64,000 nt of DNA. Origin: Thermoanaerobaculia bacterium (GTDB lineage Bacteria; Acidobacteriota; Thermoanaerobaculia; Multivoradales; UBA5704). The stretch covers positions 1 through 64,000 of the forward strand of contig JBGAGQ010000020.1 of NCBI GenBank assembly GCA_044226625.1, written 5' to 3'. Shown here one piece after another: positions 1 to 64,000 of the stretch. The notes under the pieces were generated by a model. It did no database searches. It had not been told where the DNA came from and worked only from the letters and a program-made list of their open reading frames with translations. Made by a program: the position numbers and the translations under genes. Positions within the stretch are counted from its first letter, which is position 1; every line of letters starts with the position of its first letter.

Positions 1-473
1 GCGATCAGGTAGCCGTCCATCCCCGAGCCGACGAAGACGCCGATGCGCCGGCCCTCGGCGTCGAACCGATCGGGATCGATCCCCGCCGCTTCGAGCGCCT
101 CCCAGGCGACCTCGAGCAGCACGCGATGCTGCGGATCGAGCAGCTCCGCCTCGCGCGGCGTGAAGCCGAACAGCCCGGCGTCGAAGAGATCGGCGCCGTC
201 GAGCAGGCCGCGCGCCTTGACGTACGCCGGATCGGCGATCTCCGCCTCCGAGACGCCGGCGGCGCGCAGCTCGTCATCGGACAGACGAGCGATCGTCTCG
301 CGCCCCGCCGCGAAGTTCGCCCAGAGCGCCTCGACCGTCGAGGCCCCGGGAAAACGGACGGCGAAGCTCACGACGGCGATTCCCAAGGCGCCGGACATGC
401 CGGATTCTGGGGCGTCCGAAGGATCGCCGTCGGGGGTGGGCGGGGCGGGGGTCGCGGTCGGCTCGTGGATCAT
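1..473 (-). CDS. Type I PKS / hybrid NRPS-PKS, N-terminal part of ketosynthase domain (runs off left edge)
   Basis: Not in ORF track. Manual translation from ATG at 473: MIHEPT...GIAVVSFAVRFPGASTVEALWANFAAGRETI...DPAYVKARGLLDGADLFDAGLFGFTPREAELLDPQHRVLLEVAWEALEAAG...GVFVGSGMDGYLI, a classic KS N-terminus. GAGAG RBS-like sequence upstream; starts 47 bp after the NRPS stop. Confidence 0.93.
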   Translation of the reverse strand, partial: MIHEPTATPAPPTPDGDPSDAPESGMSGALGIAVVSFAVRFPGASTVEALWANFAAGRETIARLSDDELRAAGVSEAEIADPAYVKARGLLDGADLFDAGLFGFTPREAELLDPQHRVLLEVAWEALEAAGIDPDRFDAEGRRIGVFVGSGMDGYLI

Positions 474-520
474 GGCTCTCTCGATTTCCGTCTTTTTCCA
501 TCTCGAAGGCAAAAACGTCA

Positions 521-3500
521 TCAGATTCGTCGCCGGACGCGAGCGCGCCGCCGTTCGAGCTCGGCGAGCCCTTCGCGGCGCTCGACGCTGCGCAGCCGGG
601 CGGCCGACAGTTGCTCGACCTGACGCGCCTCGACCTCGGCTCCCCCGGTTTCGGAGAGGCTCGCGGCGAGCCGGCGCAGCGTCGGATGCTGAAACAAGGT
701 GACCAGGGGAATCTCGCGGCCGATCTCGACTTGGACGCGGCTGTGGAACCGCACCAGCGAGACGGAGCTCGCCCCGAGATCGAAGAAGTTGTCGTCCAGG
801 CCGGCCGCGCCGAACAGCTCGGTCCAGAGCCCCAGGAGACGCGCCTCGAGCCCACCGGCCGGCGGCGCCTCGAGCGATCGCGCCTCGAGCGTCCGCGCCT
901 CCGGAGCGCCGAATGCGGGCAGCGCGCGGCGATCGACCTTCCCGCCGGGCGCGATCGGCAGCGCGGGGAGGACCGCGATCGCCGCCGGGATCATCTGGAC
1001 GGGGAGCCGTGGGGCCAGGTGGGCGAGCAGATCCTCGGGCGACGGAGCGGCGGACGGGGCCGCCACCCAGGCGACGAGGCGATCGGCGAAACGGTCCGAC
1101 CGTTCGACCCCCGCGACCGCCGCGGCGACCGCCGGGTGGGTCATCAGCGCCGCCTCGATCTCTCCCAGCTCGATGCGGAAGCCGCGCAGCTTGACCTGCC
1201 CTCCGGGACCTTCGACCCGGCCGAGGAACTCGAGGTCCCCGCCGGGCAGGTGGCGGACGAGGTCGCCGGTCCGATAGAGCCGCGCGCCGCGATCCCCCTC
1301 GGCGGTCGACGGATCCGGCACGAACCGGTCGGCGGTGAGGTCGGGGCGATCGAGGTAGCCGCGAGCGAGGCTTGGGCCGCCGAGCAACAGCTCCCCCACC
1401 ACGCCGCGCGGCACCGGTCGGAAATGGGCATCGACGACGGCGACGCGGATGTGCGGCATCCCGCGGCCGATCGGCAGGCGCGCCGGCACGTCGCTCGTCC
1501 GCGGGATCGGCCAACCCGCCGCGATGACCGTGGTCTCGGTCGGGCCGTAGACGTTGACCAGGCGGAGGGCGGGCTCGCGCGCGAGGAGGTCGCGCACCGA
1601 GTCGCCGTGCCCTGCCTCGCCGCCGAAGCGCACCTCCCGTAACGACGCCGGACAGCGCAGGTCCTCGGCCGCGATCGCCGCGCAAATCTGGCTCCAATAC
1701 GCCGTCGAGAGGAAGACGACGCTCACTCGCCGCTCCTCGAACTGACGGAGCAGCTCGCGCGCGCCGGGCACTTCGGTGCCGCGGATCGACAGCGCGCCCC
1801 CGGCGGCGAGGGGAGCGAAGATCTCCTCGACGCTGCCGTCGAAGCCGAGCGACGAGAACTGCGGCATCCGGTCGTCAGGACCGAGTCCGAGGACCTCCGT
1901 CTGAGAGGCGATATAGGCCTCCAGCGCGCCGTGCGAGACGGCGACCCCTTTGGGCCGCCCCGTCGAGCCCGAGGTGTAGGTGACGTAGGCGAGCCGTGCC
2001 GGATCGAAAGCCGGTGCGGTAGGAACCTTCCGCTCGTCCCCTACGTCGTTCTCGAAATCGGTACCCGGAGCGGCCACGCGTTCGATCCGGGCATCGTTCA
2101 GCAGGACCACCGGCATCGTGAGCGTCGGAAGCCGCTCGGCCCAGCGAGCGGCGATCCGGAACGCCCAGGCCCGCTCGTCCGAGCGCCCGGCCTCGCGCGG
2201 GGCGACCAGCGCGCGGCAGGCGCTATCCGCGAGAACGAAGGCGATTCTCTCGGCGGGATACCCCGCGTCGAGCGGCACGTAGGCGCAGCCGACGGAGAGG
2301 ATCGCGTGGATCGCGATCAGCGCCTCGAACGATCGATCGAGCGCGATCGCCACCCGGTCCTCGGGGCGCAAATCCAAGGCGCGGAAGCGGCGGGCGAGCG
2401 CCCGCGAGCGCGACACGAGCGCGCCGAACGTGAGGACCGCATCGCCGAAGAATGCCGCCGGCCGGTCGGGCGCCCGCTCCGCCCAGGCCGCCACCCGCTC
2501 GGTCCAGGGCGACACCTCCGCGGGATCGTGGCCGGCGCGCCATTCGACCAGGACTTGATGGCGCTCTCCTGGTCCCAGCATCGGCAGGTCGCCCCAGGGC
2601 GCGCCGTTCGGGTCGTCGACCGCGGCGGCGAGGAGGCGGCCGAGCTGATCCACCCAGCGCCAGGCGGTCGTCCGATCGAACAGGTCCGCGGCGATCTCGA
2701 GCCGTCCCGCCATGCCGTCCGGCGTCCGCTCGATCGACAGCAGCAGCTCGAATTTCGCGTCGATCGTCGAGCCGTCAAGCTCCTCGAGGTCCGCGAGGAC
2801 CGTCAAGGAGAGATCGCCGAACCGGGCTCCCCGGAGCGGGCTCTCCGCCTGCCAGTTAAGCGCGGCCTGGACTAACGGCGGCCGGCTGGGATCGCGATCC
2901 CGCGCGACTACTTCCACCAGGCGCTCGAACGGCATCTCCGCGTGGGCGAGCGCGTCGAGCGCTCGGTTTCGTACCCGGCCGAGCAGATCGGCGAAGCTCC
3001 CTTCCGCTCCTGAGAGACCGACCCGGTCGATTCGCAGCGGCACGACGTTGGCGAAGAATCCGATCAGCGGCTCGATCTCGGGCCGATCGCGGCCAGAGAC
3101 CGGCGTGCCGAGCAGCAGCGGCGCCCGTCCCGAAGCGACCGTCCAGCGCGCGAGCAAGGCGCCGAATCCGGCCGCGAGCACGGCGAACGCCGTCGTCCCC
3201 TGCGCGCGGGCGAGCGCCTCGATTCGTTCCGCGAGACCGAGGCCCCAAACGAGCGGTACGGCGAGGCCCCGGGTGGAAAGGACCGGCGGACGCGTCCGGT
3301 CGGTCGGCAGGTCGAGCACCGTGGGTACTTGGGCCAGCTCGTGGCGCCAGAACTGGATCTGGCGAGAGGTCTCTTCTCCCTCGACCCTGCCCGCGGTCTC
3401 ACCGCTAGCCTCCCGGCCGACGAGGGCGTCGGCCCAACGCCGCCGCTGCCAGGCGGCGTAGTCGGCCACCTGGATCGACAGCGCGGGAAGCGCCGCGGCG

Positions 3501-6500
3501 CGCCCCGCCGAGAGCGCCGCAAGCGCCTCTCCCACCTCGGCGACCAGCAGGCCGATCGACGCGCCGTCGGAGACGGCGTGGTGGTGCTCGAAGAGCAGCA
3601 CGTGGTCACCCCCGTTCGTCGCCGGGTGCGAAGCGAGGCGCAGGAGCAGGGCGCGGAACAGCGGACCCACGGCGAGATCGAACGGCAGGCGCGCGCGATC
3701 GCGGGCGAGGCGCCGAACCTCCGCGGCGCGGGGCGTGGCATCCAGCGACGCGAGATCGATCGCGGGGAGCGCCATGAGCCCGGGCGGCGCGATCGCGAGA
3801 CGCGGACGGCCCTCCCGCTCGGGGAAGCTCGCGCGGAGCCCTTCGTGCCGCCGAGCGACCTCGGCGATCGCCGCGGCCAACCGCGGCGGTTCGAGCGGCC
3901 CCGTGAGGCGCAAGGCGACCGGTAGGTTGTAGGCCGCCCCGGCGCCCATCCGGTCGAGGAACCAGAGCCGCTCCTGCGCGAGCGAGAGGGGGCGCTCCGC
4001 CCGGGACGGAAGCGGAACGATCGGCGGGCTCGCGGCGACCGCTTTGGCGGGGCTCGAGACCGCGGAAACGCCGGCCGCGATCCGCTCGGCGAGCTCGCGC
4101 ACGGTCGGCCGCTCGAACAGGGCCTTGAGCGGCAGCGCCAGACCGAACCGGCGCCGAACCGCGGAGAGCACCCGGGCCGCGAGCAGCGAATGGCCGCCGA
4201 GGGCGAAGAAGCCGTCGTGGGCGCCGATCGGTTGTCTCTCCCCGACGGCATCGACGGAGCCCAGAACCTCGCCAAAGATCTCCGCCACCTTCGTCTCGAT
4301 CGGCCCGGAAGGAGGCTCGTACGACGGCGCCCCGGAGTCGGGCTCGTGAGGTGCGACCGGCCGGCGCCTTTCCGGCTCAGGCGCGAGGCGGCGGTCGATC
4401 TCGGACAACGGGAGCGAAGGATCGTCCACGGCCGCTTCCAGCAGCTCGACGAAGCTCCGCGCCCAACGCTCCACGCTCGCCCGAGCGAAGAGGTTGGCGT
4501 CGTATTCGAAACGACCGACGAGAATCCCTTCGACCTCTCGGAGCGCAAGCGCGAGATCGAGCTTCGCGGTCGCGGTCGAAAGCTCTTCGATCTCGATCGC
4601 GAGGCCCGGGATGTTCGGCGGGGCGAGCGGCCGGTCCTGGTAGGTGAACAGCACGGAGAAGAGAGGCGGCCGGCCGTCGCGCCGTGCTGTCGCGGCGCCC
4701 AGCTCTTCGATCAAACGCTCGAGCGGCAGGTCGCCGCGCGAGAGGGCCGAAAGCGCCGCGCCCCGCGCGCGGAGGACGAGGTCCGCGAAGCTCGGATCGC
4801 CGTCGGTCCGCAGCCGAACCGGCACGGTGTTCACGAACAGACCGATCAGCGGCTCGATCTCCTCGCGGGTCCGCCCTGCCACCGGAACGCCGATCACCAG
4901 ATCGTCCTGCCCCGCGACTCTCGCGAGCAACGACGCCAGGGCGGCGAGCGTCCACTGGAACGGCGTCGCCCCGAACGACCGCGCCCGGGCAAACAGCCGC
5001 GTCGAAAGGGCCGCCGAGAGGGCGACCGGCACCTCCCCGCCGCGCGATCCAGCGCGGAGCCGGTCCATTCCATCAACGGGAAAATCGGTCGGTAGATCGA
5101 GCCTCTCCGGCGCCCCTGCGAGCTCGGCCCGCGCGAGGTCGAAAGCAGGCTCCAACGCGCCGCGCGCCAGCTCCTCGCGCTGCCACGCGGCGAAGTCGGC
5201 GTAGGCGATCGGCAGCTCGGGCAACGGCGACGGCCGCCCGGCCTCGGCCGCCTCGGCCACCTCCATCAGGACTCCCAGCTCGCGGGCGAACAGGGCGAGC
5301 GAAGCGCCGTCGGCCGCGAGGTGGTGGATCGTCGCGGCGAGCCGCGCCTCCCGTGGGGCCAGCGCGAGCCAGAGCGCACGCAGGAGCGGCTCGCGGCCGA
5401 TCGCGAACGGGCGGCGCGCCGCCGCGGTTTCGATCCGCCGCGCTTCCGACGCCCTGGCGTTCGAGACGGCCCGGAGATCGACGCGAGGCATCCGAAGCAG
5501 ACGAGACGACCAGGGGATCTCCCATCCACGGACGTCCGTGATCCAGGAATTGCCGACGAGCGTCTCGACCTCCACGAACCGGGTGCGGAGAGGTGCGTGG
5601 CGGCTGAGGATCGCACCGAGCGCCGCGGCGAACCGTGGCGCGAGCCGGTCCGGTTCGCCGCCGCGGATCCCCAGGACGAACGGCAGATGGTAGGCGGCGG
5701 TGCCCGGCTCCAGTCGTTCGAGGAATTCCATCCGCTCGACCGCGAACGAGAGCGGCTCTCCTTCCGGATCGCGCGTCCGGCGCGTCGGGGGAGATCCCCC
5801 TCGCCGTTCGTTCGCTCGAAGCTCGCGTGCGAGCCCCGCGGGGGTCGGCGCGGCGAAGAATCGGGCGAGCGGAAGCGTCGCGGCCCGCGCGCCGAACACC
5901 TCCCGCACCCGCGCGAGCAGCCGCGCCGCGAGCAGGGAGCCACCGCCGAGGGCGAAGAAGTCCTCTCGGACCGCGACCCGCTCCCGCCCCAGCACCTCGG
6001 CGAACAGAGCGGCGACCGTCGCCTCGATCTCGTCGCCCCCAATCGACTCGCTCGCCCCTCCATCCACGGCGTCGCGCGCGGGGAGGAAACTCGGACGCAA
6101 GGCGCGACGGAGCCGAAGCTCCGCCTCCTCCTCGGCGCGAAACACTGGCACCGACGAGAGCGGCGAGCCGGAGCCAAGCGAGAGGGCCGAGACGAACGAA
6201 AGCAGGCGATCGTAGGCGGCGAGCCAGCGGTCGATCGTCGAGCGATCGAAGAGATCCGAGTCGTATTCGGCTGAGATGGCGAGACCGCCGTCGGGAGTCG
6301 GCGTCGCGTCGAGCGTCAGATCGAAGCGCGCGGTGCCGACGTCGACCCGGCGCGGTGAGAAGGTGACGCCACCCACCTGCCAAGGAGAGAGCGGCTCCTC
6401 CAGGACGAAGAGGACCGGAAACAGCGGGCTCCGCGCCGTATCGCGTCGCGGCGAGAGATCTTCCACCAGGACCTCGAACGGCAGGTCGCGGTGGGCGAGT

Positions 6501-9500
6501 GCGAAACGCACCGCGTCGCGCGCTCGCGCGAGAAGCGCTTCGGCCGCCGGGTCGTCGCCCAGGTTGACGTCGAGCACGAGGGTGTTGCCGAACATGCCGA
6601 TCAGCCGCTCCACCTCGACGCGCGGCCGGATCTCGACCGGCGTGCCCAGGGGGATGCGCGGCTCGCCGGTCAGTCTCGCGAGCAAGGCGAACGCGGCGGC
6701 GGAGAGCGCCTGGAACCGGCTCGCGCTCGATCGCCGCGCGGCTTCGTCGAGACCGGCGACCACCGCCGCGGAGATCGATCGGGATGCGACGTCTCCGCGG
6801 CCCGAGCGCGCCTCGGGCCGGTCGCGATCGGTGGGGAGATCGAGAAGCGGAAGGCCGGAGAGGCGTTCTCTCCAGGTCGCGAGAAGGGTCTCCAGCCGCT
6901 CGGGGTCGAGCGCCTCGCGTTGCCAGACCGCGAAATCCGCGAACTGGATCGGCAGCTCCGGAAGCCGCCCCGCCCTCGCCTCGACCGAGGCCGACCAAGT
7001 CTCGGCGAGCTCGGCGGCGAATATCCCGAGCGAGCCGCCGTCGGCCGCGGCATGGTGGAGCGAGAGAGCGAGCCGAAACTCGTCCGGCCGCTCCCCGACC
7101 AGCAGAGTACGGAGCACCACGCCGCGGGATAGATCGAGCGGCAAGGTCCCCAACGCCTGAACGAGGCGAGCGCCCTCGTTCTTCCGACGTTCGGCGGGGA
7201 CAGCGCGAAGATCCGCGAAGGGGAGTGGTGGGATCGATGATCCGACCGGCCGCGCAATCTGGCGCGGCCCCGCCGAACCGTCGCGGATCGCGGTCCGCAA
7301 GACCTCGTGCCGCGCCACCACCCGGGCGAGCGCCGCCGCGAGACGCGCGGGCGCCGCACCGTCGAGCGCCCCCGCGATCTCGACCTCTCCCGCCAGGTGG
7401 TAGGTCGGCCGCCCGGGAGCGAGCTGGTCCAGGAACCAGATCCGCTCCTGCGCGAAGGCGAGCGGCAGGCCCTCCTTCGGACGGCCGCACGCCACCAGGG
7501 GCAACGAAGCCACGGGCGATCCAGCCTGCGCACCTCCTTCGGCGAGCCGGACTCCCAGCCCCGCCACGGTCGGCGCCTCGAACAGGTCCGCGACGGGCAG
7601 CTCGCGGCCGAGCCGCCGAGCGACTCGAGCCGCCGCCCGCGCCGCGAGCAGCGAATGTCCGCCGAGGGCGAAGAAGTCGTCGTGGACCCCCACCTTTTCG
7701 CGCCCCAACACCTCCGCGAAGATCTCGGCGAGAGCCACCTCGATGCGGTTCCGCGGCGCGACGTATTCGGCTCCGCCGGGCTCTTCCGCGGCGAGCCGAC
7801 CGAGCGCCTTGCGGTCGAGCTTGCCGTTCGGCAGACGCGGCAGCGTATCGAGCCGCGCGAGCGTCCCCGGCACGAGATAGCCGGGGAGGCGCCCTTTGAG
7901 CTCGGCGAGGATCGCCGCGGTCTCCGCCTCTCCGGCGACGAATCCCGCGAGCCGACGGTCTCCCCCCTCGCCCACCACGGCGACCGCCGCCTCGCGTACG
8001 CCCGGCACGGCGAGCAGCGCCGCCTCGACCTCCCCCAGCTCCACGCGGAAACCGCGCACCTTCACCTGGTTGTCGATACGGCCGAGGTAATGGAGCGTCG
8101 GCCGGCCGAAATGCGGATCTCGAAGGTCGAGTCGCGACCGGTCGCCCGTCGTGTAGAGCCGTGCCCCTGGAACGCCGGAGAACGGATCGGGAACGAATCG
8201 CTCCGCGGTCAGGTCGGGCCGTCCGAGGTAACCGCGCGCGAGACCGGCTCCGGCGAGACGCAGCTCACCGGGCACGCCCGCGGGCAACAGCTCGCCGAAC
8301 CGTCCAACCACGTACCCCGAGGTACCCGGAAGGGGTTGGCCGATCGGCGGCGGCGGCCCCTCCTCGCCTCGGCGGATCTCCTGCCAGGTCGAATACGTCG
8401 TGTCCTCGGAAGGCCCGTACAGGTTGTTCACCCGACGCACGCTCGGGCTCGAAGCGAAGATCCGCTCGACGAGCGTTCCGGGAAGCGCCTCGCCCGCGAG
8501 GTTCACGGCGAGGATGCTCGCGGGCAGACCCTCGGAACGGACCAGCTCGGCGAGCGCCGACGGCACGGTGTTGATCAGCGTCACCGGATGCCGCGCCGCC
8601 GCCACGGCGAGATCAAGCGCGTTGTCGGCGAGCACCAGCGCCCCCCCAGAGGAGAGCGTCGCGAACAGCTCGAAGACGGAAAGATCAAAGCAGACCGAGG
8701 TGGCGAACAGCACCGCCTGCAACTCGTCGGCAGGGAACGCCGAGAGCGACCAGGAGATGAACCCCGCGGCAGTCCCGTGATCGATCGCCACGCTCTTCGG
8801 CCGCCCGGTGGAGCCCGAGGTGTAGATCAGATAAGCGAGATGCCGCGGCTCGGGGCGGGCCACCCTCGCGAGATCTCGGCCCGTCTCCCGATGATCGATC
8901 AAGTCCTCGATCGGCAGGGCGACCTCCGCCGGAACCAGATGGGCGAGCCCGCGCTCCACGAGGCAGATCCGCGCGCCCGAATCGTCGAGCAGAAAGCGCA
9001 GGCGCTCCTCCGGATACGCCGGATCGAGCGGCACATAGGCACCCCCGGCGGCGAGCACGCCGAGGAGCGAGGCGACCAGATCGGGCCCCCGCGAGAGGAG
9101 GACCCCCACCCGTTCCTCCGGCGCCACGCCGCGCGCCCGAAGCACGTCGGCGAATCCCTGCGCGCGCGCGGCGAGTTGGCCGTAGGTCAGCCGCTCCTCC
9201 GCGCCCACCACGGCGAGCGCGCCCGGCCGCTCGGCGGCGAGGGCGAAGAAACGCGCGTGCAGGAGCGCAAGCCCGGGAGTCGGCACCGCCGCTCCTCCGT
9301 CGCTCGCCGCGAGGATCTGCGCCCGCTCCGCATCCGTGAGCAGCGGCAGCTCGGACAGGCGCACCGGGGTACCGGAGGCGATCGCTTCGATCGAGCGCTC
9401 CCAGGCGGCGAGCCAGCGCTCGATCGTCGCGCCGTCGAATCGCTCGGTGTCGTACTCCGCCCAGATCTCGAAACCGGCCGCGGCGGGAACCACCGCGAGC

Positions 9501-12500
9501 GCCAGATCGAGCTTAGCCGTCCCCGAATCGAGCCGGCGCGGCAGCAGCTCGAGCGCGCCGGCCCGGCGCGGCGCGAGCGGCGGCTCGAGCGAAAGCAGCA
9601 CGTCGAACAGCGGGTTCTGCGCTAGGTCGCGACGGGGCGCGATCTCTTCCACCAACAGCTCGAACGGCAGCTCTTCCCGCGCATAGGCGGCGAGCGCCCC
9701 GGCGCGCATCCGTTCGAGCAACTCGGGAGCCGTCGGGTCGTCGCCCGTTTCGAGGTCGAGGACGAGGGTGTTGGCGAGGAAGCCGAAAACGCCCGCGAGC
9801 TCCGGTGCATTTCGGTTCGCGACCGGCGTGCCGATCGCCGTCTTCGCCCGTCCCGAGAGGCGCGCGAGCAGGGCATGGAGCGCCGCGCCGAGGAGCATGA
9901 ACGGCGTGGCGCCGAACGACCGTGCCCGCGCGGCGAGACGCTCGCCGAGGCCGCCGCCGAAGCGGGCGGAGAGCGTCCGTCCCGCACCGGTCCGGCGCGC
10001 ACCGCGCGCGCGGTCGGCCGGCAGGTCGAGCGGCTCGAGATCGGCCAAACGATCGCGAAAATAGGCGAGCGGCTCGCGGACGCGAGAGGCGGTGAGATGC
10101 TGGGTCTGCCACCGCGCGACGTCGGCGAGCTGGATCTCCGCCGGAGGAAGATTCGGCGCCGCCCCTCGGCAGAACGCGCCGTACGCCGCCTCGAACTCTC
10201 CCCAAAAAAGATCGAGCGAGGCACCGTCGGCGATTAGGTGGTGGAAAACCGAGACGAGCTGGGCGCGCGTCGGGCCGAACATCAAGGAGGCGAAGCGGAC
10301 CAGAGGCCCGGCCGCGAGATCGAAGGGCCGACGCGCGAGCTCGCGGGCCAACCGTTCCGATTCCGCGGCTTCAGGGCCTAGCGCCGACAGATCGACGCGA
10401 GGCAGGAGGGCACCGCTCACCGCGGAGGCGATCTGGTAGGGCTCCCCTTCTTCGTTGGGGATCGCCGTCCTTAGGGCCTCGTGGCGCTCGACCAGCGCTA
10501 TGAGCGTCTTTTCGAGCGCGCCCTCGTTCCGCTTGCCGCGAAGCTCCACCGCCCCGGCGACGTGATAGGTCGCCCGTCCCGGATGCAGCCGCTCCAGGAA
10601 CCAGAGCCGCCGCTGCGGGAAGGTGAGCGGCGAGCGTTGGCCGCGGACTCCAGATCGGACTCGTGGCAGCGGCTCCCCACCCGCGTCTCCCTCGGTGAGC
10701 CTTTTCGCCAGCTTTTCCGCCAACCTCTCCGCCAGGCCGGATACCGTCGGCCTCTCGAACAGCGCCACGAGCGGCAGCTCGCGTTCGAAGGCCCGCCCCA
10801 CGCGCGCCGCGGCGCGCGCGGCCGACAGCGAATGGAGCCCGAGCCCGAGGAGGTCCTCGTGCCGACCGATCGGACGCGACGTTCCCAGCACCTCGGCGAA
10901 GATCCCCGCGACGATCTCCTCGGTGGCGTTCTTCGGCGGCTCGTACGCTTCCCCCCCGGTCCCGAAGCTCGGCTCGGGCAATCTCCGCCGATCGATCTTG
11001 CCGTTCGGAGTCAGCGGGATCGCCGAGAGCTCGACGAACGCGCTCGGGATCATCGCCTCGGGCAACCGCGCCGCGAGCGCCGATTTGAGCCGTTCGACGT
11101 CGAAAGCCCGCTCGGTCGGCACAACGTAGGCCGCGAGCCGCGCCCGCTCCCCCGTTCCGAAGACGGCGGCGGCCGCCCCCGAAACCCCTGGCGCGGCCAG
11201 GATCGCCGCTTCGATCTCCCCCAGCTCGATCCTCTGGCCGCGCACCTTGACCTGCGCGTCGATTCGGCCCAGGAAATCGAGCACCCGCGACCCGTTCCCG
11301 TCCACTTTCCAACGGACCCGATCGCCGGTTCGATAGAGGCGCGCGCCCGGCTCGCCGGAAAACGGATCGGGGATGAACCGCTCGGCCGTCAGGTCCGGGC
11401 GCCGGTGGTAGCCGCGAGCGAGCCCCCTCCCGCCGAGCGCGAGCTCTCCCGCCTCGCCAAACGGCGCGAGCTGACGGTTGCGATCGAACGCCCGGTCGAG
11501 GACGTAGGCGCGCACGCCGTCGATCGGCCGTCCGATCGACGGCGCGCCTTCTTCTTCGCGCGGATCTCCGGCCCGCACCTCGCCGGCGGTCGCCACCACC
11601 GCGTTCTCGGTCGGCCCGTAGTGATTGACGAGCGCGAAGGGAAGCCCGGCCGGCGGGTTCGAGCGCAGCCGGTCGCCGCCGGTCAAGATCACGCGGAGCC
11701 CGCGGCCTGGGCGGGAGTCCGCCGGCTCCCTTTTCGCCAATGCCCACGTACCGGCGAGGCACGCCTCGGCGATCGGGGTCGAGAGGAAGGCGACCGTCGC
11801 CTCGACGCGCTCGAGCCACGCGGGCAGGCGCTCCGGATCGGTGCGCATCCCTGCCTCTGGCGCGACCAGGGCGGCGCCCGCGGCGAGCGGCGGCCAGGTC
11901 TCCCAAACCGCCGCGTCGAACGCCGGGCCCGCGAGCAGCGGCGTCCGGTCCGAAGGGGTCAGGCGGTAGGTTGCGAGATGCCACGCGAACAGGTTCGCGA
12001 GCGCACCGTGCGGCACGACGACCGCTTTTGGCCGGCCGGTCGAGCCGGAGGTGTAAATCGCGTACGCCGCCTGCTCCGGCGCGACGTTCGCCGGCCGGGT
12101 AAGGGGCCGGCCACCTGGCGCCTCGAGATCGAGCACCGGGCAGGAGAAGATCCGCCGGGCTCGCTCGAGCATCTCGCGGGAAGCGAGCACGATCGCGGCT
12201 CCGCTGTCGGCGATCTCGAAAGCGAGCCGCTCGTCGGGATGAGCCGGATCGAGCGGCAGGTACGCCCCGCCCGCCAAAAGCGCCGCGAGCTGGCCGATCA
12301 CCGCCGCGGCCGAGCGTCCGGCGAGAAGGGCGACGAAGCGCTCCGCGCCCACCCCGCGCGCCGCGAGATCCCCACCCAGCGCGAGCGCCCGGTTCCAGAG
12401 ATCCCCGTAGTTGAGAACCCTGCCCGCTTCGACGATCGCAACCGCCGTCGGGTCGGCGGCGACCCGCGCGGCCACCGCTTCGGGGATGAGCTGGAGCGGG

Positions 12501-15500
12501 CCTCCCTTGGCTCCTGAAACTCCCGCCCCTCCCTCGTCGATCAGCTCCGCCCGCTCGGCGGCCGAGAGCAGCGAGAGACCGCTGAGCGGAGCCTCCGGTC
12601 GCGCGATCGCCGATTCGACCAGCCGTTCGAGCCGCGCGAGCGCCCGTTCGATGGTCTTCGCCTCGAACAGATCGGCGTTCGCCTCGAGCGCCAGATGAAG
12701 CGAGGAACCGTGCGTGCCGTTCGACCGCGCGGCATGGAGCGCCCATTCGAACGGCACCCGCCGCTCGGGCAGGGCGAGCGCCCGCACGGTCTGCCCGGCG
12801 AGGTCGACGTGCGCCCCCTCGATTCCCAGCGCGAACGCCGCGAGCTCCCCCGCCCGCTCGAACGTCGCGGCGACCTGCGCGAGCGGCGGCCGAGAGGGAT
12901 CGCGGCGCGGCCGCAGCGCCTCGGCGAGCCGCGAGAACGGAGCCTCCGCCGCCGAGGCGACGGCCGCCGCCGAGGCGCCCCGGATCCGCATCGCATGGAC
13001 GGCGAACGACGGATCGCCGTCGATCTCGACCGGGATCGCCGCCGGTTGGACGAGGTAACCGATCAGCCTCTCGAGGCCCGCGTGCTGTCGACCCGAGGTC
13101 GGCGCGGCGATCGCGAACCGCGATTGGCCGGTGATCCGATGGAGATACGCGGAGAACAGCGCGACGAGCAGAGCGAAAGGGGTCGATCCCGTCGAGCGCG
13201 CGAGCCGGTCGAGGCCGATCTCGACCTCCGGGGAGAGCGGCTGCGCGCGGAGGAGCCCGCGGAAGCTCCGAACCGCCGGACGCGGCCGGTCGGTCGGCAG
13301 GTCGAGGTCCTCGACACCGGTGAGCGCCGCCCGGCGCGCCGAAAACACGGAGCCCTCGCCCGTCGGCAGCTCGACAAGGCGCTCGGCGCGCCAGGCCAGC
13401 AGATCGGCGAGCGAGATCTCCGCGGGAGGCGCCAGCCGGGCGAGCCGGCAGGAGACCTCCGCGGCGTAAAGAGCCGTCAGGTCCTCGACGAACAGCGCGA
13501 GCGACGCGAAGTCCGCCACCAGGTGATGGACCGCGAAGCCGATCGCCGTCTCCCCGCCCGGACGCTCGAGCAGCGCGAGGCGGACGAGCGGTCCCGTCGC
13601 AAGGTCGAACGGTTCGAACAGGAGAGCGCCGAGACGATCGGAGAGATCCCCGTCGCCTTCGACGTGCTGCTCGCGAATCAGGTCGATTCGAGGCGAAGCG
13701 AAGGTCTGGATCGCCGCGCTCCGCTCGCCGCCCGCTTCCGAAAAGACGGTGCCGAGCGCCGGATGGCGGGCGACGGCGCGCTCGGCCGCCGCGGCGAGCG
13801 CTTCGGCGTCGAGCCCCTCGGCGAGCGCGGCCACCGCGATCGTGTAGGCCCCCGGCGCGAGGCGTTCCGCCGCGAAGAGCGCTTCCTGTTCCAGGCCGAG
13901 CGGCAGGACCGTGGCGCCCGCGGCGGATCCAGCGCGAGGACCGGAAGAGCCCCGCGCCGCCGAGGCGCCGGCCAGCAGGTCGGCGAGGCTTCCACCGTCG
14001 AGCAGCTCGGAGAGCGGCAGGTCGACCCCGAGCGCCCGCGCCGCGACCGACAGCTCGACCGCCGAGAGCGAATCGAGCCCCTGGGCGGAGAGCGGACGGG
14101 CCGGATCGAACCGTTCGGCGGGAAGACGGAGGATGCGCGCCGCGACGGCGGAAAGGGCTTCGAGCGTCGGACGTTCCGCTCCGGATCCGCCCGCTGCTTC
14201 GTGGCGCGACGTGTCCGCCCGCCGGACCGCCTCGCCGAGAGTACCGGCGAGATAGGCGGCGCGCGCCGCGCCGCGCCGGACCTTGCCGCTCGTCGTCTTC
14301 GGAAGCGCCCCGGGCGCGAGCAATCTAACGTCCGCCACCTGGACTTCTTGCCGCTCGGCGATCGCAGCGCGCACGGAGTCGCCGATCGCCTCCGCCGTCG
14401 CGCGGGCGTGGCGCGAGACCTCGGCGACCAGGATCAAGAGTTCCTCAGTTTCCTCACCTTCAGCGATCGAGAACGCGGCCGATCCCCCGGCGATCAGATC
14501 CTCATGTGCTCCTTCGGCCGTCCGCTCGAGGTCCTGCGGGTAGTGGTTACGACCGCGGAGGATGATCAGGTCCTTGAGGCGGCCGGTGACGTAGAGCTCG
14601 CCCGCCACGACGAACCCGAGATCGCCCGTCCGCAGATAACGGTCGGTCGAGCCCGCAATCCGCGCACCGAAGGTCGCGGTGGAAAGCTCCGGCCGATTGC
14701 GGTAGCCCGCCGCGATCGACGGACCGCTCACCCAGATCTCGCCGATCCGGCCTTCCGCGCAGTGGCGCCCGAGCGACGCCGTCTGGCGGTCGTCCCCAAC
14801 CTCGGCTTCGACGATCGCGAGCTTCTGATCTCCCCACGAGGCACCGCAGGAAACCAACCGGCGCGCGTTGCGCGCCCCTTCCGCGGCCGGCCGCGCCTCG
14901 TTGGCTTCGAGCCCTTCCGCGTCGAACGCGGCGACGCGCGGCGGTCGGCCGAGCGTCGGCCCGGCGACGAACAACGTCGCCTCGGCAAGGCCGTAGCACG
15001 GATAGAAGGCCTCCTGCCGAAAGCCACTCGGCGCGAAGCGACGCGCGAAGGCGACGAGCGTCTCCGCCCGCACCGGCTCGGCGCCCGAGAAGGCGACCCG
15101 CCACGACGAAAGATCGAGCCGCGCGGCCTCCTCCTCGCTCACTTTGCGCGCCGCGAGCGCGTAGGCGAAATCGGGGCCGCCACTCGTCGTCGCGCGGTAT
15201 CTCGCGATCGCCTCGAGCCAGCGCGCCGGCCGTTGCAGGAACGCGACCGGCGCCATCAGGATGCAGCGCCCCCCACTCCACAGCGGTTGGAGCACGTTCC
15301 CGATCAGCCCCATGTCGTGGTAGAGCGGCAGCCAGCCGACCACGATCGAGCTCTCGTCCTGGTCGAACGCGGTCGCGATCATCGCGAGGTTCGCCGCGAG
15401 GTTCGCGTGGCTGACGATCACGCCCTTCGGCTCGGAAGTGGAGCCCGAGGTGTACTGGAGGAACGCGGTGGCGCTCGGGTCGATCTCGGGTAGCGACTGC

Positions 15501-16102
15501 GGGGACGAGGCAACTCCGCCTTGCGTCTCGGACAGCGCGATCCACGGGAGATCACGAAGCGCCGGCACACCGGCGGCGAGCGACGGTCCGGCCGCCGCGA
15601 TCTCGGCCGTCGTGAGCACCGCCCGGGGCGCGGCATCCGCCGCGACGCCCGCGAGGCGCTCCCCCTCGCGCTCCGGCCGGCGTAGCGACCGAGGGGGGTA
15701 GGCGGGAACCGCCACCACGCCGCCGAGCAGGCAGCCGAAGAAGCCGATGAGAAATTCGAGCCCGGGAGGGAACAGCAGGAGCGCCCGATCGCCGGTCGCG
15801 AGCCCCATGGCGTGAAGGTCGCGCGCCACCCCCTCCGCCCTCGACCGGAGCTCACCCCAGGTGAGCGACGCGGCTTCCGTTTCGCCGTCCGCGAGCCAGG
15901 TGTAGGCGAGGCGCCGAGGTGTCGCCTCCGCGCGTTCGATCAGGCGAACGACCACCGACGCCGTCCCAACCCCAATCGGCGGGAAAGCCTGAGGCTCCCC
16001 GGTTTCGATGCCGGGGGGCACGAAGTCGACGCGATCGTTCATCGAATCGTCGGGATCGGAGCTCGAGCTGCGATCGGAAGCGCGAGGCGCGCCGGGCTCC
16101 AT
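521..16102 (-). CDS. Lipopeptide NRPS: FAAL-ACP-C-A-T-C-A-T-C-T-C-T-C-A-T
   Basis: FAAL motifs (FLQYTSGSTSEPKG, WLPLYHDMGLIG); six carrier Ser motifs (GLDSL, GLHSL, GGHSL, GGGSL, GGHSL, GASSV); five HHxxxD motifs; three further A domains with YTSGSTG, YGPxE, TGD and GKxDR motifs. No E or TE domain. True start could be ATG 16042. Confidence 0.96.
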   Translation of the reverse strand: MEPGAPRASDRSSSSDPDDSMNDRVDFVPPGIETGEPQAFPPIGVGTASVVVRLIERAEATPRRLAYTWLADGETEAASLTWGELRSRAEGVARDLHAMGLATGDRALLLFPPGLEFLIGFFGCLLGGVVAVPAYPPRSLRRPEREGERLAGVAADAAPRAVLTTAEIAAAGPSLAAGVPALRDLPWIALSETQGGVASSPQSLPEIDPSATAFLQYTSGSTSEPKGVIVSHANLAANLAMIATAFDQDESSIVVGWLPLYHDMGLIGNVLQPLWSGGRCILMAPVAFLQRPARWLEAIARYRATTSGGPDFAYALAARKVSEEEAARLDLSSWRVAFSGAEPVRAETLVAFARRFAPSGFRQEAFYPCYGLAEATLFVAGPTLGRPPRVAAFDAEGLEANEARPAAEGARNARRLVSCGASWGDQKLAIVEAEVGDDRQTASLGRHCAEGRIGEIWVSGPSIAAGYRNRPELSTATFGARIAGSTDRYLRTGDLGFVVAGELYVTGRLKDLIILRGRNHYPQDLERTAEGAHEDLIAGGSAAFSIAEGEETEELLILVAEVSRHARATAEAIGDSVRAAIAERQEVQVADVRLLAPGALPKTTSGKVRRGAARAAYLAGTLGEAVRRADTSRHEAAGGSGAERPTLEALSAVAARILRLPAERFDPARPLSAQGLDSLSAVELSVAARALGVDLPLSELLDGGSLADLLAGASAARGSSGPRAGSAAGATVLPLGLEQEALFAAERLAPGAYTIAVAALAEGLDAEALAAAAERAVARHPALGTVFSEAGGERSAAIQTFASPRIDLIREQHVEGDGDLSDRLGALLFEPFDLATGPLVRLALLERPGGETAIGFAVHHLVADFASLALFVEDLTALYAAEVSCRLARLAPPAEISLADLLAWRAERLVELPTGEGSVFSARRAALTGVEDLDLPTDRPRPAVRSFRGLLRAQPLSPEVEIGLDRLARSTGSTPFALLVALFSAYLHRITGQSRFAIAAPTSGRQHAGLERLIGYLVQPAAIPVEIDGDPSFAVHAMRIRGASAAAVASAAEAPFSRLAEALRPRRDPSRPPLAQVAATFERAGELAAFALGIEGAHVDLAGQTVRALALPERRVPFEWALHAARSNGTHGSSLHLALEANADLFEAKTIERALARLERLVESAIARPEAPLSGLSLLSAAERAELIDEGGAGVSGAKGGPLQLIPEAVAARVAADPTAVAIVEAGRVLNYGDLWNRALALGGDLAARGVGAERFVALLAGRSAAAVIGQLAALLAGGAYLPLDPAHPDERLAFEIADSGAAIVLASREMLERARRIFSCPVLDLEAPGGRPLTRPANVAPEQAAYAIYTSGSTGRPKAVVVPHGALANLFAWHLATYRLTPSDRTPLLAGPAFDAAVWETWPPLAAGAALVAPEAGMRTDPERLPAWLERVEATVAFLSTPIAEACLAGTWALAKREPADSRPGRGLRVILTGGDRLRSNPPAGLPFALVNHYGPTENAVVATAGEVRAGDPREEEGAPSIGRPIDGVRAYVLDRAFDRNRQLAPFGEAGELALGGRGLARGYHRRPDLTAERFIPDPFSGEPGARLYRTGDRVRWKVDGNGSRVLDFLGRIDAQVKVRGQRIELGEIEAAILAAPGVSGAAAAVFGTGERARLAAYVVPTERAFDVERLKSALAARLPEAMIPSAFVELSAIPLTPNGKIDRRRLPEPSFGTGGEAYEPPKNATEEIVAGIFAEVLGTSRPIGRHEDLLGLGLHSLSAARAAARVGRAFERELPLVALFERPTVSGLAERLAEKLAKRLTEGDAGGEPLPRVRSGVRGQRSPLTFPQRRLWFLERLHPGRATYHVAGAVELRGKRNEGALEKTLIALVERHEALRTAIPNEEGEPYQIASAVSGALLPRVDLSALGPEAAESERLARELARRPFDLAAGPLVRFASLMFGPTRAQLVSVFHHLIADGASLDLFWGEFEAAYGAFCRGAAPNLPPAEIQLADVARWQTQHLTASRVREPLAYFRDRLADLEPLDLPADRARGARRTGAGRTLSARFGGGLGERLAARARSFGATPFMLLGAALHALLARLSGRAKTAIGTPVANRNAPELAGVFGFLANTLVLDLETGDDPTAPELLERMRAGALAAYAREELPFELLVEEIAPRRDLAQNPLFDVLLSLEPPLAPRRAGALELLPRRLDSGTAKLDLALAVVPAAAGFEIWAEYDTERFDGATIERWLAAWERSIEAIASGTPVRLSELPLLTDAERAQILAASDGGAAVPTPGLALLHARFFALAAERPGALAVVGAEERLTYGQLAARAQGFADVLRARGVAPEERVGVLLSRGPDLVASLLGVLAAGGAYVPLDPAYPEERLRFLLDDSGARICLVERGLAHLVPAEVALPIEDLIDHRETGRDLARVARPEPRHLAYLIYTSGSTGRPKSVAIDHGTAAGFISWSLSAFPADELQAVLFATSVCFDLSVFELFATLSSGGALVLADNALDLAVAAARHPVTLINTVPSALAELVRSEGLPASILAVNLAGEALPGTLVERIFASSPSVRRVNNLYGPSEDTTYSTWQEIRRGEEGPPPPIGQPLPGTSGYVVGRFGELLPAGVPGELRLAGAGLARGYLGRPDLTAERFVPDPFSGVPGARLYTTGDRSRLDLRDPHFGRPTLHYLGRIDNQVKVRGFRVELGEVEAALLAVPGVREAAVAVVGEGGDRRLAGFVAGEAETAAILAELKGRLPGYLVPGTLARLDTLPRLPNGKLDRKALGRLAAEEPGGAEYVAPRNRIEVALAEIFAEVLGREKVGVHDDFFALGGHSLLAARAAARVARRLGRELPVADLFEAPTVAGLGVRLAEGGAQAGSPVASLPLVACGRPKEGLPLAFAQERIWFLDQLAPGRPTYHLAGEVEIAGALDGAAPARLAAALARVVARHEVLRTAIRDGSAGPRQIARPVGSSIPPLPFADLRAVPAERRKNEGARLVQALGTLPLDLSRGVVLRTLLVGERPDEFRLALSLHHAAADGGSLGIFAAELAETWSASVEARAGRLPELPIQFADFAVWQREALDPERLETLLATWRERLSGLPLLDLPTDRDRPEARSGRGDVASRSISAAVVAGLDEAARRSSASRFQALSAAAFALLARLTGEPRIPLGTPVEIRPRVEVERLIGMFGNTLVLDVNLGDDPAAEALLARARDAVRFALAHRDLPFEVLVEDLSPRRDTARSPLFPVLFVLEEPLSPWQVGGVTFSPRRVDVGTARFDLTLDATPTPDGGLAISAEYDSDLFDRSTIDRWLAAYDRLLSFVSALSLGSGSPLSSVPVFRAEEEAELRLRRALRPSFLPARDAVDGGASESIGGDEIEATVAALFAEVLGRERVAVREDFFALGGGSLLAARLLARVREVFGARAATLPLARFFAAPTPAGLARELRANERRGGSPPTRRTRDPEGEPLSFAVERMEFLERLEPGTAAYHLPFVLGIRGGEPDRLAPRFAAALGAILSRHAPLRTRFVEVETLVGNSWITDVRGWEIPWSSRLLRMPRVDLRAVSNARASEARRIETAAARRPFAIGREPLLRALWLALAPREARLAATIHHLAADGASLALFARELGVLMEVAEAAEAGRPSPLPELPIAYADFAAWQREELARGALEPAFDLARAELAGAPERLDLPTDFPVDGMDRLRAGSRGGEVPVALSAALSTRLFARARSFGATPFQWTLAALASLLARVAGQDDLVIGVPVAGRTREEIEPLIGLFVNTVPVRLRTDGDPSFADLVLRARGAALSALSRGDLPLERLIEELGAATARRDGRPPLFSVLFTYQDRPLAPPNIPGLAIEIEELSTATAKLDLALALREVEGILVGRFEYDANLFARASVERWARSFVELLEAAVDDPSLPLSEIDRRLAPEPERRRPVAPHEPDSGAPSYEPPSGPIETKVAEIFGEVLGSVDAVGERQPIGAHDGFFALGGHSLLAARVLSAVRRRFGLALPLKALFERPTVRELAERIAAGVSAVSSPAKAVAASPPIVPLPSRAERPLSLAQERLWFLDRMGAGAAYNLPVALRLTGPLEPPRLAAAIAEVARRHEGLRASFPEREGRPRLAIAPPGLMALPAIDLASLDATPRAAEVRRLARDRARLPFDLAVGPLFRALLLRLASHPATNGGDHVLLFEHHHAVSDGASIGLLVAEVGEALAALSAGRAAALPALSIQVADYAAWQRRRWADALVGREASGETAGRVEGEETSRQIQFWRHELAQVPTVLDLPTDRTRPPVLSTRGLAVPLVWGLGLAERIEALARAQGTTAFAVLAAGFGALLARWTVASGRAPLLLGTPVSGRDRPEIEPLIGFFANVVPLRIDRVGLSGAEGSFADLLGRVRNRALDALAHAEMPFERLVEVVARDRDPSRPPLVQAALNWQAESPLRGARFGDLSLTVLADLEELDGSTIDAKFELLLSIERTPDGMAGRLEIAADLFDRTTAWRWVDQLGRLLAAAVDDPNGAPWGDLPMLGPGERHQVLVEWRAGHDPAEVSPWTERVAAWAERAPDRPAAFFGDAVLTFGALVSRSRALARRFRALDLRPEDRVAIALDRSFEALIAIHAILSVGCAYVPLDAGYPAERIAFVLADSACRALVAPREAGRSDERAWAFRIAARWAERLPTLTMPVVLLNDARIERVAAPGTDFENDVGDERKVPTAPAFDPARLAYVTYTSGSTGRPKGVAVSHGALEAYIASQTEVLGLGPDDRMPQFSSLGFDGSVEEIFAPLAAGGALSIRGTEVPGARELLRQFEERRVSVVFLSTAYWSQICAAIAAEDLRCPASLREVRFGGEAGHGDSVRDLLAREPALRLVNVYGPTETTVIAAGWPIPRTSDVPARLPIGRGMPHIRVAVVDAHFRPVPRGVVGELLLGGPSLARGYLDRPDLTADRFVPDPSTAEGDRGARLYRTGDLVRHLPGGDLEFLGRVEGPGGQVKLRGFRIELGEIEAALMTHPAVAAAVAGVERSDRFADRLVAWVAAPSAAPSPEDLLAHLAPRLPVQMIPAAIAVLPALPIAPGGKVDRRALPAFGAPEARTLEARSLEAPPAGGLEARLLGLWTELFGAAGLDDNFFDLGASSVSLVRFHSRVQVEIGREIPLVTLFQHPTLRRLAASLSETGGAEVEARQVEQLSAARLRSVERREGLAELERRRARVRRRI

Positions 16103-16202
16103 GAAAACCGGTTCGGCGCGGATCGAGCGTCCGGCGCATCGGCGGGCCCCCCGAGCCGGAGCCCATCATCCGCGGTCAACCTCAGAGTGCCGACCGGCCG
16201 CT

Positions 16203-16862
16203 TTATGGGGACTCTGAGAAGACCTTTTCAGACAGCCAGCGCGTGAGCATTCGCAGCGCTTCCGGGCGAATCTCGTGCGCCATCGCGAACTCGCGGTAGA
16301 GCATTTGGACGCCGAACGTTCGCAGCCGCTCACGGCTGTCGCGGGCGCGCTCGATCTCGATCATCCGATCCTCGGTCCCGTGGAAAACCAGGACCGGCAG
16401 CGCCTCGTGCTCCGGGAGTTTGGGGAGGCTGTCCGCCAACGGTTCGGGGAGCCAGGTCGAAAGGGCCGCAATGCCGCGGAATCGCGCCGGCTCGCGAAGG
16501 CCGAGCTCGAACGCCATCAGACCGCCCTGGCTGAATCCCCCCACGGCCAGCCGCTTCGGATCGATCGGATAGGTTTCGATCGCCTCGTCGAGCCAGGCGC
16601 GCAACGTACCCGCGCGCTCGCGGAACTCCGCCTCGTTCGGGGGCTGCCCCGGCACGAGCTGGAACCAGCCGTAGCCCTCCATCCCGGGACCGACCTGGAG
16701 CGTCACCTCGCCCTGGGGGCAAAGGACGAGCGCTTGCCCCCCGTGGAGATGCGGAGCCAGCCCGAGCAGGTCGTGGGCGCTCGCCCCCCAACCGTGGCAG
16801 AGGACGAGGGTGGGAAACGGGCCGTCGCCCGCCGGAAGGTGGGCCGTGTGCAGAAGCTTCAT
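16203..16862 (-). CDS. Phospholipase/carboxylesterase (alpha/beta hydrolase)
   Basis: HGWG oxyanion region, GFSQG nucleophile, HGTED Asp and MAHEI His. Confidence 0.88.
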   Translation of the reverse strand: MKLLHTAHLPAGDGPFPTLVLCHGWGASAHDLLGLAPHLHGGQALVLCPQGEVTLQVGPGMEGYGWFQLVPGQPPNEAEFRERAGTLRAWLDEAIETYPIDPKRLAVGGFSQGGLMAFELGLREPARFRGIAALSTWLPEPLADSLPKLPEHEALPVLVFHGTEDRMIEIERARDSRERLRTFGVQMLYREFAMAHEIRPEALRMLTRWLSEKVFSESP

Positions 16863-16941
16863 CCGCGCAGGATACCAGGCGCCCCCGCGGCCTCCGCTAT
16901 TGGAGCGAAATCCGAAGGAAATTCGAGGTCGGTGGCGCGAG

Positions 16942-17730
16942 CTACGGTACCGGAATCGCGGGCGCGATCGGAGCGAGGTCGGGCTCCCCCTCGTAGAGGA
17001 CCCGTTCGAGAAAGAGGCCGGACGGTGGCGCGGTCCAGGCCGCGGTGTTGGCGGCCCCGGGCACCGGCCGGGCCTCGAGCAGCGTCTTGAAGTCGCGCTC
17101 CGAGAGCTCGCCCGTCCCCGCTTTGACCAGGCTCCCGACCACCCGGCGCACCATCTTCCAGAGGAAGTGCGAGGCCTCGATACGAAAGAGGATCAGCGAG
17201 CCCAGGCGTTTGATCTCCGTGCGATGGACTACCACCTGGGTGCTGGGCTGGTCGTCGGGGCGCTCGCAGAACAGCCGAAAATCGTGGGAGCCCGGCAGCA
17301 GCGCGGCGACGCGCGCGATCCGTTTCGCGTCGAGCGGCTGTTTGACCCACCAGACGAAGCGCTTGGCGAGCGCCGTCCTGCGCGTCGAGATCTGATAGAG
17401 GTAGACCCGGGTGGTCGCGTGATGGCGCGAGTGGAACCGTTCGGCCGCGAGCGTGCACTGGTTGAGGTGAATGTCGCTCGGGAGCGATTCGTTCACCGCC
17501 CGGCAGAACTCGCCCGCGTCGACCGCCTGGGCGAGGCGCAGGTGCGCCACCTGGGCGAGCGCGTGGACGCCGGCGTCGGTTCGCCCGGCTCCTCCCAGCT
17601 CGCGGATTTCGCCCACGGTCTCTTCGATCGCGCGACGCAGCTCGCCCATCACCGTGCGGGCGTTCTTCTGCTCCTGCCAGCCGCTATAGCGGGTTCCTTC
17701 GTATTCCAGATTCAGTCGGTAGGTCGGCAC
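16942..17730 (-). CDS. truA: tRNA pseudouridine(38-40) synthase
   Basis: YEGTRYSGWQ, AGRTDAGVHA, FLWKMVRRVVG and APPSGLFL motifs. Confidence 0.93.
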   Translation of the reverse strand: MPTYRLNLEYEGTRYSGWQEQKNARTVMGELRRAIEETVGEIRELGGAGRTDAGVHALAQVAHLRLAQAVDAGEFCRAVNESLPSDIHLNQCTLAAERFHSRHHATTRVYLYQISTRRTALAKRFVWWVKQPLDAKRIARVAALLPGSHDFRLFCERPDDQPSTQVVVHRTEIKRLGSLILFRIEASHFLWKMVRRVVGSLVKAGTGELSERDFKTLLEARPVPGAANTAAWTAPPSGLFLERVLYEGEPDLAPIAPAIPVP

Positions 17731-17807
17731 GGAGCGAATTATCCCAGAAAATCCAAACCGGCCTCCCTACGTCCCGTTCCGGCGGGCCCGCTACACTGGT
17801 CTTCGGC

Positions 17808-19190
17808 ATGCCCGTCGAACCACCGACCTCCGCGCGATTTCCCTCCTATGACCGCCCCGGGCGCCGGCTGCGCCGTACCGCGAGCGTGCCACGGGAAGAC
17901 CGTGGCTGCGGCTGGATCGAGACGCTGCCGCCCCCTCCTCCCGCGCGAGTCTTCACTGCAACCGCGGGCGACGACGCCTCGTTCGACGCGGTCGTCGTCG
18001 GCGCCGGATTCTCGGGCCTCGCGGCTGCGCGCCGGCTGGCTGAGGCAAGTCCCGGAGGGCGGATCGCCCTGATCGACGCTCAGCGCGCCGGCGACGGCGC
18101 CTCGGGACGTAGCTCCGGCTTCGTCGTCGACCTCGCGCATTTCATCGCCCGGATGGAGCTCTCGGCGTCGCGCACGTTCGTCGCCCTCTCCCGCGCCGGG
18201 ATCGGCGACCTGCGGCACCTCGTCGCCGAGCACGGAATCGGCTGCGACTGGGACGACAAGGGCTGGCTTCACGTGGCCGCCGGCGAGCCGGCGATGGAGG
18301 CGCTGCCGGTCCTCGCGTCGTGGCTCGATCGGCTTGGCGAACCGTACCGGACGCTCGATGCTGCGGGGGTCGAGGAGGTCACGGGAACGTCGTTCTATCG
18401 CGGCGGCCTGCGCCTGCCGGGGAGCGTACTGGTCCAGCCCGCGGCGCTCCTGCGCGGACTCGTGGGAGCACTGCCGAGCCCGGTCGAGCTCTACGAGAAT
18501 TCGCCGGTCCATGAGATCCGGTGGGACGGCGCGGGCTTCCGGCTGCGGGTGGCTGGAGGCACCCTCCGCGCGCCTCTGGTGCTCGTCGCCGCCAACGGCT
18601 ACGCGCCGGCGCTCGGCGTGTTCGAGCGGCGGCTGTTCCCCCTCTACACCTTCGGCAGCCTCACCCGTCCGCTCACGCCGGAAGAGCAGGAGACCTTGGG
18701 GGGCGAGCGCGAATGGGGGGTGCTCGCCGAGGACGCCATGGGCTCGACCGTACGGCGCACCCGGGACCAGCGGATCCTGATCCGCAACAGCGCCCGCTTC
18801 ACCCGAAATCACGTGCTTCCCGAGGCGCCTCCGAAGGAGATCCTCGACCTCCATCGGGGGGCGTTCGACAAACGCTTCCCCCGGCTCGCCCACGTCCCCT
18901 TCGAGTACCAATGGAGCGGACCGCTCGGCGTCACCCCCGACCGCTCGATCGCGTTCGGCGCGCTCGAGCCCGGCCTCTTCGCGGTCGGGGGCTACACCGG
19001 CGCCGGCATCGCCATGGGCACGACCGCCGGTCGGCTGCTCGCCGATCTCGCGCTGGGCGAGAGGTCGGAGGAGCTCGCGGCGATGCTCTCGCTGTCGCGG
19101 CCGAAGCGTCTTCCACCGCAGCCCTTCCTCGACTGGGGCATCCGCTTCCAGGTCCGGCGAATGAACGCGTCGGCCGGCGCGACTCTCTAA
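17808..19190 (+). CDS. FAD-dependent oxidoreductase, DadA/PuuB-like amine oxidase family
   Basis: VVGAGFSGL, GASGRSSG, WSGPLG and GYTGAGIAMGT motifs. Confidence 0.85.
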   Translation: MPVEPPTSARFPSYDRPGRRLRRTASVPREDRGCGWIETLPPPPPARVFTATAGDDASFDAVVVGAGFSGLAAARRLAEASPGGRIALIDAQRAGDGASGRSSGFVVDLAHFIARMELSASRTFVALSRAGIGDLRHLVAEHGIGCDWDDKGWLHVAAGEPAMEALPVLASWLDRLGEPYRTLDAAGVEEVTGTSFYRGGLRLPGSVLVQPAALLRGLVGALPSPVELYENSPVHEIRWDGAGFRLRVAGGTLRAPLVLVAANGYAPALGVFERRLFPLYTFGSLTRPLTPEEQETLGGEREWGVLAEDAMGSTVRRTRDQRILIRNSARFTRNHVLPEAPPKEILDLHRGAFDKRFPRLAHVPFEYQWSGPLGVTPDRSIAFGALEPGLFAVGGYTGAGIAMGTTAGRLLADLALGERSEELAAMLSLSRPKRLPPQPFLDWGIRFQVRRMNASAGATL

Positions 19191-19268
19191 TCGAATCGAT
19201 CGACACGTGCGGCGCAGGCCACCTATGATCTGATCGCTTCCATCCAGAGAGAAGCGAAGGGAGGCTTG

Positions 19269-20651
19269 ATGGCCGACCCTGGATCGAACCGCCCGGAACG
19301 AGCTTTTCCCGTCCATCTGCCGTTCGCAGAAAGCCCTTGGCTCGAGGCGGAGATCGCCGCCCGCCCCGACCTTTCGGACGACGACCGACATCTTCTCCGC
19401 TCTTACCACCGCGACGGCCTGATCCGGCTCGATCGGGTCGTGCCCGACGAGCTCATCGACCGCATCCGAGACGAGGTCTCGGGCTTGTTCAATCCCGAGG
19501 TTCGCGAGGGCCCGGCAAGCTTCTACCGCCGGCAGGATGCCTGGGAGGTCTCGCCGGCGGCACGGGAGTTGGCCCTCCTCGACCGCCTGCTCCAGGCGTT
19601 GGAGCTGCTTTACGGGCGAAAGCCCGTGCCGTTCCAAACGCTCAACTTCCTCTACGGCTCGCAGCAGGCCGACCACTCGGACGCGATCCTCTTCAATACC
19701 CTGCCGCCCCGCTTCATGTGCGGCGTCTGGGTGGCGCTCGAAGACGTGACCGAGGAGAACGGCCCCCTGTTCTATTACCCCGGCTCGCATCGCTTGCCCC
19801 AGCTCTATCCGGAGGATTTCGACCTCGGCCGAAAGACCCCCGACGAGCTTTTCAACACGCGCTACTGCGAATACCTCACCGCTCTGATGGCTTCCCACGG
19901 CCTGACGCGCCAAACCTTCCTCGCGAAAAAAGGCGACGCGATCGTCTGGGCTTCGAACGTCGTCCACGGCGGCATGCCACGGACCAATCCGGCGCGTACA
20001 CGCTGGTCGCAGGTCACCCACTATTTCTTCGCCGACTGCGTCTGCTACGTCCCGCTCTATTCCGAGCCCGTGGCGGGCGAGTACTTCCTGCGCGAGGTGC
20101 GCGACTTCCGCGGCGAGGGCCTGGTGGACCAGACCTACAACGGCCATCCCTTTGCCGCCGTCCCGGCCCGCGCGGGCCGGTCGATGCTGCGGTTCGAGCA
20201 CGGTCCGACTCCCGCAACCCCGTTTTCGACCAGCGGCCGGGCCACCGTGCTCGACCCGGGTGATCCGATCGCCCATCTGGTCCGCATGGGAACGCCCGCC
20301 CCCGATTCCCGCTGTTTTCTCGACGATTGGCGCGATCACGAGGACGGCCTCCTGCTCGCCGGCTGGGCGACCTCCGACGAAAATCCGACGAGGAAGGACG
20401 ATGAGATCCGCCTCGTCGTGTCGACCGCCAACCGGGACGCCGAGCGGGTCTACCTGATCGCCGCCGAACGCATGGAGCGTCCGGACGTCGCCGCCGCCTT
20501 CGGCGCCGCTCATCTCCATTCCGGTTTCCGCGCAGGGCTAGACAAGGAGGACCTGCCCCCCGGCCGCTACGAGGTCGCCCTCCTCGTCACCGGCCCGGAA
20601 CGCGCACCGCGTCTGGTGCCGCTCGGCAGGAGCGCGAACGTCGGAGCTTGA
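19269..20651 (+). CDS. PhyH-family Fe(II)/2-oxoglutarate dioxygenase with extra C-terminal beta-sandwich domain
   Basis: HSD iron ligands, WVALEDV..NGPLFYYPGSH, distal HGG; GGAGG RBS before ATG 19269. Confidence 0.85.
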   Translation: MADPGSNRPERAFPVHLPFAESPWLEAEIAARPDLSDDDRHLLRSYHRDGLIRLDRVVPDELIDRIRDEVSGLFNPEVREGPASFYRRQDAWEVSPAARELALLDRLLQALELLYGRKPVPFQTLNFLYGSQQADHSDAILFNTLPPRFMCGVWVALEDVTEENGPLFYYPGSHRLPQLYPEDFDLGRKTPDELFNTRYCEYLTALMASHGLTRQTFLAKKGDAIVWASNVVHGGMPRTNPARTRWSQVTHYFFADCVCYVPLYSEPVAGEYFLREVRDFRGEGLVDQTYNGHPFAAVPARAGRSMLRFEHGPTPATPFSTSGRATVLDPGDPIAHLVRMGTPAPDSRCFLDDWRDHEDGLLLAGWATSDENPTRKDDEIRLVVSTANRDAERVYLIAAERMERPDVAAAFGAAHLHSGFRAGLDKEDLPPGRYEVALLVTGPERAPRLVPLGRSANVGA

Positions 20652-20736
20652 ACGTCCCGAGCGAACGGAGGGAGAGGCGCCGTCTCATTCTCGGCTGGAC
20701 GCGGCACCTTCGAGCGTATAAGGTCCGCCGCTCGTC

Positions 20737-23295
20737 ATGATCCGTCGACAGATCGCCTGCTCCATCCATAAGTTCGGCGGCGCCGCGCTCGCCGACGCGG
20801 GCTCGATCGAGCGCGCCGCGCAGATCTTCCGCGCCGAGGGGGGACCCAAGGTCGCGGTGGTCTCGGCGATGGCGGGCGTCACCGACGCGCTGCTCGAGGT
20901 CGGCGCCCGCGCGCTCGCCGGCGACGAGATCGAGGCGCTCGCGATCGTCGGGCGCCTGCTTTCCCGCCACCTCGAAACCGCCGAGGCGCTCGCCCGTTCC
21001 GGGCGCGACCGCGAGTCGCTGCTCGCCGAGATCGAGGCTTCGTTTTCCGAGCTCGGCGCGCTCGCCCGTGGGCTCGCGATCCTGCGCGAGCTGTCGCCGC
21101 GCACGTCCGACGCGATCGTCGCGCGCGGCGAGCTGCTCTCGTCGCGCCTGTTCGCGGCCGCCCTCGCGGCGCGCGGCGAGCGCGCGCGCTGGATCGAGCC
21201 CGGCTCGGTGATCGTCACCGACGGACGATACGGCAACGCCTCTCCCGACCTCGCGGCCACCGATCGCGCCGCGAGAAGGACGCTCCAGCCGCTCCTTTCG
21301 CGTGGCATCTCGCCCGTGGTCCCGGGCTTCCTCGGCGCGAGCCCCGAGGGGAGGCTCGCGACCTTGGGCCGCGGCGGCACCGATCTTTCGGCGACCCTGC
21401 TCGGGCGCGCGCTCACCGCCTCGCGCGTCGTTCTCTGGAAAGACGTGCCCGGCTTGCTCACTGCCGACCCGCGCGTCGTTCCGGCCGCCCGCGTGCTGCC
21501 GAAGCTCGATCTGCGCGAGGCCGCGGAGCTCGCCTACTACGGCGCGAAGATCCTCCACCCGCGGGCGCTGATTCCGCTCCAGACGCCCTCGGGCGCTCCG
21601 GGCGCGGAGCGCGGAGCCCCGCCGTCGGTGCGCTTGATCGTCAAACCGTTCGCCGATCCGGAGTCGCCCGGCACGGAGATCGCGGCGCTCGGCCGACCGA
21701 AGCGATCGCAGCCCGTGCGCGCCCTCTCGGCCGTCCGCGCCCAGGCGCTGGTCACCGTCGCGGGCAGCGGCATGCTCGGCGTGCCCGGCATCGCGGCGCG
21801 CACGTTCGGCGCGCTCCATCACGAGGGGATCTCGGTCTCTCTGATCTCGCAGGCCTCCTCCGAGCATTCGATCTGCTTCTCGGTGCCGCGCGCCGATTCC
21901 GAGCGCGCGCGCGTCGCCCTCACCGAGGCGTTCCGCGACGAGATCGCACGCCGCGAGATCGACGGCGTCGAGGTGCGCGCGGGGGTCGCGACGCTCGCGG
22001 TCGTCGGCCTCGGCATGCCCGGCACGCCGGGCACCGCGGCGCGCACCTTCCGCGCCCTCTCCGAAGCCGAGATCAACGTCGTGGCGATCGCCCAGGGCTC
22101 CTCCGAGCTGAACCTCTCCATGGTGGTGGACGACCGCGACGCCGAGGAATCGCTGCGCCGGATCCACGCCGCGTTCCAGCTCGACAAGATCGGCGGCGGC
22201 CATGCCCACGCGCGTCCGAACGCCGTTCCTTCCGACGTCGTGCTGCTCGGATTCGGCGCGGTCGGCCGCGAGCTCGCCCGGTTGATCTCGAAGCTCAAGG
22301 AGGCGCCCGTCCGGCCGGTCGCGGTGATCGACCGCTCGGGGTACGTCTTCCGGCCGCAAGGGATCGGCAGCGCCGCGCTTCGCCGCCTGATCGAGGTGAA
22401 AGAGGCGGGTGGCGCCCTCGCCGAAGCGCCTGGAGGAAAGGCCGCGTCCCCCGCGAAGGCACTCGAGGAGATCCGCCGCCACGCCCTCGCGCGGCCGATC
22501 CTCGCCGACCTGACGGCCGACGAGACCACGCCTCTCCTCTCCGCCGCGCTCGAAGCGGGGATGCGGCTCGCGCTCGCCAACAAGCGCCCGCTCTCCGGTC
22601 CTCGCAGGGAGGCGGCGGAGTTGCTCGGCCTCGCCCGCGCGCTCGGCCGCGACCTCCGGTTCGAAGCCACCGTGGGCGCAGGGCTACCGGTGATGGACAC
22701 CTACCGCAAGCTGCTCGAATCGGGCGACCGGATCGAGCGCATCGAGGGGTGTTTCTCCGGCACGCTCGGCTTCCTGCTCACGGAGGTGTCGCGCGGCCGG
22801 CGCTTCTCCGAGGCGCTCCGCGCGGCGATGGCCGCCGGCTACACCGAGCCCGACCCGCGCGACGACCTGTCCGGCATGGACGTCGCGCGCAAGGCGTTGA
22901 TCCTCGGCCGCCTGCTCGGCTTCGACGGCGAGATCGGCGACGTCGCGGTCGAGCCGCTCGTCCCCGCCTGGGCGCGCGAGATCCCGCGCGAGGAGTTTCT
23001 CGCCCGGATCGAAGAGCTGGACGCGCCCTGGAGAAAGCGGGTCGAGGAGGCGCGCGCCCAGGGCGCGGCGCTCCGCTACGTCGCCTCGGTCTCCCGCCGG
23101 AAGCTCGAAGTGACGCTCGCCGCGGCGCCGGAGGGATCGCCGTTCGCCGCCCTCGCGGGCACCGCGAACCAGGTGGTGTTCACGACCGCGCGCTACAAGG
23201 CGAACCCGCTCGTCATCACGGGTCCGGGCGCGGGGCTCGGCGTCACCGCGGCCGGCGTGCTGAACGACCTCTACGAGCTGGCGGGCGAGCCTTGA
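20737..23295 (+). CDS. thrA: Bifunctional aspartokinase/homoserine dehydrogenase
   Basis: KFGG, VVSAM, TLGRGGTD, two ACT domains, GFGAVG, EATVGAGLP, GYTEPDPRDDLSGMDVARK. Confidence 0.95.
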   Translation: MIRRQIACSIHKFGGAALADAGSIERAAQIFRAEGGPKVAVVSAMAGVTDALLEVGARALAGDEIEALAIVGRLLSRHLETAEALARSGRDRESLLAEIEASFSELGALARGLAILRELSPRTSDAIVARGELLSSRLFAAALAARGERARWIEPGSVIVTDGRYGNASPDLAATDRAARRTLQPLLSRGISPVVPGFLGASPEGRLATLGRGGTDLSATLLGRALTASRVVLWKDVPGLLTADPRVVPAARVLPKLDLREAAELAYYGAKILHPRALIPLQTPSGAPGAERGAPPSVRLIVKPFADPESPGTEIAALGRPKRSQPVRALSAVRAQALVTVAGSGMLGVPGIAARTFGALHHEGISVSLISQASSEHSICFSVPRADSERARVALTEAFRDEIARREIDGVEVRAGVATLAVVGLGMPGTPGTAARTFRALSEAEINVVAIAQGSSELNLSMVVDDRDAEESLRRIHAAFQLDKIGGGHAHARPNAVPSDVVLLGFGAVGRELARLISKLKEAPVRPVAVIDRSGYVFRPQGIGSAALRRLIEVKEAGGALAEAPGGKAASPAKALEEIRRHALARPILADLTADETTPLLSAALEAGMRLALANKRPLSGPRREAAELLGLARALGRDLRFEATVGAGLPVMDTYRKLLESGDRIERIEGCFSGTLGFLLTEVSRGRRFSEALRAAMAAGYTEPDPRDDLSGMDVARKALILGRLLGFDGEIGDVAVEPLVPAWAREIPREEFLARIEELDAPWRKRVEEARAQGAALRYVASVSRRKLEVTLAAAPEGSPFAALAGTANQVVFTTARYKANPLVITGPGAGLGVTAAGVLNDLYELAGEP

Positions 23296-24245
23296 GCGGA
23301 CCTCCGCGGGAGGTAGCCCGCGTCTTCGCGCCCGGCTCGATCGGCAACCTCGGCCCCGCGTTCGACAGCCTGGGTCTCGCGGTCGCCGGCCTCGGCGACA
23401 CGGTGACCGCCCGGTGCATTGACGGCGGCCCCGGTTCGCCGAAGGTGGAGCAGGTACGCATCGATTCGGCCGGGCACCCGGATTTGCCGCTCGACCCGGA
23501 TCTCAACTCGGCCGGCATCGCCGCGCGGGACGTTCTGCGTCGCGCCGGATCGCGGATCGCCATTGCGCTCTCGATCGAGAAAGGGCTGCCGCTTTCGGCG
23601 GGGCTGGGCGGTAGCGCCGCCTCCGCGGTCGCCGCGGCCAAGGCGGTCCACCTCCTGCTCGGCGGGCCGCTCCAGATTGACGACCTGCTCGCCGCGAGCC
23701 TCGCGGGCGAGGCTGCCGTGGCCGGCTGCCATCTCGACAACGTGGCTCCTTCGCTGCTCGGCGGCGCGGTCCTGGTCCGCTCGATCGAGCCGATCGACGC
23801 GATCCGCCTGCCGGTTCCGCCAAGCCTGCTCGTCGTGCTCGCGACCCCCGACGCGGTGATGCGCACCGCCGAGGCGCGGCGGGTCCTGCCGCGCGACATC
23901 CCGCGCGCGATCGCCATTCATCAGCTCGCTCACGCGGCCGCGCTCGTCGCGGGCCTGTGCACCGGCGACCTCGAGCTCGTCGGGCGCGCGATCGACGACC
24001 GGATCGCCGAGCCGGTCCGCGCCCCGCTGCTCGCCGGTTTCGCCGAGGCGAAGGCGGCGGCCCTTTCCGAGGGCGCGCTCGGCGCCTCGATCTCCGGTTC
24101 CGGACCGACGATGTTCGCCCTGGCCGGCGAGCGCGAGACCGCGGCGCGCATCGCCCGAGCCGTCGAGGCGGCGTATGCCGGGCGCGGCATCGGCTGCACG
24201 GCGCGCGTCGCCGAGGTCGACCGGCTCGGCGCCCGCGAGATCTAG
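23292..24245 (+). CDS. thrB: Homoserine kinase
   Basis: APGSIGNLGPAFDSLGLA, PLSAGLGGSAAS, HLDNVAP, ISGSGPT. TTG start overlaps the thrA TGA; the ORF-track extension to 22749 is spurious. Confidence 0.93.
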   Translation: MSGPPREVARVFAPGSIGNLGPAFDSLGLAVAGLGDTVTARCIDGGPGSPKVEQVRIDSAGHPDLPLDPDLNSAGIAARDVLRRAGSRIAIALSIEKGLPLSAGLGGSAASAVAAAKAVHLLLGGPLQIDDLLAASLAGEAAVAGCHLDNVAPSLLGGAVLVRSIEPIDAIRLPVPPSLLVVLATPDAVMRTAEARRVLPRDIPRAIAIHQLAHAAALVAGLCTGDLELVGRAIDDRIAEPVRAPLLAGFAEAKAAALSEGALGASISGSGPTMFALAGERETAARIARAVEAAYAGRGIGCTARVAEVDRLGAREI

Positions 24246-24273
24246 TGACTTGCTCCTTTTCGAGGGAGGACGG

Positions 24274-25563
24274 ATGACCTTCGCCCCGGGATCCACGACC
24301 CTACAAATCTGCGCCGCCTGCGGCACCGAGCTCGGCGCGCTCGATCCGCGGTCTCGATGCGACTGCGGCGGCCTGCTCGAGGTCCGGCAGCCCGCGCCCG
24401 CGCTTCGCGGCGCCGCGCTGCGCCGACTGTTTTCCGAGCGCCGCGCCGCGGGCCGCGGCATCGAGACCTCGGGGGTCTGGCGCTACCGCGAGCTGGTGGC
24501 CGCCGGAGCCGGCGACGAGGAGATCGTCTCCCATCCGGAGGGGAACACCCCTCTCCTCGCGCGCCGCTCGGTCTCGCGCTTCGCGGGCGTCGCCGATCTC
24601 TCGATGAAGCACGAGGGGCACAACCCGACCGGATCGTTCAAGGACCGCGGGATGACCGCGGGAGTGACCCAGGCGCGGCGGGTCCGCGCGACGGCGGTCG
24701 CCTGCGCGTCGACCGGCAACACCTCGGCGGCGCTCGCTTCCTACGCCGCGCACGCGGGCGTGCCCGCGCTGGTCGTCGTTCCGGCCGGTCAGATCGCCCT
24801 GGGCAAGCTCGCGCAGTCGCTCGCTTACGGCGCGAAGACCCTTCTGGTACGAGGCGATTTCGACGACTGCCTGCGGCTGATCGAACAGGCGAGCCGGGAG
24901 CTCGACGTCTACCTGCTCAACTCGATCAACCCGTTCCGTCTCGAAGGGCAGAAGACCATCGTGCTCGAAATGCTCGAGCAGCTCGATTGGCAGATTCCCG
25001 ACTGGATCGCGCTCCCCGCCGGCAACCTGGGCAACACCTCGGCGTTCGGCAAGGCGCTGGTCGAGGCGCGTGAGCTGGGCTTGATCGACCGCCTGCCCCG
25101 CCTCGCCGCGATCCAGGCGTCGGGCGCCTCGCCGTTCGCTCAAGGGTTCGCCGAGGGATTCCGCGTGCGGCGAACGATGAAAGCGGACACCGTCGCCACC
25201 GCCATCAAGATCGGCGACCCCGCCTCGTGGGACCGCGCCGCGCGCGCGATCCGCGACACGAACGGCGTCTCGATCGCCGTCACCGATGCCGAGATCCTCG
25301 AAGCGAAAGCCGCGATCGACGCCTCCGGGGTCGGCTGCGAGCCGGCGAGCGCGGCGAGCGTCGCCGGGGTGAAAAAGCTGGTCGCCGAGGGGACCATCCG
25401 GCCCGACGAAAAAGTCGTCGCGGTGCTCACCGGTCACGTCCTCAAGGACCCCGGCATCCTGATCAGCTACCACCGCGAGATGGACCCGCCCCCACCGGGA
25501 GCGAACCGCCCGATCGAGATCGACGTCGACCTCAAGGCGGTGGAGCGGGCGCTTCGCGCCTAG
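24274..25563 (+). CDS. thrC: Threonine synthase (PLP, fold type II) with N-terminal Cys4 motif
   Basis: EGNTPL, NPTGSFKDRG, CASTGNT, PAGNLGN, LTGHVLKD; GGAGG RBS before ATG 24274. Confidence 0.94.
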   Translation: MTFAPGSTTLQICAACGTELGALDPRSRCDCGGLLEVRQPAPALRGAALRRLFSERRAAGRGIETSGVWRYRELVAAGAGDEEIVSHPEGNTPLLARRSVSRFAGVADLSMKHEGHNPTGSFKDRGMTAGVTQARRVRATAVACASTGNTSAALASYAAHAGVPALVVVPAGQIALGKLAQSLAYGAKTLLVRGDFDDCLRLIEQASRELDVYLLNSINPFRLEGQKTIVLEMLEQLDWQIPDWIALPAGNLGNTSAFGKALVEARELGLIDRLPRLAAIQASGASPFAQGFAEGFRVRRTMKADTVATAIKIGDPASWDRAARAIRDTNGVSIAVTDAEILEAKAAIDASGVGCEPASAASVAGVKKLVAEGTIRPDEKVVAVLTGHVLKDPGILISYHREMDPPPPGANRPIEIDVDLKAVERALRA

Positions 25564-25573
25564 CGCTTCGAGT

Positions 25574-27088
25574 CTAGCCTTCCGGCGCGTAGTACACGGT
25601 GAAGATCGCCCGGCGCGGGCGGTCCGGCGAGCTGTTCTCGAACGCCGCGGTGAAGGCCGTCCCGGCGGGTCCCCGCCGGATCCCCGGATCGAGCGGGAAC
25701 CGGCAAGCGCCCACGGGGCAGTCGGCGCCGGCGCGGCAATCGCGCGAGGCGCCTCCCTCCTCGACCTCGTAGCGATAGCCGGTGAAGCGCGCTTCCGGCG
25801 GCAGGACGATTCGCAGCAGACGGCAGCTCCCCTGCAACCCTGCTTCGGCCTTGGCCGAATCGCGCTCGCGAAGACGGGCCTCGAGCCCGTCGCCGCACGG
25901 CGCACTCCCCGCGGGGACCTCGACCTCGACCGACAGCGCTTCCTCACCGGCCTTACATTCGAGGCAATTGCGGCTCGAGTAGGCGCGGCGCTGGAGCTTC
26001 GGCTCCGGGAGAGCCGCTACCGGCGCGGGCACCGCCGGAGCCGGAGCCGAAGCGGCCGGTGTCGGACTCGTGGGAGGCTGCGTCGGGGTGGGAGCCGCTG
26101 CGGGCGTGGGCGAAGGTTTCGGCGTCGCGGCGGGTGGGACGCTCGGGGCCGGCGTGCTCGGCAGGGGCGGCACCGATTGGGGAGCGGATGCCGGGGGAGG
26201 GGCCGTGGGGGCCGGAGCGGACGGGCTTGCCGGCGGTGAGGCCTGGACCGGAGCAGCGACCGACGGCGGCGGCGGGGTCGGTCGAGACGCGGAGGTCGGA
26301 GACGCCGCGGCGGCCGGCGGAGTAACGGCGGACGGCGGCGAGGGCGGCAACGCCGGAGGGACGGTCGAAACGGGTGCCGAGGCGGGCGCTGTATCGGGTT
26401 GCGCCGACGGGGCCGCAGTGGGCGCAGGCGGAGCGGCCGACGCCGGAGGTGTAGCCGCGGCGAGCGGGGCGGCTGCAGGTGGGGCGGCCGACGGTGCGGC
26501 GGGCTTCTCCACGGGTGCCGGTGCCGCGGTCGGAGCCGGGGTGGGCGCGGTGGACGGAACGGCCGGCGCCGGCATAGGCGCCTTCGCCTCGGACGGCGCC
26601 GCGGGTGCTGCCGGTTCCGCTGGCGCGGCGGGCGCTGGCTTTCCTACCTTCGGCCCGCTGGCGGGATCTCCGGCCGCACGGCCGGCGCGCGGACGACCGA
26701 TCGCTACGCGTAGCGTTTGAGTCCCGCCAGGGGTGTTCTCTTGGAAGGTCGAGAGGACCGCCGGCTTCTTTTCGCCGGACAGGACGAACTCGGCATGGAT
26801 CGTGAGCGCGCCGTCCTTCTTTACCTCGAGCGCCCACCACCCCTCGGCGAGGGTGAAGAAATACGCCTCGCCCTGGTCGTCCGTGGACGCGATCGCCGGC
26901 CCTGTCTTCGGCTCGACCGCCTGATAGAGCAGGCGGACTTTCGCGCCCTCGACCGCTTTGCCTCCGGAGTCTTCGACCCGCACTTCCAGAGACGACGGTC
27001 CGCGCCAGACCTCCGCTGCGGCGACCGGCCGAGCGAGCCCCACCGCGAAGGCGAACGAGATCACGAACGAGAGAGCTTTGCCGCGCAT
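25574..27088 (-). CDS. Secreted protein: carboxypeptidase-regulatory-like domain, long Pro/Ala linker, Cys-rich C-terminal domain
   Basis: Signal peptide MRGKALSFVISFAFAVGLARPVAAA; VRVEDSGGKAVEGAKV..TDDQG..GWWALEV pattern; six Cys in the C-terminal domain. Confidence 0.75.
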   Translation of the reverse strand: MRGKALSFVISFAFAVGLARPVAAAEVWRGPSSLEVRVEDSGGKAVEGAKVRLLYQAVEPKTGPAIASTDDQGEAYFFTLAEGWWALEVKKDGALTIHAEFVLSGEKKPAVLSTFQENTPGGTQTLRVAIGRPRAGRAAGDPASGPKVGKPAPAAPAEPAAPAAPSEAKAPMPAPAVPSTAPTPAPTAAPAPVEKPAAPSAAPPAAAPLAAATPPASAAPPAPTAAPSAQPDTAPASAPVSTVPPALPPSPPSAVTPPAAAASPTSASRPTPPPPSVAAPVQASPPASPSAPAPTAPPPASAPQSVPPLPSTPAPSVPPAATPKPSPTPAAAPTPTQPPTSPTPAASAPAPAVPAPVAALPEPKLQRRAYSSRNCLECKAGEEALSVEVEVPAGSAPCGDGLEARLRERDSAKAEAGLQGSCRLLRIVLPPEARFTGYRYEVEEGGASRDCRAGADCPVGACRFPLDPGIRRGPAGTAFTAAFENSSPDRPRRAIFTVYYAPEG

Positions 27089-27207
27089 CCCAGGACCTCC
27101 CACCAATCCGTCGATCGGATGAAACTCTATTCTAGCCGCCCGCCTCCTCCATCTTCCGATCTACTCCATCCCCGCATCACTTCACTCGGCCATGATACAA
27201 ACCGGCC

Positions 27208-28803
27208 ATGGCCGGCTTGCTCCGCACCCTGTACGAGAAGCTCCTCGCCGACCCCCTCGGGTTCGCCGCTCCGGCGGAAAAACCGCCGCGGGTCTCCGCC
27301 TCGGTCGTCCCCTGGAGGATCGGCGACGGCGGTGAGGTCGAGGTTTATTGGGTGCGCCGTTCCCCTTCGCTCGCGTTCATGGGAGGGTGGCACGCGTTTC
27401 CGGGAGGCGGCCTCGCCAAAGAGGACGCGACGCTTCCGATCCACGGCCTCCCCCGCGGCATGGCCGAGGGCTCGACCGTCGCGTTGCCGCCCGAGGCGCT
27501 GCGGCTGGGCGATACCGCGCCGGATCTGATCCCCGGCCTCGCCGCCTGCGCGCTGCGCGAGCTGTTCGAAGAGGTCGGCCTGCTCGTCGCGTACGGCCTG
27601 CCGGCGGGGTTCGATCTCGAGGCCGCCCATCGCGCGCAGCTTTCCGACGCCGCGCAGCTCGGTCTCCAGCTCTCCGAGGTCGACGCGCTGCTCGACGCCA
27701 CGAGGTTGGTCTTCGCCGGCCGATGGCTCACGCCGCCGTTTGCGCCGTTGCGCTTCGACAACCGGTTCTTCCTCCTCAAATGGCCGGCTTCCGAGGTCCA
27801 TCAACCCACGGTGATCCCCGGCGAGCTGGCGGGAGGGGAATGGATCTCCGCCCGGCAGGCCTACGAGAGGTTCCTCGCCGCCGAGGTGCTCGCCGCGCCG
27901 CCGATCCTCCACCTGCTCAAGGTTCTCGCCGAAGATGGGCCCGATCGCGGGCTGCCGCGCCTGCTCGTCCCGTCCGAGGCGGACTGGGGGCCGATGCGAA
28001 AGATCGAGATGCGCACCGGCATCGCCATGCTGCCGGTCCGCACCCGCACGCTCCCCCCAGCGGCGACCACGAACGCCTACCTCCTCGGCCGCGGTGAGGC
28101 CGTGCTGGTCGATCCGGGCTCCGACCTCCCCGACGAGATCGATCGCCTCCACGCCGCTCTTGGTGCGGCCAACGCGCAGGACGGGCGGCGGGTGGTCGAG
28201 ATCTGGCTCACCCACCATCACCCCGACCACGTGGCCGGAGCGCTCGAGATGCAGCGTCGGCTCGGCGTGCCGATCGCCGCGCACCGCGAGACCGCCGAGC
28301 GTCTTTCTGGACGCCTCGCGATCGATCGCCTGCTCGAGGACGGCCAGCGGATCGAGCTCGCCGGAGACGGCGGGGCGATGACCTTCCAGGTCCTGCACAC
28401 GCCGGGGCACGCGCGCGGCCACCTCTGCTTCTTCGAGGAGGAGCAGGGCTCTCTGATCTGCGGCGATCTCGCCGCGGGGATCGGCACGATCGTCATCGAT
28501 CCGCCGGAAGGGGACATGGGGGACTATCTCGCCTCGCTCGATCGGATGATCGAGCTGCCGCCGCGAACCCTCTTCCCCGCCCACGGCCCGGCGATCGAGG
28601 ACGCCCAGGGAAAGCTCCGGGAGTACGTCGCCCATCGCCTGCGCCGCGAGGAGAAGGTGCTCGCGGCCTGGGAGTCGGGTCTCCGCACTCCGAGCGAGAT
28701 GGTCGCGACGGTCTACGACGACGCGCCGGACGCCGCGCGCCTGCTCGCCGAGCGCCAGATCGAGGCCCACCTCGCTCGCCTGCGGGCGCTCGGGCGGGTC
28801 TAG
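27208..28803 (+). CDS. NUDIX hydrolase fused to LACTB2-like metallo-beta-lactamase-fold hydrolase
   Basis: FPGG...ALRELFEEVG Nudix box with insertion; THHHPDH, HTPGHARGH, GD and PAHG MBL motifs. Confidence 0.88.
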   Translation: MAGLLRTLYEKLLADPLGFAAPAEKPPRVSASVVPWRIGDGGEVEVYWVRRSPSLAFMGGWHAFPGGGLAKEDATLPIHGLPRGMAEGSTVALPPEALRLGDTAPDLIPGLAACALRELFEEVGLLVAYGLPAGFDLEAAHRAQLSDAAQLGLQLSEVDALLDATRLVFAGRWLTPPFAPLRFDNRFFLLKWPASEVHQPTVIPGELAGGEWISARQAYERFLAAEVLAAPPILHLLKVLAEDGPDRGLPRLLVPSEADWGPMRKIEMRTGIAMLPVRTRTLPPAATTNAYLLGRGEAVLVDPGSDLPDEIDRLHAALGAANAQDGRRVVEIWLTHHHPDHVAGALEMQRRLGVPIAAHRETAERLSGRLAIDRLLEDGQRIELAGDGGAMTFQVLHTPGHARGHLCFFEEEQGSLICGDLAAGIGTIVIDPPEGDMGDYLASLDRMIELPPRTLFPAHGPAIEDAQGKLREYVAHRLRREEKVLAAWESGLRTPSEMVATVYDDAPDAARLLAERQIEAHLARLRALGRV

Positions 28804-28864
28804 AGGATCGAGAGGAATCGAGCACCCGTCGCTTCGAGTTGAAGAGGGTAGGAGGGCTCCTCGA

Positions 28865-29281
28865 ATGTTCCATCGAATCTTGATTCCGTTGGCCTTCAAC
28901 GACGAGAACGAAGCGGCGATCCGCGTCGGCTGCGATCTCGCCCAGCGCGAAGGCTCCGAGGTCCTGTTGCTCCACGTGGTGGAGACCATCCGCGGCATCC
29001 CGTTCGAAGAGATGCGCGACTTTTACGAGCGCCTCGAACGTCGGGCGGAGACGGAGCTCGGCGCCGTGGCCGAGCGATTCCGCGCGCTCCCGGTGGAGGT
29101 GAAGAGCGACGTGGTCTTCGGCGCCCGCGCCGAGCAGATCGTCTCGTACGCCCAGGAGCGCGGCGCCGACCTGATCGTCCTCTCCTCGCATCCGGCGAGT
29201 CCCGACAGTCCGGCGAGCCTCGGCACGATCAGCCACCGCGTGGCTCTGTTCGCGAGCTGCCCGGTCCTGCTGGTGAAGTGA
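28865..29281 (+). CDS. Universal stress protein (UspA family)
   Basis: MFHRILIP, LLHVVE, ADLIVLSSH, LGTISHRV...CPVLLVK. Confidence 0.92.
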   Translation: MFHRILIPLAFNDENEAAIRVGCDLAQREGSEVLLLHVVETIRGIPFEEMRDFYERLERRAETELGAVAERFRALPVEVKSDVVFGARAEQIVSYAQERGADLIVLSSHPASPDSPASLGTISHRVALFASCPVLLVK

Positions 29282-29399
29282 TCAGAGGGAGACCGGCGAT
29301 GTCGCCCCGCCCGTCGTAGGGCCTCCGTCCCAAGCTCGATCACGGGCACGGGTCGCTCCTACGCTCGGCCGCGGCCGCGTTCGGCTACACTCCCCGGCC

Positions 29400-31580
29400 A
29401 TGAAATCGACACGTGCGGCGGCATTGCTGGGACTCTTGTTCTGCGGCCGGGAGGGGTTCGCCTTGGACGGCAAATGGACACCGGAGCAGGTGCTCCAGAT
29501 CGACGCGAAATGGCTGCGCGAGCAGGGGCTGAACGTCGCCCCTTCCGCACTCTGGAGCGCCTCCGGCGCCGGATTGCTCGATGCCGCGGTGGGCATCGAA
29601 GGGTGCTCCTCCGGATTCGTCTCGAGCGACGGCCTCCTGATCACGAATCACCACTGCGTCTTTTCGATCCTCCAGCAGCATTCGACGCCCCAACGCGACC
29701 TGATCACCCACGGTTTCGTCGCGAAGACTCGAGCTGAAGAGCTGTCCGGCGGCGGCGTCCGCGCGGCGATCCCGCATCGCGAAACCGACGTCACCGCGCA
29801 GGTGGAGGCGAGCGTCCCGGCCGGCGCCGACGACCTCGCGCGCGCCCGGGCGATCGAGCGCAAGGGCAAGGAGCTGGTCGCCGAGTGCGAGAAGCAGCCC
29901 TCCCGTCGCTGCCGCTGCGCGGTGTTCGACGGCGGGGTCTCCTATCGCCTGATCGAGACGATCGAGTACCCCGACGTCCGCCTGGTCTACGCGCCACCGC
30001 GCGCGGTCGGCGAGTATGGCGGCGAGGTCGACAACTGGAGCTGGCCGCGCCATACGGGCGACTTCGCGCTGCTGCGCGTCTGGGCCGCCGACGACGGCTC
30101 GCCCGCGCCGAAAGGCGATGGGACCGCGAGCTATCGGCCGCGCCACTGGTTCCCCGTCTCCCCGACCGGCGTCAAACCCGGCGACTTCGTGATGCTCGCA
30201 GGGTATCCGGGAACCACCTACCGCTCGCTGACCGCCGCCGAGATGCGCGAGAGGGCGGAGCTTTTCTTTCCTCGGAGAGCTGAGCTCTACCGCGCTTGGA
30301 TCGACCTCATGGAATCCGCGTCCGCCTTGGGTGACGCGCCGCGGCTCGCGCTCGCCGATCGGATGAAATCGCTCGCCAACCGAGAAAAAAGCGCCCGCGG
30401 CCAGGTGGCGGGGCTCGCCCGGGGCAAGGTCCTGGCGAACAAGCAGGCCGAAGAGCAAGAGATCCTGACCTGGATCGCCGGCCATCCGGCCTACGCCCCG
30501 GCAACCGCTGCACACGCGGAGCTAGCCGCGCGGATCGAAGAGCGGCTCGCGACCTGGGATCGCGACTTCCTGCTCTGGCAATCCCACGGCGGAGCCAAGC
30601 CTCTCGACCTGGCCCTCACCCTCGTACGCTGGGCGGAAGAGCGCGCCAAGCCCGACCTCGAGCGCGAGCCGGAGTACATGGCGCGCAACAGCGACCGGAT
30701 CGCCGAGCGTTTGAAGCTCGACCAGACCAAGATGTACGCCCCGACCGAAGAGGCGTTGCTCGCCGACTGGCTCGGACGTATGGCCACCTTACCGGCGGAG
30801 AGCCGATCGCCGGCGGTCGAAGCGCTTCTAGGGTCTTCCGGCACCGCGCGGACGCCCGAGGCGATCCGCGCCGCGGCCTCGGCGCTCCTCGCCGGATCGA
30901 AGGTCACCGACGCGGAAGCGCGCGAAAAGATGGCGACGGAAAGCGAAGCCCAGCTTCGGGCTCGCCGCGATCCCCTGCTCGACTTCTCCTTCACGCTCGA
31001 CCGAGAGCTGCGCGACCTCAAGGAACGGGACGATCGCCACGACGGCGCGATCTCGCGGCTCCGCCCGGTTTGGCGCAAAGGGGTCGCCGCCTGGGCGGGC
31101 AAACCCGTGGCGCCCGATGCCAACGGCACGCTCCGTGTGACCTTCGGCCACGTCCAGGGCTACCGTCCCCGCGATGGCGTCTGGATGGAACCGCAGACCA
31201 CGCTCTCCGGGATGGTCGAGAAGAGCACCGGGGACGAGCCGTTCGCCGCGCCCGCCGCCCTGCTCGCCGCCGCGCCGGGTGCCGCCGCGAGCCGGTTCGC
31301 CGACCCGCGGCTCCATGACGTCCCGGTCGGATTCCTCGCCGACGCCGACACCACCGGCGGCAACTCGGGAAGCCCGGTGCTCGACGGCGATGGCAAGCTG
31401 GTCGGAGTCAACTTCGACCGCGTCTGGGAGAACGTCGCGAACGACTTCGGCTTCAATCCGGAGGTCGCCCGCAACGTGTCGGCCGACGTGCGCTACCTAC
31501 TTTGGATGCTCGAGAGCATCGAAGGCGACGCCGCCCGTCCGCTCCTCGAGGAACTCCTGGGCGGGAAATCAAAGCCGTGA
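29400..31580 (+). CDS. S46 family dipeptidyl peptidase (DPP11-like)
   Basis: Signal peptide then DGKWTP, GCSSGFVS, TNHHC, DNWSWPRHTGDF, DANGTLRVTFG, TGGNSGSPV, NFDR. Confidence 0.93.
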   Translation: MKSTRAAALLGLLFCGREGFALDGKWTPEQVLQIDAKWLREQGLNVAPSALWSASGAGLLDAAVGIEGCSSGFVSSDGLLITNHHCVFSILQQHSTPQRDLITHGFVAKTRAEELSGGGVRAAIPHRETDVTAQVEASVPAGADDLARARAIERKGKELVAECEKQPSRRCRCAVFDGGVSYRLIETIEYPDVRLVYAPPRAVGEYGGEVDNWSWPRHTGDFALLRVWAADDGSPAPKGDGTASYRPRHWFPVSPTGVKPGDFVMLAGYPGTTYRSLTAAEMRERAELFFPRRAELYRAWIDLMESASALGDAPRLALADRMKSLANREKSARGQVAGLARGKVLANKQAEEQEILTWIAGHPAYAPATAAHAELAARIEERLATWDRDFLLWQSHGGAKPLDLALTLVRWAEERAKPDLEREPEYMARNSDRIAERLKLDQTKMYAPTEEALLADWLGRMATLPAESRSPAVEALLGSSGTARTPEAIRAAASALLAGSKVTDAEAREKMATESEAQLRARRDPLLDFSFTLDRELRDLKERDDRHDGAISRLRPVWRKGVAAWAGKPVAPDANGTLRVTFGHVQGYRPRDGVWMEPQTTLSGMVEKSTGDEPFAAPAALLAAAPGAAASRFADPRLHDVPVGFLADADTTGGNSGSPVLDGDGKLVGVNFDRVWENVANDFGFNPEVARNVSADVRYLLWMLESIEGDAARPLLEELLGGKSKP

Positions 31581-31876
31581 GACGGGCGCTCGGCGGAGAG
31601 CTCGACCGGGCCGCGGGCGAGTCGCGTCCGCCGCGCCCTTCGCCGTTCCGCTGGCTGCTGGTCTGGCTGCTGCTCGCCACCGTCTACTTCGTCCTCCGCT
31701 TGGGGATCCGCTGGGCGCTGGGCGACGCCGTGGGAGGGATGGAGCTGGTGACCGCGGGATTTCGTGGCCTCGACGGCAGAGAGCTCGCGGTGGTGCCGGC
31801 CGTACAGACCTTCGCCCTCACCCTGCTTGCCGAGCTACGACGCGCCGTCAAAGACGTCCCCGACGAAACGGCTTGA
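31577..31876 (+). CDS. Small membrane protein, hypothetical
   Basis: GTG start overlaps the upstream TGA (GTGA); two hydrophobic segments. Confidence 0.6.
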   Translation: MRRALGGELDRAAGESRPPRPSPFRWLLVWLLLATVYFVLRLGIRWALGDAVGGMELVTAGFRGLDGRELAVVPAVQTFALTLLAELRRAVKDVPDETA

Positions 31877-31892
31877 GCGTCGTTCTCTCAGC

Positions 31893-32063
31893 GTAGAGGC
31901 CCCCTCCTAACCTCCCCCCGCAAGCGGGGGGAGAGACACTTCGGCGAGCGGTCGTGCCGGACCGAGCGAGGCGCAAAGGCCGAGCACGGCGGGAAACACA
32001 CAGACCTACCGAAGAGCCTCCTCCCCCGCTTGCGGAGGAGGATCGAGGTGGGGGCGCCTCTGC
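31893..32063. repeat. REP-like palindromic elements forming an inverted doublet between convergent genes
   Basis: 31893-31935 gtagaggccccctcctaacctccccccgcaagcggggggagag versus reverse complement of 32017-32063 gcagaggcgcccccacctcgatcctcctccgcaagcgggggaggagg; each copy holds its own hairpin. Confidence 0.8.
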
Positions 32064-32124
32064 GGCGACGAAGGTCCCGTCCTAGGGCTCACCCTGAGAG
32101 CAGGGGGAGGGACACCTCGGCCGG

Positions 32125-32904
32125 TCAGCCTACGGTCTCGTCGGGATCTTGGTCTTCGAAGGTGAGGAGGACGACGGTGACGTTATCGGTGCCGCCGCGG
32201 GCGTTCGCATCGGCGACCAGGGCGCGGCAGGTCTCGTGGAGCGAACGACCGGAGAGGAGGCAGTCGCGGATCTCGCGATCGGAGAGCATGGTCGTCAGGC
32301 CGTCCGAGCAGAGCAGGAAGAGGTCTCCCGGCGCCATCTCCAGCTCCCGCACGTCGATCAGGATCTCCGATTCGCCGCCGAGAGCGCGCGTCACCACGTT
32401 TTTCAGCGGGTGCGAGCGGGCCTGCTCTTTGGAAAGGAAACCCGCGACGACCTGCTCGTGAACCCAGGTGTGGTCCTGGGTGAGCTGCTCGAGGACCCCG
32501 TCCCGAAGGCGGTAAGCGCGGCTGTCGCCGACGTGGGCGACCGCGCCCGAGTCGCGTTCGAGGAGGAACCCGACCACCGTGGTCCCCATGCCGGACAGCG
32601 AGTCGTCCTGCTCGATCGCCCGCAGCACCTTGTGATGGGCCGCCTTGAGCGCCATCTTCAAGCGCCGCGCGCCGTGGCCGAGAGCGCCGTCCGGGCCGAG
32701 CGGGATACCGTCCTGCGCGCTCTTTTCGATGTAATCCCGGATCGCCCGCACGGCAACCTGCGCCGCGACCTCGCCGTGGTTGTGCCCGCCCATCCCGTCG
32801 GCGACCACGTAAAGGCGGTGCTCGGGATCGATCTCGAAGTAATCCTCGTTGTGCAGCCGGGTCAACCCGACGTCGGAGAGGCCGCAGGCCTTCACTTTGA
32901 GCAT
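32125..32904 (-). CDS. PP2C-family Ser/Thr protein phosphatase (Stp1-like)
   Basis: SDVGLTRLHNED, VADGMGGH, MGTT, HVGDSRAY, LCSDGL, GGTDNVT. Start MLKVK at 32904 is coupled to the upstream stop (TGATG). Confidence 0.94.
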   Translation of the reverse strand: MLKVKACGLSDVGLTRLHNEDYFEIDPEHRLYVVADGMGGHNHGEVAAQVAVRAIRDYIEKSAQDGIPLGPDGALGHGARRLKMALKAAHHKVLRAIEQDDSLSGMGTTVVGFLLERDSGAVAHVGDSRAYRLRDGVLEQLTQDHTWVHEQVVAGFLSKEQARSHPLKNVVTRALGGESEILIDVRELEMAPGDLFLLCSDGLTTMLSDREIRDCLLSGRSLHETCRALVADANARGGTDNVTVVLLTFEDQDPDETVG

Positions 32905-33542
32905 CAGCCGCTCCGTCCGAACAGGCCGCGTCGGCGCGCGGGGGCGAGCGCTTCCAGGGCGGCCGCCACCTGCGGATCGTCGCCGCCCCAATTGAGCGCC
33001 TCGCGATAGAACCGCTCGGCTTTCGGGACGTCTCCCGCTTCGGCGGCGAGACGCCCGGCGAGCTTGAGATACGCCGGGTTCATCGGGGCGAGTTGGCAGG
33101 CGCGCTCGATCGCGATGACCGCCCGCGACGCCTGTCCGGGCGCCTGCGAGCAGGCCAAGGCCAGATGGTGCCACGCCTGCGCGTTGCCACGCTCCTCTTG
33201 GACGGCCGCATCGAAGTTCTCCACCGCCGCGGGGTAGTCGCGCTCGCGGTAGGCCTTGATGCCACGCTGCAGGTAGACCCGGCCCAGGTTGCGTGCCTCG
33301 GTCGTCTGCGCCGATTCGTTGGGCCGGGAGAGCGCGCGGTCGTGCTCGCGCCGCTGCGTCGCGTCGGAGAGGACGTTGAAGGCCTGGGTGATCGCCTGGA
33401 AGTCCTGCTCCGCCTTCTCCTTCGCCGCGCCCTGGAAACGGTCGGGATGCCGCTCCCGCGCAAGCTCGCGGAAACGAGCTCGGACCTGCTCCTCGGTGGC
33501 GTTCCGAGGCAAAGCGAGTACCGCGTAGAAATCGGTGGACAT
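32904..33542 (-). CDS. J-domain (DnaJ) protein with TPR repeats
   Basis: DFYAVLAL..HPD..FQAITQAFNVLSD J domain, followed by TPR-like helices. Confidence 0.9.
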   Translation of the reverse strand: MSTDFYAVLALPRNATEEQVRARFRELARERHPDRFQGAAKEKAEQDFQAITQAFNVLSDATQRREHDRALSRPNESAQTTEARNLGRVYLQRGIKAYRERDYPAAVENFDAAVQEERGNAQAWHHLALACSQAPGQASRAVIAIERACQLAPMNPAYLKLAGRLAAEAGDVPKAERFYREALNWGGDDPQVAAALEALAPARRRGLFGRSG

Positions 33543-33552
33543 GGGTCGGCGA

Positions 33553-34557
33553 TTATTGAAGCTTGATTCTATACAAACGGAGAGCGGTCGAGCGCACGAC
33601 GTCGGGAATGTTGCGGTCCCGACCGAGCTCGCGAAGATCGCGCACCGCCAGGCGCCCGACCAGCCGCATCGCGTGGACCACCGGCGTCCGCGGATTCTGC
33701 ACCAGCGCCTTGATGATCGGATATTTCGCCGCCCACTCCCTGCGGTTGGCGATCTCGGAGAGGACCTCTTCGCACACCGCCCGGTTGCGCGCGATCTGCT
33801 CCGCCTCGGTGTCGGGAATGCCGTTGTTGGTGAGCACCCCGACGGCGATCTGGGCCACCGGATCGCGAATCAGGATGTTGCGCAGAGGCTTCGCTGCACC
33901 GCGGGTGAGGCGCATCCGCGCGGGCACCGGCAGTAGGCGGATCTGCCCTTCCGAAAGGCCCGTCTGCTCGTCGAACTCGCCCACCGCCGGCTCGGATTTG
34001 ACCGCCGCCACCGCCGCGACGAACGCCTCCTCCGAGATCTCAGGAATGTCGTGCGCGGCCGAAGGCGCGCGCGGCAGGAGGTGCTGCCGGTATTCGAGGA
34101 TGCGCCGGTGGGCGTAGATCGAGATCTGCGGATTCGCCTCCAGCGCATCGAGGATCGCCGGCTCCTCGACGATCGCGTCCTGGCGAAGGATGAGGATCTC
34201 CTGCAGGTCGGACGGGAGCCAGCGCGCCATCTCCACGAGCAGCGGGCGCGGCGCGTCTCGGCGCCGGAGGATCGCTTCGAGGACCACCGGATGCCGCAGG
34301 CGGTCGACGCAGTACGAGAGCACGTCGTACGACGGAATCCGCTCGACCAGGCGGGAGAGCATCCTCGGATCGAGCGCGGCGAGCGCGCCCCCGGCGAGCG
34401 AGGCGAGCTCCGCGTCGGCCGAGCGCGCGAGCTCGATCTGAAGGGGGACCAAATCTTCCGGCGGAAGCGGCAGCAGGCCGGTGGCGGCCAGTCGACGAAG
34501 CTCGACGTTGGTCCCGGATCGGACCTGCTCGATCAGGGAATTGCCACCCTCGGCCAC
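33553..34557 (-). CDS. Conserved hypothetical helical-repeat (LRV/HEAT-like) protein
   Basis: Likely GTG start 34557 just after the rodZ stop; repeats such as ALEANPQ, VLTNNG, LVQNPRTP. Confidence 0.75.
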   Translation of the reverse strand: MAEGGNSLIEQVRSGTNVELRRLAATGLLPLPPEDLVPLQIELARSADAELASLAGGALAALDPRMLSRLVERIPSYDVLSYCVDRLRHPVVLEAILRRRDAPRPLLVEMARWLPSDLQEILILRQDAIVEEPAILDALEANPQISIYAHRRILEYRQHLLPRAPSAAHDIPEISEEAFVAAVAAVKSEPAVGEFDEQTGLSEGQIRLLPVPARMRLTRGAAKPLRNILIRDPVAQIAVGVLTNNGIPDTEAEQIARNRAVCEEVLSEIANRREWAAKYPIIKALVQNPRTPVVHAMRLVGRLAVRDLRELGRDRNIPDVVRSTALRLYRIKLQ

Positions 34558-34559
34558 GC

Positions 34560-35564
34560 TTAGGGCGACTCTTTCTCGCTCTGGATCTGTCGCAACGTGT
34601 CGAGGTCGATCGAGCGCCGGACGACCTCGCCTTGCCGCCGCGGCAGGGAATAAGGCAGACCGTTCAACCGCGCGTCGACCGCGCCCGAGCTGCCGAGCGT
34701 CAGCTCGATCGTGCGGTCCGCCTCGAGCTGGAGCGTCTCGCCCTGGACCCGCTTCTCGCTCACGTGTCGCGCGCCCGCGTCCATAACCGCGTCGACCCAA
34801 CAGTCGGCCGTGAAGTCGAGCGTCAGACGAAGCGCCCGAGCGGGAGTCGCCGGCGCAGGCGCCGGTGGAGGCTGGGGCGCTGGGCGCGTCGCGGCGGGAG
34901 GCGCGCTAGCGGCCGCGGGCGCCGCGGCCGCTCCGGAACCGAAGCCGGCCGGCGCGGCGGGATGGGCGCGCCGCTGATCCGCGAGCCAGGCGGCGAGCGC
35001 CACGACGCCGAGCAGCGCCGTGGTCGCGAGGCCGAGGAACAACCAGCGCCGCCAGGCGCCGCTGGACGACGGCCGCGACATCGTCAACGGCGGACCGCCG
35101 GCGAGCGAAACCGAGGAACCGGTGAATCCCTCCGAGCTGCCGGAGCCGGAAGAGCCGGCGGAACCGCCCTCCCGACCCTCGAGACCTTGGGCCGCGAGGA
35201 AATGGTTGACCACCTCGTCCGGATTCAGGCCGACGTACCGCGCGTACTCCCGCAGGAAGCCGCGCGCGAACACCGGCGCGGGAAGCAGGGCGAACCGGTT
35301 CTCCTCGAGCGCCTCGAGATACCGCAAGCTGATCTTCGTCCGCTCGGCGATCTCGCGCAGGCTCACCTCGCGCGCTTCGCGCTGCCGGCGCAGCCAGATG
35401 CCGAACGAGCCCGGATCGCCCTCGACCGGACGCTCGATCGGCGCCGGGGGCGCCGCCGGTCCGTCGGACTTGGCGCCACGCGACCGTGGCTCGACCGGGG
35501 AGGCCAATTCGGTTTCTGCTCCGCGTTGAGGAATTCGGCGTCGTTTGAAGGATTGTTCCGCCAC
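34560..35564 (-). CDS. rodZ: RodZ-like protein (HTH, TM helix, DUF4115-like C-terminus)
   Basis: FGIWLRRQREAREVSLREIAERTKISLRYLEALEEN..LPAPVFARGFLREYARYVGL; one TM; CWVDAVMD...LGSSGAV..LNG. Confidence 0.82.
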   Translation of the reverse strand: MAEQSFKRRRIPQRGAETELASPVEPRSRGAKSDGPAAPPAPIERPVEGDPGSFGIWLRRQREAREVSLREIAERTKISLRYLEALEENRFALLPAPVFARGFLREYARYVGLNPDEVVNHFLAAQGLEGREGGSAGSSGSGSSEGFTGSSVSLAGGPPLTMSRPSSSGAWRRWLFLGLATTALLGVVALAAWLADQRRAHPAAPAGFGSGAAAAPAAASAPPAATRPAPQPPPAPAPATPARALRLTLDFTADCWVDAVMDAGARHVSEKRVQGETLQLEADRTIELTLGSSGAVDARLNGLPYSLPRRQGEVVRRSIDLDTLRQIQSEKESP

Positions 35565-35729
35565 TTGGCTTCGAACTCTACGCGCCCGCCCCCTGGCGGT
35601 CAAATGCTGCAATCGAATAAATCGCCCTCTCGGACGACCGGCGTCCGCTCGGGCAATGAAGGGCGGACGAACGACGAACGATCGACGGAAAAACCGCTTC
35701 CGATCATGGGAAAGCGAAGGACGCGTGCC

Positions 35730-36500
35730 TCAGCCGACGCCGCCCGAAAGCAGCTCGGCGCGGCGCCGGAGCGGGGTCGCCAGACGGCCGTCCGCGGCGA
35801 TGCCACGAAGCTCGTCTTTCCGCAAACCCGGCAGCAAGGGGAGCGCGATCGCCACGGGCGTCTTCGGGTTGCGACAGATCAGGAGGCGGAGATCGTGGCG
35901 CGCTCCCCAGCGCGGGTTGGCCGCGACGGCCTGAAGGAGGGCGGGCAGCGCCCGTTCGCTCGCGAGCGCGGGACCGAGCAGACCTTCGGTGAGGCGAGGG
36001 TTCTCGAGCAACGCGGCGATCACCCGGGGGGTCGGGTCGCCGCGCAACACGGCGATCACGCCGGCCCCGCAGCGCCGGGCGATCGCGATCTTCTCGCCGA
36101 TCGCGAGCCGAGGAAGCCGGACGAGCAACGCCGTCTCAGCCGCGCGTCGAACCGTGGGCCGAACCCTCACCTCGACGCTCACCGCGAGCAGGTCCGCCCA
36201 GTAGAGCCCTCCGACGAGATCGAGTGCGACCACTTCGGGTGCCCGTGGGCAGAGCGCCAGGGCGCGACGCACCGAATAGGCCGAGACGAGGCCCGGCCGC
36301 TCGGAGATCATGCGCGCGCCATCGCTCTCGAGGAACGGATTGCGCAGGGCCGCGACCGCCTCGTCCGGGCCGAACCGCTCGAGGTGCTCCGCGAGCAAAC
36401 GGGACAGCTCCTCTGGAGTCGCTTCGCGCAACCGCCGCGCGAGCTCGGTCTCGGGAGCCGCGGGCTCTTCGACCGACGGATCGGCCGCCTCGGCCGACAT
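35730..36500 (-). CDS. Conserved hypothetical helical-repeat protein, similar to 33553-34557
   Basis: Repeats ALRNP, LALCPRAP, LLENPRL, ICRNPKTP. Start at ATG 36500 (or GTG 36539); the longer ORF is antisense to greA. Confidence 0.72.
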   Translation of the reverse strand: MSAEAADPSVEEPAAPETELARRLREATPEELSRLLAEHLERFGPDEAVAALRNPFLESDGARMISERPGLVSAYSVRRALALCPRAPEVVALDLVGGLYWADLLAVSVEVRVRPTVRRAAETALLVRLPRLAIGEKIAIARRCGAGVIAVLRGDPTPRVIAALLENPRLTEGLLGPALASERALPALLQAVAANPRWGARHDLRLLICRNPKTPVAIALPLLPGLRKDELRGIAADGRLATPLRRRAELLSGGVG

Positions 36501-36593
36501 CCGCTCGTCGGCGATGGGGGCGATGGGATCGGCGCTCACCCCGGGGAGCTTACCGCCGAAGACGCCGGATTCTGCTATCGTTCGCGGTCCCCT

Positions 36594-38654
36594 ATGGCGA
36601 TCTCCCGGAACACCCAGACCCAACTCTCCAAAGGCGACTTTTCGGCCATCGAGTCCGATTGGCTGGCGAAGTCCGAGTCCTCTCCGGAGGACCTCGATTA
36701 TTTCGTCGGCGTCGCCCGCGCGCTGATCGGCAACGGCGAGGACGACCGCGCCGCCACGCTGCTCGAGATGCTCGACGACGAGCTCAAAACGAAAGAGCTC
36801 TGGCGCGTCCGCCTGAAGCTCCTGTCGCGCGCCGGCTCGCTCTTCATCGCGGGCGAAAAGCTGCACGCGGCGATCATGGCGACGCTCAAGCGGCTCCACG
36901 GCGCGCGCCCGAGCTTCCAGGGCCTGGCCGAGGCGGCCGGCCTGACCCGGGCGACCCACGATCTGCCCAAGACATGGGAGAAGGTCGAGCGCTTCGAGAG
37001 CTTGCTCGCGTTCGACATCGGCTCGGTCGTCATGATGGAGGGCAAAGGGGTCGGCCGCGTCGTCGAGGTCAATCTCGGCCTGGAGAGCTTCAAGGTCGAT
37101 TTCGAGCGGATTCGCGGCATGAACGTCGGCTTCAAAGCCGCGGCGAAGCTGCTGCGTCCGCTCGAGCCCGATCACATCCTGCGCCGGAAGCTCGAGGCGC
37201 CGGACGCCCTCAAGGCGCTCGCCAAGGAGCGCCCTTCCGAGCTGCTGCGCGGCGTCCTGGTGAGCTTCGGGCGGCCGCTCAACGCGACCGAAATCCGCGA
37301 AGCGCTCGCGGGCGTCGTCACCGAAGCGCAGTGGACCGGTTTCTGGAACGCCGCGCGCAAACATCCGCAGGTGGTGGCGGCAGGCACCGGCAAGCAGACC
37401 TACCGGTGGGCCGAGACCAGCGCCGACGCGCTCGACGACGTCTGGCGTTCGTTCAGCCGCGCCGAGCCCCGACGGAAGATCGAGCTGTTCCGACGCGACG
37501 CCGGGCGCGACGCTGCCCTCGCCGGAAAGATGGCCGAAGATCTCGGCCGGATCGCCGAGAGCGTCAACGACACCGAGCCCGGCCTCGCCTGGGAGATCTG
37601 GTTCAACCTGGAGCGCCAGGTCGGCGCGCCGGAGGGTGTCGATTGGGCCCCCGACGCGCTACTCCAAGACGCCGAACCGCGACGCCTGGCGGGAGGGATC
37701 GAGGACCGCCTTCTGCGCGAGCGCGCCTACGCGATGTGGCGCGAGAAGAGCGAGCGCTGGCCCGAGATCTTCCGCGACCTGTTCGGCATCGAACAGGATC
37801 CGCGGGCGCTCGACCTGCTCGCCGACGGCCTCGCGGTCGCCGCGCCCAAGGACTACGAGCGGATCCTCGACGGTCTCCTCTCCCAGCCGCATCGCCAGCC
37901 GGCCGCCTTCGCCTGGCTCGCCGAGCGGGCGGCGACCGACGAATCGCTGCGCGCGCGCAACCCGCTGCGCCTAATGCAGCAGATCTTCACCGCCGTCACA
38001 CGGGACGAGTTCACCTCCGTCCGGCTGCGCCTGCTCGCGCTGGTCGAATCGGGGAGCACGGTGCCGCGTCTGCTCTCGCATCTCTCCGAGACGCAGGCCC
38101 CGCAGGCCTTCGACGCGGTCGAACGGGCCGCGGCCCTCGAGCCCTATCAGCGCCAGCAGCTCGCGAACGCCCTCGAACTCCGCTTCGCCTCGCTGCGTAA
38201 GGACGACGAGACACCGCTCTACGCCCTGCGCGGCTCGATCGAGGAGAAACGCCAGGAGCTCCAGAAGCTGCTCACGATCGAGATCCCGGCGAACCGCAAG
38301 GCGATCGAAGAGGCGCGCGCGCTCGGCGACCTGCGCGAGAACTTCGAGTACAAGTCGGCGCGCCAGCGCCACGAGTACCTGAACGCCCGCGCCGCGTCGC
38401 TGAACGGCGATCTCACCCGAGTCCGTCCGATCGAGCCCCCTTCCGACCTCTCGGAGGTCCGCATCGGCACCCGCGCGAACCTCGCGGGCGGCCGGACCCT
38501 GACGCTGCTCGGCCCCTGGGAAAGCCAGCCCGAGCAGGACGTCATCTCCTACGAGTCGGACCTGGGTAAATCGATCCTCGGCTTGAAGGCCGGCGGCGAC
38601 ATCGAGCTCGACGGCACCAAGTTCCGCATCGAGTCGGTCGAGTCGGCAGTTTAG
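36594..38654 (+). CDS. greA: Large GreA/GreB-family transcription elongation factor (686 aa, long N-terminal extension)
   Basis: C-terminal EIPANRKAIEEARALGDLRENFEYKSAR and TLLGPWES..ISYESDLGKSILG; start MAISRN at 36594. Confidence 0.88.
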   Translation: MAISRNTQTQLSKGDFSAIESDWLAKSESSPEDLDYFVGVARALIGNGEDDRAATLLEMLDDELKTKELWRVRLKLLSRAGSLFIAGEKLHAAIMATLKRLHGARPSFQGLAEAAGLTRATHDLPKTWEKVERFESLLAFDIGSVVMMEGKGVGRVVEVNLGLESFKVDFERIRGMNVGFKAAAKLLRPLEPDHILRRKLEAPDALKALAKERPSELLRGVLVSFGRPLNATEIREALAGVVTEAQWTGFWNAARKHPQVVAAGTGKQTYRWAETSADALDDVWRSFSRAEPRRKIELFRRDAGRDAALAGKMAEDLGRIAESVNDTEPGLAWEIWFNLERQVGAPEGVDWAPDALLQDAEPRRLAGGIEDRLLRERAYAMWREKSERWPEIFRDLFGIEQDPRALDLLADGLAVAAPKDYERILDGLLSQPHRQPAAFAWLAERAATDESLRARNPLRLMQQIFTAVTRDEFTSVRLRLLALVESGSTVPRLLSHLSETQAPQAFDAVERAAALEPYQRQQLANALELRFASLRKDDETPLYALRGSIEEKRQELQKLLTIEIPANRKAIEEARALGDLRENFEYKSARQRHEYLNARAASLNGDLTRVRPIEPPSDLSEVRIGTRANLAGGRTLTLLGPWESQPEQDVISYESDLGKSILGLKAGGDIELDGTKFRIESVESAV

Positions 38655-38666
38655 GGGCGCTCGGAC

Positions 38667-39326
38667 TTAGCTGCCGTTCCACAGCTCCAGCGTGTCCCGC
38701 TGGTCGCGGAGGAGGACTCTCTCCCCTCCGGAGAGCAGGTAGCCGAGATCGCGGAAACGGGCGAGCAGGCGCCGGCCCGCCGGGCTCGAGGCGAGGACGA
38801 CGCGGTGCGGATCGCGCTCCCGGATCCCTTCTTCCACCCAGAGGTTGTCGTCGTTCCACACGAAGGTCCGCCCGGCGACCTCGCTGGTCGTCGGAGGCTG
38901 GAACATGTAGCCCTGACTGGTGACGCTCACCACCTCCCGCGGCGCCTTCAAGGCGAGCGCCTGGGCGCGCTCGGCCGAGAAATCGCGGAGCAGGCCGACG
39001 GCGATCAACGCCACGGCCGCCGTAGCGAGGGTGGCGAGACCTCCCCACCCGCTCGCGAGGCGAGCGAACAGGGACCGGCGCGGCGCGGGTGGGCTGCCCG
39101 CGGCCAAGACCGAAAGGCGCACCCGCTGGGCGAGATCGGCCGGCGGCGCCGAGCGCGGGATCTCGGCGAGGCGCGAGACCGTGACGCGAAGGCGCCCCAG
39201 ACGAGCCCGACAGTCGGGGCACGATTCGAGGTGCAGGTCGAGCCGCCGTCGCTCAGCGAGCGGCAGCTCGCGGTCGAGATACGCCGAGGCGACCTCGGTC
39301 GAGACGTGTTGCGATGGGCGATTCAT
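38667..39326 (-). CDS. Zinc-binding (zf-HC2) membrane anti-sigma factor
   Basis: SAYLDREL...HLESCPDC motif, one TM helix, 4-bp overlap with the ECF gene. Confidence 0.88.
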   Translation of the reverse strand: MNRPSQHVSTEVASAYLDRELPLAERRRLDLHLESCPDCRARLGRLRVTVSRLAEIPRSAPPADLAQRVRLSVLAAGSPPAPRRSLFARLASGWGGLATLATAAVALIAVGLLRDFSAERAQALALKAPREVVSVTSQGYMFQPPTTSEVAGRTFVWNDDNLWVEEGIRERDPHRVVLASSPAGRRLLARFRDLGYLLSGGERVLLRDQRDTLELWNGS

Positions 39327-39913
39327 GACGGGTTCTCCAGCAAGTCGCGCAGGCGTTCCCGCCCGCGCGCGATTCGCGAGCGCACGGTGCCGATCGGCAC
39401 GCCGAGCGCGGCGGAGATTTCTTCGTAGGCCAACCCTTCGAGGTCGCGGAGCACCACGGCCTCGCGGAATTCGATCGGCAAGCGGCCGAGCGCCTCGCTG
39501 ACGCGGCGCCCGTCGTCGGAGGCGACGGCGAGATCCTCAGGACCTCGGCCGAGATCCGGTAGCGGCTGGGCGGTCTCCTCTCCCTCTTCGAACAAGCGGA
39601 GGAACGACCGGCGGCCGCCGCCGCTCAAACGCCCGCGGCAATGGTTGAGGGCGATCCGGTATACCCAGGTGCGCAGGGCGGACCGGCCACCGAAACCGCC
39701 GAGATGGCGGTAGATGCGTAGGAAGATTTCCTGGGACAGATCGGCGGCCCGGTCGGCGTCGCCGGCCAAGCGGAGGGTCAGATTCCAGACCATCTCGGCA
39801 AACTGGGAGTAGACCTCGTCGAAAGCCGTGCGGTCGCCGGCCCGATGCCGTTCGACCAGCTCGAGCTCGGCGTCCCGTACCTCGGTGGAGGTGGAGATCA
39901 AGGCGACGCTCAC
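39323..39913 (-). CDS. ECF sigma-70 factor (SigW/RpoE-like)
   Basis: DLSQEIFLRIY, TWVYRIALNHC, LAYEEISAALGVPIGTVRSRIARGR. Confidence 0.94.
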   Translation of the reverse strand: MSVALISTSTEVRDAELELVERHRAGDRTAFDEVYSQFAEMVWNLTLRLAGDADRAADLSQEIFLRIYRHLGGFGGRSALRTWVYRIALNHCRGRLSGGGRRSFLRLFEEGEETAQPLPDLGRGPEDLAVASDDGRRVSEALGRLPIEFREAVVLRDLEGLAYEEISAALGVPIGTVRSRIARGRERLRDLLENPS

Positions 39914-40047
39914 CGGGTCCTCCCCGGCCCCGATCCCGGTACGGCTCGGGGCCTCAACGCAAGCTTAGACCCATCGGCCCCCGAAATGGTTCCCGACCTT
40001 CTGGCGTCGGGGCCGACGCGCCCCCTGTCGTAGACTCGAACGCCACG

Positions 40048-42468
40048 ATGACCCTCCCTTTCGGCCCGCCTCCGCCCAGCGACTCGGTCGAGAGCCTCCA
40101 GGGAGCGATCGAGCGGATCGTCTTCCAGAACCCCGAGACCGGTTGGACGGTGCTGCGCCTGGCCACCACGCGAGGGCGAGAGCCGACCACCGTGGTCGGA
40201 TCGCTCGCCGGAGTCCAACCGGGCGAAACGCTTCGGCTCGAGGGCAAGTTCCTCCACGACCCGAAGTTCGGCCGCCAGTTCCGCGCCTTGTCGTTCCAGA
40301 CCGTCGCCCCGTCCACCCTCGTCGGTATCGAGCGCTATCTCGCCTCGGGGATGATCCGCGGCGTCGGGGTTGAAATGGCGAAACGGATCGTCGCTCGCTT
40401 CGGCCTGGAGACGCTCGAGGTGATCGAGCGCTCGCCGGACCGCCTGACCGAGGTGGCCGGGATCGGCTCGAAACGGAGCGCCGACATCCGGCGCGCCTGG
40501 GACGAGCAGAAGGGCGTGCGCGAGCTGATGGTCTTCCTCCAGTCGCACGGCGTCTCGACCGGCAACGCCAACCGGATCTACCGGCGCTTCGGCTCGGACG
40601 CGCTCGCGGTGGTGCGCGAGGACCCGTTCCGGCTCGCCTCCGAGGTGTTCGGCATCGGGTTCAAGAGCGCCGATCGGATCGCCTCGGCGCTCGGCCTCGC
40701 TGCCGACGCCCCACGCCGGCTTCAAGCCGGGCTGCTCCACGCGCTCACCGAGGGGAGCGAGCGGGGACATCTCTACCTCCCGAGGGAGCGGCTGTTCGCC
40801 GAGGCCGCGGCCCTGCTCGGAGGCGTCCAGCCCGAGGCGCTCGACCGGGCGCTCGAGGCGATCGCCGCCTCCGGCCAGGCCGTGGTGGAGCGGGGCGGAT
40901 CCGGAGAGTCGGCCCTTCCCACGGCGCGGCCGAGCGAAACCGCGGTCTATCTCGCCGCCCTCCACGCCGCCGAAACGACGCTCGCCCAGAGGCTCCGGGG
41001 CCTCGTCTTCGGCCCGCCGCCGTCCCGTCCCCTCGAGATCGATCCGGACCGGGCCCTCGGCTGGCTGAGCAAGAAACAAGGGATCGAGCTCGCCGACCAG
41101 CAGCGGGAGGCGATCCGCCGGAGCCTCCTGAGCCAGCTCCTGGTGATCACCGGCGGCCCGGGCACGGGCAAGACCACGTTGATTCGCGGCCTCGTCCGCA
41201 TCCTGACCAAGAAAGGGATCAAAGTGGCGCTCGCCGCGCCCACCGGCCGGGCGGCCAAACGGCTCACCGAGGCGACCGGCGTCGAGGCCTCGACGCTCCA
41301 CCGCCTGCTCGAGTTCGATCCCCGCCTGCGCCGCTTCCAACGCGGTGCCGAGCTGCCGCTCGACGCCGAGGTCGCGATCGTCGACGAGGCCTCGATGGTC
41401 GACGCCCAGCTCGCCGCGAGCCTCGCGCAGGCGATCCCTCCTCGCGGCCGCCTGATTTTGGTGGGCGACGTCGACCAGCTCCCCTCGGTCGGTCCGGGGA
41501 GCGTGCTCGGCGATCTGATCCGTTCCGGCGTGGTGGACGTGGTACGCCTGACCGAGATCTTCCGCCAGGCCGGCGAGAGCGCGATCGTGGTCAACGCCCA
41601 CCGGGTCAACCGCGGCGAGATCCCGACCTCCGCCCCCGCGGGGAGCGATTTCTTCCTCATCGAGCGGCGCGATCCCGAGGAGATCGCCCGGACGGTCGAG
41701 CAGCTGGTCGCCGAGCGGATCCCCGCGAGCTTCGGTTTCGATCCGATCGCCGAGATTCAGGTCCTGGCGCCGATGAACCGCGGGCCGATCGGCGTCGAGA
41801 GCCTGAACGCGGGGTTGCGCGCCCGGCTGAATCCCGGCGGCGCGCCGATCGAGCATGGCGGGCGGGGCTTCCGGGTGGGCGACAAGGTGATGCAGATCCG
41901 CAACGATTACGACCTGGAAGTATGGAACGGCGATCTCGGCCGCATCGCCTCGGTCGACGAGGAGGGAGCGAAGGTGACCGTCAGCTTCGAGGGCCGGCAG
42001 GTCGACTACGCCCCGGAAGATCTCGACCAGCTGCAGCTCGCCTACGCCACCACGATCCACAAGTCCCAGGGCAGCGAATACCCCTGCGTCGTCGTGCCGC
42101 TCCACAGCCAGCACCACCTGCTGCTCCAGAGGAACCTGCTCTATACGGCGATCACCCGGGCGCGGCGTCTCGCGGTCTTGGTCGGAGAGCCGCGGGCGCT
42201 CGCTGCGGCGGTCGCAAACCGCCGCGGCGAGCCCCGTTTCACCCGCCTGGCCGAACGGCTACACCCTCAGCCGGCCGGCTCGGTGGGTGGTTTGGGCGCC
42301 GCTTCCTCAGCCGGCTCGTTCGCGGGCTCCTCCTCCGGCAAGGAGGTCGGAGAAGGATCGAGCGGAGCGTCGATCGGATCGACCGAATCGAAGCGTTCGA
42401 CACCGACACCGGGGTCGACCGGCGCGATCGGCGGCAGCGGCGGCACCGGAGCGAGCGGCGCTTCGTAA
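40048..42468 (+). CDS. recD2: ATP-dependent RecD2-like DNA helicase
   Basis: N-terminal OB and HhH regions, TGGPGTGKT, APTGRAAKR, DEASM, GDVDQLPSVGPG, YATTIHKSQGSE, LLYTAITRA. Confidence 0.95.
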   Translation: MTLPFGPPPPSDSVESLQGAIERIVFQNPETGWTVLRLATTRGREPTTVVGSLAGVQPGETLRLEGKFLHDPKFGRQFRALSFQTVAPSTLVGIERYLASGMIRGVGVEMAKRIVARFGLETLEVIERSPDRLTEVAGIGSKRSADIRRAWDEQKGVRELMVFLQSHGVSTGNANRIYRRFGSDALAVVREDPFRLASEVFGIGFKSADRIASALGLAADAPRRLQAGLLHALTEGSERGHLYLPRERLFAEAAALLGGVQPEALDRALEAIAASGQAVVERGGSGESALPTARPSETAVYLAALHAAETTLAQRLRGLVFGPPPSRPLEIDPDRALGWLSKKQGIELADQQREAIRRSLLSQLLVITGGPGTGKTTLIRGLVRILTKKGIKVALAAPTGRAAKRLTEATGVEASTLHRLLEFDPRLRRFQRGAELPLDAEVAIVDEASMVDAQLAASLAQAIPPRGRLILVGDVDQLPSVGPGSVLGDLIRSGVVDVVRLTEIFRQAGESAIVVNAHRVNRGEIPTSAPAGSDFFLIERRDPEEIARTVEQLVAERIPASFGFDPIAEIQVLAPMNRGPIGVESLNAGLRARLNPGGAPIEHGGRGFRVGDKVMQIRNDYDLEVWNGDLGRIASVDEEGAKVTVSFEGRQVDYAPEDLDQLQLAYATTIHKSQGSEYPCVVVPLHSQHHLLLQRNLLYTAITRARRLAVLVGEPRALAAAVANRRGEPRFTRLAERLHPQPAGSVGGLGAASSAGSFAGSSSGKEVGEGSSGASIGSTESKRSTPTPGSTGAIGGSGGTGASGAS

Positions 42469-44045
42469 GGGTCGGGCGGCAGGTCGTTGCCGCCGCGCGA
42501 CCGGCGCGGCCCCATCGCGAAGCGGGTGAGGACCACGCCGCCGAAGCCGAAGGTCCAAGCCGCGTAGGCGATCAGGAACCCGGTGAGGGAGAAGAACCAG
42601 CCGAAGGCGTCGAGCGGCCCCGAGCCGAGGTGCAGCAGCTTGCCGAAGATTCGGCAGACCTCGATCGTGAATAGACCGACCAGGGCGGTCGCCACGGCGC
42701 TGCCGAAGCGGCGGTCGAAACGGTGCTCGATCAAGCGGCCGACCCGCAGCGAGAAGGCGCTGAATCCGACCAGGCCGCCGAGGATCAGGGCGAGGAAGAG
42801 GAAGGGGTAGAGGATCAGCAGCGGGATCCCGATGATCGACACCACCAACACCACTGTGACCAGGACGAACAGCGGGATGAACAGCAGCTGCGAGAGCAGG
42901 CCCGCGAGCCCGGCGAGCCAGAAGTCGCTCGCGAGCTTCGCCTCGACGCGCGCCACGGGCTCGCGGCCGACGACCACCGTGACCGCCACGAGCAGGGCTA
43001 GCAGCGCGAGGGTGAGGATCGACCACATCAGGCGCATCGCCCCGGCGAACGGGCCCCACCAGGGCCAGAAGTCGCGATCGCGCCCACCACCGATGTGGAT
43101 GCCCGGACCGATCCCGGCGGCCTCGTTGATCTGACCGTGCACCTTGGCCCCGGGCTCCCGTTCGACCGTGCCACCGACGCTCGTGACGTCGCCGTCGATC
43201 TCGGCTTTCGGCCCGAGCCGGACGTCGCCGCCCACCGACGTGACATCCCCGCCGACGCGGCCGTTGATCCGCACGTCGCCGCCGATCGCGCTCACCTCTT
43301 CCCGGACCGCGCCGTCGACGGCCGCCGAGCCGCCGATCACCACCACCTGCTCGGCCTCTTCGTTGGCGTCGACCCGGGCGTTGCCGGTGAACCGCACGAT
43401 GGTGCCGAGGTGGACGTCGGCATCCTCGTTCCACTTCGATTCGCTGTCCGGCGGCTCGGGGGGCGCGGGCGGGGACGGCACGTCCGATGGCGAGGGGAGC
43501 TCGGTCGGGGTCGAATCCGCCGGTTCGCCCGAATCCACCTCCTCGTCGCCGGGATCGGTGCTCGAGTCCGCGCTTGCCCCCGAAGAATCCGCGGACGACT
43601 CGGCGCTACCCGACAAACCGAACAGAGCGCGGCGTTCGGGCGGGGTGAGGTCCAGGAGCTTCAGCAGCGGCCCGGCGTCTTCCCCTACCCAGGCGCGCAG
43701 CACCTCGCGGCTGACCCGCGCGCCGTTGACCGCGATCGAGCTGCCGTTCACCTCGATCGAGCGCACGCCCGACCGCTCGGTGCGGGGCCGCAGCACCACA
43801 CCGTCGCTCAAGGGAAGAACCTCGTAACGACTTTCGATCTCCTGCCGAAGCGGAGCGGTGGTCTGGTTCGCCCCGGTCGTCCCGGTCGTGGCCGTGGCCG
43901 CGGGCCGGCTGGAGGCGGTCGCCTGGGCCGCCATGGGAAGAGTGGCGGAAAGGTGTCCACAGAGCAGCAACAGCACCGCCGCCGCCGTCGGGCGAAGGGA
44001 TCGGAGGGCGCCGCGAAGAGTCAAAGGAAGCTCAAAGGTCGACAT
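42267..44045 (-). CDS. Membrane protein with bactofilin-like beta-helix repeats and multi-TM C-terminus
   Basis: Signal-like N-terminus; repeats VVVIGGSAAVDGAVREEVSAIGGDVRINGRVGGDVTSVGGDV; about six TM segments; GGAG before ATG 44045. Confidence 0.8.
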   Translation of the reverse strand: MSTFELPLTLRGALRSLRPTAAAVLLLLCGHLSATLPMAAQATASSRPAATATTGTTGANQTTAPLRQEIESRYEVLPLSDGVVLRPRTERSGVRSIEVNGSSIAVNGARVSREVLRAWVGEDAGPLLKLLDLTPPERRALFGLSGSAESSADSSGASADSSTDPGDEEVDSGEPADSTPTELPSPSDVPSPPAPPEPPDSESKWNEDADVHLGTIVRFTGNARVDANEEAEQVVVIGGSAAVDGAVREEVSAIGGDVRINGRVGGDVTSVGGDVRLGPKAEIDGDVTSVGGTVEREPGAKVHGQINEAAGIGPGIHIGGGRDRDFWPWWGPFAGAMRLMWSILTLALLALLVAVTVVVGREPVARVEAKLASDFWLAGLAGLLSQLLFIPLFVLVTVVLVVSIIGIPLLILYPFLFLALILGGLVGFSAFSLRVGRLIEHRFDRRFGSAVATALVGLFTIEVCRIFGKLLHLGSGPLDAFGWFFSLTGFLIAYAAWTFGFGGVVLTRFAMGPRRSRGGNDLPPDPYEAPLAPVPPLPPIAPVDPGVGVERFDSVDPIDAPLDPSPTSLPEEEPANEPAEEAAPKPPTEPAG

Positions 44046-44559
44046 AGGACCAACTCCTCTCACGTCGGATCAGGTTCTCAAGGAGGAGGAAGGCAGCGCC
44101 CGCCACGGCGGCCAGAATCGCGAGGCTCCAAAGCACCGTCGGGTGGTCGAAAGGAGCGATGAACGCCCGGCACATCGCACCCAGCGCGTTCGCCCAACCC
44201 GCGAGGGAGATCAACGCCGCCCCCAGCCGGTCGAGCAGATCGGCGGCGAGACGGACCCCTCCCTGCGCCGAGGGTCGCGGCAGGAGCATCCACACCAGGG
44301 GCAACACGAAGAGCACCGCGAATCCGGAGAGCGCCACGCCGCCGAGCAGCGAGGCGCGCGCCCACAGGTGCGAGAGCGCGTGGACCGGCCGTGCTTCTTC
44401 CCGGGTCCGGGTCATCACCCGGGCGGCGAATCCCGACGACGGCCAGCGCTCGGGCAGGTCCGCCATCAGCTCGGCGAGCGCCGCCTCGGCGACCTCGTCG
44501 TCGAGGTCGTCTTCGGCAGCCAGCCATCGCGTCAGGTGCTCGGGGGTCGAACGGTTCAT
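44032..44559 (-). CDS. Putative membrane anti-sigma factor
   Basis: Directly downstream of an ECF gene; PSSGFAARVM motif typical of anti-sigma linkers; two to three TM helices. Confidence 0.6.
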   Translation of the reverse strand: MNRSTPEHLTRWLAAEDDLDDEVAEAALAELMADLPERWPSSGFAARVMTRTREEARPVHALSHLWARASLLGGVALSGFAVLFVLPLVWMLLPRPSAQGGVRLAADLLDRLGAALISLAGWANALGAMCRAFIAPFDHPTVLWSLAILAAVAGAAFLLLENLIRRERSWSYVDL

Positions 44560-44654
44560 CGCGTCCTCCAACGAGCCTTACGGGCGCCGTGCGTTCGGAG
44601 TTTCGCCACCGCCGGTCGGACGCGTCGCGCCCGCCGGGACCTCCGGGATCCGCC

Positions 44655-45227
44655 TCAACGGCGGAGCGGGGCGGAGCCGGCCGGAGGGGCCGCGGCGGCA
44701 CCGCGCGGCCGAGGGCTCGGCCGCGAGAGGAACATCTGATGGCTCAGCGCGGCGAGGCACCGGTGGGTGATTTTACCCATGCTCGTCGCGCTGTAGCCCA
44801 GCTGCTCGGCGACTTCTTGCGGCTCGAAGCCGATCAGGAAACGGAGCCGCAACACTTTGCGGCACTTCGGGGGAAGCCGCTCGATCAGGCTCTCCAGGTC
44901 GGCGAGCAGCTGTTCCCGCTCCTGGGGCGGCGCGAGCGGGGTCGCGAGCCATTCGAGCAGCGTCTCGTCGACCGCGTTGTAGAGGCTCCGCCGCCGTTTG
45001 CGCCAATACATGAGGCATTTGCGCTTGAGCGTACCGAGCAGCCAAGCCTCGGGATCGTTGATTTCGTGCGCGGTGTAGAGAAGGGAGAAGAAAGTATCCT
45101 GAAACAGATCCGCGGCATCGTCGGTGGGGATCCGGTACGACCAGAGGAGACCCTTTAGCCTCGGCTCGACACGTTCCAGCAGCTCCTCGAACGAATGCGC
45201 CTGCTTTCCTGGATCCTTTTCCTGCAT
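44655..45227 (-). CDS. ECF sigma-70 factor
   Basis: DAADLFQDTF, EAWLLGTLKRKC, LPPKCRKVLRLRF..EVAEQLG. Confidence 0.85.
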   Translation of the reverse strand: MQEKDPGKQAHSFEELLERVEPRLKGLLWSYRIPTDDAADLFQDTFFSLLYTAHEINDPEAWLLGTLKRKCLMYWRKRRRSLYNAVDETLLEWLATPLAPPQEREQLLADLESLIERLPPKCRKVLRLRFLIGFEPQEVAEQLGYSATSMGKITHRCLAALSHQMFLSRPSPRPRGAAAAPPAGSAPLRR

Positions 45228-45338
45228 TTGTCTTGTCCAAAAGTTTCCAAAGACGGTATCACGAGAACCTTGCCAGGGCGAGCAACCCCACCCCGGCCTG
45301 GGCTCCCACGCTCTCGCCGCTCGGACAGGCCCCCCTTC

Positions 45339-46127
45339 TCAAGCCAGTTCGCGCAGCCGGTCGCGAACCAGTTGCATGTCCTCCCAGGTGGGGCGCTTGA
45401 GAGCGGGATTCCGCAGCAGGGCGGCCGGGTGGTAGGTCACCATGGCGGGAACCCCGAGGACGCGGAACCAGCGCCCGCGCATCCGGCCGATGGGATCCTC
45501 GTTGCCGAGGAGTGTCTGGGCCGCGATCCGGCCGAGGGCGACGATCACGCGCGGCTGGATCAGGGCGATCTGCCGTTCGAGGTACCCGCGGCAGGCCACC
45601 ACCTCGTCCGGCTGTGGGTCCCGGTTGCCGGGCGGCCGGCATTTGACGACGTTCGCGATGTAGACGTCCTCGCGGCGAAGGTCGATCGCCTGGACGATCC
45701 GGGTGAGCAGCTCCCCCGCCCGGCCGACGAAGGGCAATCCCTGCCGGTCCTCTTCGGCCCCCGGGCCTTCGCCGACGAACATCAGCTCCGCGGCGGGATT
45801 TCCGGAGCCGAACACGGTGCGGTTCCGTCCCTCGCTCAGCCGGCAGCGGGTGCAGGCCGATACCCGCTGCTCGATCTCGGCGAGCTCCGCCACGCGGGCC
45901 GCGAGGTCGGCCGGCGGCTGGCGGGCCGGCATGGGCCGCTCCGGCGCTGTCGTGGCCATGGCAGGAGCATCGCCCGGGGGCGTCGGGGTCTCCGGCGGGG
46001 CGCTCGTGGGAACTGGGGTGGCTCGGGCGTCGCCCATCGAGGCAGCCGCAGGGTAGATCTCCCCGTAGCCGATGTCGGCGAGGTATCCGAGCAGGTCGCG
46101 AAGCGCCGGATCGAGCGCGGCCATCAC
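45339..46127 (-). CDS. Uracil-DNA glycosylase, family 4 (4Fe-4S)
   Basis: CTRCRL, VGEGPGAEED, PFVGRAG, NVVKCRPPGNR, TYHPAALLR. Confidence 0.94.
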   Translation of the reverse strand: MMAALDPALRDLLGYLADIGYGEIYPAAASMGDARATPVPTSAPPETPTPPGDAPAMATTAPERPMPARQPPADLAARVAELAEIEQRVSACTRCRLSEGRNRTVFGSGNPAAELMFVGEGPGAEEDRQGLPFVGRAGELLTRIVQAIDLRREDVYIANVVKCRPPGNRDPQPDEVVACRGYLERQIALIQPRVIVALGRIAAQTLLGNEDPIGRMRGRWFRVLGVPAMVTYHPAALLRNPALKRPTWEDMQLVRDRLRELA

Positions 46128-47374
46128 CGCGGCCCGGCGGCGGTGATTGTGGGGGCGGCGGGGGCGGCCACGGAGGCCCGCTCCGACATCGCGCGAGAGA
46201 ACAAGTCGAGCAGGGCGGCGGCGACTCCCGCCTTGCCCTGGCGAGGAATCGCGACCGGCGCCCCCTCGCGAGAGAGGACGAGCACCTCGTTGTCGTCGCG
46301 GCCGAACGCGATGTCGGTGCGGCTCACGTCGTTGGCGACGATGAAGTGGACGTCCTTTTTCATCAGCTTCTTGCGGGCGTTCTCTTCCACGCGTTCGGTT
46401 TCCGCCGCGAATCCGACGCGGACGGCCTGCGGCGCGATGCGTCCCAAACCGGCGAGGATGTCCTCGGTGGGCTCGAGGTCGAAGGTGGGAAGCCCCCGTT
46501 CCTTCTTGATCTTCTGGTCCGCTGGGGCCTTCGGGCGGAAATCGGCGACCGCCGCCGCGAGAATTACCAGGTCGGCCGCAGGAGCGGTTCGGGCGACCGC
46601 CGCGGCCATCTCCGCCGCGGTCTCGACGTCGATCCGCTCCACTCCCGCCGGGGTGGCGAGCGCCACCGGTCCGGCGACGAGGATCGTGCGCGCCCCGCGA
46701 CGGGCCGCCTCGGCGGCCAGGGCGAAGCCCATCTTGCCGCTCGAACGATTACCCAGGAAACGGACCGGATCGACCGGCTCGAACGTCGGGCCCGCGCTCA
46801 CCAGGATGGTCTGGCCGAACAGGGGCCCCGGCCCGCTCGCGGCGAGCGCTTCGGCCGCGATCCGTTCCGGCTCGGCCATACGGCCCATGCCGATCTCGCC
46901 CGAGGCGAGCGGCCCTTCGACGGGTCCGACGAGACGGGCGCCGCGCGCCTTCAACGTCTCGACATGCAGCTGGAGGGCGGGCTTGCGCCACATCTCGAAA
47001 TGCATCGCCGGCGCGAGGACCAGGGGTCCGGAAAACGCGACCGCCGTGGTGGTGAGAAAATCGTCGGCAAGGCCCAGCGCCAGCCGTGCCAGCACGTGGG
47101 CGGTCGCCGGAGCGATCAAGAGGACGTCGGCCCAGGCGGCGGCGGTGATGTGCAGCTCCTCGCCCGAGCCGTTCGGCTCGAGGTACTCCTCGCCGTAGAC
47201 CGGGCCACCCGAGAGGACTTCGAGCGTCAGCGGCGAGACGAACGACCGGGCGCTCGCGGTGAGCGCCACGCGCACCTCGGCGCCCGCCCCCTTCAAGCGG
47301 CGGACGATCTCGGCGGCTTTGTAGGCGGCGATCCCCCCGGTGACCCCCAGCAGCACGCGCGGAGGGCGGCTCAA
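46124..47374 (-). CDS. coaBC: Phosphopantothenoylcysteine decarboxylase / phosphopantothenate-cysteine ligase
   Basis: GVTGGIAAYK, APATA, PAM, AGPTFEPVDPVRFLGNRSSGKMG, AAVADF, GFAAET. Confidence 0.96.
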   Translation of the reverse strand: MSRPPRVLLGVTGGIAAYKAAEIVRRLKGAGAEVRVALTASARSFVSPLTLEVLSGGPVYGEEYLEPNGSGEELHITAAAWADVLLIAPATAHVLARLALGLADDFLTTTAVAFSGPLVLAPAMHFEMWRKPALQLHVETLKARGARLVGPVEGPLASGEIGMGRMAEPERIAAEALAASGPGPLFGQTILVSAGPTFEPVDPVRFLGNRSSGKMGFALAAEAARRGARTILVAGPVALATPAGVERIDVETAAEMAAAVARTAPAADLVILAAAVADFRPKAPADQKIKKERGLPTFDLEPTEDILAGLGRIAPQAVRVGFAAETERVEENARKKLMKKDVHFIVANDVSRTDIAFGRDDNEVLVLSREGAPVAIPRQGKAGVAAALLDLFSRAMSERASVAAPAAPTITAAGPR

Positions 47375-47414
47375 TTCCTGGCTCCTGTCCCCATCGCCGG
47401 ACCGCTACGCGACG

Positions 47415-47636
47415 TCAGTTCGAATCCGTCTCTGCCGCTTCTTCGGCCGCGGGCTCGACCGGCGCGGGACCGATCCCCCACGCGACGAGGTCGCCGTCGA
47501 TCTCGCCCATCGCCACCCGGGTCGGCTTGCCCCCCTGCGAGGCGTCGTTCTTCGGCCGGGCGCCGCGCATCAGGTACTCGGCGCGGCGGGCGGCGACCAG
47601 GACGTAACGAAATTTGCTGTCGATGTTCGTGGCCAT
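47415..47636 (-). CDS. rpoZ: RNA polymerase omega subunit
   Basis: MATNIDSKFRYVLVAARRAEYLMRGA..KPTRVAMGEI; lies between gmk and coaBC. Confidence 0.92.
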   Translation of the reverse strand: MATNIDSKFRYVLVAARRAEYLMRGARPKNDASQGGKPTRVAMGEIDGDLVAWGIGPAPVEPAAEEAAETDSN

Positions 47637-47724
47637 GTCGATCTCTTCCCGATCTTTGGAGTTCAGAGCTTGAGCCCGGAGCCTGGACGGCGCGCGCCGA
47701 AGCGGCTCTACCGGGCGACGCGGC

Positions 47725-48378
47725 TCACGACGCGCCCCGCTCTTGGAAGTCTTTGAGGATGCCCTGGAGCCGACTCTCCATCCGCTCGCGACGGTGACGC
47801 TTCTCGAGGAGGATCGCGGCGAGCGCTTCGCTCGCCCGGCGGGCGTCATCGTTGACGATAACATATCGATACCGATCGTAACGGCGGATCTCCCAGAGGG
47901 AGACGGCGAGGCGGCGGGCGATCGCGTCCGCGTCGTCGAGGGCACGGCCGGCGAGGCGCCGCTCGAGATCGGCGTAGCTCGGCGGCATGATGAAGATGCT
48001 GTGCGCCTCCGGGTACCGGGCGAGGACGCGCTCGGCGCCCTGAACGTCGATGTCCATGAGCACGTCGATCCCCTGCTCCAACCGGGGGAAGACCTCCGCC
48101 ATCGAGGTGCCGTAATAGTTGTTGTGGACCTCGGCCCACTCGAGGAATTCCTCGGCGACGATCATCCCCTGGAACGTCGCGACGTCGATGAAGTGATAGT
48201 CGACGCCGTCACGCTCCCCCTGCCGCGCGCCGCGCGTCGTGTGGCTCACCGAGAACGCGATCTCGGACAGCCCGAGCATGCCGCCGTGCAGCAGGCTGTT
48301 GATGAGCGTCGTCTTGCCCGCCCCGGAAGGGGCCGACAGGATGAACAGCTCGCCGCGGTGGGGGGGATTTTGGCTCAA
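47725..48378 (-). CDS. gmk: Guanylate kinase
   Basis: SAPSGAGKTT, SVSHTTR..GERDGVDYHF, YYGT, DIDVQGA. Confidence 0.96.
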   Translation of the reverse strand: MSQNPPHRGELFILSAPSGAGKTTLINSLLHGGMLGLSEIAFSVSHTTRGARQGERDGVDYHFIDVATFQGMIVAEEFLEWAEVHNNYYGTSMAEVFPRLEQGIDVLMDIDVQGAERVLARYPEAHSIFIMPPSYADLERRLAGRALDDADAIARRLAVSLWEIRRYDRYRYVIVNDDARRASEALAAILLEKRHRRERMESRLQGILKDFQERGAS

Positions 48379-48441
48379 GCCTGGATCGAAGGCACGGAAA
48401 TGAACGACCGATGCTACCAGAACCCGGACCTCCGTTTCGCG

Positions 48442-49323
48442 TCATTCGACGTTCTGGACCTGTTCCCGGATCTGCTCGCAGACGACCTTGGCGTCGAGGA
48501 CGATCCGAACCACCTCCGGATGCCGGCACTTGGATCCCAACGTGTTCAACTCGCGGAAGATCTCCTGGGTGAGGAAGTCGAGGCGCTTGCCGACCGCGTC
48601 TTCGTCGTCGGCGAGCGTCCGGAAGTGCTCGAAATGGGCCTTTAGGCGGTCGATCTCCTCGGAGACGTCGCTCCGGTCCGCGAGGATCGCCGCCTCCTGC
48701 GCGAGCCGGGCGGGGTCGAGGGCGGCCGCCCCGGCGAGCAGCTCGGTAAGCCGCCGGTCGAGCGCGGCCTTTGCTTCGGCGAGCACGGGGCCGCGGAGCG
48801 CGTCGATCCGCGCCACCTGATCGGACAGCTCGCCGAGCCGGCCCACCAGCACCGCTCGCAGCTTTCCCCCTTCGAGGCCCCGCGCGGCGACCAGCTGCGC
48901 GAGCGCCCCCTGGGTCGTCGCGCGCAAGAGATCGCGATCCTCGTCGAGCCAGTCGCTCGCGGCGACCTCGACCTTGAACGCCTCGGGAAGGCGGAGGAGG
49001 TCGCCCGCCGCCAGCTCGCCGCTCACCCAACCGCGCGCCGCCAGGTCGCGCACCGCCGCCTGCGCCGTCTCGATGACGGCCGGGTTGATCCGCACCTCGG
49101 CCGGGCGGGCACCGAGGGCCCGGATGTCGATCCGCAGCTCGACCCGGCCGCGCTTGAGCTTCGATGCCAGGAGCTCGCGCACCTCCGGCTCGACCGAGCG
49201 GTACGCCTCGTCGAGCCGCACCTGCACGTCGAGCATCTTGTGGTTGACGCTCCGTAGCGTCGCGGTGATCGCGTAGCGCGAGCTCTCCGCCGTCGCCTGG
49301 CCCGATCCGGTCATGCTGCGCAT
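48442..49323 (-). CDS. yicC: YicC/YloC family endoribonuclease
   Basis: MRSMTG, RSVNHK, DVSEEIDRL, GKRLDFLTQEIFRELNTLGSK, EQIREQVQNVE. Confidence 0.95.
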   Translation of the reverse strand: MRSMTGSGQATAESSRYAITATLRSVNHKMLDVQVRLDEAYRSVEPEVRELLASKLKRGRVELRIDIRALGARPAEVRINPAVIETAQAAVRDLAARGWVSGELAAGDLLRLPEAFKVEVAASDWLDEDRDLLRATTQGALAQLVAARGLEGGKLRAVLVGRLGELSDQVARIDALRGPVLAEAKAALDRRLTELLAGAAALDPARLAQEAAILADRSDVSEEIDRLKAHFEHFRTLADDEDAVGKRLDFLTQEIFRELNTLGSKCRHPEVVRIVLDAKVVCEQIREQVQNVE

Positions 49324-49494
49324 CGCACGGCTCTCCCTCGGAAAGGTCGGTAGTGTACCGGGAAGACGTACGGGCGGTCGCTGAAGGCCTTTGACGGTTG
49401 TCGCCGGGGATGACCGATCGCGCGGAGCGGTTGCAAGAGGTGCGCGAATTCTCTAGCCTCAGGCGGAGTTCCCCACTCTCCGGGAGGTCCCGCT

Positions 49495-51132
49495 ATGCGT
49501 CGTTCCGTCTCCCTCGTTTTACTCGCCGCCCTGGCAGTGCTTTCCGGCTGCATGAAAAAAATGGAGACGGGGGAACAAAGGGAGAGCGCCCCGGCTTCAC
49601 GGCTTGAGATCCGCCTGCCCGAACAGGGGTTCGTCGCCGGCCAAGCGGGGCAGATCGAGATCCGTTTGATCGACGATCAGGGGTTCCCCGCGCCGACGCC
49701 GCAGGCGGTGACGCTGGAGCTCGCGAGCGGCGCCGGCCTCGGTCTCCCCTCGTCGGTGGAGATCTCCGCCGGCGGCGCGGGAGTGGACATCGCCGCCAAC
49801 CCTTCCGCCGCGGGGCTGTTCGACGTCGAGGTGCGGGCGAAGAACGCGCCGCTCGAGCCGGCCTACGCCACGGCCGCGACGCTCGAAGCGCCGAAGCCGA
49901 CCCTGATCCCCACGACCTCCGTGGAAAAGATCGCGGCTCCCGTCGGCGCCCCTCCCCTTGCGGGCGCGCTGGTGCTCAAGGAACTGAGCCTGGACGAGAT
50001 CCAGGCGCGCCCCGAGGGCCGCTGGGCGAAGATCTTGCGGACGACCGGACCGATTCCCCACGTCGCGGTGGAAACGAGGGACCAGGAGGTCGAGGACCAC
50101 GGCTCGGACACCTCGAGCACGCCGTCGCCGCCCCCTTCGCCTCCGCCAGGGATCCCGCAAGATCAGCCGCCGGTCGCGCCTCCGATCGCGACCGAGGCCG
50201 GCCAGATCGTCCTCAAGGCCTCGCCCGCCGAGGTGGTCTGCGGCCCGGGCGGCTGGCGGCCGGCGCGCATCGACGCGTTCTGGATGGTCGGCAAGAAGCC
50301 CGCGAAGACCCCCGAGGCGATCGCGATCAGCCTTACTTCGCGCGGCCGCGGAGGCTCGGTCGATCCGAACGCGCTCACGATTCCGGCCAACGGTTTCCAG
50401 AGTGCCGCGCCCGCCGCGGTCCAGGGGGAGGCCGCCGGACGGATCGAGATCGAGGCGCTCGCCGCGGGGGTAGAGCCGGCCGCGCCGATCGGCGTCGACA
50501 TCGTCGCCGACCCGGGCCGCCTCGACGTCCAGGGTGACCGGACGGTGCGCGGTCTCGCGGTCGCCCATCCGAGCGTCACCTTGCAATTGGTCGATCCGAA
50601 GCGACCCGATCTCGCCCTGCCGGTCTCTCGGGCCATTCCGGTACTGCTCCGGGTGAGCGGTCCGGTACCGACCCCGTTGAAGACGGTGACCATCGACCCC
50701 GCGACCGGCACCGGTTCGACGACCCTCGACCTCGAGCGCCACGGGGTGTACCAGATCACCGCAAGCTCGGCCTGCATCGCCCCGGGGAGCCTGAAAGTCA
50801 CCTATGCGCTCGACTGGGCGATGATCGCCGTGGCGGCGGGGGCGGGCCTGCTCGGCAGCCTGCTCGCGCACCGCCCGCGACGAGGTACGACCACTACTCT
50901 CGAGAAGGTCGCGCGTCTGGCGCTCGGCGCGGGGGTCGCGGCGTTGCTCGCCGTGCTGCTCGCGAGCTTCGGCCTGCTCGCCTTGCTCGAAAAGCTGCTG
51001 CCGGAGGGAGGGCTCTGGGAGTCGCTCCAGAAGCTGCCGGCCGCGAGCCTCACGGGCACCGCGCTCACCGGGTTCTTCGCCGGATTCCTGAGCGAGAAGA
51101 TCTGGGCCGCCCTGCGCAAGACGAAGAAGTAG
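49495..51132 (+). CDS. Lipoprotein with Ig-like beta domains and C-terminal TM helices
   Basis: Lipobox LSG-C after a hydrophobic signal; beta-rich repeats; Pro-rich linker; three C-terminal hydrophobic segments; GGAGG RBS. Confidence 0.75.
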   Translation: MRRSVSLVLLAALAVLSGCMKKMETGEQRESAPASRLEIRLPEQGFVAGQAGQIEIRLIDDQGFPAPTPQAVTLELASGAGLGLPSSVEISAGGAGVDIAANPSAAGLFDVEVRAKNAPLEPAYATAATLEAPKPTLIPTTSVEKIAAPVGAPPLAGALVLKELSLDEIQARPEGRWAKILRTTGPIPHVAVETRDQEVEDHGSDTSSTPSPPPSPPPGIPQDQPPVAPPIATEAGQIVLKASPAEVVCGPGGWRPARIDAFWMVGKKPAKTPEAIAISLTSRGRGGSVDPNALTIPANGFQSAAPAAVQGEAAGRIEIEALAAGVEPAAPIGVDIVADPGRLDVQGDRTVRGLAVAHPSVTLQLVDPKRPDLALPVSRAIPVLLRVSGPVPTPLKTVTIDPATGTGSTTLDLERHGVYQITASSACIAPGSLKVTYALDWAMIAVAAGAGLLGSLLAHRPRRGTTTTLEKVARLALGAGVAALLAVLLASFGLLALLEKLLPEGGLWESLQKLPAASLTGTALTGFFAGFLSEKIWAALRKTKK

Positions 51133-51159
51133 CAGGAGGCCCCTCCGGGCCGGGAAATC

Positions 51160-52473
51160 CTACGAGGCTTGAGGGGCCGGGGCGTTCGCCCCGTTCCCCA
51201 CCACGCCTTTCTCGACCAGCGACCAGCGCTCCCGGCGCGGCTGGAAGGGGTACCTTCGCTGCGCGAAGCAGAAGAGGTCGAACAGCTTGAGCCGCCAGCG
51301 GATCGCGAACGCCGGGCGCGGGAAGACCTCCCCGGCGAGCAGCGAGATGATCGCGCGATGGATCTGAAGCGGCCCCTGGCCGGACATGAACAGATCGCGG
51401 AACGCCGGGTCGTAGAACAGGTGGACCATGCGGAAGAACGCCGAGGAGCTTCCCGTGACGTAGCGGATGTAGCGCTTCCGCGCCGCTTTGGGATTCTTCT
51501 CGCCTCCCGAGAGTAGCCCGGCGACCTCTTCCGCCGCGCGCACCGCGCTCATCATGGCGAGGCAGACCCCGGTCGAGAAGATCGGGTCGACGAACGTCGC
51601 GGCGTCTCCGACCAGGAAGTAGCCCGGTCCCGCGTACGGCTCGCAGCGGTAGGAGAAATCGGCGATCACCCCGTTGTTCCCCGAAAACTCCGCCTTCTCG
51701 GTCCAGCGGGCGACCAGCGGACAGCGCTCGATGCCCCAGGCGAGCATGCGGTCGGCCGGGACGTTCACCTTCCGCGCGCGGTAGTCGTCGAGCACCAGAC
51801 CGATCGACGTCCGCTCCTCGTCGAGAGGGATGAGCCAGAACCATCCCTCCTCGCACATCACGATCCGGATGTAGCCCCCTTCGACCCCCGGCGCCCGTTC
51901 GACGTTCTTGAAGTGCCCGAAATAGGCGACTTTCTTCAGGTGCGGCAGCACTCGGCGGATTCCGAGATGCTTGCCGACGATCGTCGACTGGCCCGACGCG
52001 TCGATCAGCCAACGCCCCTCGACCGTACGATCGTCCGAGAGCTCGATCGCGACGTCCCCGTCGTTCAATCGAGGAAACCCGCGCACGGCGACCCCCTCGA
52101 TCACCTCCGCCCCCGCCTCGCGCGCGGCCTCGAGCAGTGCGGCGTCGAACGGGCCGCGCTCCAGGTTCATCGCCCGGTCCGAGCCCGGAACGATGCCGTC
52201 GGCGAACCGGATCGAGCCACCGTCCTTGCCGTGGCCGGTGACGAAATCGGCGCCGAATTTCGGCACCTGCGGCAGCTTCGCCAGCCGCTCCGAGAGCCCG
52301 AGGTCGTGGATCAGTTGGAAATTGCGCGGCAGAAGCGATTCGCCGATGTGGAAATGCGGGAACTTCGCGCGGTCGACCAGCAGCACGCGAAGCCCCTTCC
52401 GCGCGAGGGCGAGGGCGGCGGTCGAGCCGGCCGGGCCGGCACCGAGGATCAGGGCGTCGTAGCGATTGGGCAT
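51160..52473 (-). CDS. Flavin-dependent halogenase-like NAD(P)/FAD oxidoreductase
   Basis: GAGPAG, FHIGESL, candidate catalytic Lys in VPKFG, WFWLIP, GDAATFVDPIFSTGV. Confidence 0.87.
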   Translation of the reverse strand: MPNRYDALILGAGPAGSTAALALARKGLRVLLVDRAKFPHFHIGESLLPRNFQLIHDLGLSERLAKLPQVPKFGADFVTGHGKDGGSIRFADGIVPGSDRAMNLERGPFDAALLEAAREAGAEVIEGVAVRGFPRLNDGDVAIELSDDRTVEGRWLIDASGQSTIVGKHLGIRRVLPHLKKVAYFGHFKNVERAPGVEGGYIRIVMCEEGWFWLIPLDEERTSIGLVLDDYRARKVNVPADRMLAWGIERCPLVARWTEKAEFSGNNGVIADFSYRCEPYAGPGYFLVGDAATFVDPIFSTGVCLAMMSAVRAAEEVAGLLSGGEKNPKAARKRYIRYVTGSSSAFFRMVHLFYDPAFRDLFMSGQGPLQIHRAIISLLAGEVFPRPAFAIRWRLKLFDLFCFAQRRYPFQPRRERWSLVEKGVVGNGANAPAPQAS

Positions 52474-52598
52474 CGAGGACCTCTTCCTGCCAAGTGTTTC
52501 GGATCGGACGCAGGAGCGTCAAATCTCGCCGCGGCTCCATGAACGGCGATCTCGGTAGACGGCGGCGCGACCCGGAGCGTACTTGCAGGAGTTAACTC

Positions 52599-55094
52599 TT
52601 GGAGATTCGCGACGTGCCCATCGCCTCGCCATGGCCCCTGGCTCTGTATCTGCTCGCCGCCGCGGCGATCGCGGCGGGGGCGATGCGCCTCCGCCTCGGC
52701 CTCCTGCGGCGCGACGCGGCGATCCTGATCCTCGTTCCGCTCGTCTTCGTCGGGCCCGCGCTGATTTCGGGCCGCACCCTCCATCCGGTCGATCGAGCCT
52801 ACCGGGTCCAGCCGCTCGACGCCCATCGCGAGCTGCTCGCCGGACGGCCGTCTTCGGCCGCGATCTTCCACGATCCGTTCGCCTTGATCGCCCCCTGGCG
52901 CGCTGCCGTGCGCCACGCCTTCGCGATGGGCGAATGGCCGCTGTGGAATCCCTGGTCGCGGTCGGGCGAGCCGCTCGCGGGCATGGCGCAATCCGCGCCG
53001 TACGCCCCGGTGAACCTGCTCGCCCTCCTGGTTCCGCTCGAGGACGAGCCCGCGCTGGTCGGCGGGCTCCAGCTCGCGATCGCGGGCTTTGGAGCCTTCG
53101 TCGCGTTCGCGTCGTTCGGCCTTTCGCGCCGCGCGGCGCTGTGCGGCGCCGTCGCCTGGATGTCCTCGGGATTCCTGCTGTTCTGGAACCTCTGGCCGGT
53201 GACGCCGACAATCGCGTTCTTCCCCTGGGTGCTGTTCGCCGCCGTGCGCCTGGCCCGCGAGCCGAGCCGCGGCCACGCGGCGCTCCTCGCCTTTCTGCTC
53301 GCGCAGATCCTGCTCACCGGCCACTCGGAGTCGGTGGCCCACTCAGTCCTCATCGCCGCGGTCTCGGCCGCCTTCGCCCTCCCCTGGCGTGCGATCAAGT
53401 TTCTGCTGCGGGAAAGCCCTGGTGTCCGCTCGATTGTCCGCTCGATCGGCCGCTCGATCGGCCGCTCGATCGGCTGGGCGCTCGGCGCGGGGATCGTCGC
53501 CGCCGCGCTCACCGCGTTCTTCCTCCTTCCCCACTTGGAGGCGATCGACCAGACCATGGAGCTCGTGCTCCGTCGCGGCGCGGCAGACAAGGCGTTCCAC
53601 GCGCGGAGCTACGGCGAATCGGCGGCGCTCCTGCGCGCCGAGCTCGTCCCGTACGCGTGGGGAATCAGCAACGACGAGGTGGGGCGACACCCCGACCACG
53701 GCTTCGCGCTCTACGGCCCGAGCCGAACGTTTTCGGGCGGCCTGGTCGCGGCCCTCGCCTTCGCGGGTCTCGCCGGGCGCCGCCGACGGATCGTCGCCGC
53801 GGGCGCCGCGTACTACCTGTTCGGCCTCCTCGCTGGAATCGGTTTCCGACCGCTTCACGAGCTGCTCGCGCGGCTGCCGATCTTCGACATGGCGTTGAAC
53901 GACCGGCTCGCGTTCGTCGGCGCCTTCGGCCTCGCCCTGCTTGCGGCGGCGGCGATCGACGCCTGGGAATCGCCCGCCCCCGGCGGGTCGAAGATCCCGT
54001 GGCTTGCCGCCGGCGCGGCGCTCGGCCTCGCTCTGCTCGCCGCCTGGTTCTGGCAGGACGCCCTTCCGCTCGGGCTGGATGGCGCGAGGTACTTGTCGCG
54101 GACCGCTTGGCTCGTGGTTCCCGCGCTCCTCGGGGCCGCCCTACTCGCATTCTCGGCGCCGCGAGGAGGGTTCCGCGAAGGGGCGCTCCTTCTCCTCCTC
54201 CTCGCGCTGCTCGTCGAACGTAGAGCCGAGACCGATCACCTGTTCGTGCCGCAAGCGAGGGATGCGTTCTTTCCCAAGGTGGCGCCGCTCGACGCGGTTC
54301 CCGACACCGCGGAGCCGCAGCGGGTGCTGGCGCTCGACGTGGCGCTCCCTCCGAACACCTTCACCCACTACGGCTTCGAGGACCTGCGCGGCGACAACGC
54401 GATGACGCTCAACCGGCTGGCCCAGTTCCGCAACTATCGGAACGACCCCAAAGATCCTTCCTGGACGCTGATGCGCTTCAACCGCCTCGACGATCCGGTG
54501 GTCGACCTGCTGAACGCCCGCTATCTCCTGGTGCCGCGACCGAAGGTCGCTCCTCGCGGGTGCCGCCGGCTCGCCGCCGGCAAGAGCCTGGTCCTGTACG
54601 AGAACCGCCGTGCCCTGCCGCGCGCTTTCCTGCCGCGCCGGGTGGTCGTCGGCGCCGACCCGGTCGCTCTCATGGCGCGAACCGCGGCCAATGCGAACTT
54701 CCGGCAGCTCGCGACGATCGAGCCGATTGGATGGGCGCCGCGGCTCAAGGAGCGGCACAACACCCGCGGCCGGATCGCGACGAGGAAGAAAGGGCTCGGT
54801 TTGGAGATCGAGGCCCGCTTGGCGGCCCCCGGCTGGATCGTGGTGAGCGAAACGCACTGGTCCGGCTGGCGCGCCACGGCTCACGGCCGGGAGCTCCCGC
54901 TCGCCTACGCCGACCATGCCTTCCTAGGAATTTACGCCCCCGCCGGCCGCAGCCGGATCGACCTTCGCTACCGGCCGCGGTCGTTCGACTGGGGGCTCGG
55001 GATCAGCGCCGGAACCGCGCTCGGGCTCGCGCTGTTCGCCGGTATCTGGGGACTTCGGCGGCGCCGACGCTCCGCGGCGTGCTTGGAGCCTTGA
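52599..55094 (+). CDS. YfhO-family multi-TM GT-C glycosyltransferase-like protein
   Basis: GEWPLWNPWSRSGEPL, many TM helices, YENRRALPRAF, VSETHWSGW..LRYRPRSF C-terminus; start codon uncertain. Confidence 0.85.
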   Translation: MEIRDVPIASPWPLALYLLAAAAIAAGAMRLRLGLLRRDAAILILVPLVFVGPALISGRTLHPVDRAYRVQPLDAHRELLAGRPSSAAIFHDPFALIAPWRAAVRHAFAMGEWPLWNPWSRSGEPLAGMAQSAPYAPVNLLALLVPLEDEPALVGGLQLAIAGFGAFVAFASFGLSRRAALCGAVAWMSSGFLLFWNLWPVTPTIAFFPWVLFAAVRLAREPSRGHAALLAFLLAQILLTGHSESVAHSVLIAAVSAAFALPWRAIKFLLRESPGVRSIVRSIGRSIGRSIGWALGAGIVAAALTAFFLLPHLEAIDQTMELVLRRGAADKAFHARSYGESAALLRAELVPYAWGISNDEVGRHPDHGFALYGPSRTFSGGLVAALAFAGLAGRRRRIVAAGAAYYLFGLLAGIGFRPLHELLARLPIFDMALNDRLAFVGAFGLALLAAAAIDAWESPAPGGSKIPWLAAGAALGLALLAAWFWQDALPLGLDGARYLSRTAWLVVPALLGAALLAFSAPRGGFREGALLLLLLALLVERRAETDHLFVPQARDAFFPKVAPLDAVPDTAEPQRVLALDVALPPNTFTHYGFEDLRGDNAMTLNRLAQFRNYRNDPKDPSWTLMRFNRLDDPVVDLLNARYLLVPRPKVAPRGCRRLAAGKSLVLYENRRALPRAFLPRRVVVGADPVALMARTAANANFRQLATIEPIGWAPRLKERHNTRGRIATRKKGLGLEIEARLAAPGWIVVSETHWSGWRATAHGRELPLAYADHAFLGIYAPAGRSRIDLRYRPRSFDWGLGISAGTALGLALFAGIWGLRRRRRSAACLEP
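53424..53474 (+). repeat. In-frame 12-bp tandem repeat, four copies, encoding (V/G)RSI
   Basis: gtccgctcgatt gtccgctcgatc ggccgctcgatc ggccgctcgatc ggc. Confidence 0.85.
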
Positions 55095-55104
55095 CGGGCC
55101 ACAG

Positions 55105-55135
55105 ACGGCGAGCGGGGCGGCGCGCCGTTCGCCGT
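55105..55135. terminator. Hairpin between convergent genes (possible terminator)
   Basis: acggcgagcgg / ccgttcgccgt arms with one G-U pair; no strong U tract. Confidence 0.4.
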
Positions 55136-55212
55136 TCAATCGGCGAGGGCACGTCCGCCCCGTTGCCGCGGTGATCGGCGGGGAGCGCCGAGGAGCATCG
55201 GAGGGTGGAGAG

Positions 55213-55911
55213 CTAGCTCCGTCGGCTGCCGCCGCCGAGGACGCCGGCGCGGAAGAGGTAGTAGACGACCGTCATCAGCGACGACACCACCGCCGCGACG
55301 TAGGTCATCGCCGCGGCATTGAGCACGCGGTCCATCCCCTCGCGCTCCTGGGGCAGGATCAGGCCGTTGTCGACCGCGAGCTTCTTCGCTCGGGCCGAGG
55401 CGTCGAACTCGACGGGCAGGGTGACGATCTGGAACAGCAGCACGGCCGAGAAGATCACCGCGCCGAGGATCACGATCTTCGGCGAGTGGAAGACGAGGCC
55501 GGCGAACATTACCCAGTAGCCGACGCTCGAACCGAAGCCCGCCGTCGGGACCAGCGCCGAGCGGAGGCCGAGCGGGGCGTAATGGGTCGCGTGCTGGATC
55601 GCGTGGCCCGCCTCGTGACAGGCGACGCCCACCGCGGCGATCGAGCGCTGGCCGTAGACCGGCTCGGAAAGCGCCAGGGTCTTGGTCGACGGATCGTAAT
55701 GGTCCGAAAGGGTCCCGGCGTGGGGGACGATCTGGACGTCTGAGATACCCGCCGAGCGCAACATCTCGGCGGCCGCCTGAGCGCCGGTCAAGCCGCGCAG
55801 GCTCGCCACCTGCGAATACTTTTTGAACGCTGAGCGGGTCCTAAAGCTCGCCCAGAGGGACAACAGCAGCGCCGGTCCGACGAAGAGCAGATAGGTGGGA
55901 TCGAAAACCAT
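55213..55911 (-). CDS. Membrane zinc metallopeptidase (YugP family)
   Basis: LSDHYDP, ACHEAGHAIQH, TLPVEFDASARA, VLNAAAMTYVA; AAGGAGG RBS. Confidence 0.93.
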   Translation of the reverse strand: MVFDPTYLLFVGPALLLSLWASFRTRSAFKKYSQVASLRGLTGAQAAAEMLRSAGISDVQIVPHAGTLSDHYDPSTKTLALSEPVYGQRSIAAVGVACHEAGHAIQHATHYAPLGLRSALVPTAGFGSSVGYWVMFAGLVFHSPKIVILGAVIFSAVLLFQIVTLPVEFDASARAKKLAVDNGLILPQEREGMDRVLNAAAMTYVAAVVSSLMTVVYYLFRAGVLGGGSRRS

Positions 55912-56061
55912 GCCTTCCTCCTTCGCCCCAGTCTAACAACCGGCGGTGCGGCGACATTTCAGGGACCGGGGGAATCCGCGGGGGAATACGAAAATGGTCC
56001 CGAGCCCCAGGTGAGGGACTTCCACCCGACGGCCCGGTTTCCCACCGGAACGGGCACCGGC

Positions 56062-57255
56062 TCAGTGGTTTGCCGCCACCCGTCCTTCGTCGGTCACCCG
56101 GTCGCTCGGATAGATGATCACGCGCTCCCCCGCCGCCAGGCCACCGAGGACTTCTACCGCCAGGGCGCTTCGGTGACCCGCGCGGATGCCGCGGCGGTGG
56201 GCCCGCCCGCCTTGGACCACGAAGACGCTCCAGCTCTCCCCAGTGCGAAATACCGCTCCCGCCGGCACCTGAAGGACGCTCTCTCCGCGCCAGAGGACAA
56301 TCGAGGCGAGGACGCGGAAGCGGTCGCCGACTCGCGCGTCGGTATCCAACAGATCGCCGATCACCCGCACCCGCTGCTCTTCGACGCCGAGCGGCGAGAC
56401 CTTGGTGAAACCGGCCGGCTCGATCGTCCGGAGGCGCCCCCGGAGCACCTTGCCGCCGCCGACGTCCAGGCGTATGGAATCGCCGGAGGCGAGGCTCACC
56501 GCGTCGGTCGAGAGCACGTCGACCACCGCCTCGAGCCGCGCGGGGTCGCCGATCTCGAGAATCGGCGTGCCCGCGGGCACCACGCGTTCGGACTCCTCGA
56601 AGCGACGCAGAACCTTGCCCGAGACCGGCGCGGCGAGCGACACGACGCCGCCGGAGGCCGTCCCTTCGAGCAGCGCCGCGCGCGCCCCGGCGAGCTCGCC
56701 GGCCGCCGCCTCGGCGCGATGGCGGGCGGCGTCGAGCAGCTCGGTCTGGGTGCGCTCCGCCGTCCGCGCCTGATCGAGCCCTTCGGCGGCGAGCGTTCCG
56801 GCGGCGAACAGGCGCTCGCTCCGTTCGCGGGTGATCCGGCTCTGCGCGAGCGCGGCCTTCGCTTCGGCCACCCGGGCGAGCGCCTCCGCGTTCCCCGCGC
56901 GCGCCGCGGCGACCGCCGCCTCGGCCTGTCGACGGCTGCGCGGATCGAGCGGCGACACCGCGAGACGCGCCACCACGTCGCCTGCGACGACCGCGTCTCC
57001 TTCGCGTAGGGTCGGCGCAAACAGCCGTCCGGCGACGGGCGCCGCGATCGTGAAGCGGGGCTCGATCCGCGTTTCCCCCTCCGCTTCGAGCGTCGTCTCG
57101 AGCGGTCCGCGGCCGACCGTCGCGAGGTCCACGGGCACGCGCTCGGGGCGTAGCGTCCAGGCGGCCGCACCGACGACGGCGAGCGCCAGGAGAAGGCGCA
57201 GGGTCCAACGAAAGAGGGTGCGTGTCCGTTTCGTACGAGGCGCCATGGCGTTCAC
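56062..57255 (-). CDS. HlyD/MacA-type periplasmic adaptor subunit
   Basis: N-terminal TM, IAAPVAG and APVSG lipoyl halves, coiled coil, FTKVSPLGVEEQRV. Confidence 0.92.
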   Translation of the reverse strand: MNAMAPRTKRTRTLFRWTLRLLLALAVVGAAAWTLRPERVPVDLATVGRGPLETTLEAEGETRIEPRFTIAAPVAGRLFAPTLREGDAVVAGDVVARLAVSPLDPRSRRQAEAAVAAARAGNAEALARVAEAKAALAQSRITRERSERLFAAGTLAAEGLDQARTAERTQTELLDAARHRAEAAAGELAGARAALLEGTASGGVVSLAAPVSGKVLRRFEESERVVPAGTPILEIGDPARLEAVVDVLSTDAVSLASGDSIRLDVGGGKVLRGRLRTIEPAGFTKVSPLGVEEQRVRVIGDLLDTDARVGDRFRVLASIVLWRGESVLQVPAGAVFRTGESWSVFVVQGGRAHRRGIRAGHRSALAVEVLGGLAAGERVIIYPSDRVTDEGRVAANH

Positions 57256-59612
57256 TCCCGGGTCTTGAGCACGGAGATCAGATCGATGCGATCGAGCCGA
57301 CGACGAACCGCGAGCGCGGAAAGCAAGGCCGCGCCGACGACGACCGCCGCCGAGCCGAGGAGGCTTCCCGGAGAGATCACCAGCGGCAGGCGGAACAGCT
57401 CGGTGCGGAAGCGCCAGACGATCAGCGCGCAGAGGCCGATCCCGACGGCGAAGCCGAGCGGAATCCCGAGGAGGGTGAGCGTCCGCTGCTCGCCGAGCAG
57501 CAGGGCCGCCACCTCGCGGCGTGAGAAACCGAGCACCCGGAGCGAGGCGAGCTCCCGGCCGCGCTCGGACAGGGCGATCCGCGCGCCGTTGTAGACCATG
57601 CCGAAGGCGATGACGCAGGCGAAGGCGAGCAACGACGAAATCGAGATGCGGAAGCTCTCCGCGAGCGTCTTCTCGAAGCTCGCGAGTGCGGCGCGCCGCG
57701 CGCCCACGCCGACCACCCCCGGCAACCGCTTCAAGCGCGCGTAGAGATCCTTCTCCGCGCGCGGATCGATCGACAGGAACGCGCCGGAAGCGAGATCCCC
57801 CTCGCCCATCAGACGGCGCGCGGCGTCGAGATCGAGATAAGCCGCGACACCCACGAGCTCGTCGACCTCGCCCGCGACGAGCATCTCCCGCACCGGTCGG
57901 CGCCCTTCGAGCACTTCGACGGCGACCCCGTCCCCCGGCTCGACGCCGAGCCGGCGGGCGAGCTCCGACGTCAACAACAGACCGTCCGGAGGCGGCCGAA
58001 AACTACGGCGACGGCGATCGACGATCCGGCGCAGCGCTCCCTCCGCGGGAAGGCCGAGAAGCGCGGTCCTCTTTTCTCGAGAGCCGTGGCGAAGGCGAAC
58101 GGCGATCGCGCGGTAGGGCTCGACCCGAAGAACGCCCGGCATCCGCAGGAGCTCGCGAGGTGCGCCCGCGAGCGGGGTGCGGAACGAAACCGTCACGTCT
58201 TCGCGCTGAACCAACTCGAACTGGAGCTCCTTGATCACGCCGACGGCGTCGAACATGAAGATCCCGACCAGGACGATCGCGACGGAAAGCGCGAGGCCTA
58301 CCGCCGACAGAAGCGCCTTGCCCGGCCGCCGCTCGAGGTGGCGCAGGATGCTTCGTGCCGCCGGCGGCAGCCAGCGGACGGGGACCAACCGCTCCACCGG
58401 GCCGGGACGGAAGCGGGCGGGGGTCTCCGGCCTCATCGCCTCGGCGGGCGCCAGGGCCGCCGCCCGGCGCACCGCGTCGAGCGCGCCCAGGACGGCGGCG
58501 CCAGCTGCGGCCGCGATCCCCCAGGCGATCACCTCGGCTTGCGGCACGAACGGCGTCTTCGGCAGGGCGAAGAAGCGAGCGTAGACGTCGGCCAGCCGCT
58601 CCGCGAGCCAAAGGCCCGCGGCCGTGCCCATCGCCGCCCCCGCCAACGACGGCACGAGCGCCAACTGGAGATAGTGCCGGGCGATCGCGCCCGAGCCGTA
58701 ACCGAACGCCTTCAGCACCGCGATCTGCTCGCGCTCCGTGCCGATCAGTCGTCCCATCACCAGGTGGAGCAGGAACGCGGTGACGGCGAGAAAGATCGCT
58801 GGCAGCAGCAAGCTCGTCACCTGGGTCTCGGCGATCTCGTCGGAGAAAAAGCGATGCGACAGCTGGTCCTCGCGTCCGTAGGCGCCCAGCCCGCCGTAGG
58901 GAACGAGAATCCGATCGAGACGGGCGATCACCTCGGGAAGGAGCGCCTCGGGAGCGAGCGTCAGCGACACGTCGTTCCAGGAACCGGTCAGGTCGAAGGC
59001 CGCGGCGAGCGGTTTCTCATCGAGCCAGAGAACGCCGAAGCGCCGGTTGTCGGGAAAGATCTGACCGGCGCCGATCTCGTAGACGTATTCCGGGGAGCTC
59101 GCGGTGCCGACGATTCGCAGCCGCAGCCACCGGCCGTGGAGCACGGCTCCCACCGTGTCGCCCACCGCGAGACCGTTGGCGCGGGCGAAGGCGTCGCTCG
59201 CGAGCGCCTCGTCGCGGCGACCCGCCTCGGGATAGCGACCGGAGCGCAGGTGCACCTGGTTGAGCGACGGCGCGCGCGGCACCGGAATCGAAACCAGCCG
59301 GCCGGTTGCGGGCTCGGCGAGGCCCGGCACGTCGAGCAGCACGTCCGCGACCACCCGGGTCGAAACCACCGTCACGCCGGGGATCTCGGCGATCCGCACG
59401 GCGGCCGTTCGAGGCGCCCGCTCGCAATGCGCGAAGACCTGGGCGAAGCGTCCGGATTCATAGGTCGAGCGCTGCGCCCCGGCGAGGTAACCGTGCATGC
59501 TGCGCATCGAAACGAACAGGGCGATGCCCGAGGCCACGACCAGCGCCACCGCGGCGAAAGGCCCCCGTAAGTGCCAGAGGTCGCGGCGGAGCTTGCGATC
59601 GAGGGCGGTCAT
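57252..59612 (-). CDS. MacB/FtsX-like ABC transporter permease (duplicated)
   Basis: Two FtsX-type motifs (EREQIAVLKAFG, ERGRELASLRVLG) and large periplasmic domains. Confidence 0.92.
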   Translation of the reverse strand: MTALDRKLRRDLWHLRGPFAAVALVVASGIALFVSMRSMHGYLAGAQRSTYESGRFAQVFAHCERAPRTAAVRIAEIPGVTVVSTRVVADVLLDVPGLAEPATGRLVSIPVPRAPSLNQVHLRSGRYPEAGRRDEALASDAFARANGLAVGDTVGAVLHGRWLRLRIVGTASSPEYVYEIGAGQIFPDNRRFGVLWLDEKPLAAAFDLTGSWNDVSLTLAPEALLPEVIARLDRILVPYGGLGAYGREDQLSHRFFSDEIAETQVTSLLLPAIFLAVTAFLLHLVMGRLIGTEREQIAVLKAFGYGSGAIARHYLQLALVPSLAGAAMGTAAGLWLAERLADVYARFFALPKTPFVPQAEVIAWGIAAAAGAAVLGALDAVRRAAALAPAEAMRPETPARFRPGPVERLVPVRWLPPAARSILRHLERRPGKALLSAVGLALSVAIVLVGIFMFDAVGVIKELQFELVQREDVTVSFRTPLAGAPRELLRMPGVLRVEPYRAIAVRLRHGSREKRTALLGLPAEGALRRIVDRRRRSFRPPPDGLLLTSELARRLGVEPGDGVAVEVLEGRRPVREMLVAGEVDELVGVAAYLDLDAARRLMGEGDLASGAFLSIDPRAEKDLYARLKRLPGVVGVGARRAALASFEKTLAESFRISISSLLAFACVIAFGMVYNGARIALSERGRELASLRVLGFSRREVAALLLGEQRTLTLLGIPLGFAVGIGLCALIVWRFRTELFRLPLVISPGSLLGSAAVVVGAALLSALAVRRRLDRIDLISVLKTRE

Positions 59613-59637
59613 CGGGAGGCTCGAGCTCGAGTCGGTG

Positions 59638-60390
59638 TCACCACTCCAACTCGGAGGGTGACCGACGCGTGGCGTTTTCCTTAACCTCGACGATCCGCCC
59701 GCTGCGCATGCGGATCACGCGATCGGCCATCCCGGCGATCGCCGCGTTGTGGGTGATCACGGCCGTGGTGGTGCCCAGTTCGCGGTTCAAGGTCTCGATC
59801 ACTTCGAGCACCAACTTGCCGGTCTCGTAGTCGAGGGCGCCGGTCGGTTCGTCGCACAAGAGCACGTCGGGCCGCTTCGCCACGGCGCGCGCGATCGCGA
59901 CCCGCTGCTGCTCGCCGCCCGACATCTGCGCCGGAAAGGAGTCGATCCGCTCCCCCAATCCGACCCGCCGCAACGCCTCGGTCCCGTCCATAGGATCGTC
60001 GGCGATCTCGGTGATCAGCTCCACGTTCTCCCGCGCGGTGAGGCTCGGGATCAGGTTGTAGAACTGGAAGACGAAGCCCACGTGCTCCCGACGGTAGCGG
60101 GTGAGCGCCTCGTCGTCGTCGGTCGCGAGGTCGTGGTCGAGGAAGCGGACGCTTCCCGCGCTCGGCGAGTCGAGGCCGCCCAGGATGTTCAGGAGCGTCG
60201 ATTTGCCGCTGCCCGAGGGTCCGAGCAGGACCACCAGCTCGCCGCGATAGAGCTCGAGATCGACCTCCTGAAGGGCGGCCACCTCGACCTCGCCCATCCG
60301 GTACGTCTTCGACAGGCCGACCGCGCGAAAGACCGCCTCCCGCGGCAAGCCGGAGGGAGAACCCAGCGCGCTCGAAGAGATCGCGTCCAT
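59638..60390 (-). CDS. ABC transporter ATP-binding protein (LolD/MacB-like)
   Basis: [41 protein letters not shown]. Confidence 0.95.
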
Positions 60391-60469
60391 TGCGAAAGTA
60401 GCGTACGCCGCCCCGGCGGCTCTCACCCCGCACGTGAGGGTGGGCGAGCGCGCCGGGAAATGCAGCTCG

Positions 60470-62443
60470 TCAAAAGGCGTCCACATCCCCCAGCAGGTAC
60501 GCCCGCGCCGGACCCGGACGTCCCGGGACGAAACGACGTACGGTCCGGATCGGCAGGCCTCCCGTGCGGGGAAAGATGCCGCAAACTACCTCGAAGTCGG
60601 AAAAGGCGCAGGGCTCGGCGCGGCCGTCGCCGTCGACGTCCCCGAGCGCGGGGGTCGAGGGGCCGAAGGCCTCGATCGCCGGCCGAAGATTCAGACGCAG
60701 CTCGGGCGCCCCCTCCCCCCGTCCGACATCGCAGATCACCAGGCCGTCTCGATACAGGCAGAGCTCGGCGCGCCCGTCGCCGTCGACGTCGCCCAGGAGG
60801 ACATCGTCCGACGCCCGGCCAAACGAGCCTTGGGGCTCGAGCGTGCCGTCGCGATCGAGATCGCAGAGAAGACGGTCGCCGCGCCGAACGCAGGGATCCG
60901 CTCGCCGGTCGCCGTCGACGTCGGCGAAGAGAGGCCGATCGCCCGGTTCGCCGCGGACTCGGCTCTTCCCTTCGCCGCCCCCGCCGTTGTGTTCGAGGTC
61001 GCACGAGAAGAGCCCCTGCCGATAGACGCAGGGATCGGCACGCCCGTCGCCGTCCCAATCGCCGAGCAGGGGCGTCTCGCCCGAACGGCCGGAGCCGAAG
61101 ACGATCCGTAACGGAGGGCTCGCTCCGGTACCGCCGACCCAATCGCAGACGAAGGCGCGGCCGACGACCGAGCAGGCATCGGCGTCGTGGAGCGCCCGAA
61201 ACGTCTGCGCGACGACGGGGACGAGCCGAGAACCGGGTCTCGGGCTCGACCGCGGCGCCGTCCACGCGGCAACCAGCCGGCCGTCGTCGGCCAGGGCAAC
61301 CCCGGCATGGCGTACCTCGAAGATCTGCTGGGACTGGATCGAGCCGAGCTCGACGGTCGAGCCTTGCGGGGCGAGGTCCGTATCGAGCAGGGCGAGCCGG
61401 ACGCGATCTCCCGCCCGCCAGACGACCGCGAGATTGCCGTGACGGTCGACGGCCAGGGCCTCGAGGGAATCGGCCCCTCCCGAGGCGTCGACTTGCCCAC
61501 CGCCGCGGACGACGAAGGGCACTCCCTCCGCCGTGAACCTCTGTAGCCGAACGGAGCTCTCCCGCACCGGAAGCCGGCGGTCGATCCAGCCGACGACGTA
61601 TCGGCCGTTCGGCAACAGGGCCAAGGCGTCGGCAAGGCCTACCCGGTAGCGCGCAGCGAGTGGATTGCCGTCGCGGTCGAACCGGCGGGCGTACACCACC
61701 CCGCGCCGTCCGTCCGAAACCGTTTGCTCGTTCCAGAGGAAGAGGACGTTGCCGCCGCGATCGACGCCGATCATCGGTCGGCTCGCGCTCCCCTGCGCGG
61801 TCGGTGCGGGGATTGATACGACGGGTACGACCGGCCTCCCCGCGCCGTCAAAGATCTGCATCGCGACCGTCGTGCGGTCGACGTCGCAGCCCTCCGATTC
61901 CTCCCAGGCGATCGCGAAGCGACCCTCGGCGTTGGCAGCCAGGCGAGGATTCCATTGGCAGAAGCCCTCCCGGGGATCCCCCAACGGGCGGGCCTCTCCG
62001 AGCGGGTATCCCTGCTCGTCGAACCGCCGATAGCTCACGTCGGCGCGGCCGAACAGGACGGTATGCCAGGCGCCGATCATTCGGCCCCGGCCGTCGAACG
62101 CGATCGAAGGCGACTCGGGGGCGACGTCGAAAGAGAGCGATCCGCGGGCCAGCCCCACCTCGCCGACCGGTCCGCCGAGGAGCCCCAGAAGGTCCGCGCC
62201 GCAGCCGTAGCGGATGTCGTTGAGCTCCGCGGATCGAAGCTCCGAGCTGGAGGCGACCGCGAAACCAAGAGGGCCGCGAACGGCCACCTGCGGGTCGAAG
62301 CAGAACGAATCGCCCGGAATGGACGGATCGACCGCGCACAGGGGGGCCGGCGGACGGAGGGGAACCAGCTGGCCGAACGAGGCGGATGCGAGGAAGACGA
62401 GCGGGAAGGCGAGGAGGACGAGGACGATCCAGCGGGCACGCAT
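60470..62443 (-). CDS. Secreted protein with N-terminal beta-propeller-like repeats and C-terminal FG-GAP-like repeats
   Basis: Signal peptide [15 protein letters not shown]; repeats [47 protein letters not shown]. Confidence 0.82.
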
Positions 62444-62662
62444 GGCGGATCCCTCCACGGAGGCGGCGCCTCCGTTCGAGCGGAGCGCCGCGATCCGATG
62501 ATAGCCATTACGCACCTTTTGAGAAGACGTTCGAACGGGTGGCCTGGACCCGCCCGGGGGAAGGGGCCAGCCGCTTCGGCTCGGTACCGGGGCCCAGGTC
62601 CGGTTCAGTTTGAGCGGATCGGGTGGGCCGCTCAGAATCCAGACGATTCGAGCGGCGTCGGC

Positions 62663-63088
62663 TTACTCCTCTACGATCTCCCGCCCCCCGTCGGCGGTCC
62701 GTCGCAACGCGAACCGAACGGCGCCCGGCACCGCGAACGGCAGCCGCTCGGCCCATTCGACGACCTTGAGGCCGGGGCCGGCGAGGAGCTCTTCGAGACC
62801 GATCCCCTCGGCTTCCTCGGGCTTCAGGCGGTAGAGGTCGGCATGGACGAGGCGGCCTCGGGGACCCTGGTGCTCTCGGATCAGGGTAAAGGTGGGGGAT
62901 TGGATCTCATCGGGGTCGAGGCCCAGGTGGAGGGCGAATCCCCGGGTGAGCACGGTCTTGCCGGCACCGAGGTCGCCGTCGAGCAGCAGGACCCCGTCGG
63001 GGGGAAGCGAAGCCGCGAGGTGGCGGCCGATCTCGACCGTTTCCTCCTCGCCCGCCGAAACGAAACGCCGCGCGGCCGCCCCGCTCAC
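62663..63088 (-). CDS. tsaE: tRNA threonylcarbamoyladenosine biosynthesis ATPase
   Basis: GDLGAGKT, SPTFTL, HADLYRL, VEWAE. Confidence 0.95.
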   Translation of the reverse strand: MSGAAARRFVSAGEEETVEIGRHLAASLPPDGVLLLDGDLGAGKTVLTRGFALHLGLDPDEIQSPTFTLIREHQGPRGRLVHADLYRLKPEEAEGIGLEELLAGPGLKVVEWAERLPFAVPGAVRFALRRTADGGREIVEE

Positions 63089-64000
63089 TCCGCCGACTCC
63101 TCGGCCAGGCGGCGCGCCGCCTCGGGGAGATGGTCGATCAGGTCGGAGGCGATCAGCCGCTCGAGCCCCGGATCGACGCTCTCGCCGGCTCCGGCGGCGA
63201 GGTCCCCCGCGAGGCCGTGGAGGTAGACGCCGAGGCGCGCCGCGTCGAGTGGATCGAGCCCCTGGGCGAGCAAAGCGACGAGCAGGCCGGAGAGGACGTC
63301 GCCCGCTCCGCCGGTCGCCATGCCCGGATTGCCGGTCGGATTGATCCAGACCCCGGCTTCACTCGCGACCAGGGTTCGGTGTCCCTTGAGCACCACCACC
63401 GCCCCGGTTTCCTTGGCGGCGCGACGGACCGCCGCGAGGCGATCCGCCTGGATCTCCGCCGCGGAGACCTCGAGCAGGCGCCCCAGCTCCCCGGGGTGCG
63501 GCGTGAGGATTGCCGGGGCACGCCTCGAGGCCAACGTCGCCGCGGTGCCCGCGAAGGCATTGAGTCCGTCGGCGTCGAGGACGAACGGAACCTCCACCTC
63601 GAGCGCGAGACGGCGGATCTCCGCTCGCGCGCTGTCGCTCGTTCCCAGCCCGGGACCGAGCGCGAGCGCGTTCCTGTCGCGTGCCTCCGCGAGCGCCCTC
63701 TCGGCCGCTCCGAAGGCGAGCCCCCCTCCCTCGTTCGACGGCAGACCGAGCGTCATCGATTCGAGGGAAGCGGAGTCCACGTGGAGTAGGAGCGGCTCGG
63801 GGACCGCGACCGTCACCAGGCCCGCGCCCCCACGCACGGCGGCCTGCGCGGCGAGGATCGCCGCCCCGGACTTACCCGGCGATCCGGCGACGACGAGGGC
63901 GTGGCCGGCGCTCCCCTTGTGCGCCTCCGGCACGCGCCGCGGCAGCAGCGGAGCGAGATCCTCCGGAGTCATCAGGAAGAGATCCCCGTCGGCCTCGTCG
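63085..64000 (-). CDS. nnr: NAD(P)H-hydrate dehydratase domain, probably C-terminal half of bifunctional Nnr (5' part outside window)
   Basis: HKGSAGH, GPGLG, LDADGLN, LTPHPGE, LKG, MATGGAGDVLSG. Confidence 0.93.
   Translation of the reverse strand, partial: DEADGDLFLMTPEDLAPLLPRRVPEAHKGSAGHALVVAGSPGKSGAAILAAQAAVRGGAGLVTVAVPEPLLLHVDSASLESMTLGLPSNEGGGLAFGAAERALAEARDRNALALGPGLGTSDSARAEIRRLALEVEVPFVLDADGLNAFAGTAATLASRRAPAILTPHPGELGRLLEVSAAEIQADRLAAVRRAAKETGAVVVLKGHRTLVASEAGVWINPTGNPGMATGGAGDVLSGLLVALLAQGLDPLDAARLGVYLHGLAGDLAAGAGESVDPGLERLIASDLIDHLPEAARRLAEESAE

Follow-up and report, generated by a model that had tools for sequence, protein, structure and literature searches.

Domain organisation of the three-gene line

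The window, i.e. the whole 64-kb stretch of DNA that was analysed, corresponds to positions 1-64,000 of contig C6 in genome G000, a 6.6-Mb assembly of 133 contigs with an estimated completeness of 97.9% and an estimated contamination of 5.5%. Its G+C content is about 72%, and the genome as a whole is rich in NRPS and PKS genes. Close to the start of the window lies NRPS1, a single open frame of 5193 aa without interruption (521..16102, reverse strand), whose GC3 of 0.86 is like that of the genes nearby. The true start of the gene is likely Met21, at nt 16042, since the alignments of its orthologues begin at residue 21. Downstream of NRPS1 the window holds the 5' end of a second gene (1..473, reverse strand), which encodes the N-terminal half of a KS domain and is truncated by the contig end. 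The segment 3-473 on the same strand matched positions 4-127 of the 252 positions of the Pfam family ketoacyl-synt (E = 5.7e-32), so that the KS gene announced after NRPS1 by an earlier, sequence-only reading of this DNA is indeed present.

Pfam was run on the two halves of NRPS1 and then on 28 overlapping pieces of 360 aa (E<=1e-5). Both halves matched AMP-binding (E = 2e-198 and 5.5e-93) and Condensation (E = 6e-121 and 4.5e-194), with PP-binding matches too. The sliding scan returned these three families together with AMP-binding_C and AMP-dom_DIP2-like, and no other family at E<=1e-5. The resulting order is FAAL-ACP-C-A-T-C-A-T-C-T-C-T-C-A-T; all the domain coordinates of NRPS1 given below refer to the reverse strand of the window.

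By its sequence matches the N-terminal domain (residues 56-622; 14237..15937) is a fatty-acid--AMP ligase (FAAL). It is covered by the Pfam families AMP-binding and AMP-dom_DIP2-like, the NCBIfam models that it matches best describe subfamilies of fatty-acid--AMP ligases (E = 5e-136 to 1e-118, below the whole-protein cut-offs), and its best PDB matches are FAALs (7r7e, 3kxw, FadD23, FadD32 and FadD28). A loading ACP follows (residues 649-710; 13973..14158; PP-binding, E = 1.5e-11), with its serine, Ser678, in the motif GLDSL, and directly after it comes C1 (residues 739-1187; 12542..13888), the lipid-accepting first condensation domain, whose histidine motif HHLVADF stands at residue 859. The FAAL-ACP starter and this motif had both been read from the letters, and both were recovered here. 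The accompanying remark that HHxxxDF is common in C domains placed after FAAL-ACP also held in our sample, where a phenylalanine follows HHxxxD in 9 of the 11 other matches bearing the FAAL family PF23024. The rate among the other HHxxxD motifs is 12 of 739.

Module 1 is completed by A1 (residues 1212-1702; 10997..12469; code DAWFLGHVVK) and by T1, detected by Pfam (1731-1794; 10721..10912). Module 2 comprises C2 (1824-2264; 9311..10633; HHLIADG), A2 (2288-2761; 7820..9241), which has the Ala-type code DLFNNALTYK, and T2 (2790-2849; 7556..7735; Pfam). The next two modules are shorter. In the first of them C3 (2879-3305; 6188..7468; HHAAADG) is separated from T3 (3362-3427; 5822..6019) by 56 residues, which leaves no space for an A domain, and in the second C4 (3450-3903; 4394..5755; HHLAADG) is separated from T4 (3938-4008; 4079..4291) by 34 residues. 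From these gaps, modules 3 and 4 are without adenylation domain. Module 5 has the complete set again, with C5 (4036-4500; 2603..3997; HHAVSDG), A3 (4539-5055; 938..2488; DGEFRGVVIK) and T5 (5088-5147; 662..841; Pfam). The protein ends in an Arg-rich tail of 46 residues (5148-5193; 524..661), the basic C-terminal tail of the earlier reading: its last 40 residues contain 12 Arg/Lys and 7 Asp/Glu, and it is possibly a docking element towards the PKS subunit. The same reading had found neither a TE nor an E domain in NRPS1, and the motif check and Pfam agreed. After each of the five HHxxxD motifs comes an A or T domain, the second-His motif of dual E/C domains was looked for and not found, and the last 300 residues contain no GxSxG.

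The start of the window is a contig end, and the rest of the line was found on contig C31, the adjacent left contig that the sequence-only reading had proposed to retrieve; it carries five more NRPS modules. The last 1480 nt of C31 align to positions 1-1480 of C6 with 95.2% nucleotide identity, and the protein encoded by the overlap on C31 is 97% identical to the C-terminus of NRPS1. As the overlap is 95% and not 100% identical, the two ends probably come from different strains in the metagenome bin. An overlap of merely 95.2%, in a bin with 5.5% contamination, might also mean that C31 is a paralogous or foreign copy instead of the true left neighbour, the downstream part then belonging to another cluster. 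We hold this to be extremely improbable. Neither the C6 end nor the C31 end has a second match anywhere else in the G000 genome, the C31-encoded C-terminus agrees with NRPS1 at the protein level to the extent given above, and the same junction and order occur on three orthologous contigs. The order NRPS1, PKS-NRPS2, NRPS3 is found uninterrupted on a 68.7-kb contig (G003:C36) and on a 47.8-kb contig (G001:C117) from the same genus, where the orthologous genes are 58-77% identical, and this equal order on contiguous sequence confirms the gene order across C6 and C31.

From Pfam matches and motifs, gene 2 (3785 aa; G000:C31 43977-55334, reverse strand) is organised as KS-AT-KR-like-ACP-C-A-T-C-A-T and gene 3 (2372 aa; C31 36862-43980, reverse strand), which overlaps the stop of gene 2, as C-T-C-T-C-A-T. 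Frameshifts in the downstream genes had been named beforehand as a possible refutation of the proposed cluster; there are none in genes 2 and 3, and the three genes amount to 11,350 open codons in G000. The KS keeps Cys-His-His (QSACSTS, EAHGSAT and NFGHS). The AT carries its active serine in GYSLGE as well as the motif HAFH, which we take to denote malonyl specificity, and the ACP was recognised as PP-binding. Canonical KR domains have a Gly-rich motif of the TGGxGxxG type for NADPH; at this site the KR-like domain reads TDASSGVG. The catalytic tyrosine is moreover replaced by histidine or leucine in all three orthologues, a substitution displayed by the alignment to the KR of PksJ (4j1q). 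The loss of both the tyrosine and the Gly-rich motif suggests that the beta-keto group is probably retained. Elsewhere in the line, the catalytic serine is present in all T domains and HHxxxD in all C domains.

Borders of the island and release of the chain

Two genomes of the same genus, G002 and G004, contain no orthologue of the NRPS genes (best matches about 45%), and in both of them TruA, an esterase and a sulfatase-like gene stand directly side by side. The corresponding 100-nt spacer of G002 matches both edges of the G000 island, with a 17-nt exact match at the sulfatase-proximal edge. The right edge is the spacer upstream of NRPS1 (16103..16182, reverse strand), in which the sequence common with the empty site of G002 ends near 16182. 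The island extends from about window position 16182, across the contig junction, to about C31:36820, that is over about 34 kb. Because the flank genes are adjacent in the island-free genomes, the cluster consists of the three megasynthase genes alone; it holds no TE, tailoring or export gene, and its edges revealed neither direct repeats nor mobility genes. Orthologues with 53-67% identity were found in 5 of the 7 other genomes of the genus, as opposed to at most 48% in the remaining 33 relatives searched. The island is present in 6 of the 8 genus genomes, in two of the six in fragmentary form.

We considered several flank genes as members of the cluster and rejected them. The Abhydrolase_2 esterase that marks the border (219 aa; 16203..16862, reverse strand; Pfam E = 2.6e-26) could have been a release enzyme or an aminoacyl shuttle of the cluster, and the sulfatase-like gene (C31 35177-36751) a tailoring gene. 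In island-free G002 and G004, however, the esterase lies beside the sulfatase-like gene. Both genes are adjacent in the orthologous contigs and 82-86% identical (82-85% for the esterase, in 3 of 3 contigs). Neither was found near distant A-less NRPS loci (0 of 79), which may stop short of the cluster edges. The sulfatase-like protein has a lipoprotein-type signal peptide, and TTPSF at the site of the sulfatase motif, which is CxPxR. On the right of NRPS1, DAO and PhyH were likewise discarded as tailoring genes: they adjoin TruA in the island-free genomes. DAO, PhyH, ThrA and threonine synthase, to the right of the island, are ordinary flank genes.

How the finished chain leaves the enzyme is not written in the line itself. 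A TE, an R/reductase or a terminal C domain is absent from all three complete orthologous lines. In gene 3 about 40 residues come after the last T domain, the G003 orthologue ends alike, and gene 3 of G001 ends in a T domain without the last C-A-T. None of the eight TE matches of the genome is located on C6 or C31. In view of this lack of a release domain, the chain must be released by an activity from outside the island, for which the neighbouring esterase, whose role in the line is possible, and a free TE (G000:C84:167955-168614) are candidates.

A line unable to release its product would be inactive, and the missing release domain is accompanied by a KR without catalytic tyrosine, by the absence of the island from 2 of the 8 genus genomes and, in the G003 orthologue, by an in-frame stop between ACP and C1. 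Taken together these features could describe a decaying, non-productive cluster, but we find this very unlikely. The frame is open over about 34 kb in G000, as it is in G001 and, bar that one stop, in G003; catalytic motifs are retained throughout the line; and the GC3 of the island genes, 0.86-0.89, is that of the other genes of the genome. In what follows we treat the island as probably functional, with its release enzyme encoded elsewhere.

Substrate codes and modules without adenylation domain

Specificity codes were extracted from a MAFFT alignment anchored on conserved motifs. This procedure reproduced the codes of A1 and A2 that had been extracted by hand in the sequence-only reading. 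A smaller alignment placed position 278 of the code one residue away, and this position is alignment-dependent; we retained the reading of the larger alignment because it yields the printed Ser code for A4. Among the PDB matches of the A-domain search 1amu (GrsA) ranked about 18th, and McyB was among the best for A1. We take DLFNNALTYK, the code of A2, to be an Ala code and DALWIGGTFK to be a Val code. The code of A6 in gene 3, DLFNCALTYK, is one residue off the former, and that of A5 in gene 2, DALWLGGTFK, one residue off the latter. The code of A3 is identical in four orthologues. A1 agrees at 9 of 10 positions with the commonest Leu code; DAWFLGNVVK, which the sequence-only reading had given as a Leu code, is printed as such in the part of PMC12283262 that lists codes. 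The same part gives DVWHMSLVDK, the code of A4 in gene 2, as a Ser/Dha code and places DALWIGGTFK among the three commonest codes of Leu-, Ile- and Val-activating domains (PMC12283262). A literature search of full texts and supplements found no paper in which DLFNNALTYK, DAWFLGHVVK or DGEFRGVVIK is printed.

In total 4 of the 10 peptide modules have no A domain, namely modules 3 and 4 of NRPS1 and the first two modules of gene 3. The orthologue P0030 (G006:C82) sheds light on the origin of module 3. It aligns to NRPS1 residues 21-3326 and 3357-5178 and carries 512 extra residues exactly between C3 and T3, which form an A domain bearing the A2 code. This domain shares 70-71% identity with A2 of G000 and with A2 of G006, two domains that show 75% identity between themselves; such a distance points to an old paralogue, not a recent copy. 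The simplest history compatible with these sequences would start from two Ala-type modules side by side, with the later loss of a redundant A domain from one of them. The modules of gene 3 are also close paralogues, with 53-60% identity between their C domains and 56-65% between their T domains, against at most 45% and 50%, respectively, to other domains. In G001 a single A-less module precedes the Ala-type module, and gene 3 is reduced to C-T-C-T without any A domain, so that cross-protein loading must occur in the family.

In the yersiniabactin synthetase HMWP2, as described in the section of PMC9547227 on loading, one A domain serves three carriers, namely PCP1 and PCP2 in cis and PCP3 in trans. 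By analogy, and because the module-3 A domain of the orthologue has the module-2 code, we infer that the orphan carriers of the island are charged by the neighbouring A domains. Ala-type codes are also found upstream of A-less modules in other proteins. In a set of 119 homologues, 29 proteins contain A-less modules, 41 in all. For 15 of these 41 the first A domain encountered upstream has an Ala-type code, compared with 65 of 711 A domains overall, an excess to be read as an indication and not as a statistic, since the homologues are mutually related and the A-less region had served as the query that retrieved them. In 25 of the 41 cases the upstream A domain is of another, non-Ala type, and one more distant homologue of full length, P0112, carries a different code before its C-T-C-T, so three alanines in a row are no rule.

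The orphan carriers might also receive their residues from a stand-alone A or A-T protein encoded elsewhere, possibly through an alpha/beta-hydrolase shuttle. Loading from another protein does exist in the family, as the A-free gene 3 of G001 indicates; A-T-type frames occur in other G000 clusters (C26, C67 and C113); the esterase always adjoins the island; and LgnA, WS5/WS20 and SyrC provide precedents, according to the passages of PMC8748450 that deal with them. Loading of this kind is nevertheless less likely, given that the three-gene island encodes neither part: it has no A-T or PF00975 gene, and C6 and C31 contain no PF00975 match. The esterase occupies the same site in two island-free genomes and is not island-specific, and the recurrence of the module-2 code in module 3 of the orthologue fits the loss of a redundant domain. 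We judge this route unlikely, if clearly less so than the other alternatives weighed here, and favour charging by the neighbouring A domains.

Module number varies between species, with 4 or 5 modules in NRPS1 and 2 or 3 in gene 3. In a region of such plasticity the C-T modules could be relics that are skipped, and the product would then consist of six amino acids and a ketide unit. This is quite unlikely in our opinion, as HHxxxDG is present in the C domains and the serine in the T domains of all four A-less modules. These modules are kept in G000, G003, G006 and G001, at 58-67% identity and without stops, and an unloaded T domain behind an intact C domain would stall the line, not be bypassed. 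We continue with a scheme in which all ten modules act.

Proposed product and comparison with known systems

On this basis, we propose the following course of synthesis. The FAAL would adenylate a fatty acid and load it onto its own ACP, and C1 would then acylate the Leu-like residue supplied by A1. Modules 2-4 would contribute three residues, A2, of Ala type, most likely charging T3 and T4 as well, and module 5 would add a residue X through A3. The KS-AT(malonyl)-KR-like-ACP module would then lengthen X by two carbons, probably with the beta-keto group kept, after which serine (A4) and then valine (A5) would be incorporated. Gene 3 would add three more residues, all probably from the single Ala-like A6, and the chain would be set free by an enzyme encoded outside the island. 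The predicted chain reads acyl-Leu-like, Ala x3, X, malonyl (keto retained), Ser, Val, Ala x3. Its first part coincides with the acyl-Leu-Ala-(?)-(?)-X chain handed to a PKS module of the sequence-only reading, the KS-AT-KR-like-ACP module having been found on C31 and the order being given by the orthologous contig. The absence of A domains from the two modules left as question marks, the TE-less line, the degenerate KR and the limits of the three-gene cluster are features beyond that reading.

These predictions describe a lipopeptide that combines a mid-chain beta-keto gamma-amino acid with alanine tracts and that was matched to no described compound. From the gene sequences we consider it probable that the locus is a functional, self-contained NRPS-PKS-NRPS island of three genes and about 34 kb, making an N-acylated peptide of about 10 residues. 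More tentatively, and with somewhat less than even confidence, we suggest that the island represents a natural series of A-domain loss within one genus, in which one Ala-type A domain routinely serves as many as three carriers, in cis and across subunits, and the release enzyme is encoded elsewhere. If this is true, the series shows the natural shedding of redundant A domains, and the line is a compact, TE-less design for homo-oligomeric tracts, with a keto-extended residue flanked by two tri-alanine stretches. The island is small, sharply bordered and naturally variant, which makes it a practical candidate for heterologous expression, and as the variants differ in which modules hold an A domain, the charging of the A-less modules is directly testable.

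Judged by protein and representative-genome searches used as proxies, the cluster appears to be an orphan, no close characterised relative being seen. The nearest proteins come from MAGs called Thermoanaerobaculia, Acidobacteriota or Longimicrobiaceae. The best matches in cultured genera (Pyxidicoccus, Actinomadura and Minicystis) have 37-41% identity over 45-48% of the query, in line with the earlier statement that no characterised cluster of this architecture was recognised. A scan of representative-genome contigs with the C-T-C-T region gave mostly generic NRPS matches of at most 47% identity. The host had been described as a poorly studied lineage, and this was borne out: ThrA, encoded nearby, shares 87% identity with proteins named Acidobacteriota or Thermoanaerobaculia bacterium and its next relatives reach 62%, while the Thermoanaerobaculia are uncultured, a lineage known from MAGs alone. 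A literature search combining the class with NRPS or biosynthetic gene clusters found, in the excerpts of the papers it returned, no characterised product from Thermoanaerobaculia. A relative of similar layout is P0112, an uncharacterised NRPS/PKS of 6513 aa annotated as 'Thermoanaerobaculia bacterium'. It is 42% identical over residues 66-5180 and has the same FAAL...C-T-C-T-C-A-T motif order, fused to a PKS module, but its A codes differ.

Each feature of the line has precedent, be it FAAL priming, a mid-chain PKS module or A-less modules, and none is a novelty in itself. Several lipopeptide and hybrid lines, among them those of mycosubtilin/iturin and puwainaphycin, are primed by a FAAL together with an ACP, which pass a fatty acyl group into NRPS or PKS modules (the passages on FAAL priming in PMC11837247). 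The island shares this FAAL and ACP start. It differs in having a C domain and five NRPS modules on the same polypeptide, straight after FAAL-ACP, and in that the PKS module comes in the middle of the peptide. Mycosubtilin, iturin, bacillomycin and puwainaphycin are moreover cyclic lipopeptides in the account of the same source (PMC11837247), whereas no release or cyclising domain is found here.

The A-less modules have counterparts in two kinds of system. One is yersiniabactin HMWP2/HMWP1, also an NRPS-PKS hybrid, in which Cy2-PCP2 is without A domain (PMC9547227, loading section). HMWP2 uses Cy domains and cysteine, and its loading was shown; in the island the C domains are ordinary, the modules come as two tandem pairs with an Ala-type A domain adjacent, and sharing is the reading we favour. 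The other is formed by the lines of WS9326A, legonmycin (LgnA/LgnB/LgnD) and syringomycin (SyrC), which also include C-T modules without A domain in a multimodular NRPS. As these clusters are presented in the relevant part of PMC8748450, they encode separate A-T proteins together with TEII-like or SyrC-like shuttles, and the present island encodes neither. What sets the island apart from these systems, and makes its interest, is the set formed by the two tandem A-less pairs, the series of versions with and without A domain in one genus, the line without release domain and the clean three-gene island.

Contig ends and the NRPS1 orthologue

The same 1.5 kb occurs in two versions at two contig ends of the source genome: positions 54823-56302 of C31, the contig that carries the rest of the cluster, and positions 1-1480 of the window are 95.2% identical. 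The two versions indicate that the bin, with a contamination of 5.5%, mixes strains. The NRPS1 orthologue of G003, a genome of the same genus, is contained in two frames, one of 709 codons for FAAL-ACP and one of 4505 codons for the remainder, divided by a single in-frame stop (G003:C36 59801-59803). This stop could reflect a genuine two-protein split, but the gene could also be broken or the sequence wrong at this point.

Genes around the island and elsewhere in the window

Compared with the orthologous loci of G001 and G003, both from the same genus, the source genome contains about 10.5 kb of additional DNA (C31 about 24700-35177), located between the sulfatase-like gene that flanks the island (C31 35177-36751) and a conserved gene for an alpha/beta-hydrolase (C31 23484-24698). 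This DNA encodes a MacB/FtsX permease, a GT28/EryCIII-like glycosyltransferase, a MazE/PIN pair and a RiPP-like pair in which the gene for a radical SAM-SPASM enzyme precedes that for an ABC exporter. Within the window, a stand-alone FAD-dependent halogenase-like gene (51160-52473, minus strand; Trp_halogenase, E 1.2e-27) is distant from every NRPS gene of the window. A frame of 1340 codons (34632-38654, plus strand; coding-like GC3 of 0.83) matches GreA/GreB solely over its last 140 residues (1203-1333); provided that the upstream start is genuine, this leaves an unusually long N-terminal extension.

NRPS and PKS content of the genome and its relatives

A motif scan of the whole source genome listed 32 large frames, which are spread over 21 contigs; several span 5000-6800 codons, and many are truncated where a contig ends. 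Some two dozen of the frames are clearly multi-domain NRPS/PKS; the others contain only 2-3 His motifs or one KS motif and may be chance occurrences. In an initial search, many NRPS candidates were scored in all 24 of the 24 same-family genomes searched, and the whole family is therefore NRPS-rich. Unlike the three-gene island, which lacks any sulfotransferase domain, many large NRPS proteins from Thermoanaerobaculia/Acidobacteriota MAGs retrieved in the homologue search have such domains (PF13469, PF00685) embedded in them, P0002, P0013, P0032 and P0037 among others.

Follow-up and report, generated by a model that had tools for sequence, protein, structure and literature searches.

In nonribosomal peptide synthetases (NRPSs), modules without an adenylation (A) domain raise the question of which enzyme loads their carrier (T) domains, and with what residue; genome mining usually treats such modules as errors or gaps. 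We examined this question for two such modules in the window, i.e., the whole 64,000-nucleotide stretch of DNA analyzed. Gene 1 of the cluster is a single ORF encoding 5193 aa (Table 1), for which Pfam, motifs, and our own A, C, and T HMMs gave the domain order FAAL-T0-Cs-A1-T1-C2-A2-T2-C3-T3-C4-T4-C5-A5-T5. The N-terminal domain, a probable FAAL, the carrier and starter C domain that follow it (Cs, motif HHLVADF), and the KS-AT-KR-T module of gene 2 identify the assembly line as a FAAL-primed lipopeptide NRPS-PKS hybrid. The position-code string of the FAAL-type domain (DMGGFGCLFK) lacks an amino-acid-type pattern. We take the codes of A1 and A2 to be Leu-like and Ala, respectively; all substrate names used here (Ala, Leu, Ser, and Val) are presumptive assignments by specificity-code tables. 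A literature search found no paper on the A2-type code string.

Table 1. Positions of the NRPS genes and domains in the window.
Feature	Position	Strand	Evidence
NRPS gene 1	521..16102	-	ORF, translation, Pfam, motifs, own A/C/T HMM coordinates
FAAL-type acyl-AMP ligase domain (putative lipid starter)	14255..15958	-	Pfam AMP-binding and AMP-dom_DIP2-like; HMM match
A1, code DAWFLGHVVK	10970..12490	-	PF00501, HMM, code extraction
A2, code DLFNNALTYK; proposed loader of T2, T3, and T4	7793..9265	-	PF00501, HMM, code
T2 carrier, GGHSL, Ser aa 2817	7556..7762	-	Motif, HMM
C3 of A-less module 3, HHAAADG aa 3016	6098..7495	-	Pfam Condensation 2.1e-68, motif
T3 of A-less module 3, GGGSL	5831..6037	-	Pfam PP-binding 1.2e-09, motif
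C4 of A-less module 4, HHLAADG aa 3593	4352..5785	-	Pfam Condensation 1.2e-59, motif
T4 of A-less module 4, GGHSL	4091..4318	-	Pfam PP-binding 5.6e-15, motif
C5, HHAVSDG	2531..4012	-	Motif, HMM
A5, code DGEFRGVVIK, substrate unrecognized from code	911..2506	-	PF00501, HMM, code
T5 carrier, GASSV	668..868	-	Motif, HMM
Gene 2 start (KS N-terminus), cut by contig end	3..518	-	Pfam ketoacyl-synt 7.3e-32

Gene 1 contains two consecutive intact C-T modules without an A domain of their own. The four motifs lie where the earlier note had placed them, in one minus-strand ORF, at window positions 7057 (C3), 5947 (T3, aa 3386), 5326 (C4), and 4198 (T4, aa 3969). The pieces covering module 3 (5840-7585) and module 4 (4073-5860) each gave one Condensation and one PP-binding match in Pfam and nothing else, with 56 and 34 residues in between, respectively, and AMP-binding had no match in either piece even at E<=1. 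Furthermore, PF00501 searched against all six frames of the whole genome had four matches in the contig (1352-2488, 8225-9241, 11405-12469, and 14702-15937); the interval from 2489 to 8224 has none in any frame. The earlier observation of two modules with no room for an A domain is confirmed.

This layout is not an artifact or collapse of the assembly, because the same C-A-T-C-T-C-T-C-A-T order is found on one 68.7-kb contig of G003, a separate assembly from the same genus, and because Logan contigs bridge the junctions. In run X1, eight pieces cover most of 4079-7658 with 0 differences, and two of these (6009-6313 and 4079-4591) span both C-to-T junctions; X1 may be the source sample of the window assembly and does not count as independent support. 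A contig from a second study (X2; 5980-6742, 66 differences) also spans the C3-T3 junction.

The assembly line had been described as otherwise colinear, which is only partly right, as a second C-T-C-T pair is present in the same line on the next contig (C31). Positions 1-1480 of the window correspond to C31:54823-56301 (95.2% at the nucleotide level). According to Pfam, gene 2 continues there as KS-AT-KR-T-C-A-T-C-A-T, followed by gene 3 with C-T-C-T-C-A-T; the order of genes 1-3 is the same in G003, where all are on one contig. The second pair, C9-T9-C10-T10, lies in gene 3 immediately before the A11-bearing module; the A11 code (DLFNCALTYK) and the A2 code are the same except at one position. 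The mutual identities of C9, C10, and C11 (59-64%) and of T9, T10, and T11 (63-68%) argue that these are tandem duplicates of one module type, among which only the last retains its A domain.

The A-less modules appear to be maintained rather than decayed, as previously proposed. The HHxxxDG motif and the Ser of GGxS are present in C3, C4, C9, C10, and their T domains (G000, G003, G006, G007, G001, and P0016). Based on the comparison between G000 and G003 (NG86), dN/dS is 0.30 for C3, 0.20 for T3, 0.31 for C4, and 0.32 for T4, similar to the A-bearing modules, and the second pair has 0.33 for C9, 0.42 for T9, 0.32 for C10, and 0.24 for T10; elsewhere in the line, the values are 0.22-0.32 for other C domains and 0.08-0.27 for other T domains. 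These dN/dS values far below 1, the catalytic His motifs and carrier Ser kept in every orthologue, and the approximately 1150 residues per pair that remain in frame in G000, G003, and the more distant P0002, P0026, and P0103 all speak against a reading in which the A-less modules add no residue, being skipped or used for mere peptidyl transfer between carriers, such that the product is shorter than the module count. Also, no way is known for a C domain to transfer the chain onto an empty carrier, so an unloaded T domain would be expected to block the line instead of being passed over. We regard this reading as unlikely, even with the module skipping documented in nonlinear lines such as that of thalassospiramide (in the available text of bioRxiv 10.1101/560987), the one module fewer in each triad of G001, which indicates that module number is evolutionarily flexible, and the comparatively high dN/dS of the C domains in A-less modules (0.30-0.33, the top of the range).

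Among the congeneric genomes, A domains of one code come and go. In G006 and G007, module 3 is C3-A3-T3, and the 10-residue code of A3 is identical to that of A2. No A3 is present in G000 and G003. In G001, A2 is absent (C2-T2) and an A domain of the same code follows C3, being the only one in modules 2 and 3. None of the four genomes with a module 4 (G000, G003, G006, and G007) has an A domain in it, and G001 lacks the module. At least one A domain with the A2-type code is left in the line in every genome examined. The C3 orthologues are 60-64% identical with the motif kept, and the C4 orthologues are 59-66% identical with a T domain directly after in all. All A-less modules retain the start of the C-A linker and the A-T linker. 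The C2-T2 module of G001 still has a relic of the A10 motif, and in gene 3 of G001 (C9-T9-C11-T11, zero A domains), A11 is cleanly excised with flanks that align. Because the tree does not separate A2 and A3 (73-83% identity, open forks), the choice between loss and gain of A3 would be decided by this linker anatomy only.

These patterns are consistent with a scenario in which the line lost redundant A domains of the same specificity by deletion and those that are left charge the orphan carriers, to which we give a slightly better than even chance. Modules 3 and 4 would be functional in elongation and would have lost their own A domains by clean in-frame deletion, with T3 and T4 aminoacylated by A2, three domains upstream on the same polypeptide. 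The residue supplied would be Ala, as assigned by the code, and the product is predicted to start with acyl-Leu-Ala-Ala-Ala-X5. The same logic may apply to C9-T9-C10-T10, with A11 as the loader. The anatomy, the conservation, the deletions, and the identity of the A2 and A3 codes are observed; the pairing of A domains with carriers is inferred from sequence comparison, and both Ala as the residue and the addition of one residue per module are presumptive. The earlier proposal that A2 loads T2, T3, and T4 gains comparative support at module 3, where G006 and G007 have an A3 with exactly the A2 code and where the same-code A domain of G001 sits; for module 4, we infer the residue, because no A-bearing orthologue was found.

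A different assignment, in which A5 charges T4, alone or together with T3, and A8 (presumably Val-like) rather than A11 loads T9 and T10, would make the repeats consist of another residue. The module 3 orthologues have the A2 code and not the A5 code, which is itself identical in G001, G003, G006, and G007. T3 and T4 share 58-59% identity with T2, compared with 31-36% for T5. Likewise, C9-C11 and T9-T11 are paralogues of the A11 module, and A8 is located on another protein. We consider this assignment very improbable, notwithstanding that A8 is the nearest A domain upstream of gene 3 in G000, that the specificity of module 4 is not fixed by any orthologue with an A domain, and that charging of upstream carriers by a downstream A domain is documented for thalassospiramide (available text of bioRxiv 10.1101/560987).

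The earlier note also considered a trans-acting enzyme elsewhere. A dedicated loader outside the stretches examined, either a stand-alone A or A-T protein or a thioesterase-like aminoacyl shuttle, could charge T3, T4, T9, and T10, possibly with a monomer other than alanine. No candidate emerged: the ORFs scanned beside the cluster (window 16-47 kb and C31:23.5-36.8 kb) include no stand-alone A, A-T, or Thioesterase (PF00975) gene, and no amino-acid-type code like that of A2 is present in any of the 12 short A-type ORFs found genome-wide. Among these 12, the code DFWNIGMVHK, which is of the amino-acid type, belongs to an A-T ORF (C26) at the head of a larger NRPS cluster, and Asp is missing from the first code position in most of the others. 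The genome is split over 133 contigs, such that these scans do not prove absence. The gene immediately upstream of gene 1 (16203-16862) encodes an Abhydrolase_2 protein (Pfam) in G000, G001, G003, and G006, and G001 and G003 also have a Hydrolase_4 gene close to the opposite cluster end. The former occurs as a single copy in 18 of the 25 related genomes, other families included, which suggests that it is a core gene. Systems with dedicated loaders do exist (parts of PMC7539972 and PMC8748450), and the A-free gene 3 of G001 requires inter-protein loading of some sort. Such a loader would leave unexplained why the variable A domains share one code, and we judge its involvement to be rather unlikely.

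Gene 3 of G001 has no A domain to act in cis, so its loader must reside on another polypeptide, and a model restricted to cis neighbors cannot hold in general.

It is conceivable, albeit doubtful, that the A domains of this one specificity are line-wide shared loaders, acting within and across subunits, and that the genus is shedding redundant ones module by module. The putative series runs from G006 and G007, which keep A2 and A3, through G000 and G003, with A2 and A11, to G001, with one such A domain and a C-T-C-T subunit that has none. If true, this NRPS would be on an evolutionary path to a trans-A organization, in analogy to trans-AT polyketide synthases, and could provide a natural blueprint for minimized synthetases that make homo-oligomeric stretches.

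For wider samples, the A domain directly before an A-less run has the A2-type code in 10 of 20 runs (from 18 of 120 listed homologues; 7 of 17 when four orthologues are collapsed), relative to a background of approximately 54 among 727 A domains; this sample was seeded with C3-T3-C4-T4 and is biased. Against the deletion scenario, the corresponding count in an independent metagenome sample is one of 11 A-less runs, where three of the upstream A domains are codeless fragments and one run has no upstream A domain; no tandem A-less run was found among these 11.

If the deletion scenario is true, the product would be a lipopeptide-polyketide with two tri-alanine stretches, with 10 amino-acid modules served by five A domains. 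The versions in the five congeneric genomes would provide a ready-made deletion series showing where an A domain can be dispensed with while the module is kept, which would help to design smaller synthetases and to correct the products predicted by genome mining.

The locus had been ranked as the best candidate for an undescribed system in the window. This is not supported, as the literature already contains A-less modules served by the A domain of another module, in the synthesis of yersiniabactin, viomycin, syringomycin, thalassospiramide, and rhodamides (PMC7539972, bioRxiv 10.1101/560987, and PMC11586506). The comparison suggests that this C-T-C-T line is a nonlinear NRPS using a known trick of such enzymes, with no new kind of biochemistry. 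In the yersiniabactin synthetase (HMWP2/HMWP1), which also has modules of condensation-type and carrier domains without A, one Cys-specific A domain loads three carriers both in cis and in trans, namely its own and others, of which one belongs to a second protein (PMC7539972); this matches the proposed loading of T2, T3, and T4 by A2 and the A-free subunit of G001. However, that system has Cy domains and Cys, whereas the present line, known from sequence alone, has ordinary C domains with HHxxxDG, presumably Ala, and two tandem pairs. The thalassospiramide synthetases (Ttc/Ttm) are likewise hybrid NRPS-PKS lipopeptide lines in which A-less modules are loaded by upstream or downstream A domains of other modules, but they also use trans-AT, module skipping, and pass-back (bioRxiv 10.1101/560987), none of which is indicated here, where the PKS module has its own AT. 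A-less C-T modules inside multimodular NRPSs are also found for WS9326A, in which the stand-alone Cal22/Cal23 serve a C-PCP module, and for legonmycin (LgnA/LgnB/LgnD), in which LgnA, a TEII-type shuttle, moves the aminoacyl group from carrier to carrier (parts of PMC7539972 and PMC8748450); no such stand-alone A-T protein or TEII shuttle was found beside this cluster. Finally, viomycin/capreomycin, syringomycin, and rhodamide lines have C-T or T-C without A, for which a same-specificity A domain elsewhere in the line is proposed (parts of PMC7539972 and PMC11586506). Those are single A-less modules, whereas here two occur in tandem, twice, and the congeners show the A domain both present and absent.

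The genome carrying the window (G000) is a 6.6-Mb assembly of 133 contigs with 97.9% completeness and 5.5% contamination. The GC content of the window is ~71%, and the nearest public relatives of the region are MAGs of Thermoanaerobaculia and other Acidobacteriota. NRPS gene 1 has the domain order FAAL-T0-Cs-A1-T1-C2-A2-T2-C3-T3-C4-T4-C5-A5-T5, assigned from Pfam matches, core-motif positions, and profile HMMs of A, C, and T domains built from the domains of G000 itself. The earlier note had claimed that modules 3 and 4 are consecutive and both lack an A domain, and the four motifs on which it relied match the translation of gene 1 in position. When scanned alone with Pfam (E ≤ 1), each of these modules contains only Condensation and PP-binding domains, separated by 56 residues in module 3 and 34 residues in module 4; NCBIfam matches are likewise limited to NRPS-type C and carrier domains. 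A six-frame genome search with PF00501 gave four matches on C6 (the contig whose first 64 kb are the window) and none within 2489-8224, so no A-domain HMM match falls inside the two modules. These three scans agree and confirm the absence of both A domains. By eye, C3 and C4 have C-type core motifs in translation, which rules them out as epimerization domains.

Features of the assembly line and its surroundings, with A-domain specificity codes and gene organization in congeneric genomes (C31 and C117, contigs; L numbers, extracted loci)
Feature	Location	Strand	Description
NRPS gene 1	window 521-16102	minus	5193 aa, single ORF
HHAAADG (C3)	window 7057	minus	motif position
GGGSL (T3)	window 5947	minus	motif position
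HHLAADG (C4)	window 5326	minus	motif position
GGHSL (T4)	window 4198	minus	motif position
A1			code DAWFLGHVVK
A2			code DLFNNALTYK
A5	window 911-2506		code DGEFRGVVIK, no substrate recognized
A7			code DVWHMSLVDK
A8			code DALWLGGTFK
A11			code DLFNCALTYK
C6/C31 overlap	window 1-1480; C31:54823-56301
Gene 2	C31		3785 aa, KS-AT-KR-T-C7-A7-T7-C8-A8-T8
Gene 3	C31, L081:363-7481		2372 aa, C9-T9-C10-T10-C11-A11-T11 (G000, G003)
Sulfatase gene	L084:13178-14752		directly after gene 3
Block between Hydrolase_4 and sulfatase genes	L084:1485-11087 (G000:C31:23484-33086)		~10 kb
GreA/GreB ORF	window 34632-38654	plus	1340 aa
Modules 2-4, G000 and G003			C2-A2-T2-C3-T3-C4-T4
Modules 2-4, G006 and G007			C2-A2-T2-C3-A3-T3-C4-T4, A3 code identical to A2
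Modules 2-4, G001			C2-T2-C3-A-T4, A2 and T3-C4 missing, remaining A with A2 code
Gene 3, G001	L104:10475-14299 (G001:C117)		C9-T9-C11-T11, A domain nowhere in protein

The possibility that assembly collapse removed the A domains is ruled out by the layout in the congeneric genome G003 and by short contigs across both junctions. The G003 orthologue (P0012), which is 61% identical across the queried C3-T3-C4-T4 region, lies on one 68.7-kb contig and has the same order as G000 (C-A-T-C-A-T-C-T-C-T-C-A-T). A metagenomic protein (P0016) that is 63% identical has the layout C-A-T-C-T-C-T-C-A-T. Logan contigs from sequencing run X1 match most of 4079-7658 with 0 differences across eight pieces and span both C-to-T junctions; however, X1 may be the source sample of the window and is therefore not independent support. 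A second study (X2) contributes a contig that spans C3-T3 at ~91% identity. The data sets listed for the stretch include none from RNA. Collapse of an A2/A3 repeat would take out T2-C3 as well, not just A3.

The two modules appear maintained rather than decayed, as the earlier note had proposed. The HHxxxDG motif and the carrier serine are retained in the A-less modules of all orthologues. Between G000 and G003, the dN/dS ratios (Nei-Gojobori) are 0.30 for C3, 0.20 for T3, 0.31 for C4, and 0.32 for T4, compared to 0.22-0.32 for other C domains and 0.08-0.27 for other T domains of the line; these ratios are rough, given strong codon bias and a dS of 0.7-1.1, yet the ranges still overlap. A recent duplication of a C-T unit is excluded, since C3 and C4 are only 40% identical and T3 and T4 47%.

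A KS domain opens the gene after gene 1, and that gene runs off the end of C6. The beginning of the window is 95.2% identical to the last 1479 bases of C31, another G000 contig; either two strains share the bin, or a variant bubble interrupted the assembly within the cluster. C31 carries genes 2 and 3, and in G003 all three genes follow this order on a single contig, where the FAAL occupies an ORF of its own. Given this shared gene order and the C-T-C-T arrangement in gene 3, the line contains two tandem pairs of A-less modules, four modules in all. Neither a TE, a reductase, nor a terminal C domain was found after gene 3. The final carrier domain is followed by a ~40-aa tail that is conserved in G000, G003, and the congeneric G001. 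The Pfam Sulfatase gene next to gene 3 is 85-86% conserved in G001 and G003. Sulfotransferase domains (PF13469 and PF00685) occur inside many large acidobacterial NRPS homologues (P0002, P0024, P0028, P0035, P0042, and others); the G000 cluster has none, though the sulfatase gene comes after it.

Specificity codes were read from a MAFFT alignment with columns anchored on A2 motifs. We take the codes of A1, A7, and A8 to be Leu-like, Ser-like, and Val-like, respectively, and that of A2 to specify Ala; a literature search for the A2 code string found no paper, and these residue names are provisional. The A5 code is identical across five congeneric genomes. The first C-T-C-T pair is downstream of A2 and the second is upstream of A11; the codes of A2 and A11 are one change apart, and thus each pair adjoins an A domain of A2 type.

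Comparison among congeners, with orthology assigned domain by domain as the best BLASTP match to G000, provided the most informative evidence. Gene 3 could be compared in G000, G003, and G001, as the contigs of G006 and G007 end before it. All A domains that are present in some genomes and absent in others have the same code or one that differs by a single change, the C-T remainder is kept in every case of absence, and no genome is without an A domain of A2-type code. Linker alignments indicate clean excisions: each A-less module keeps its A-T linker and the first part of its C-A linker. In G001, a relic of the A10 motif is kept in C2-T2, and C11-T11 can be aligned to the sequence on either side of A11. 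A phylogeny does not separate A2 from A3 (73-83% identity throughout), so the question of A3 loss or gain rests on linker anatomy. Judged from these sequences, the pattern would be expected if the A domains are redundant and one charges several carriers. Dead orphan modules, or modules that receive another monomer from a dedicated enzyme, would not be expected to leave this pattern. The predicted gene 3 subunit of G001, which is free of A domains, shows that loading by a cis neighbor cannot always apply. For module 4, an A-bearing orthologue is absent in all four genomes that carry the module. The nearest A-bearing relatives of C4 are uninformative as an acceptor guide, being non-orthologues of 39-45% identity with mixed codes.

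The other option raised in the earlier note was a trans-acting enzyme that supplies other monomers. Genome-wide, G000 has 89 A-type domains; seven have an A2-type code, all inside multidomain NRPS ORFs, and a code of this type is absent from the 12 short A or A-T ORFs. The ORFs scanned at 16-47 kb of the window encode a hydrolase, TruA, an FAD oxidoreductase, a PhyH dioxygenase, ThrA, a PLP enzyme, and other housekeeping-like proteins. The only Pfam matches in one ORF of this region are GreA/GreB domains within the final 140 residues; the long N-terminal part of this ORF may be an over-extension in a high-GC genome or a real extension. Downstream of gene 3 are genes for a sulfatase, an ABC transporter, a radical-SAM/SPASM protein, a MacB-type permease, a glycosyltransferase, and a Hydrolase_4 protein. 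The sulfatase and Hydrolase_4 genes are adjacent in G001 and G003, and the ~10-kb block between them in G000, which holds the glycosyltransferase, the permease, the radical-SAM/SPASM protein, and the ABC transporter, may be an inserted RiPP-like cassette. A TEII shuttle is an alternative route described elsewhere (PMC8748450). Of 25 related genomes, other families included, 18 have one copy of the Abhydrolase_2 gene that adjoins gene 1, which fits a core gene better than a shuttle specific to the cluster.

A-less modules were also found more widely. Among the 120 homologues listed, C-T-C-T occurs in six (query included) and a single A-less module in 12 more. A-less runs directly follow an A domain of A2 code in 10/20 cases (7/17 with four orthologues collapsed), against a background of ~54/727 A domains, in a set that is biased because it was chosen by similarity to C3-T3-C4-T4. 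A metagenome scan seeded with C4-T4 found no close orthologue (best 44%); its 78 loci contain 11 A-less runs and no tandem pairs, with one of the 11 after an A2-type A domain (three upstream A domains are codeless fragments and one run is without any). In the genome-collection scan, C-T-C-T occurs in 0/80 foreign loci and a single T-C-T in eight.

Taken together, we modestly favor the reading in which A2 charges the orphan carriers T3 and T4 in addition to T2. It is supported for module 3, where the A3 code in G006 and G007 equals that of A2, and is conjectural for module 4. One A domain of A2-type specificity would charge several carriers, making its sister A domains redundant. The product predicted on this reading is acyl-Leu-Ala3-X-(hydroxy-ketide)-Ser-Val-Ala3. 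A-less modules complemented by the A domain of another module define the 'nonlinear' NRPS class. Examples named in passages of one source include viomycin, andrimid, syringomycin, and yersiniabactin, in the last of which a single A domain supplies three cysteines, acting once in cis and twice in trans (PMC7539972). Excerpts of a preprint describe several nonlinear NRPSs in which some modules have no A domain and presumably receive their substrate from upstream modules, and report that carrier loading from downstream A domains was shown for thalassospiramide (bioRxiv 10.1101/560987). For rhodamide modules 5 and 12, complementation by the A domain of another module was proposed, according to part of a further source (PMC11586506). 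As far as these portions of the literature go, A-less modules served by other A domains have already been described, and the suggestion that the system is undescribed finds no support. What is notable is the presence of two tandem A-less pairs per line and a within-genus deletion series, in an uncultured acidobacterial lineage that hosts a nonlinear NRPS of known type; the mechanism itself is not new. From what those portions describe, the proposed working of the G000 line would resemble the yersiniabactin and thalassospiramide type.
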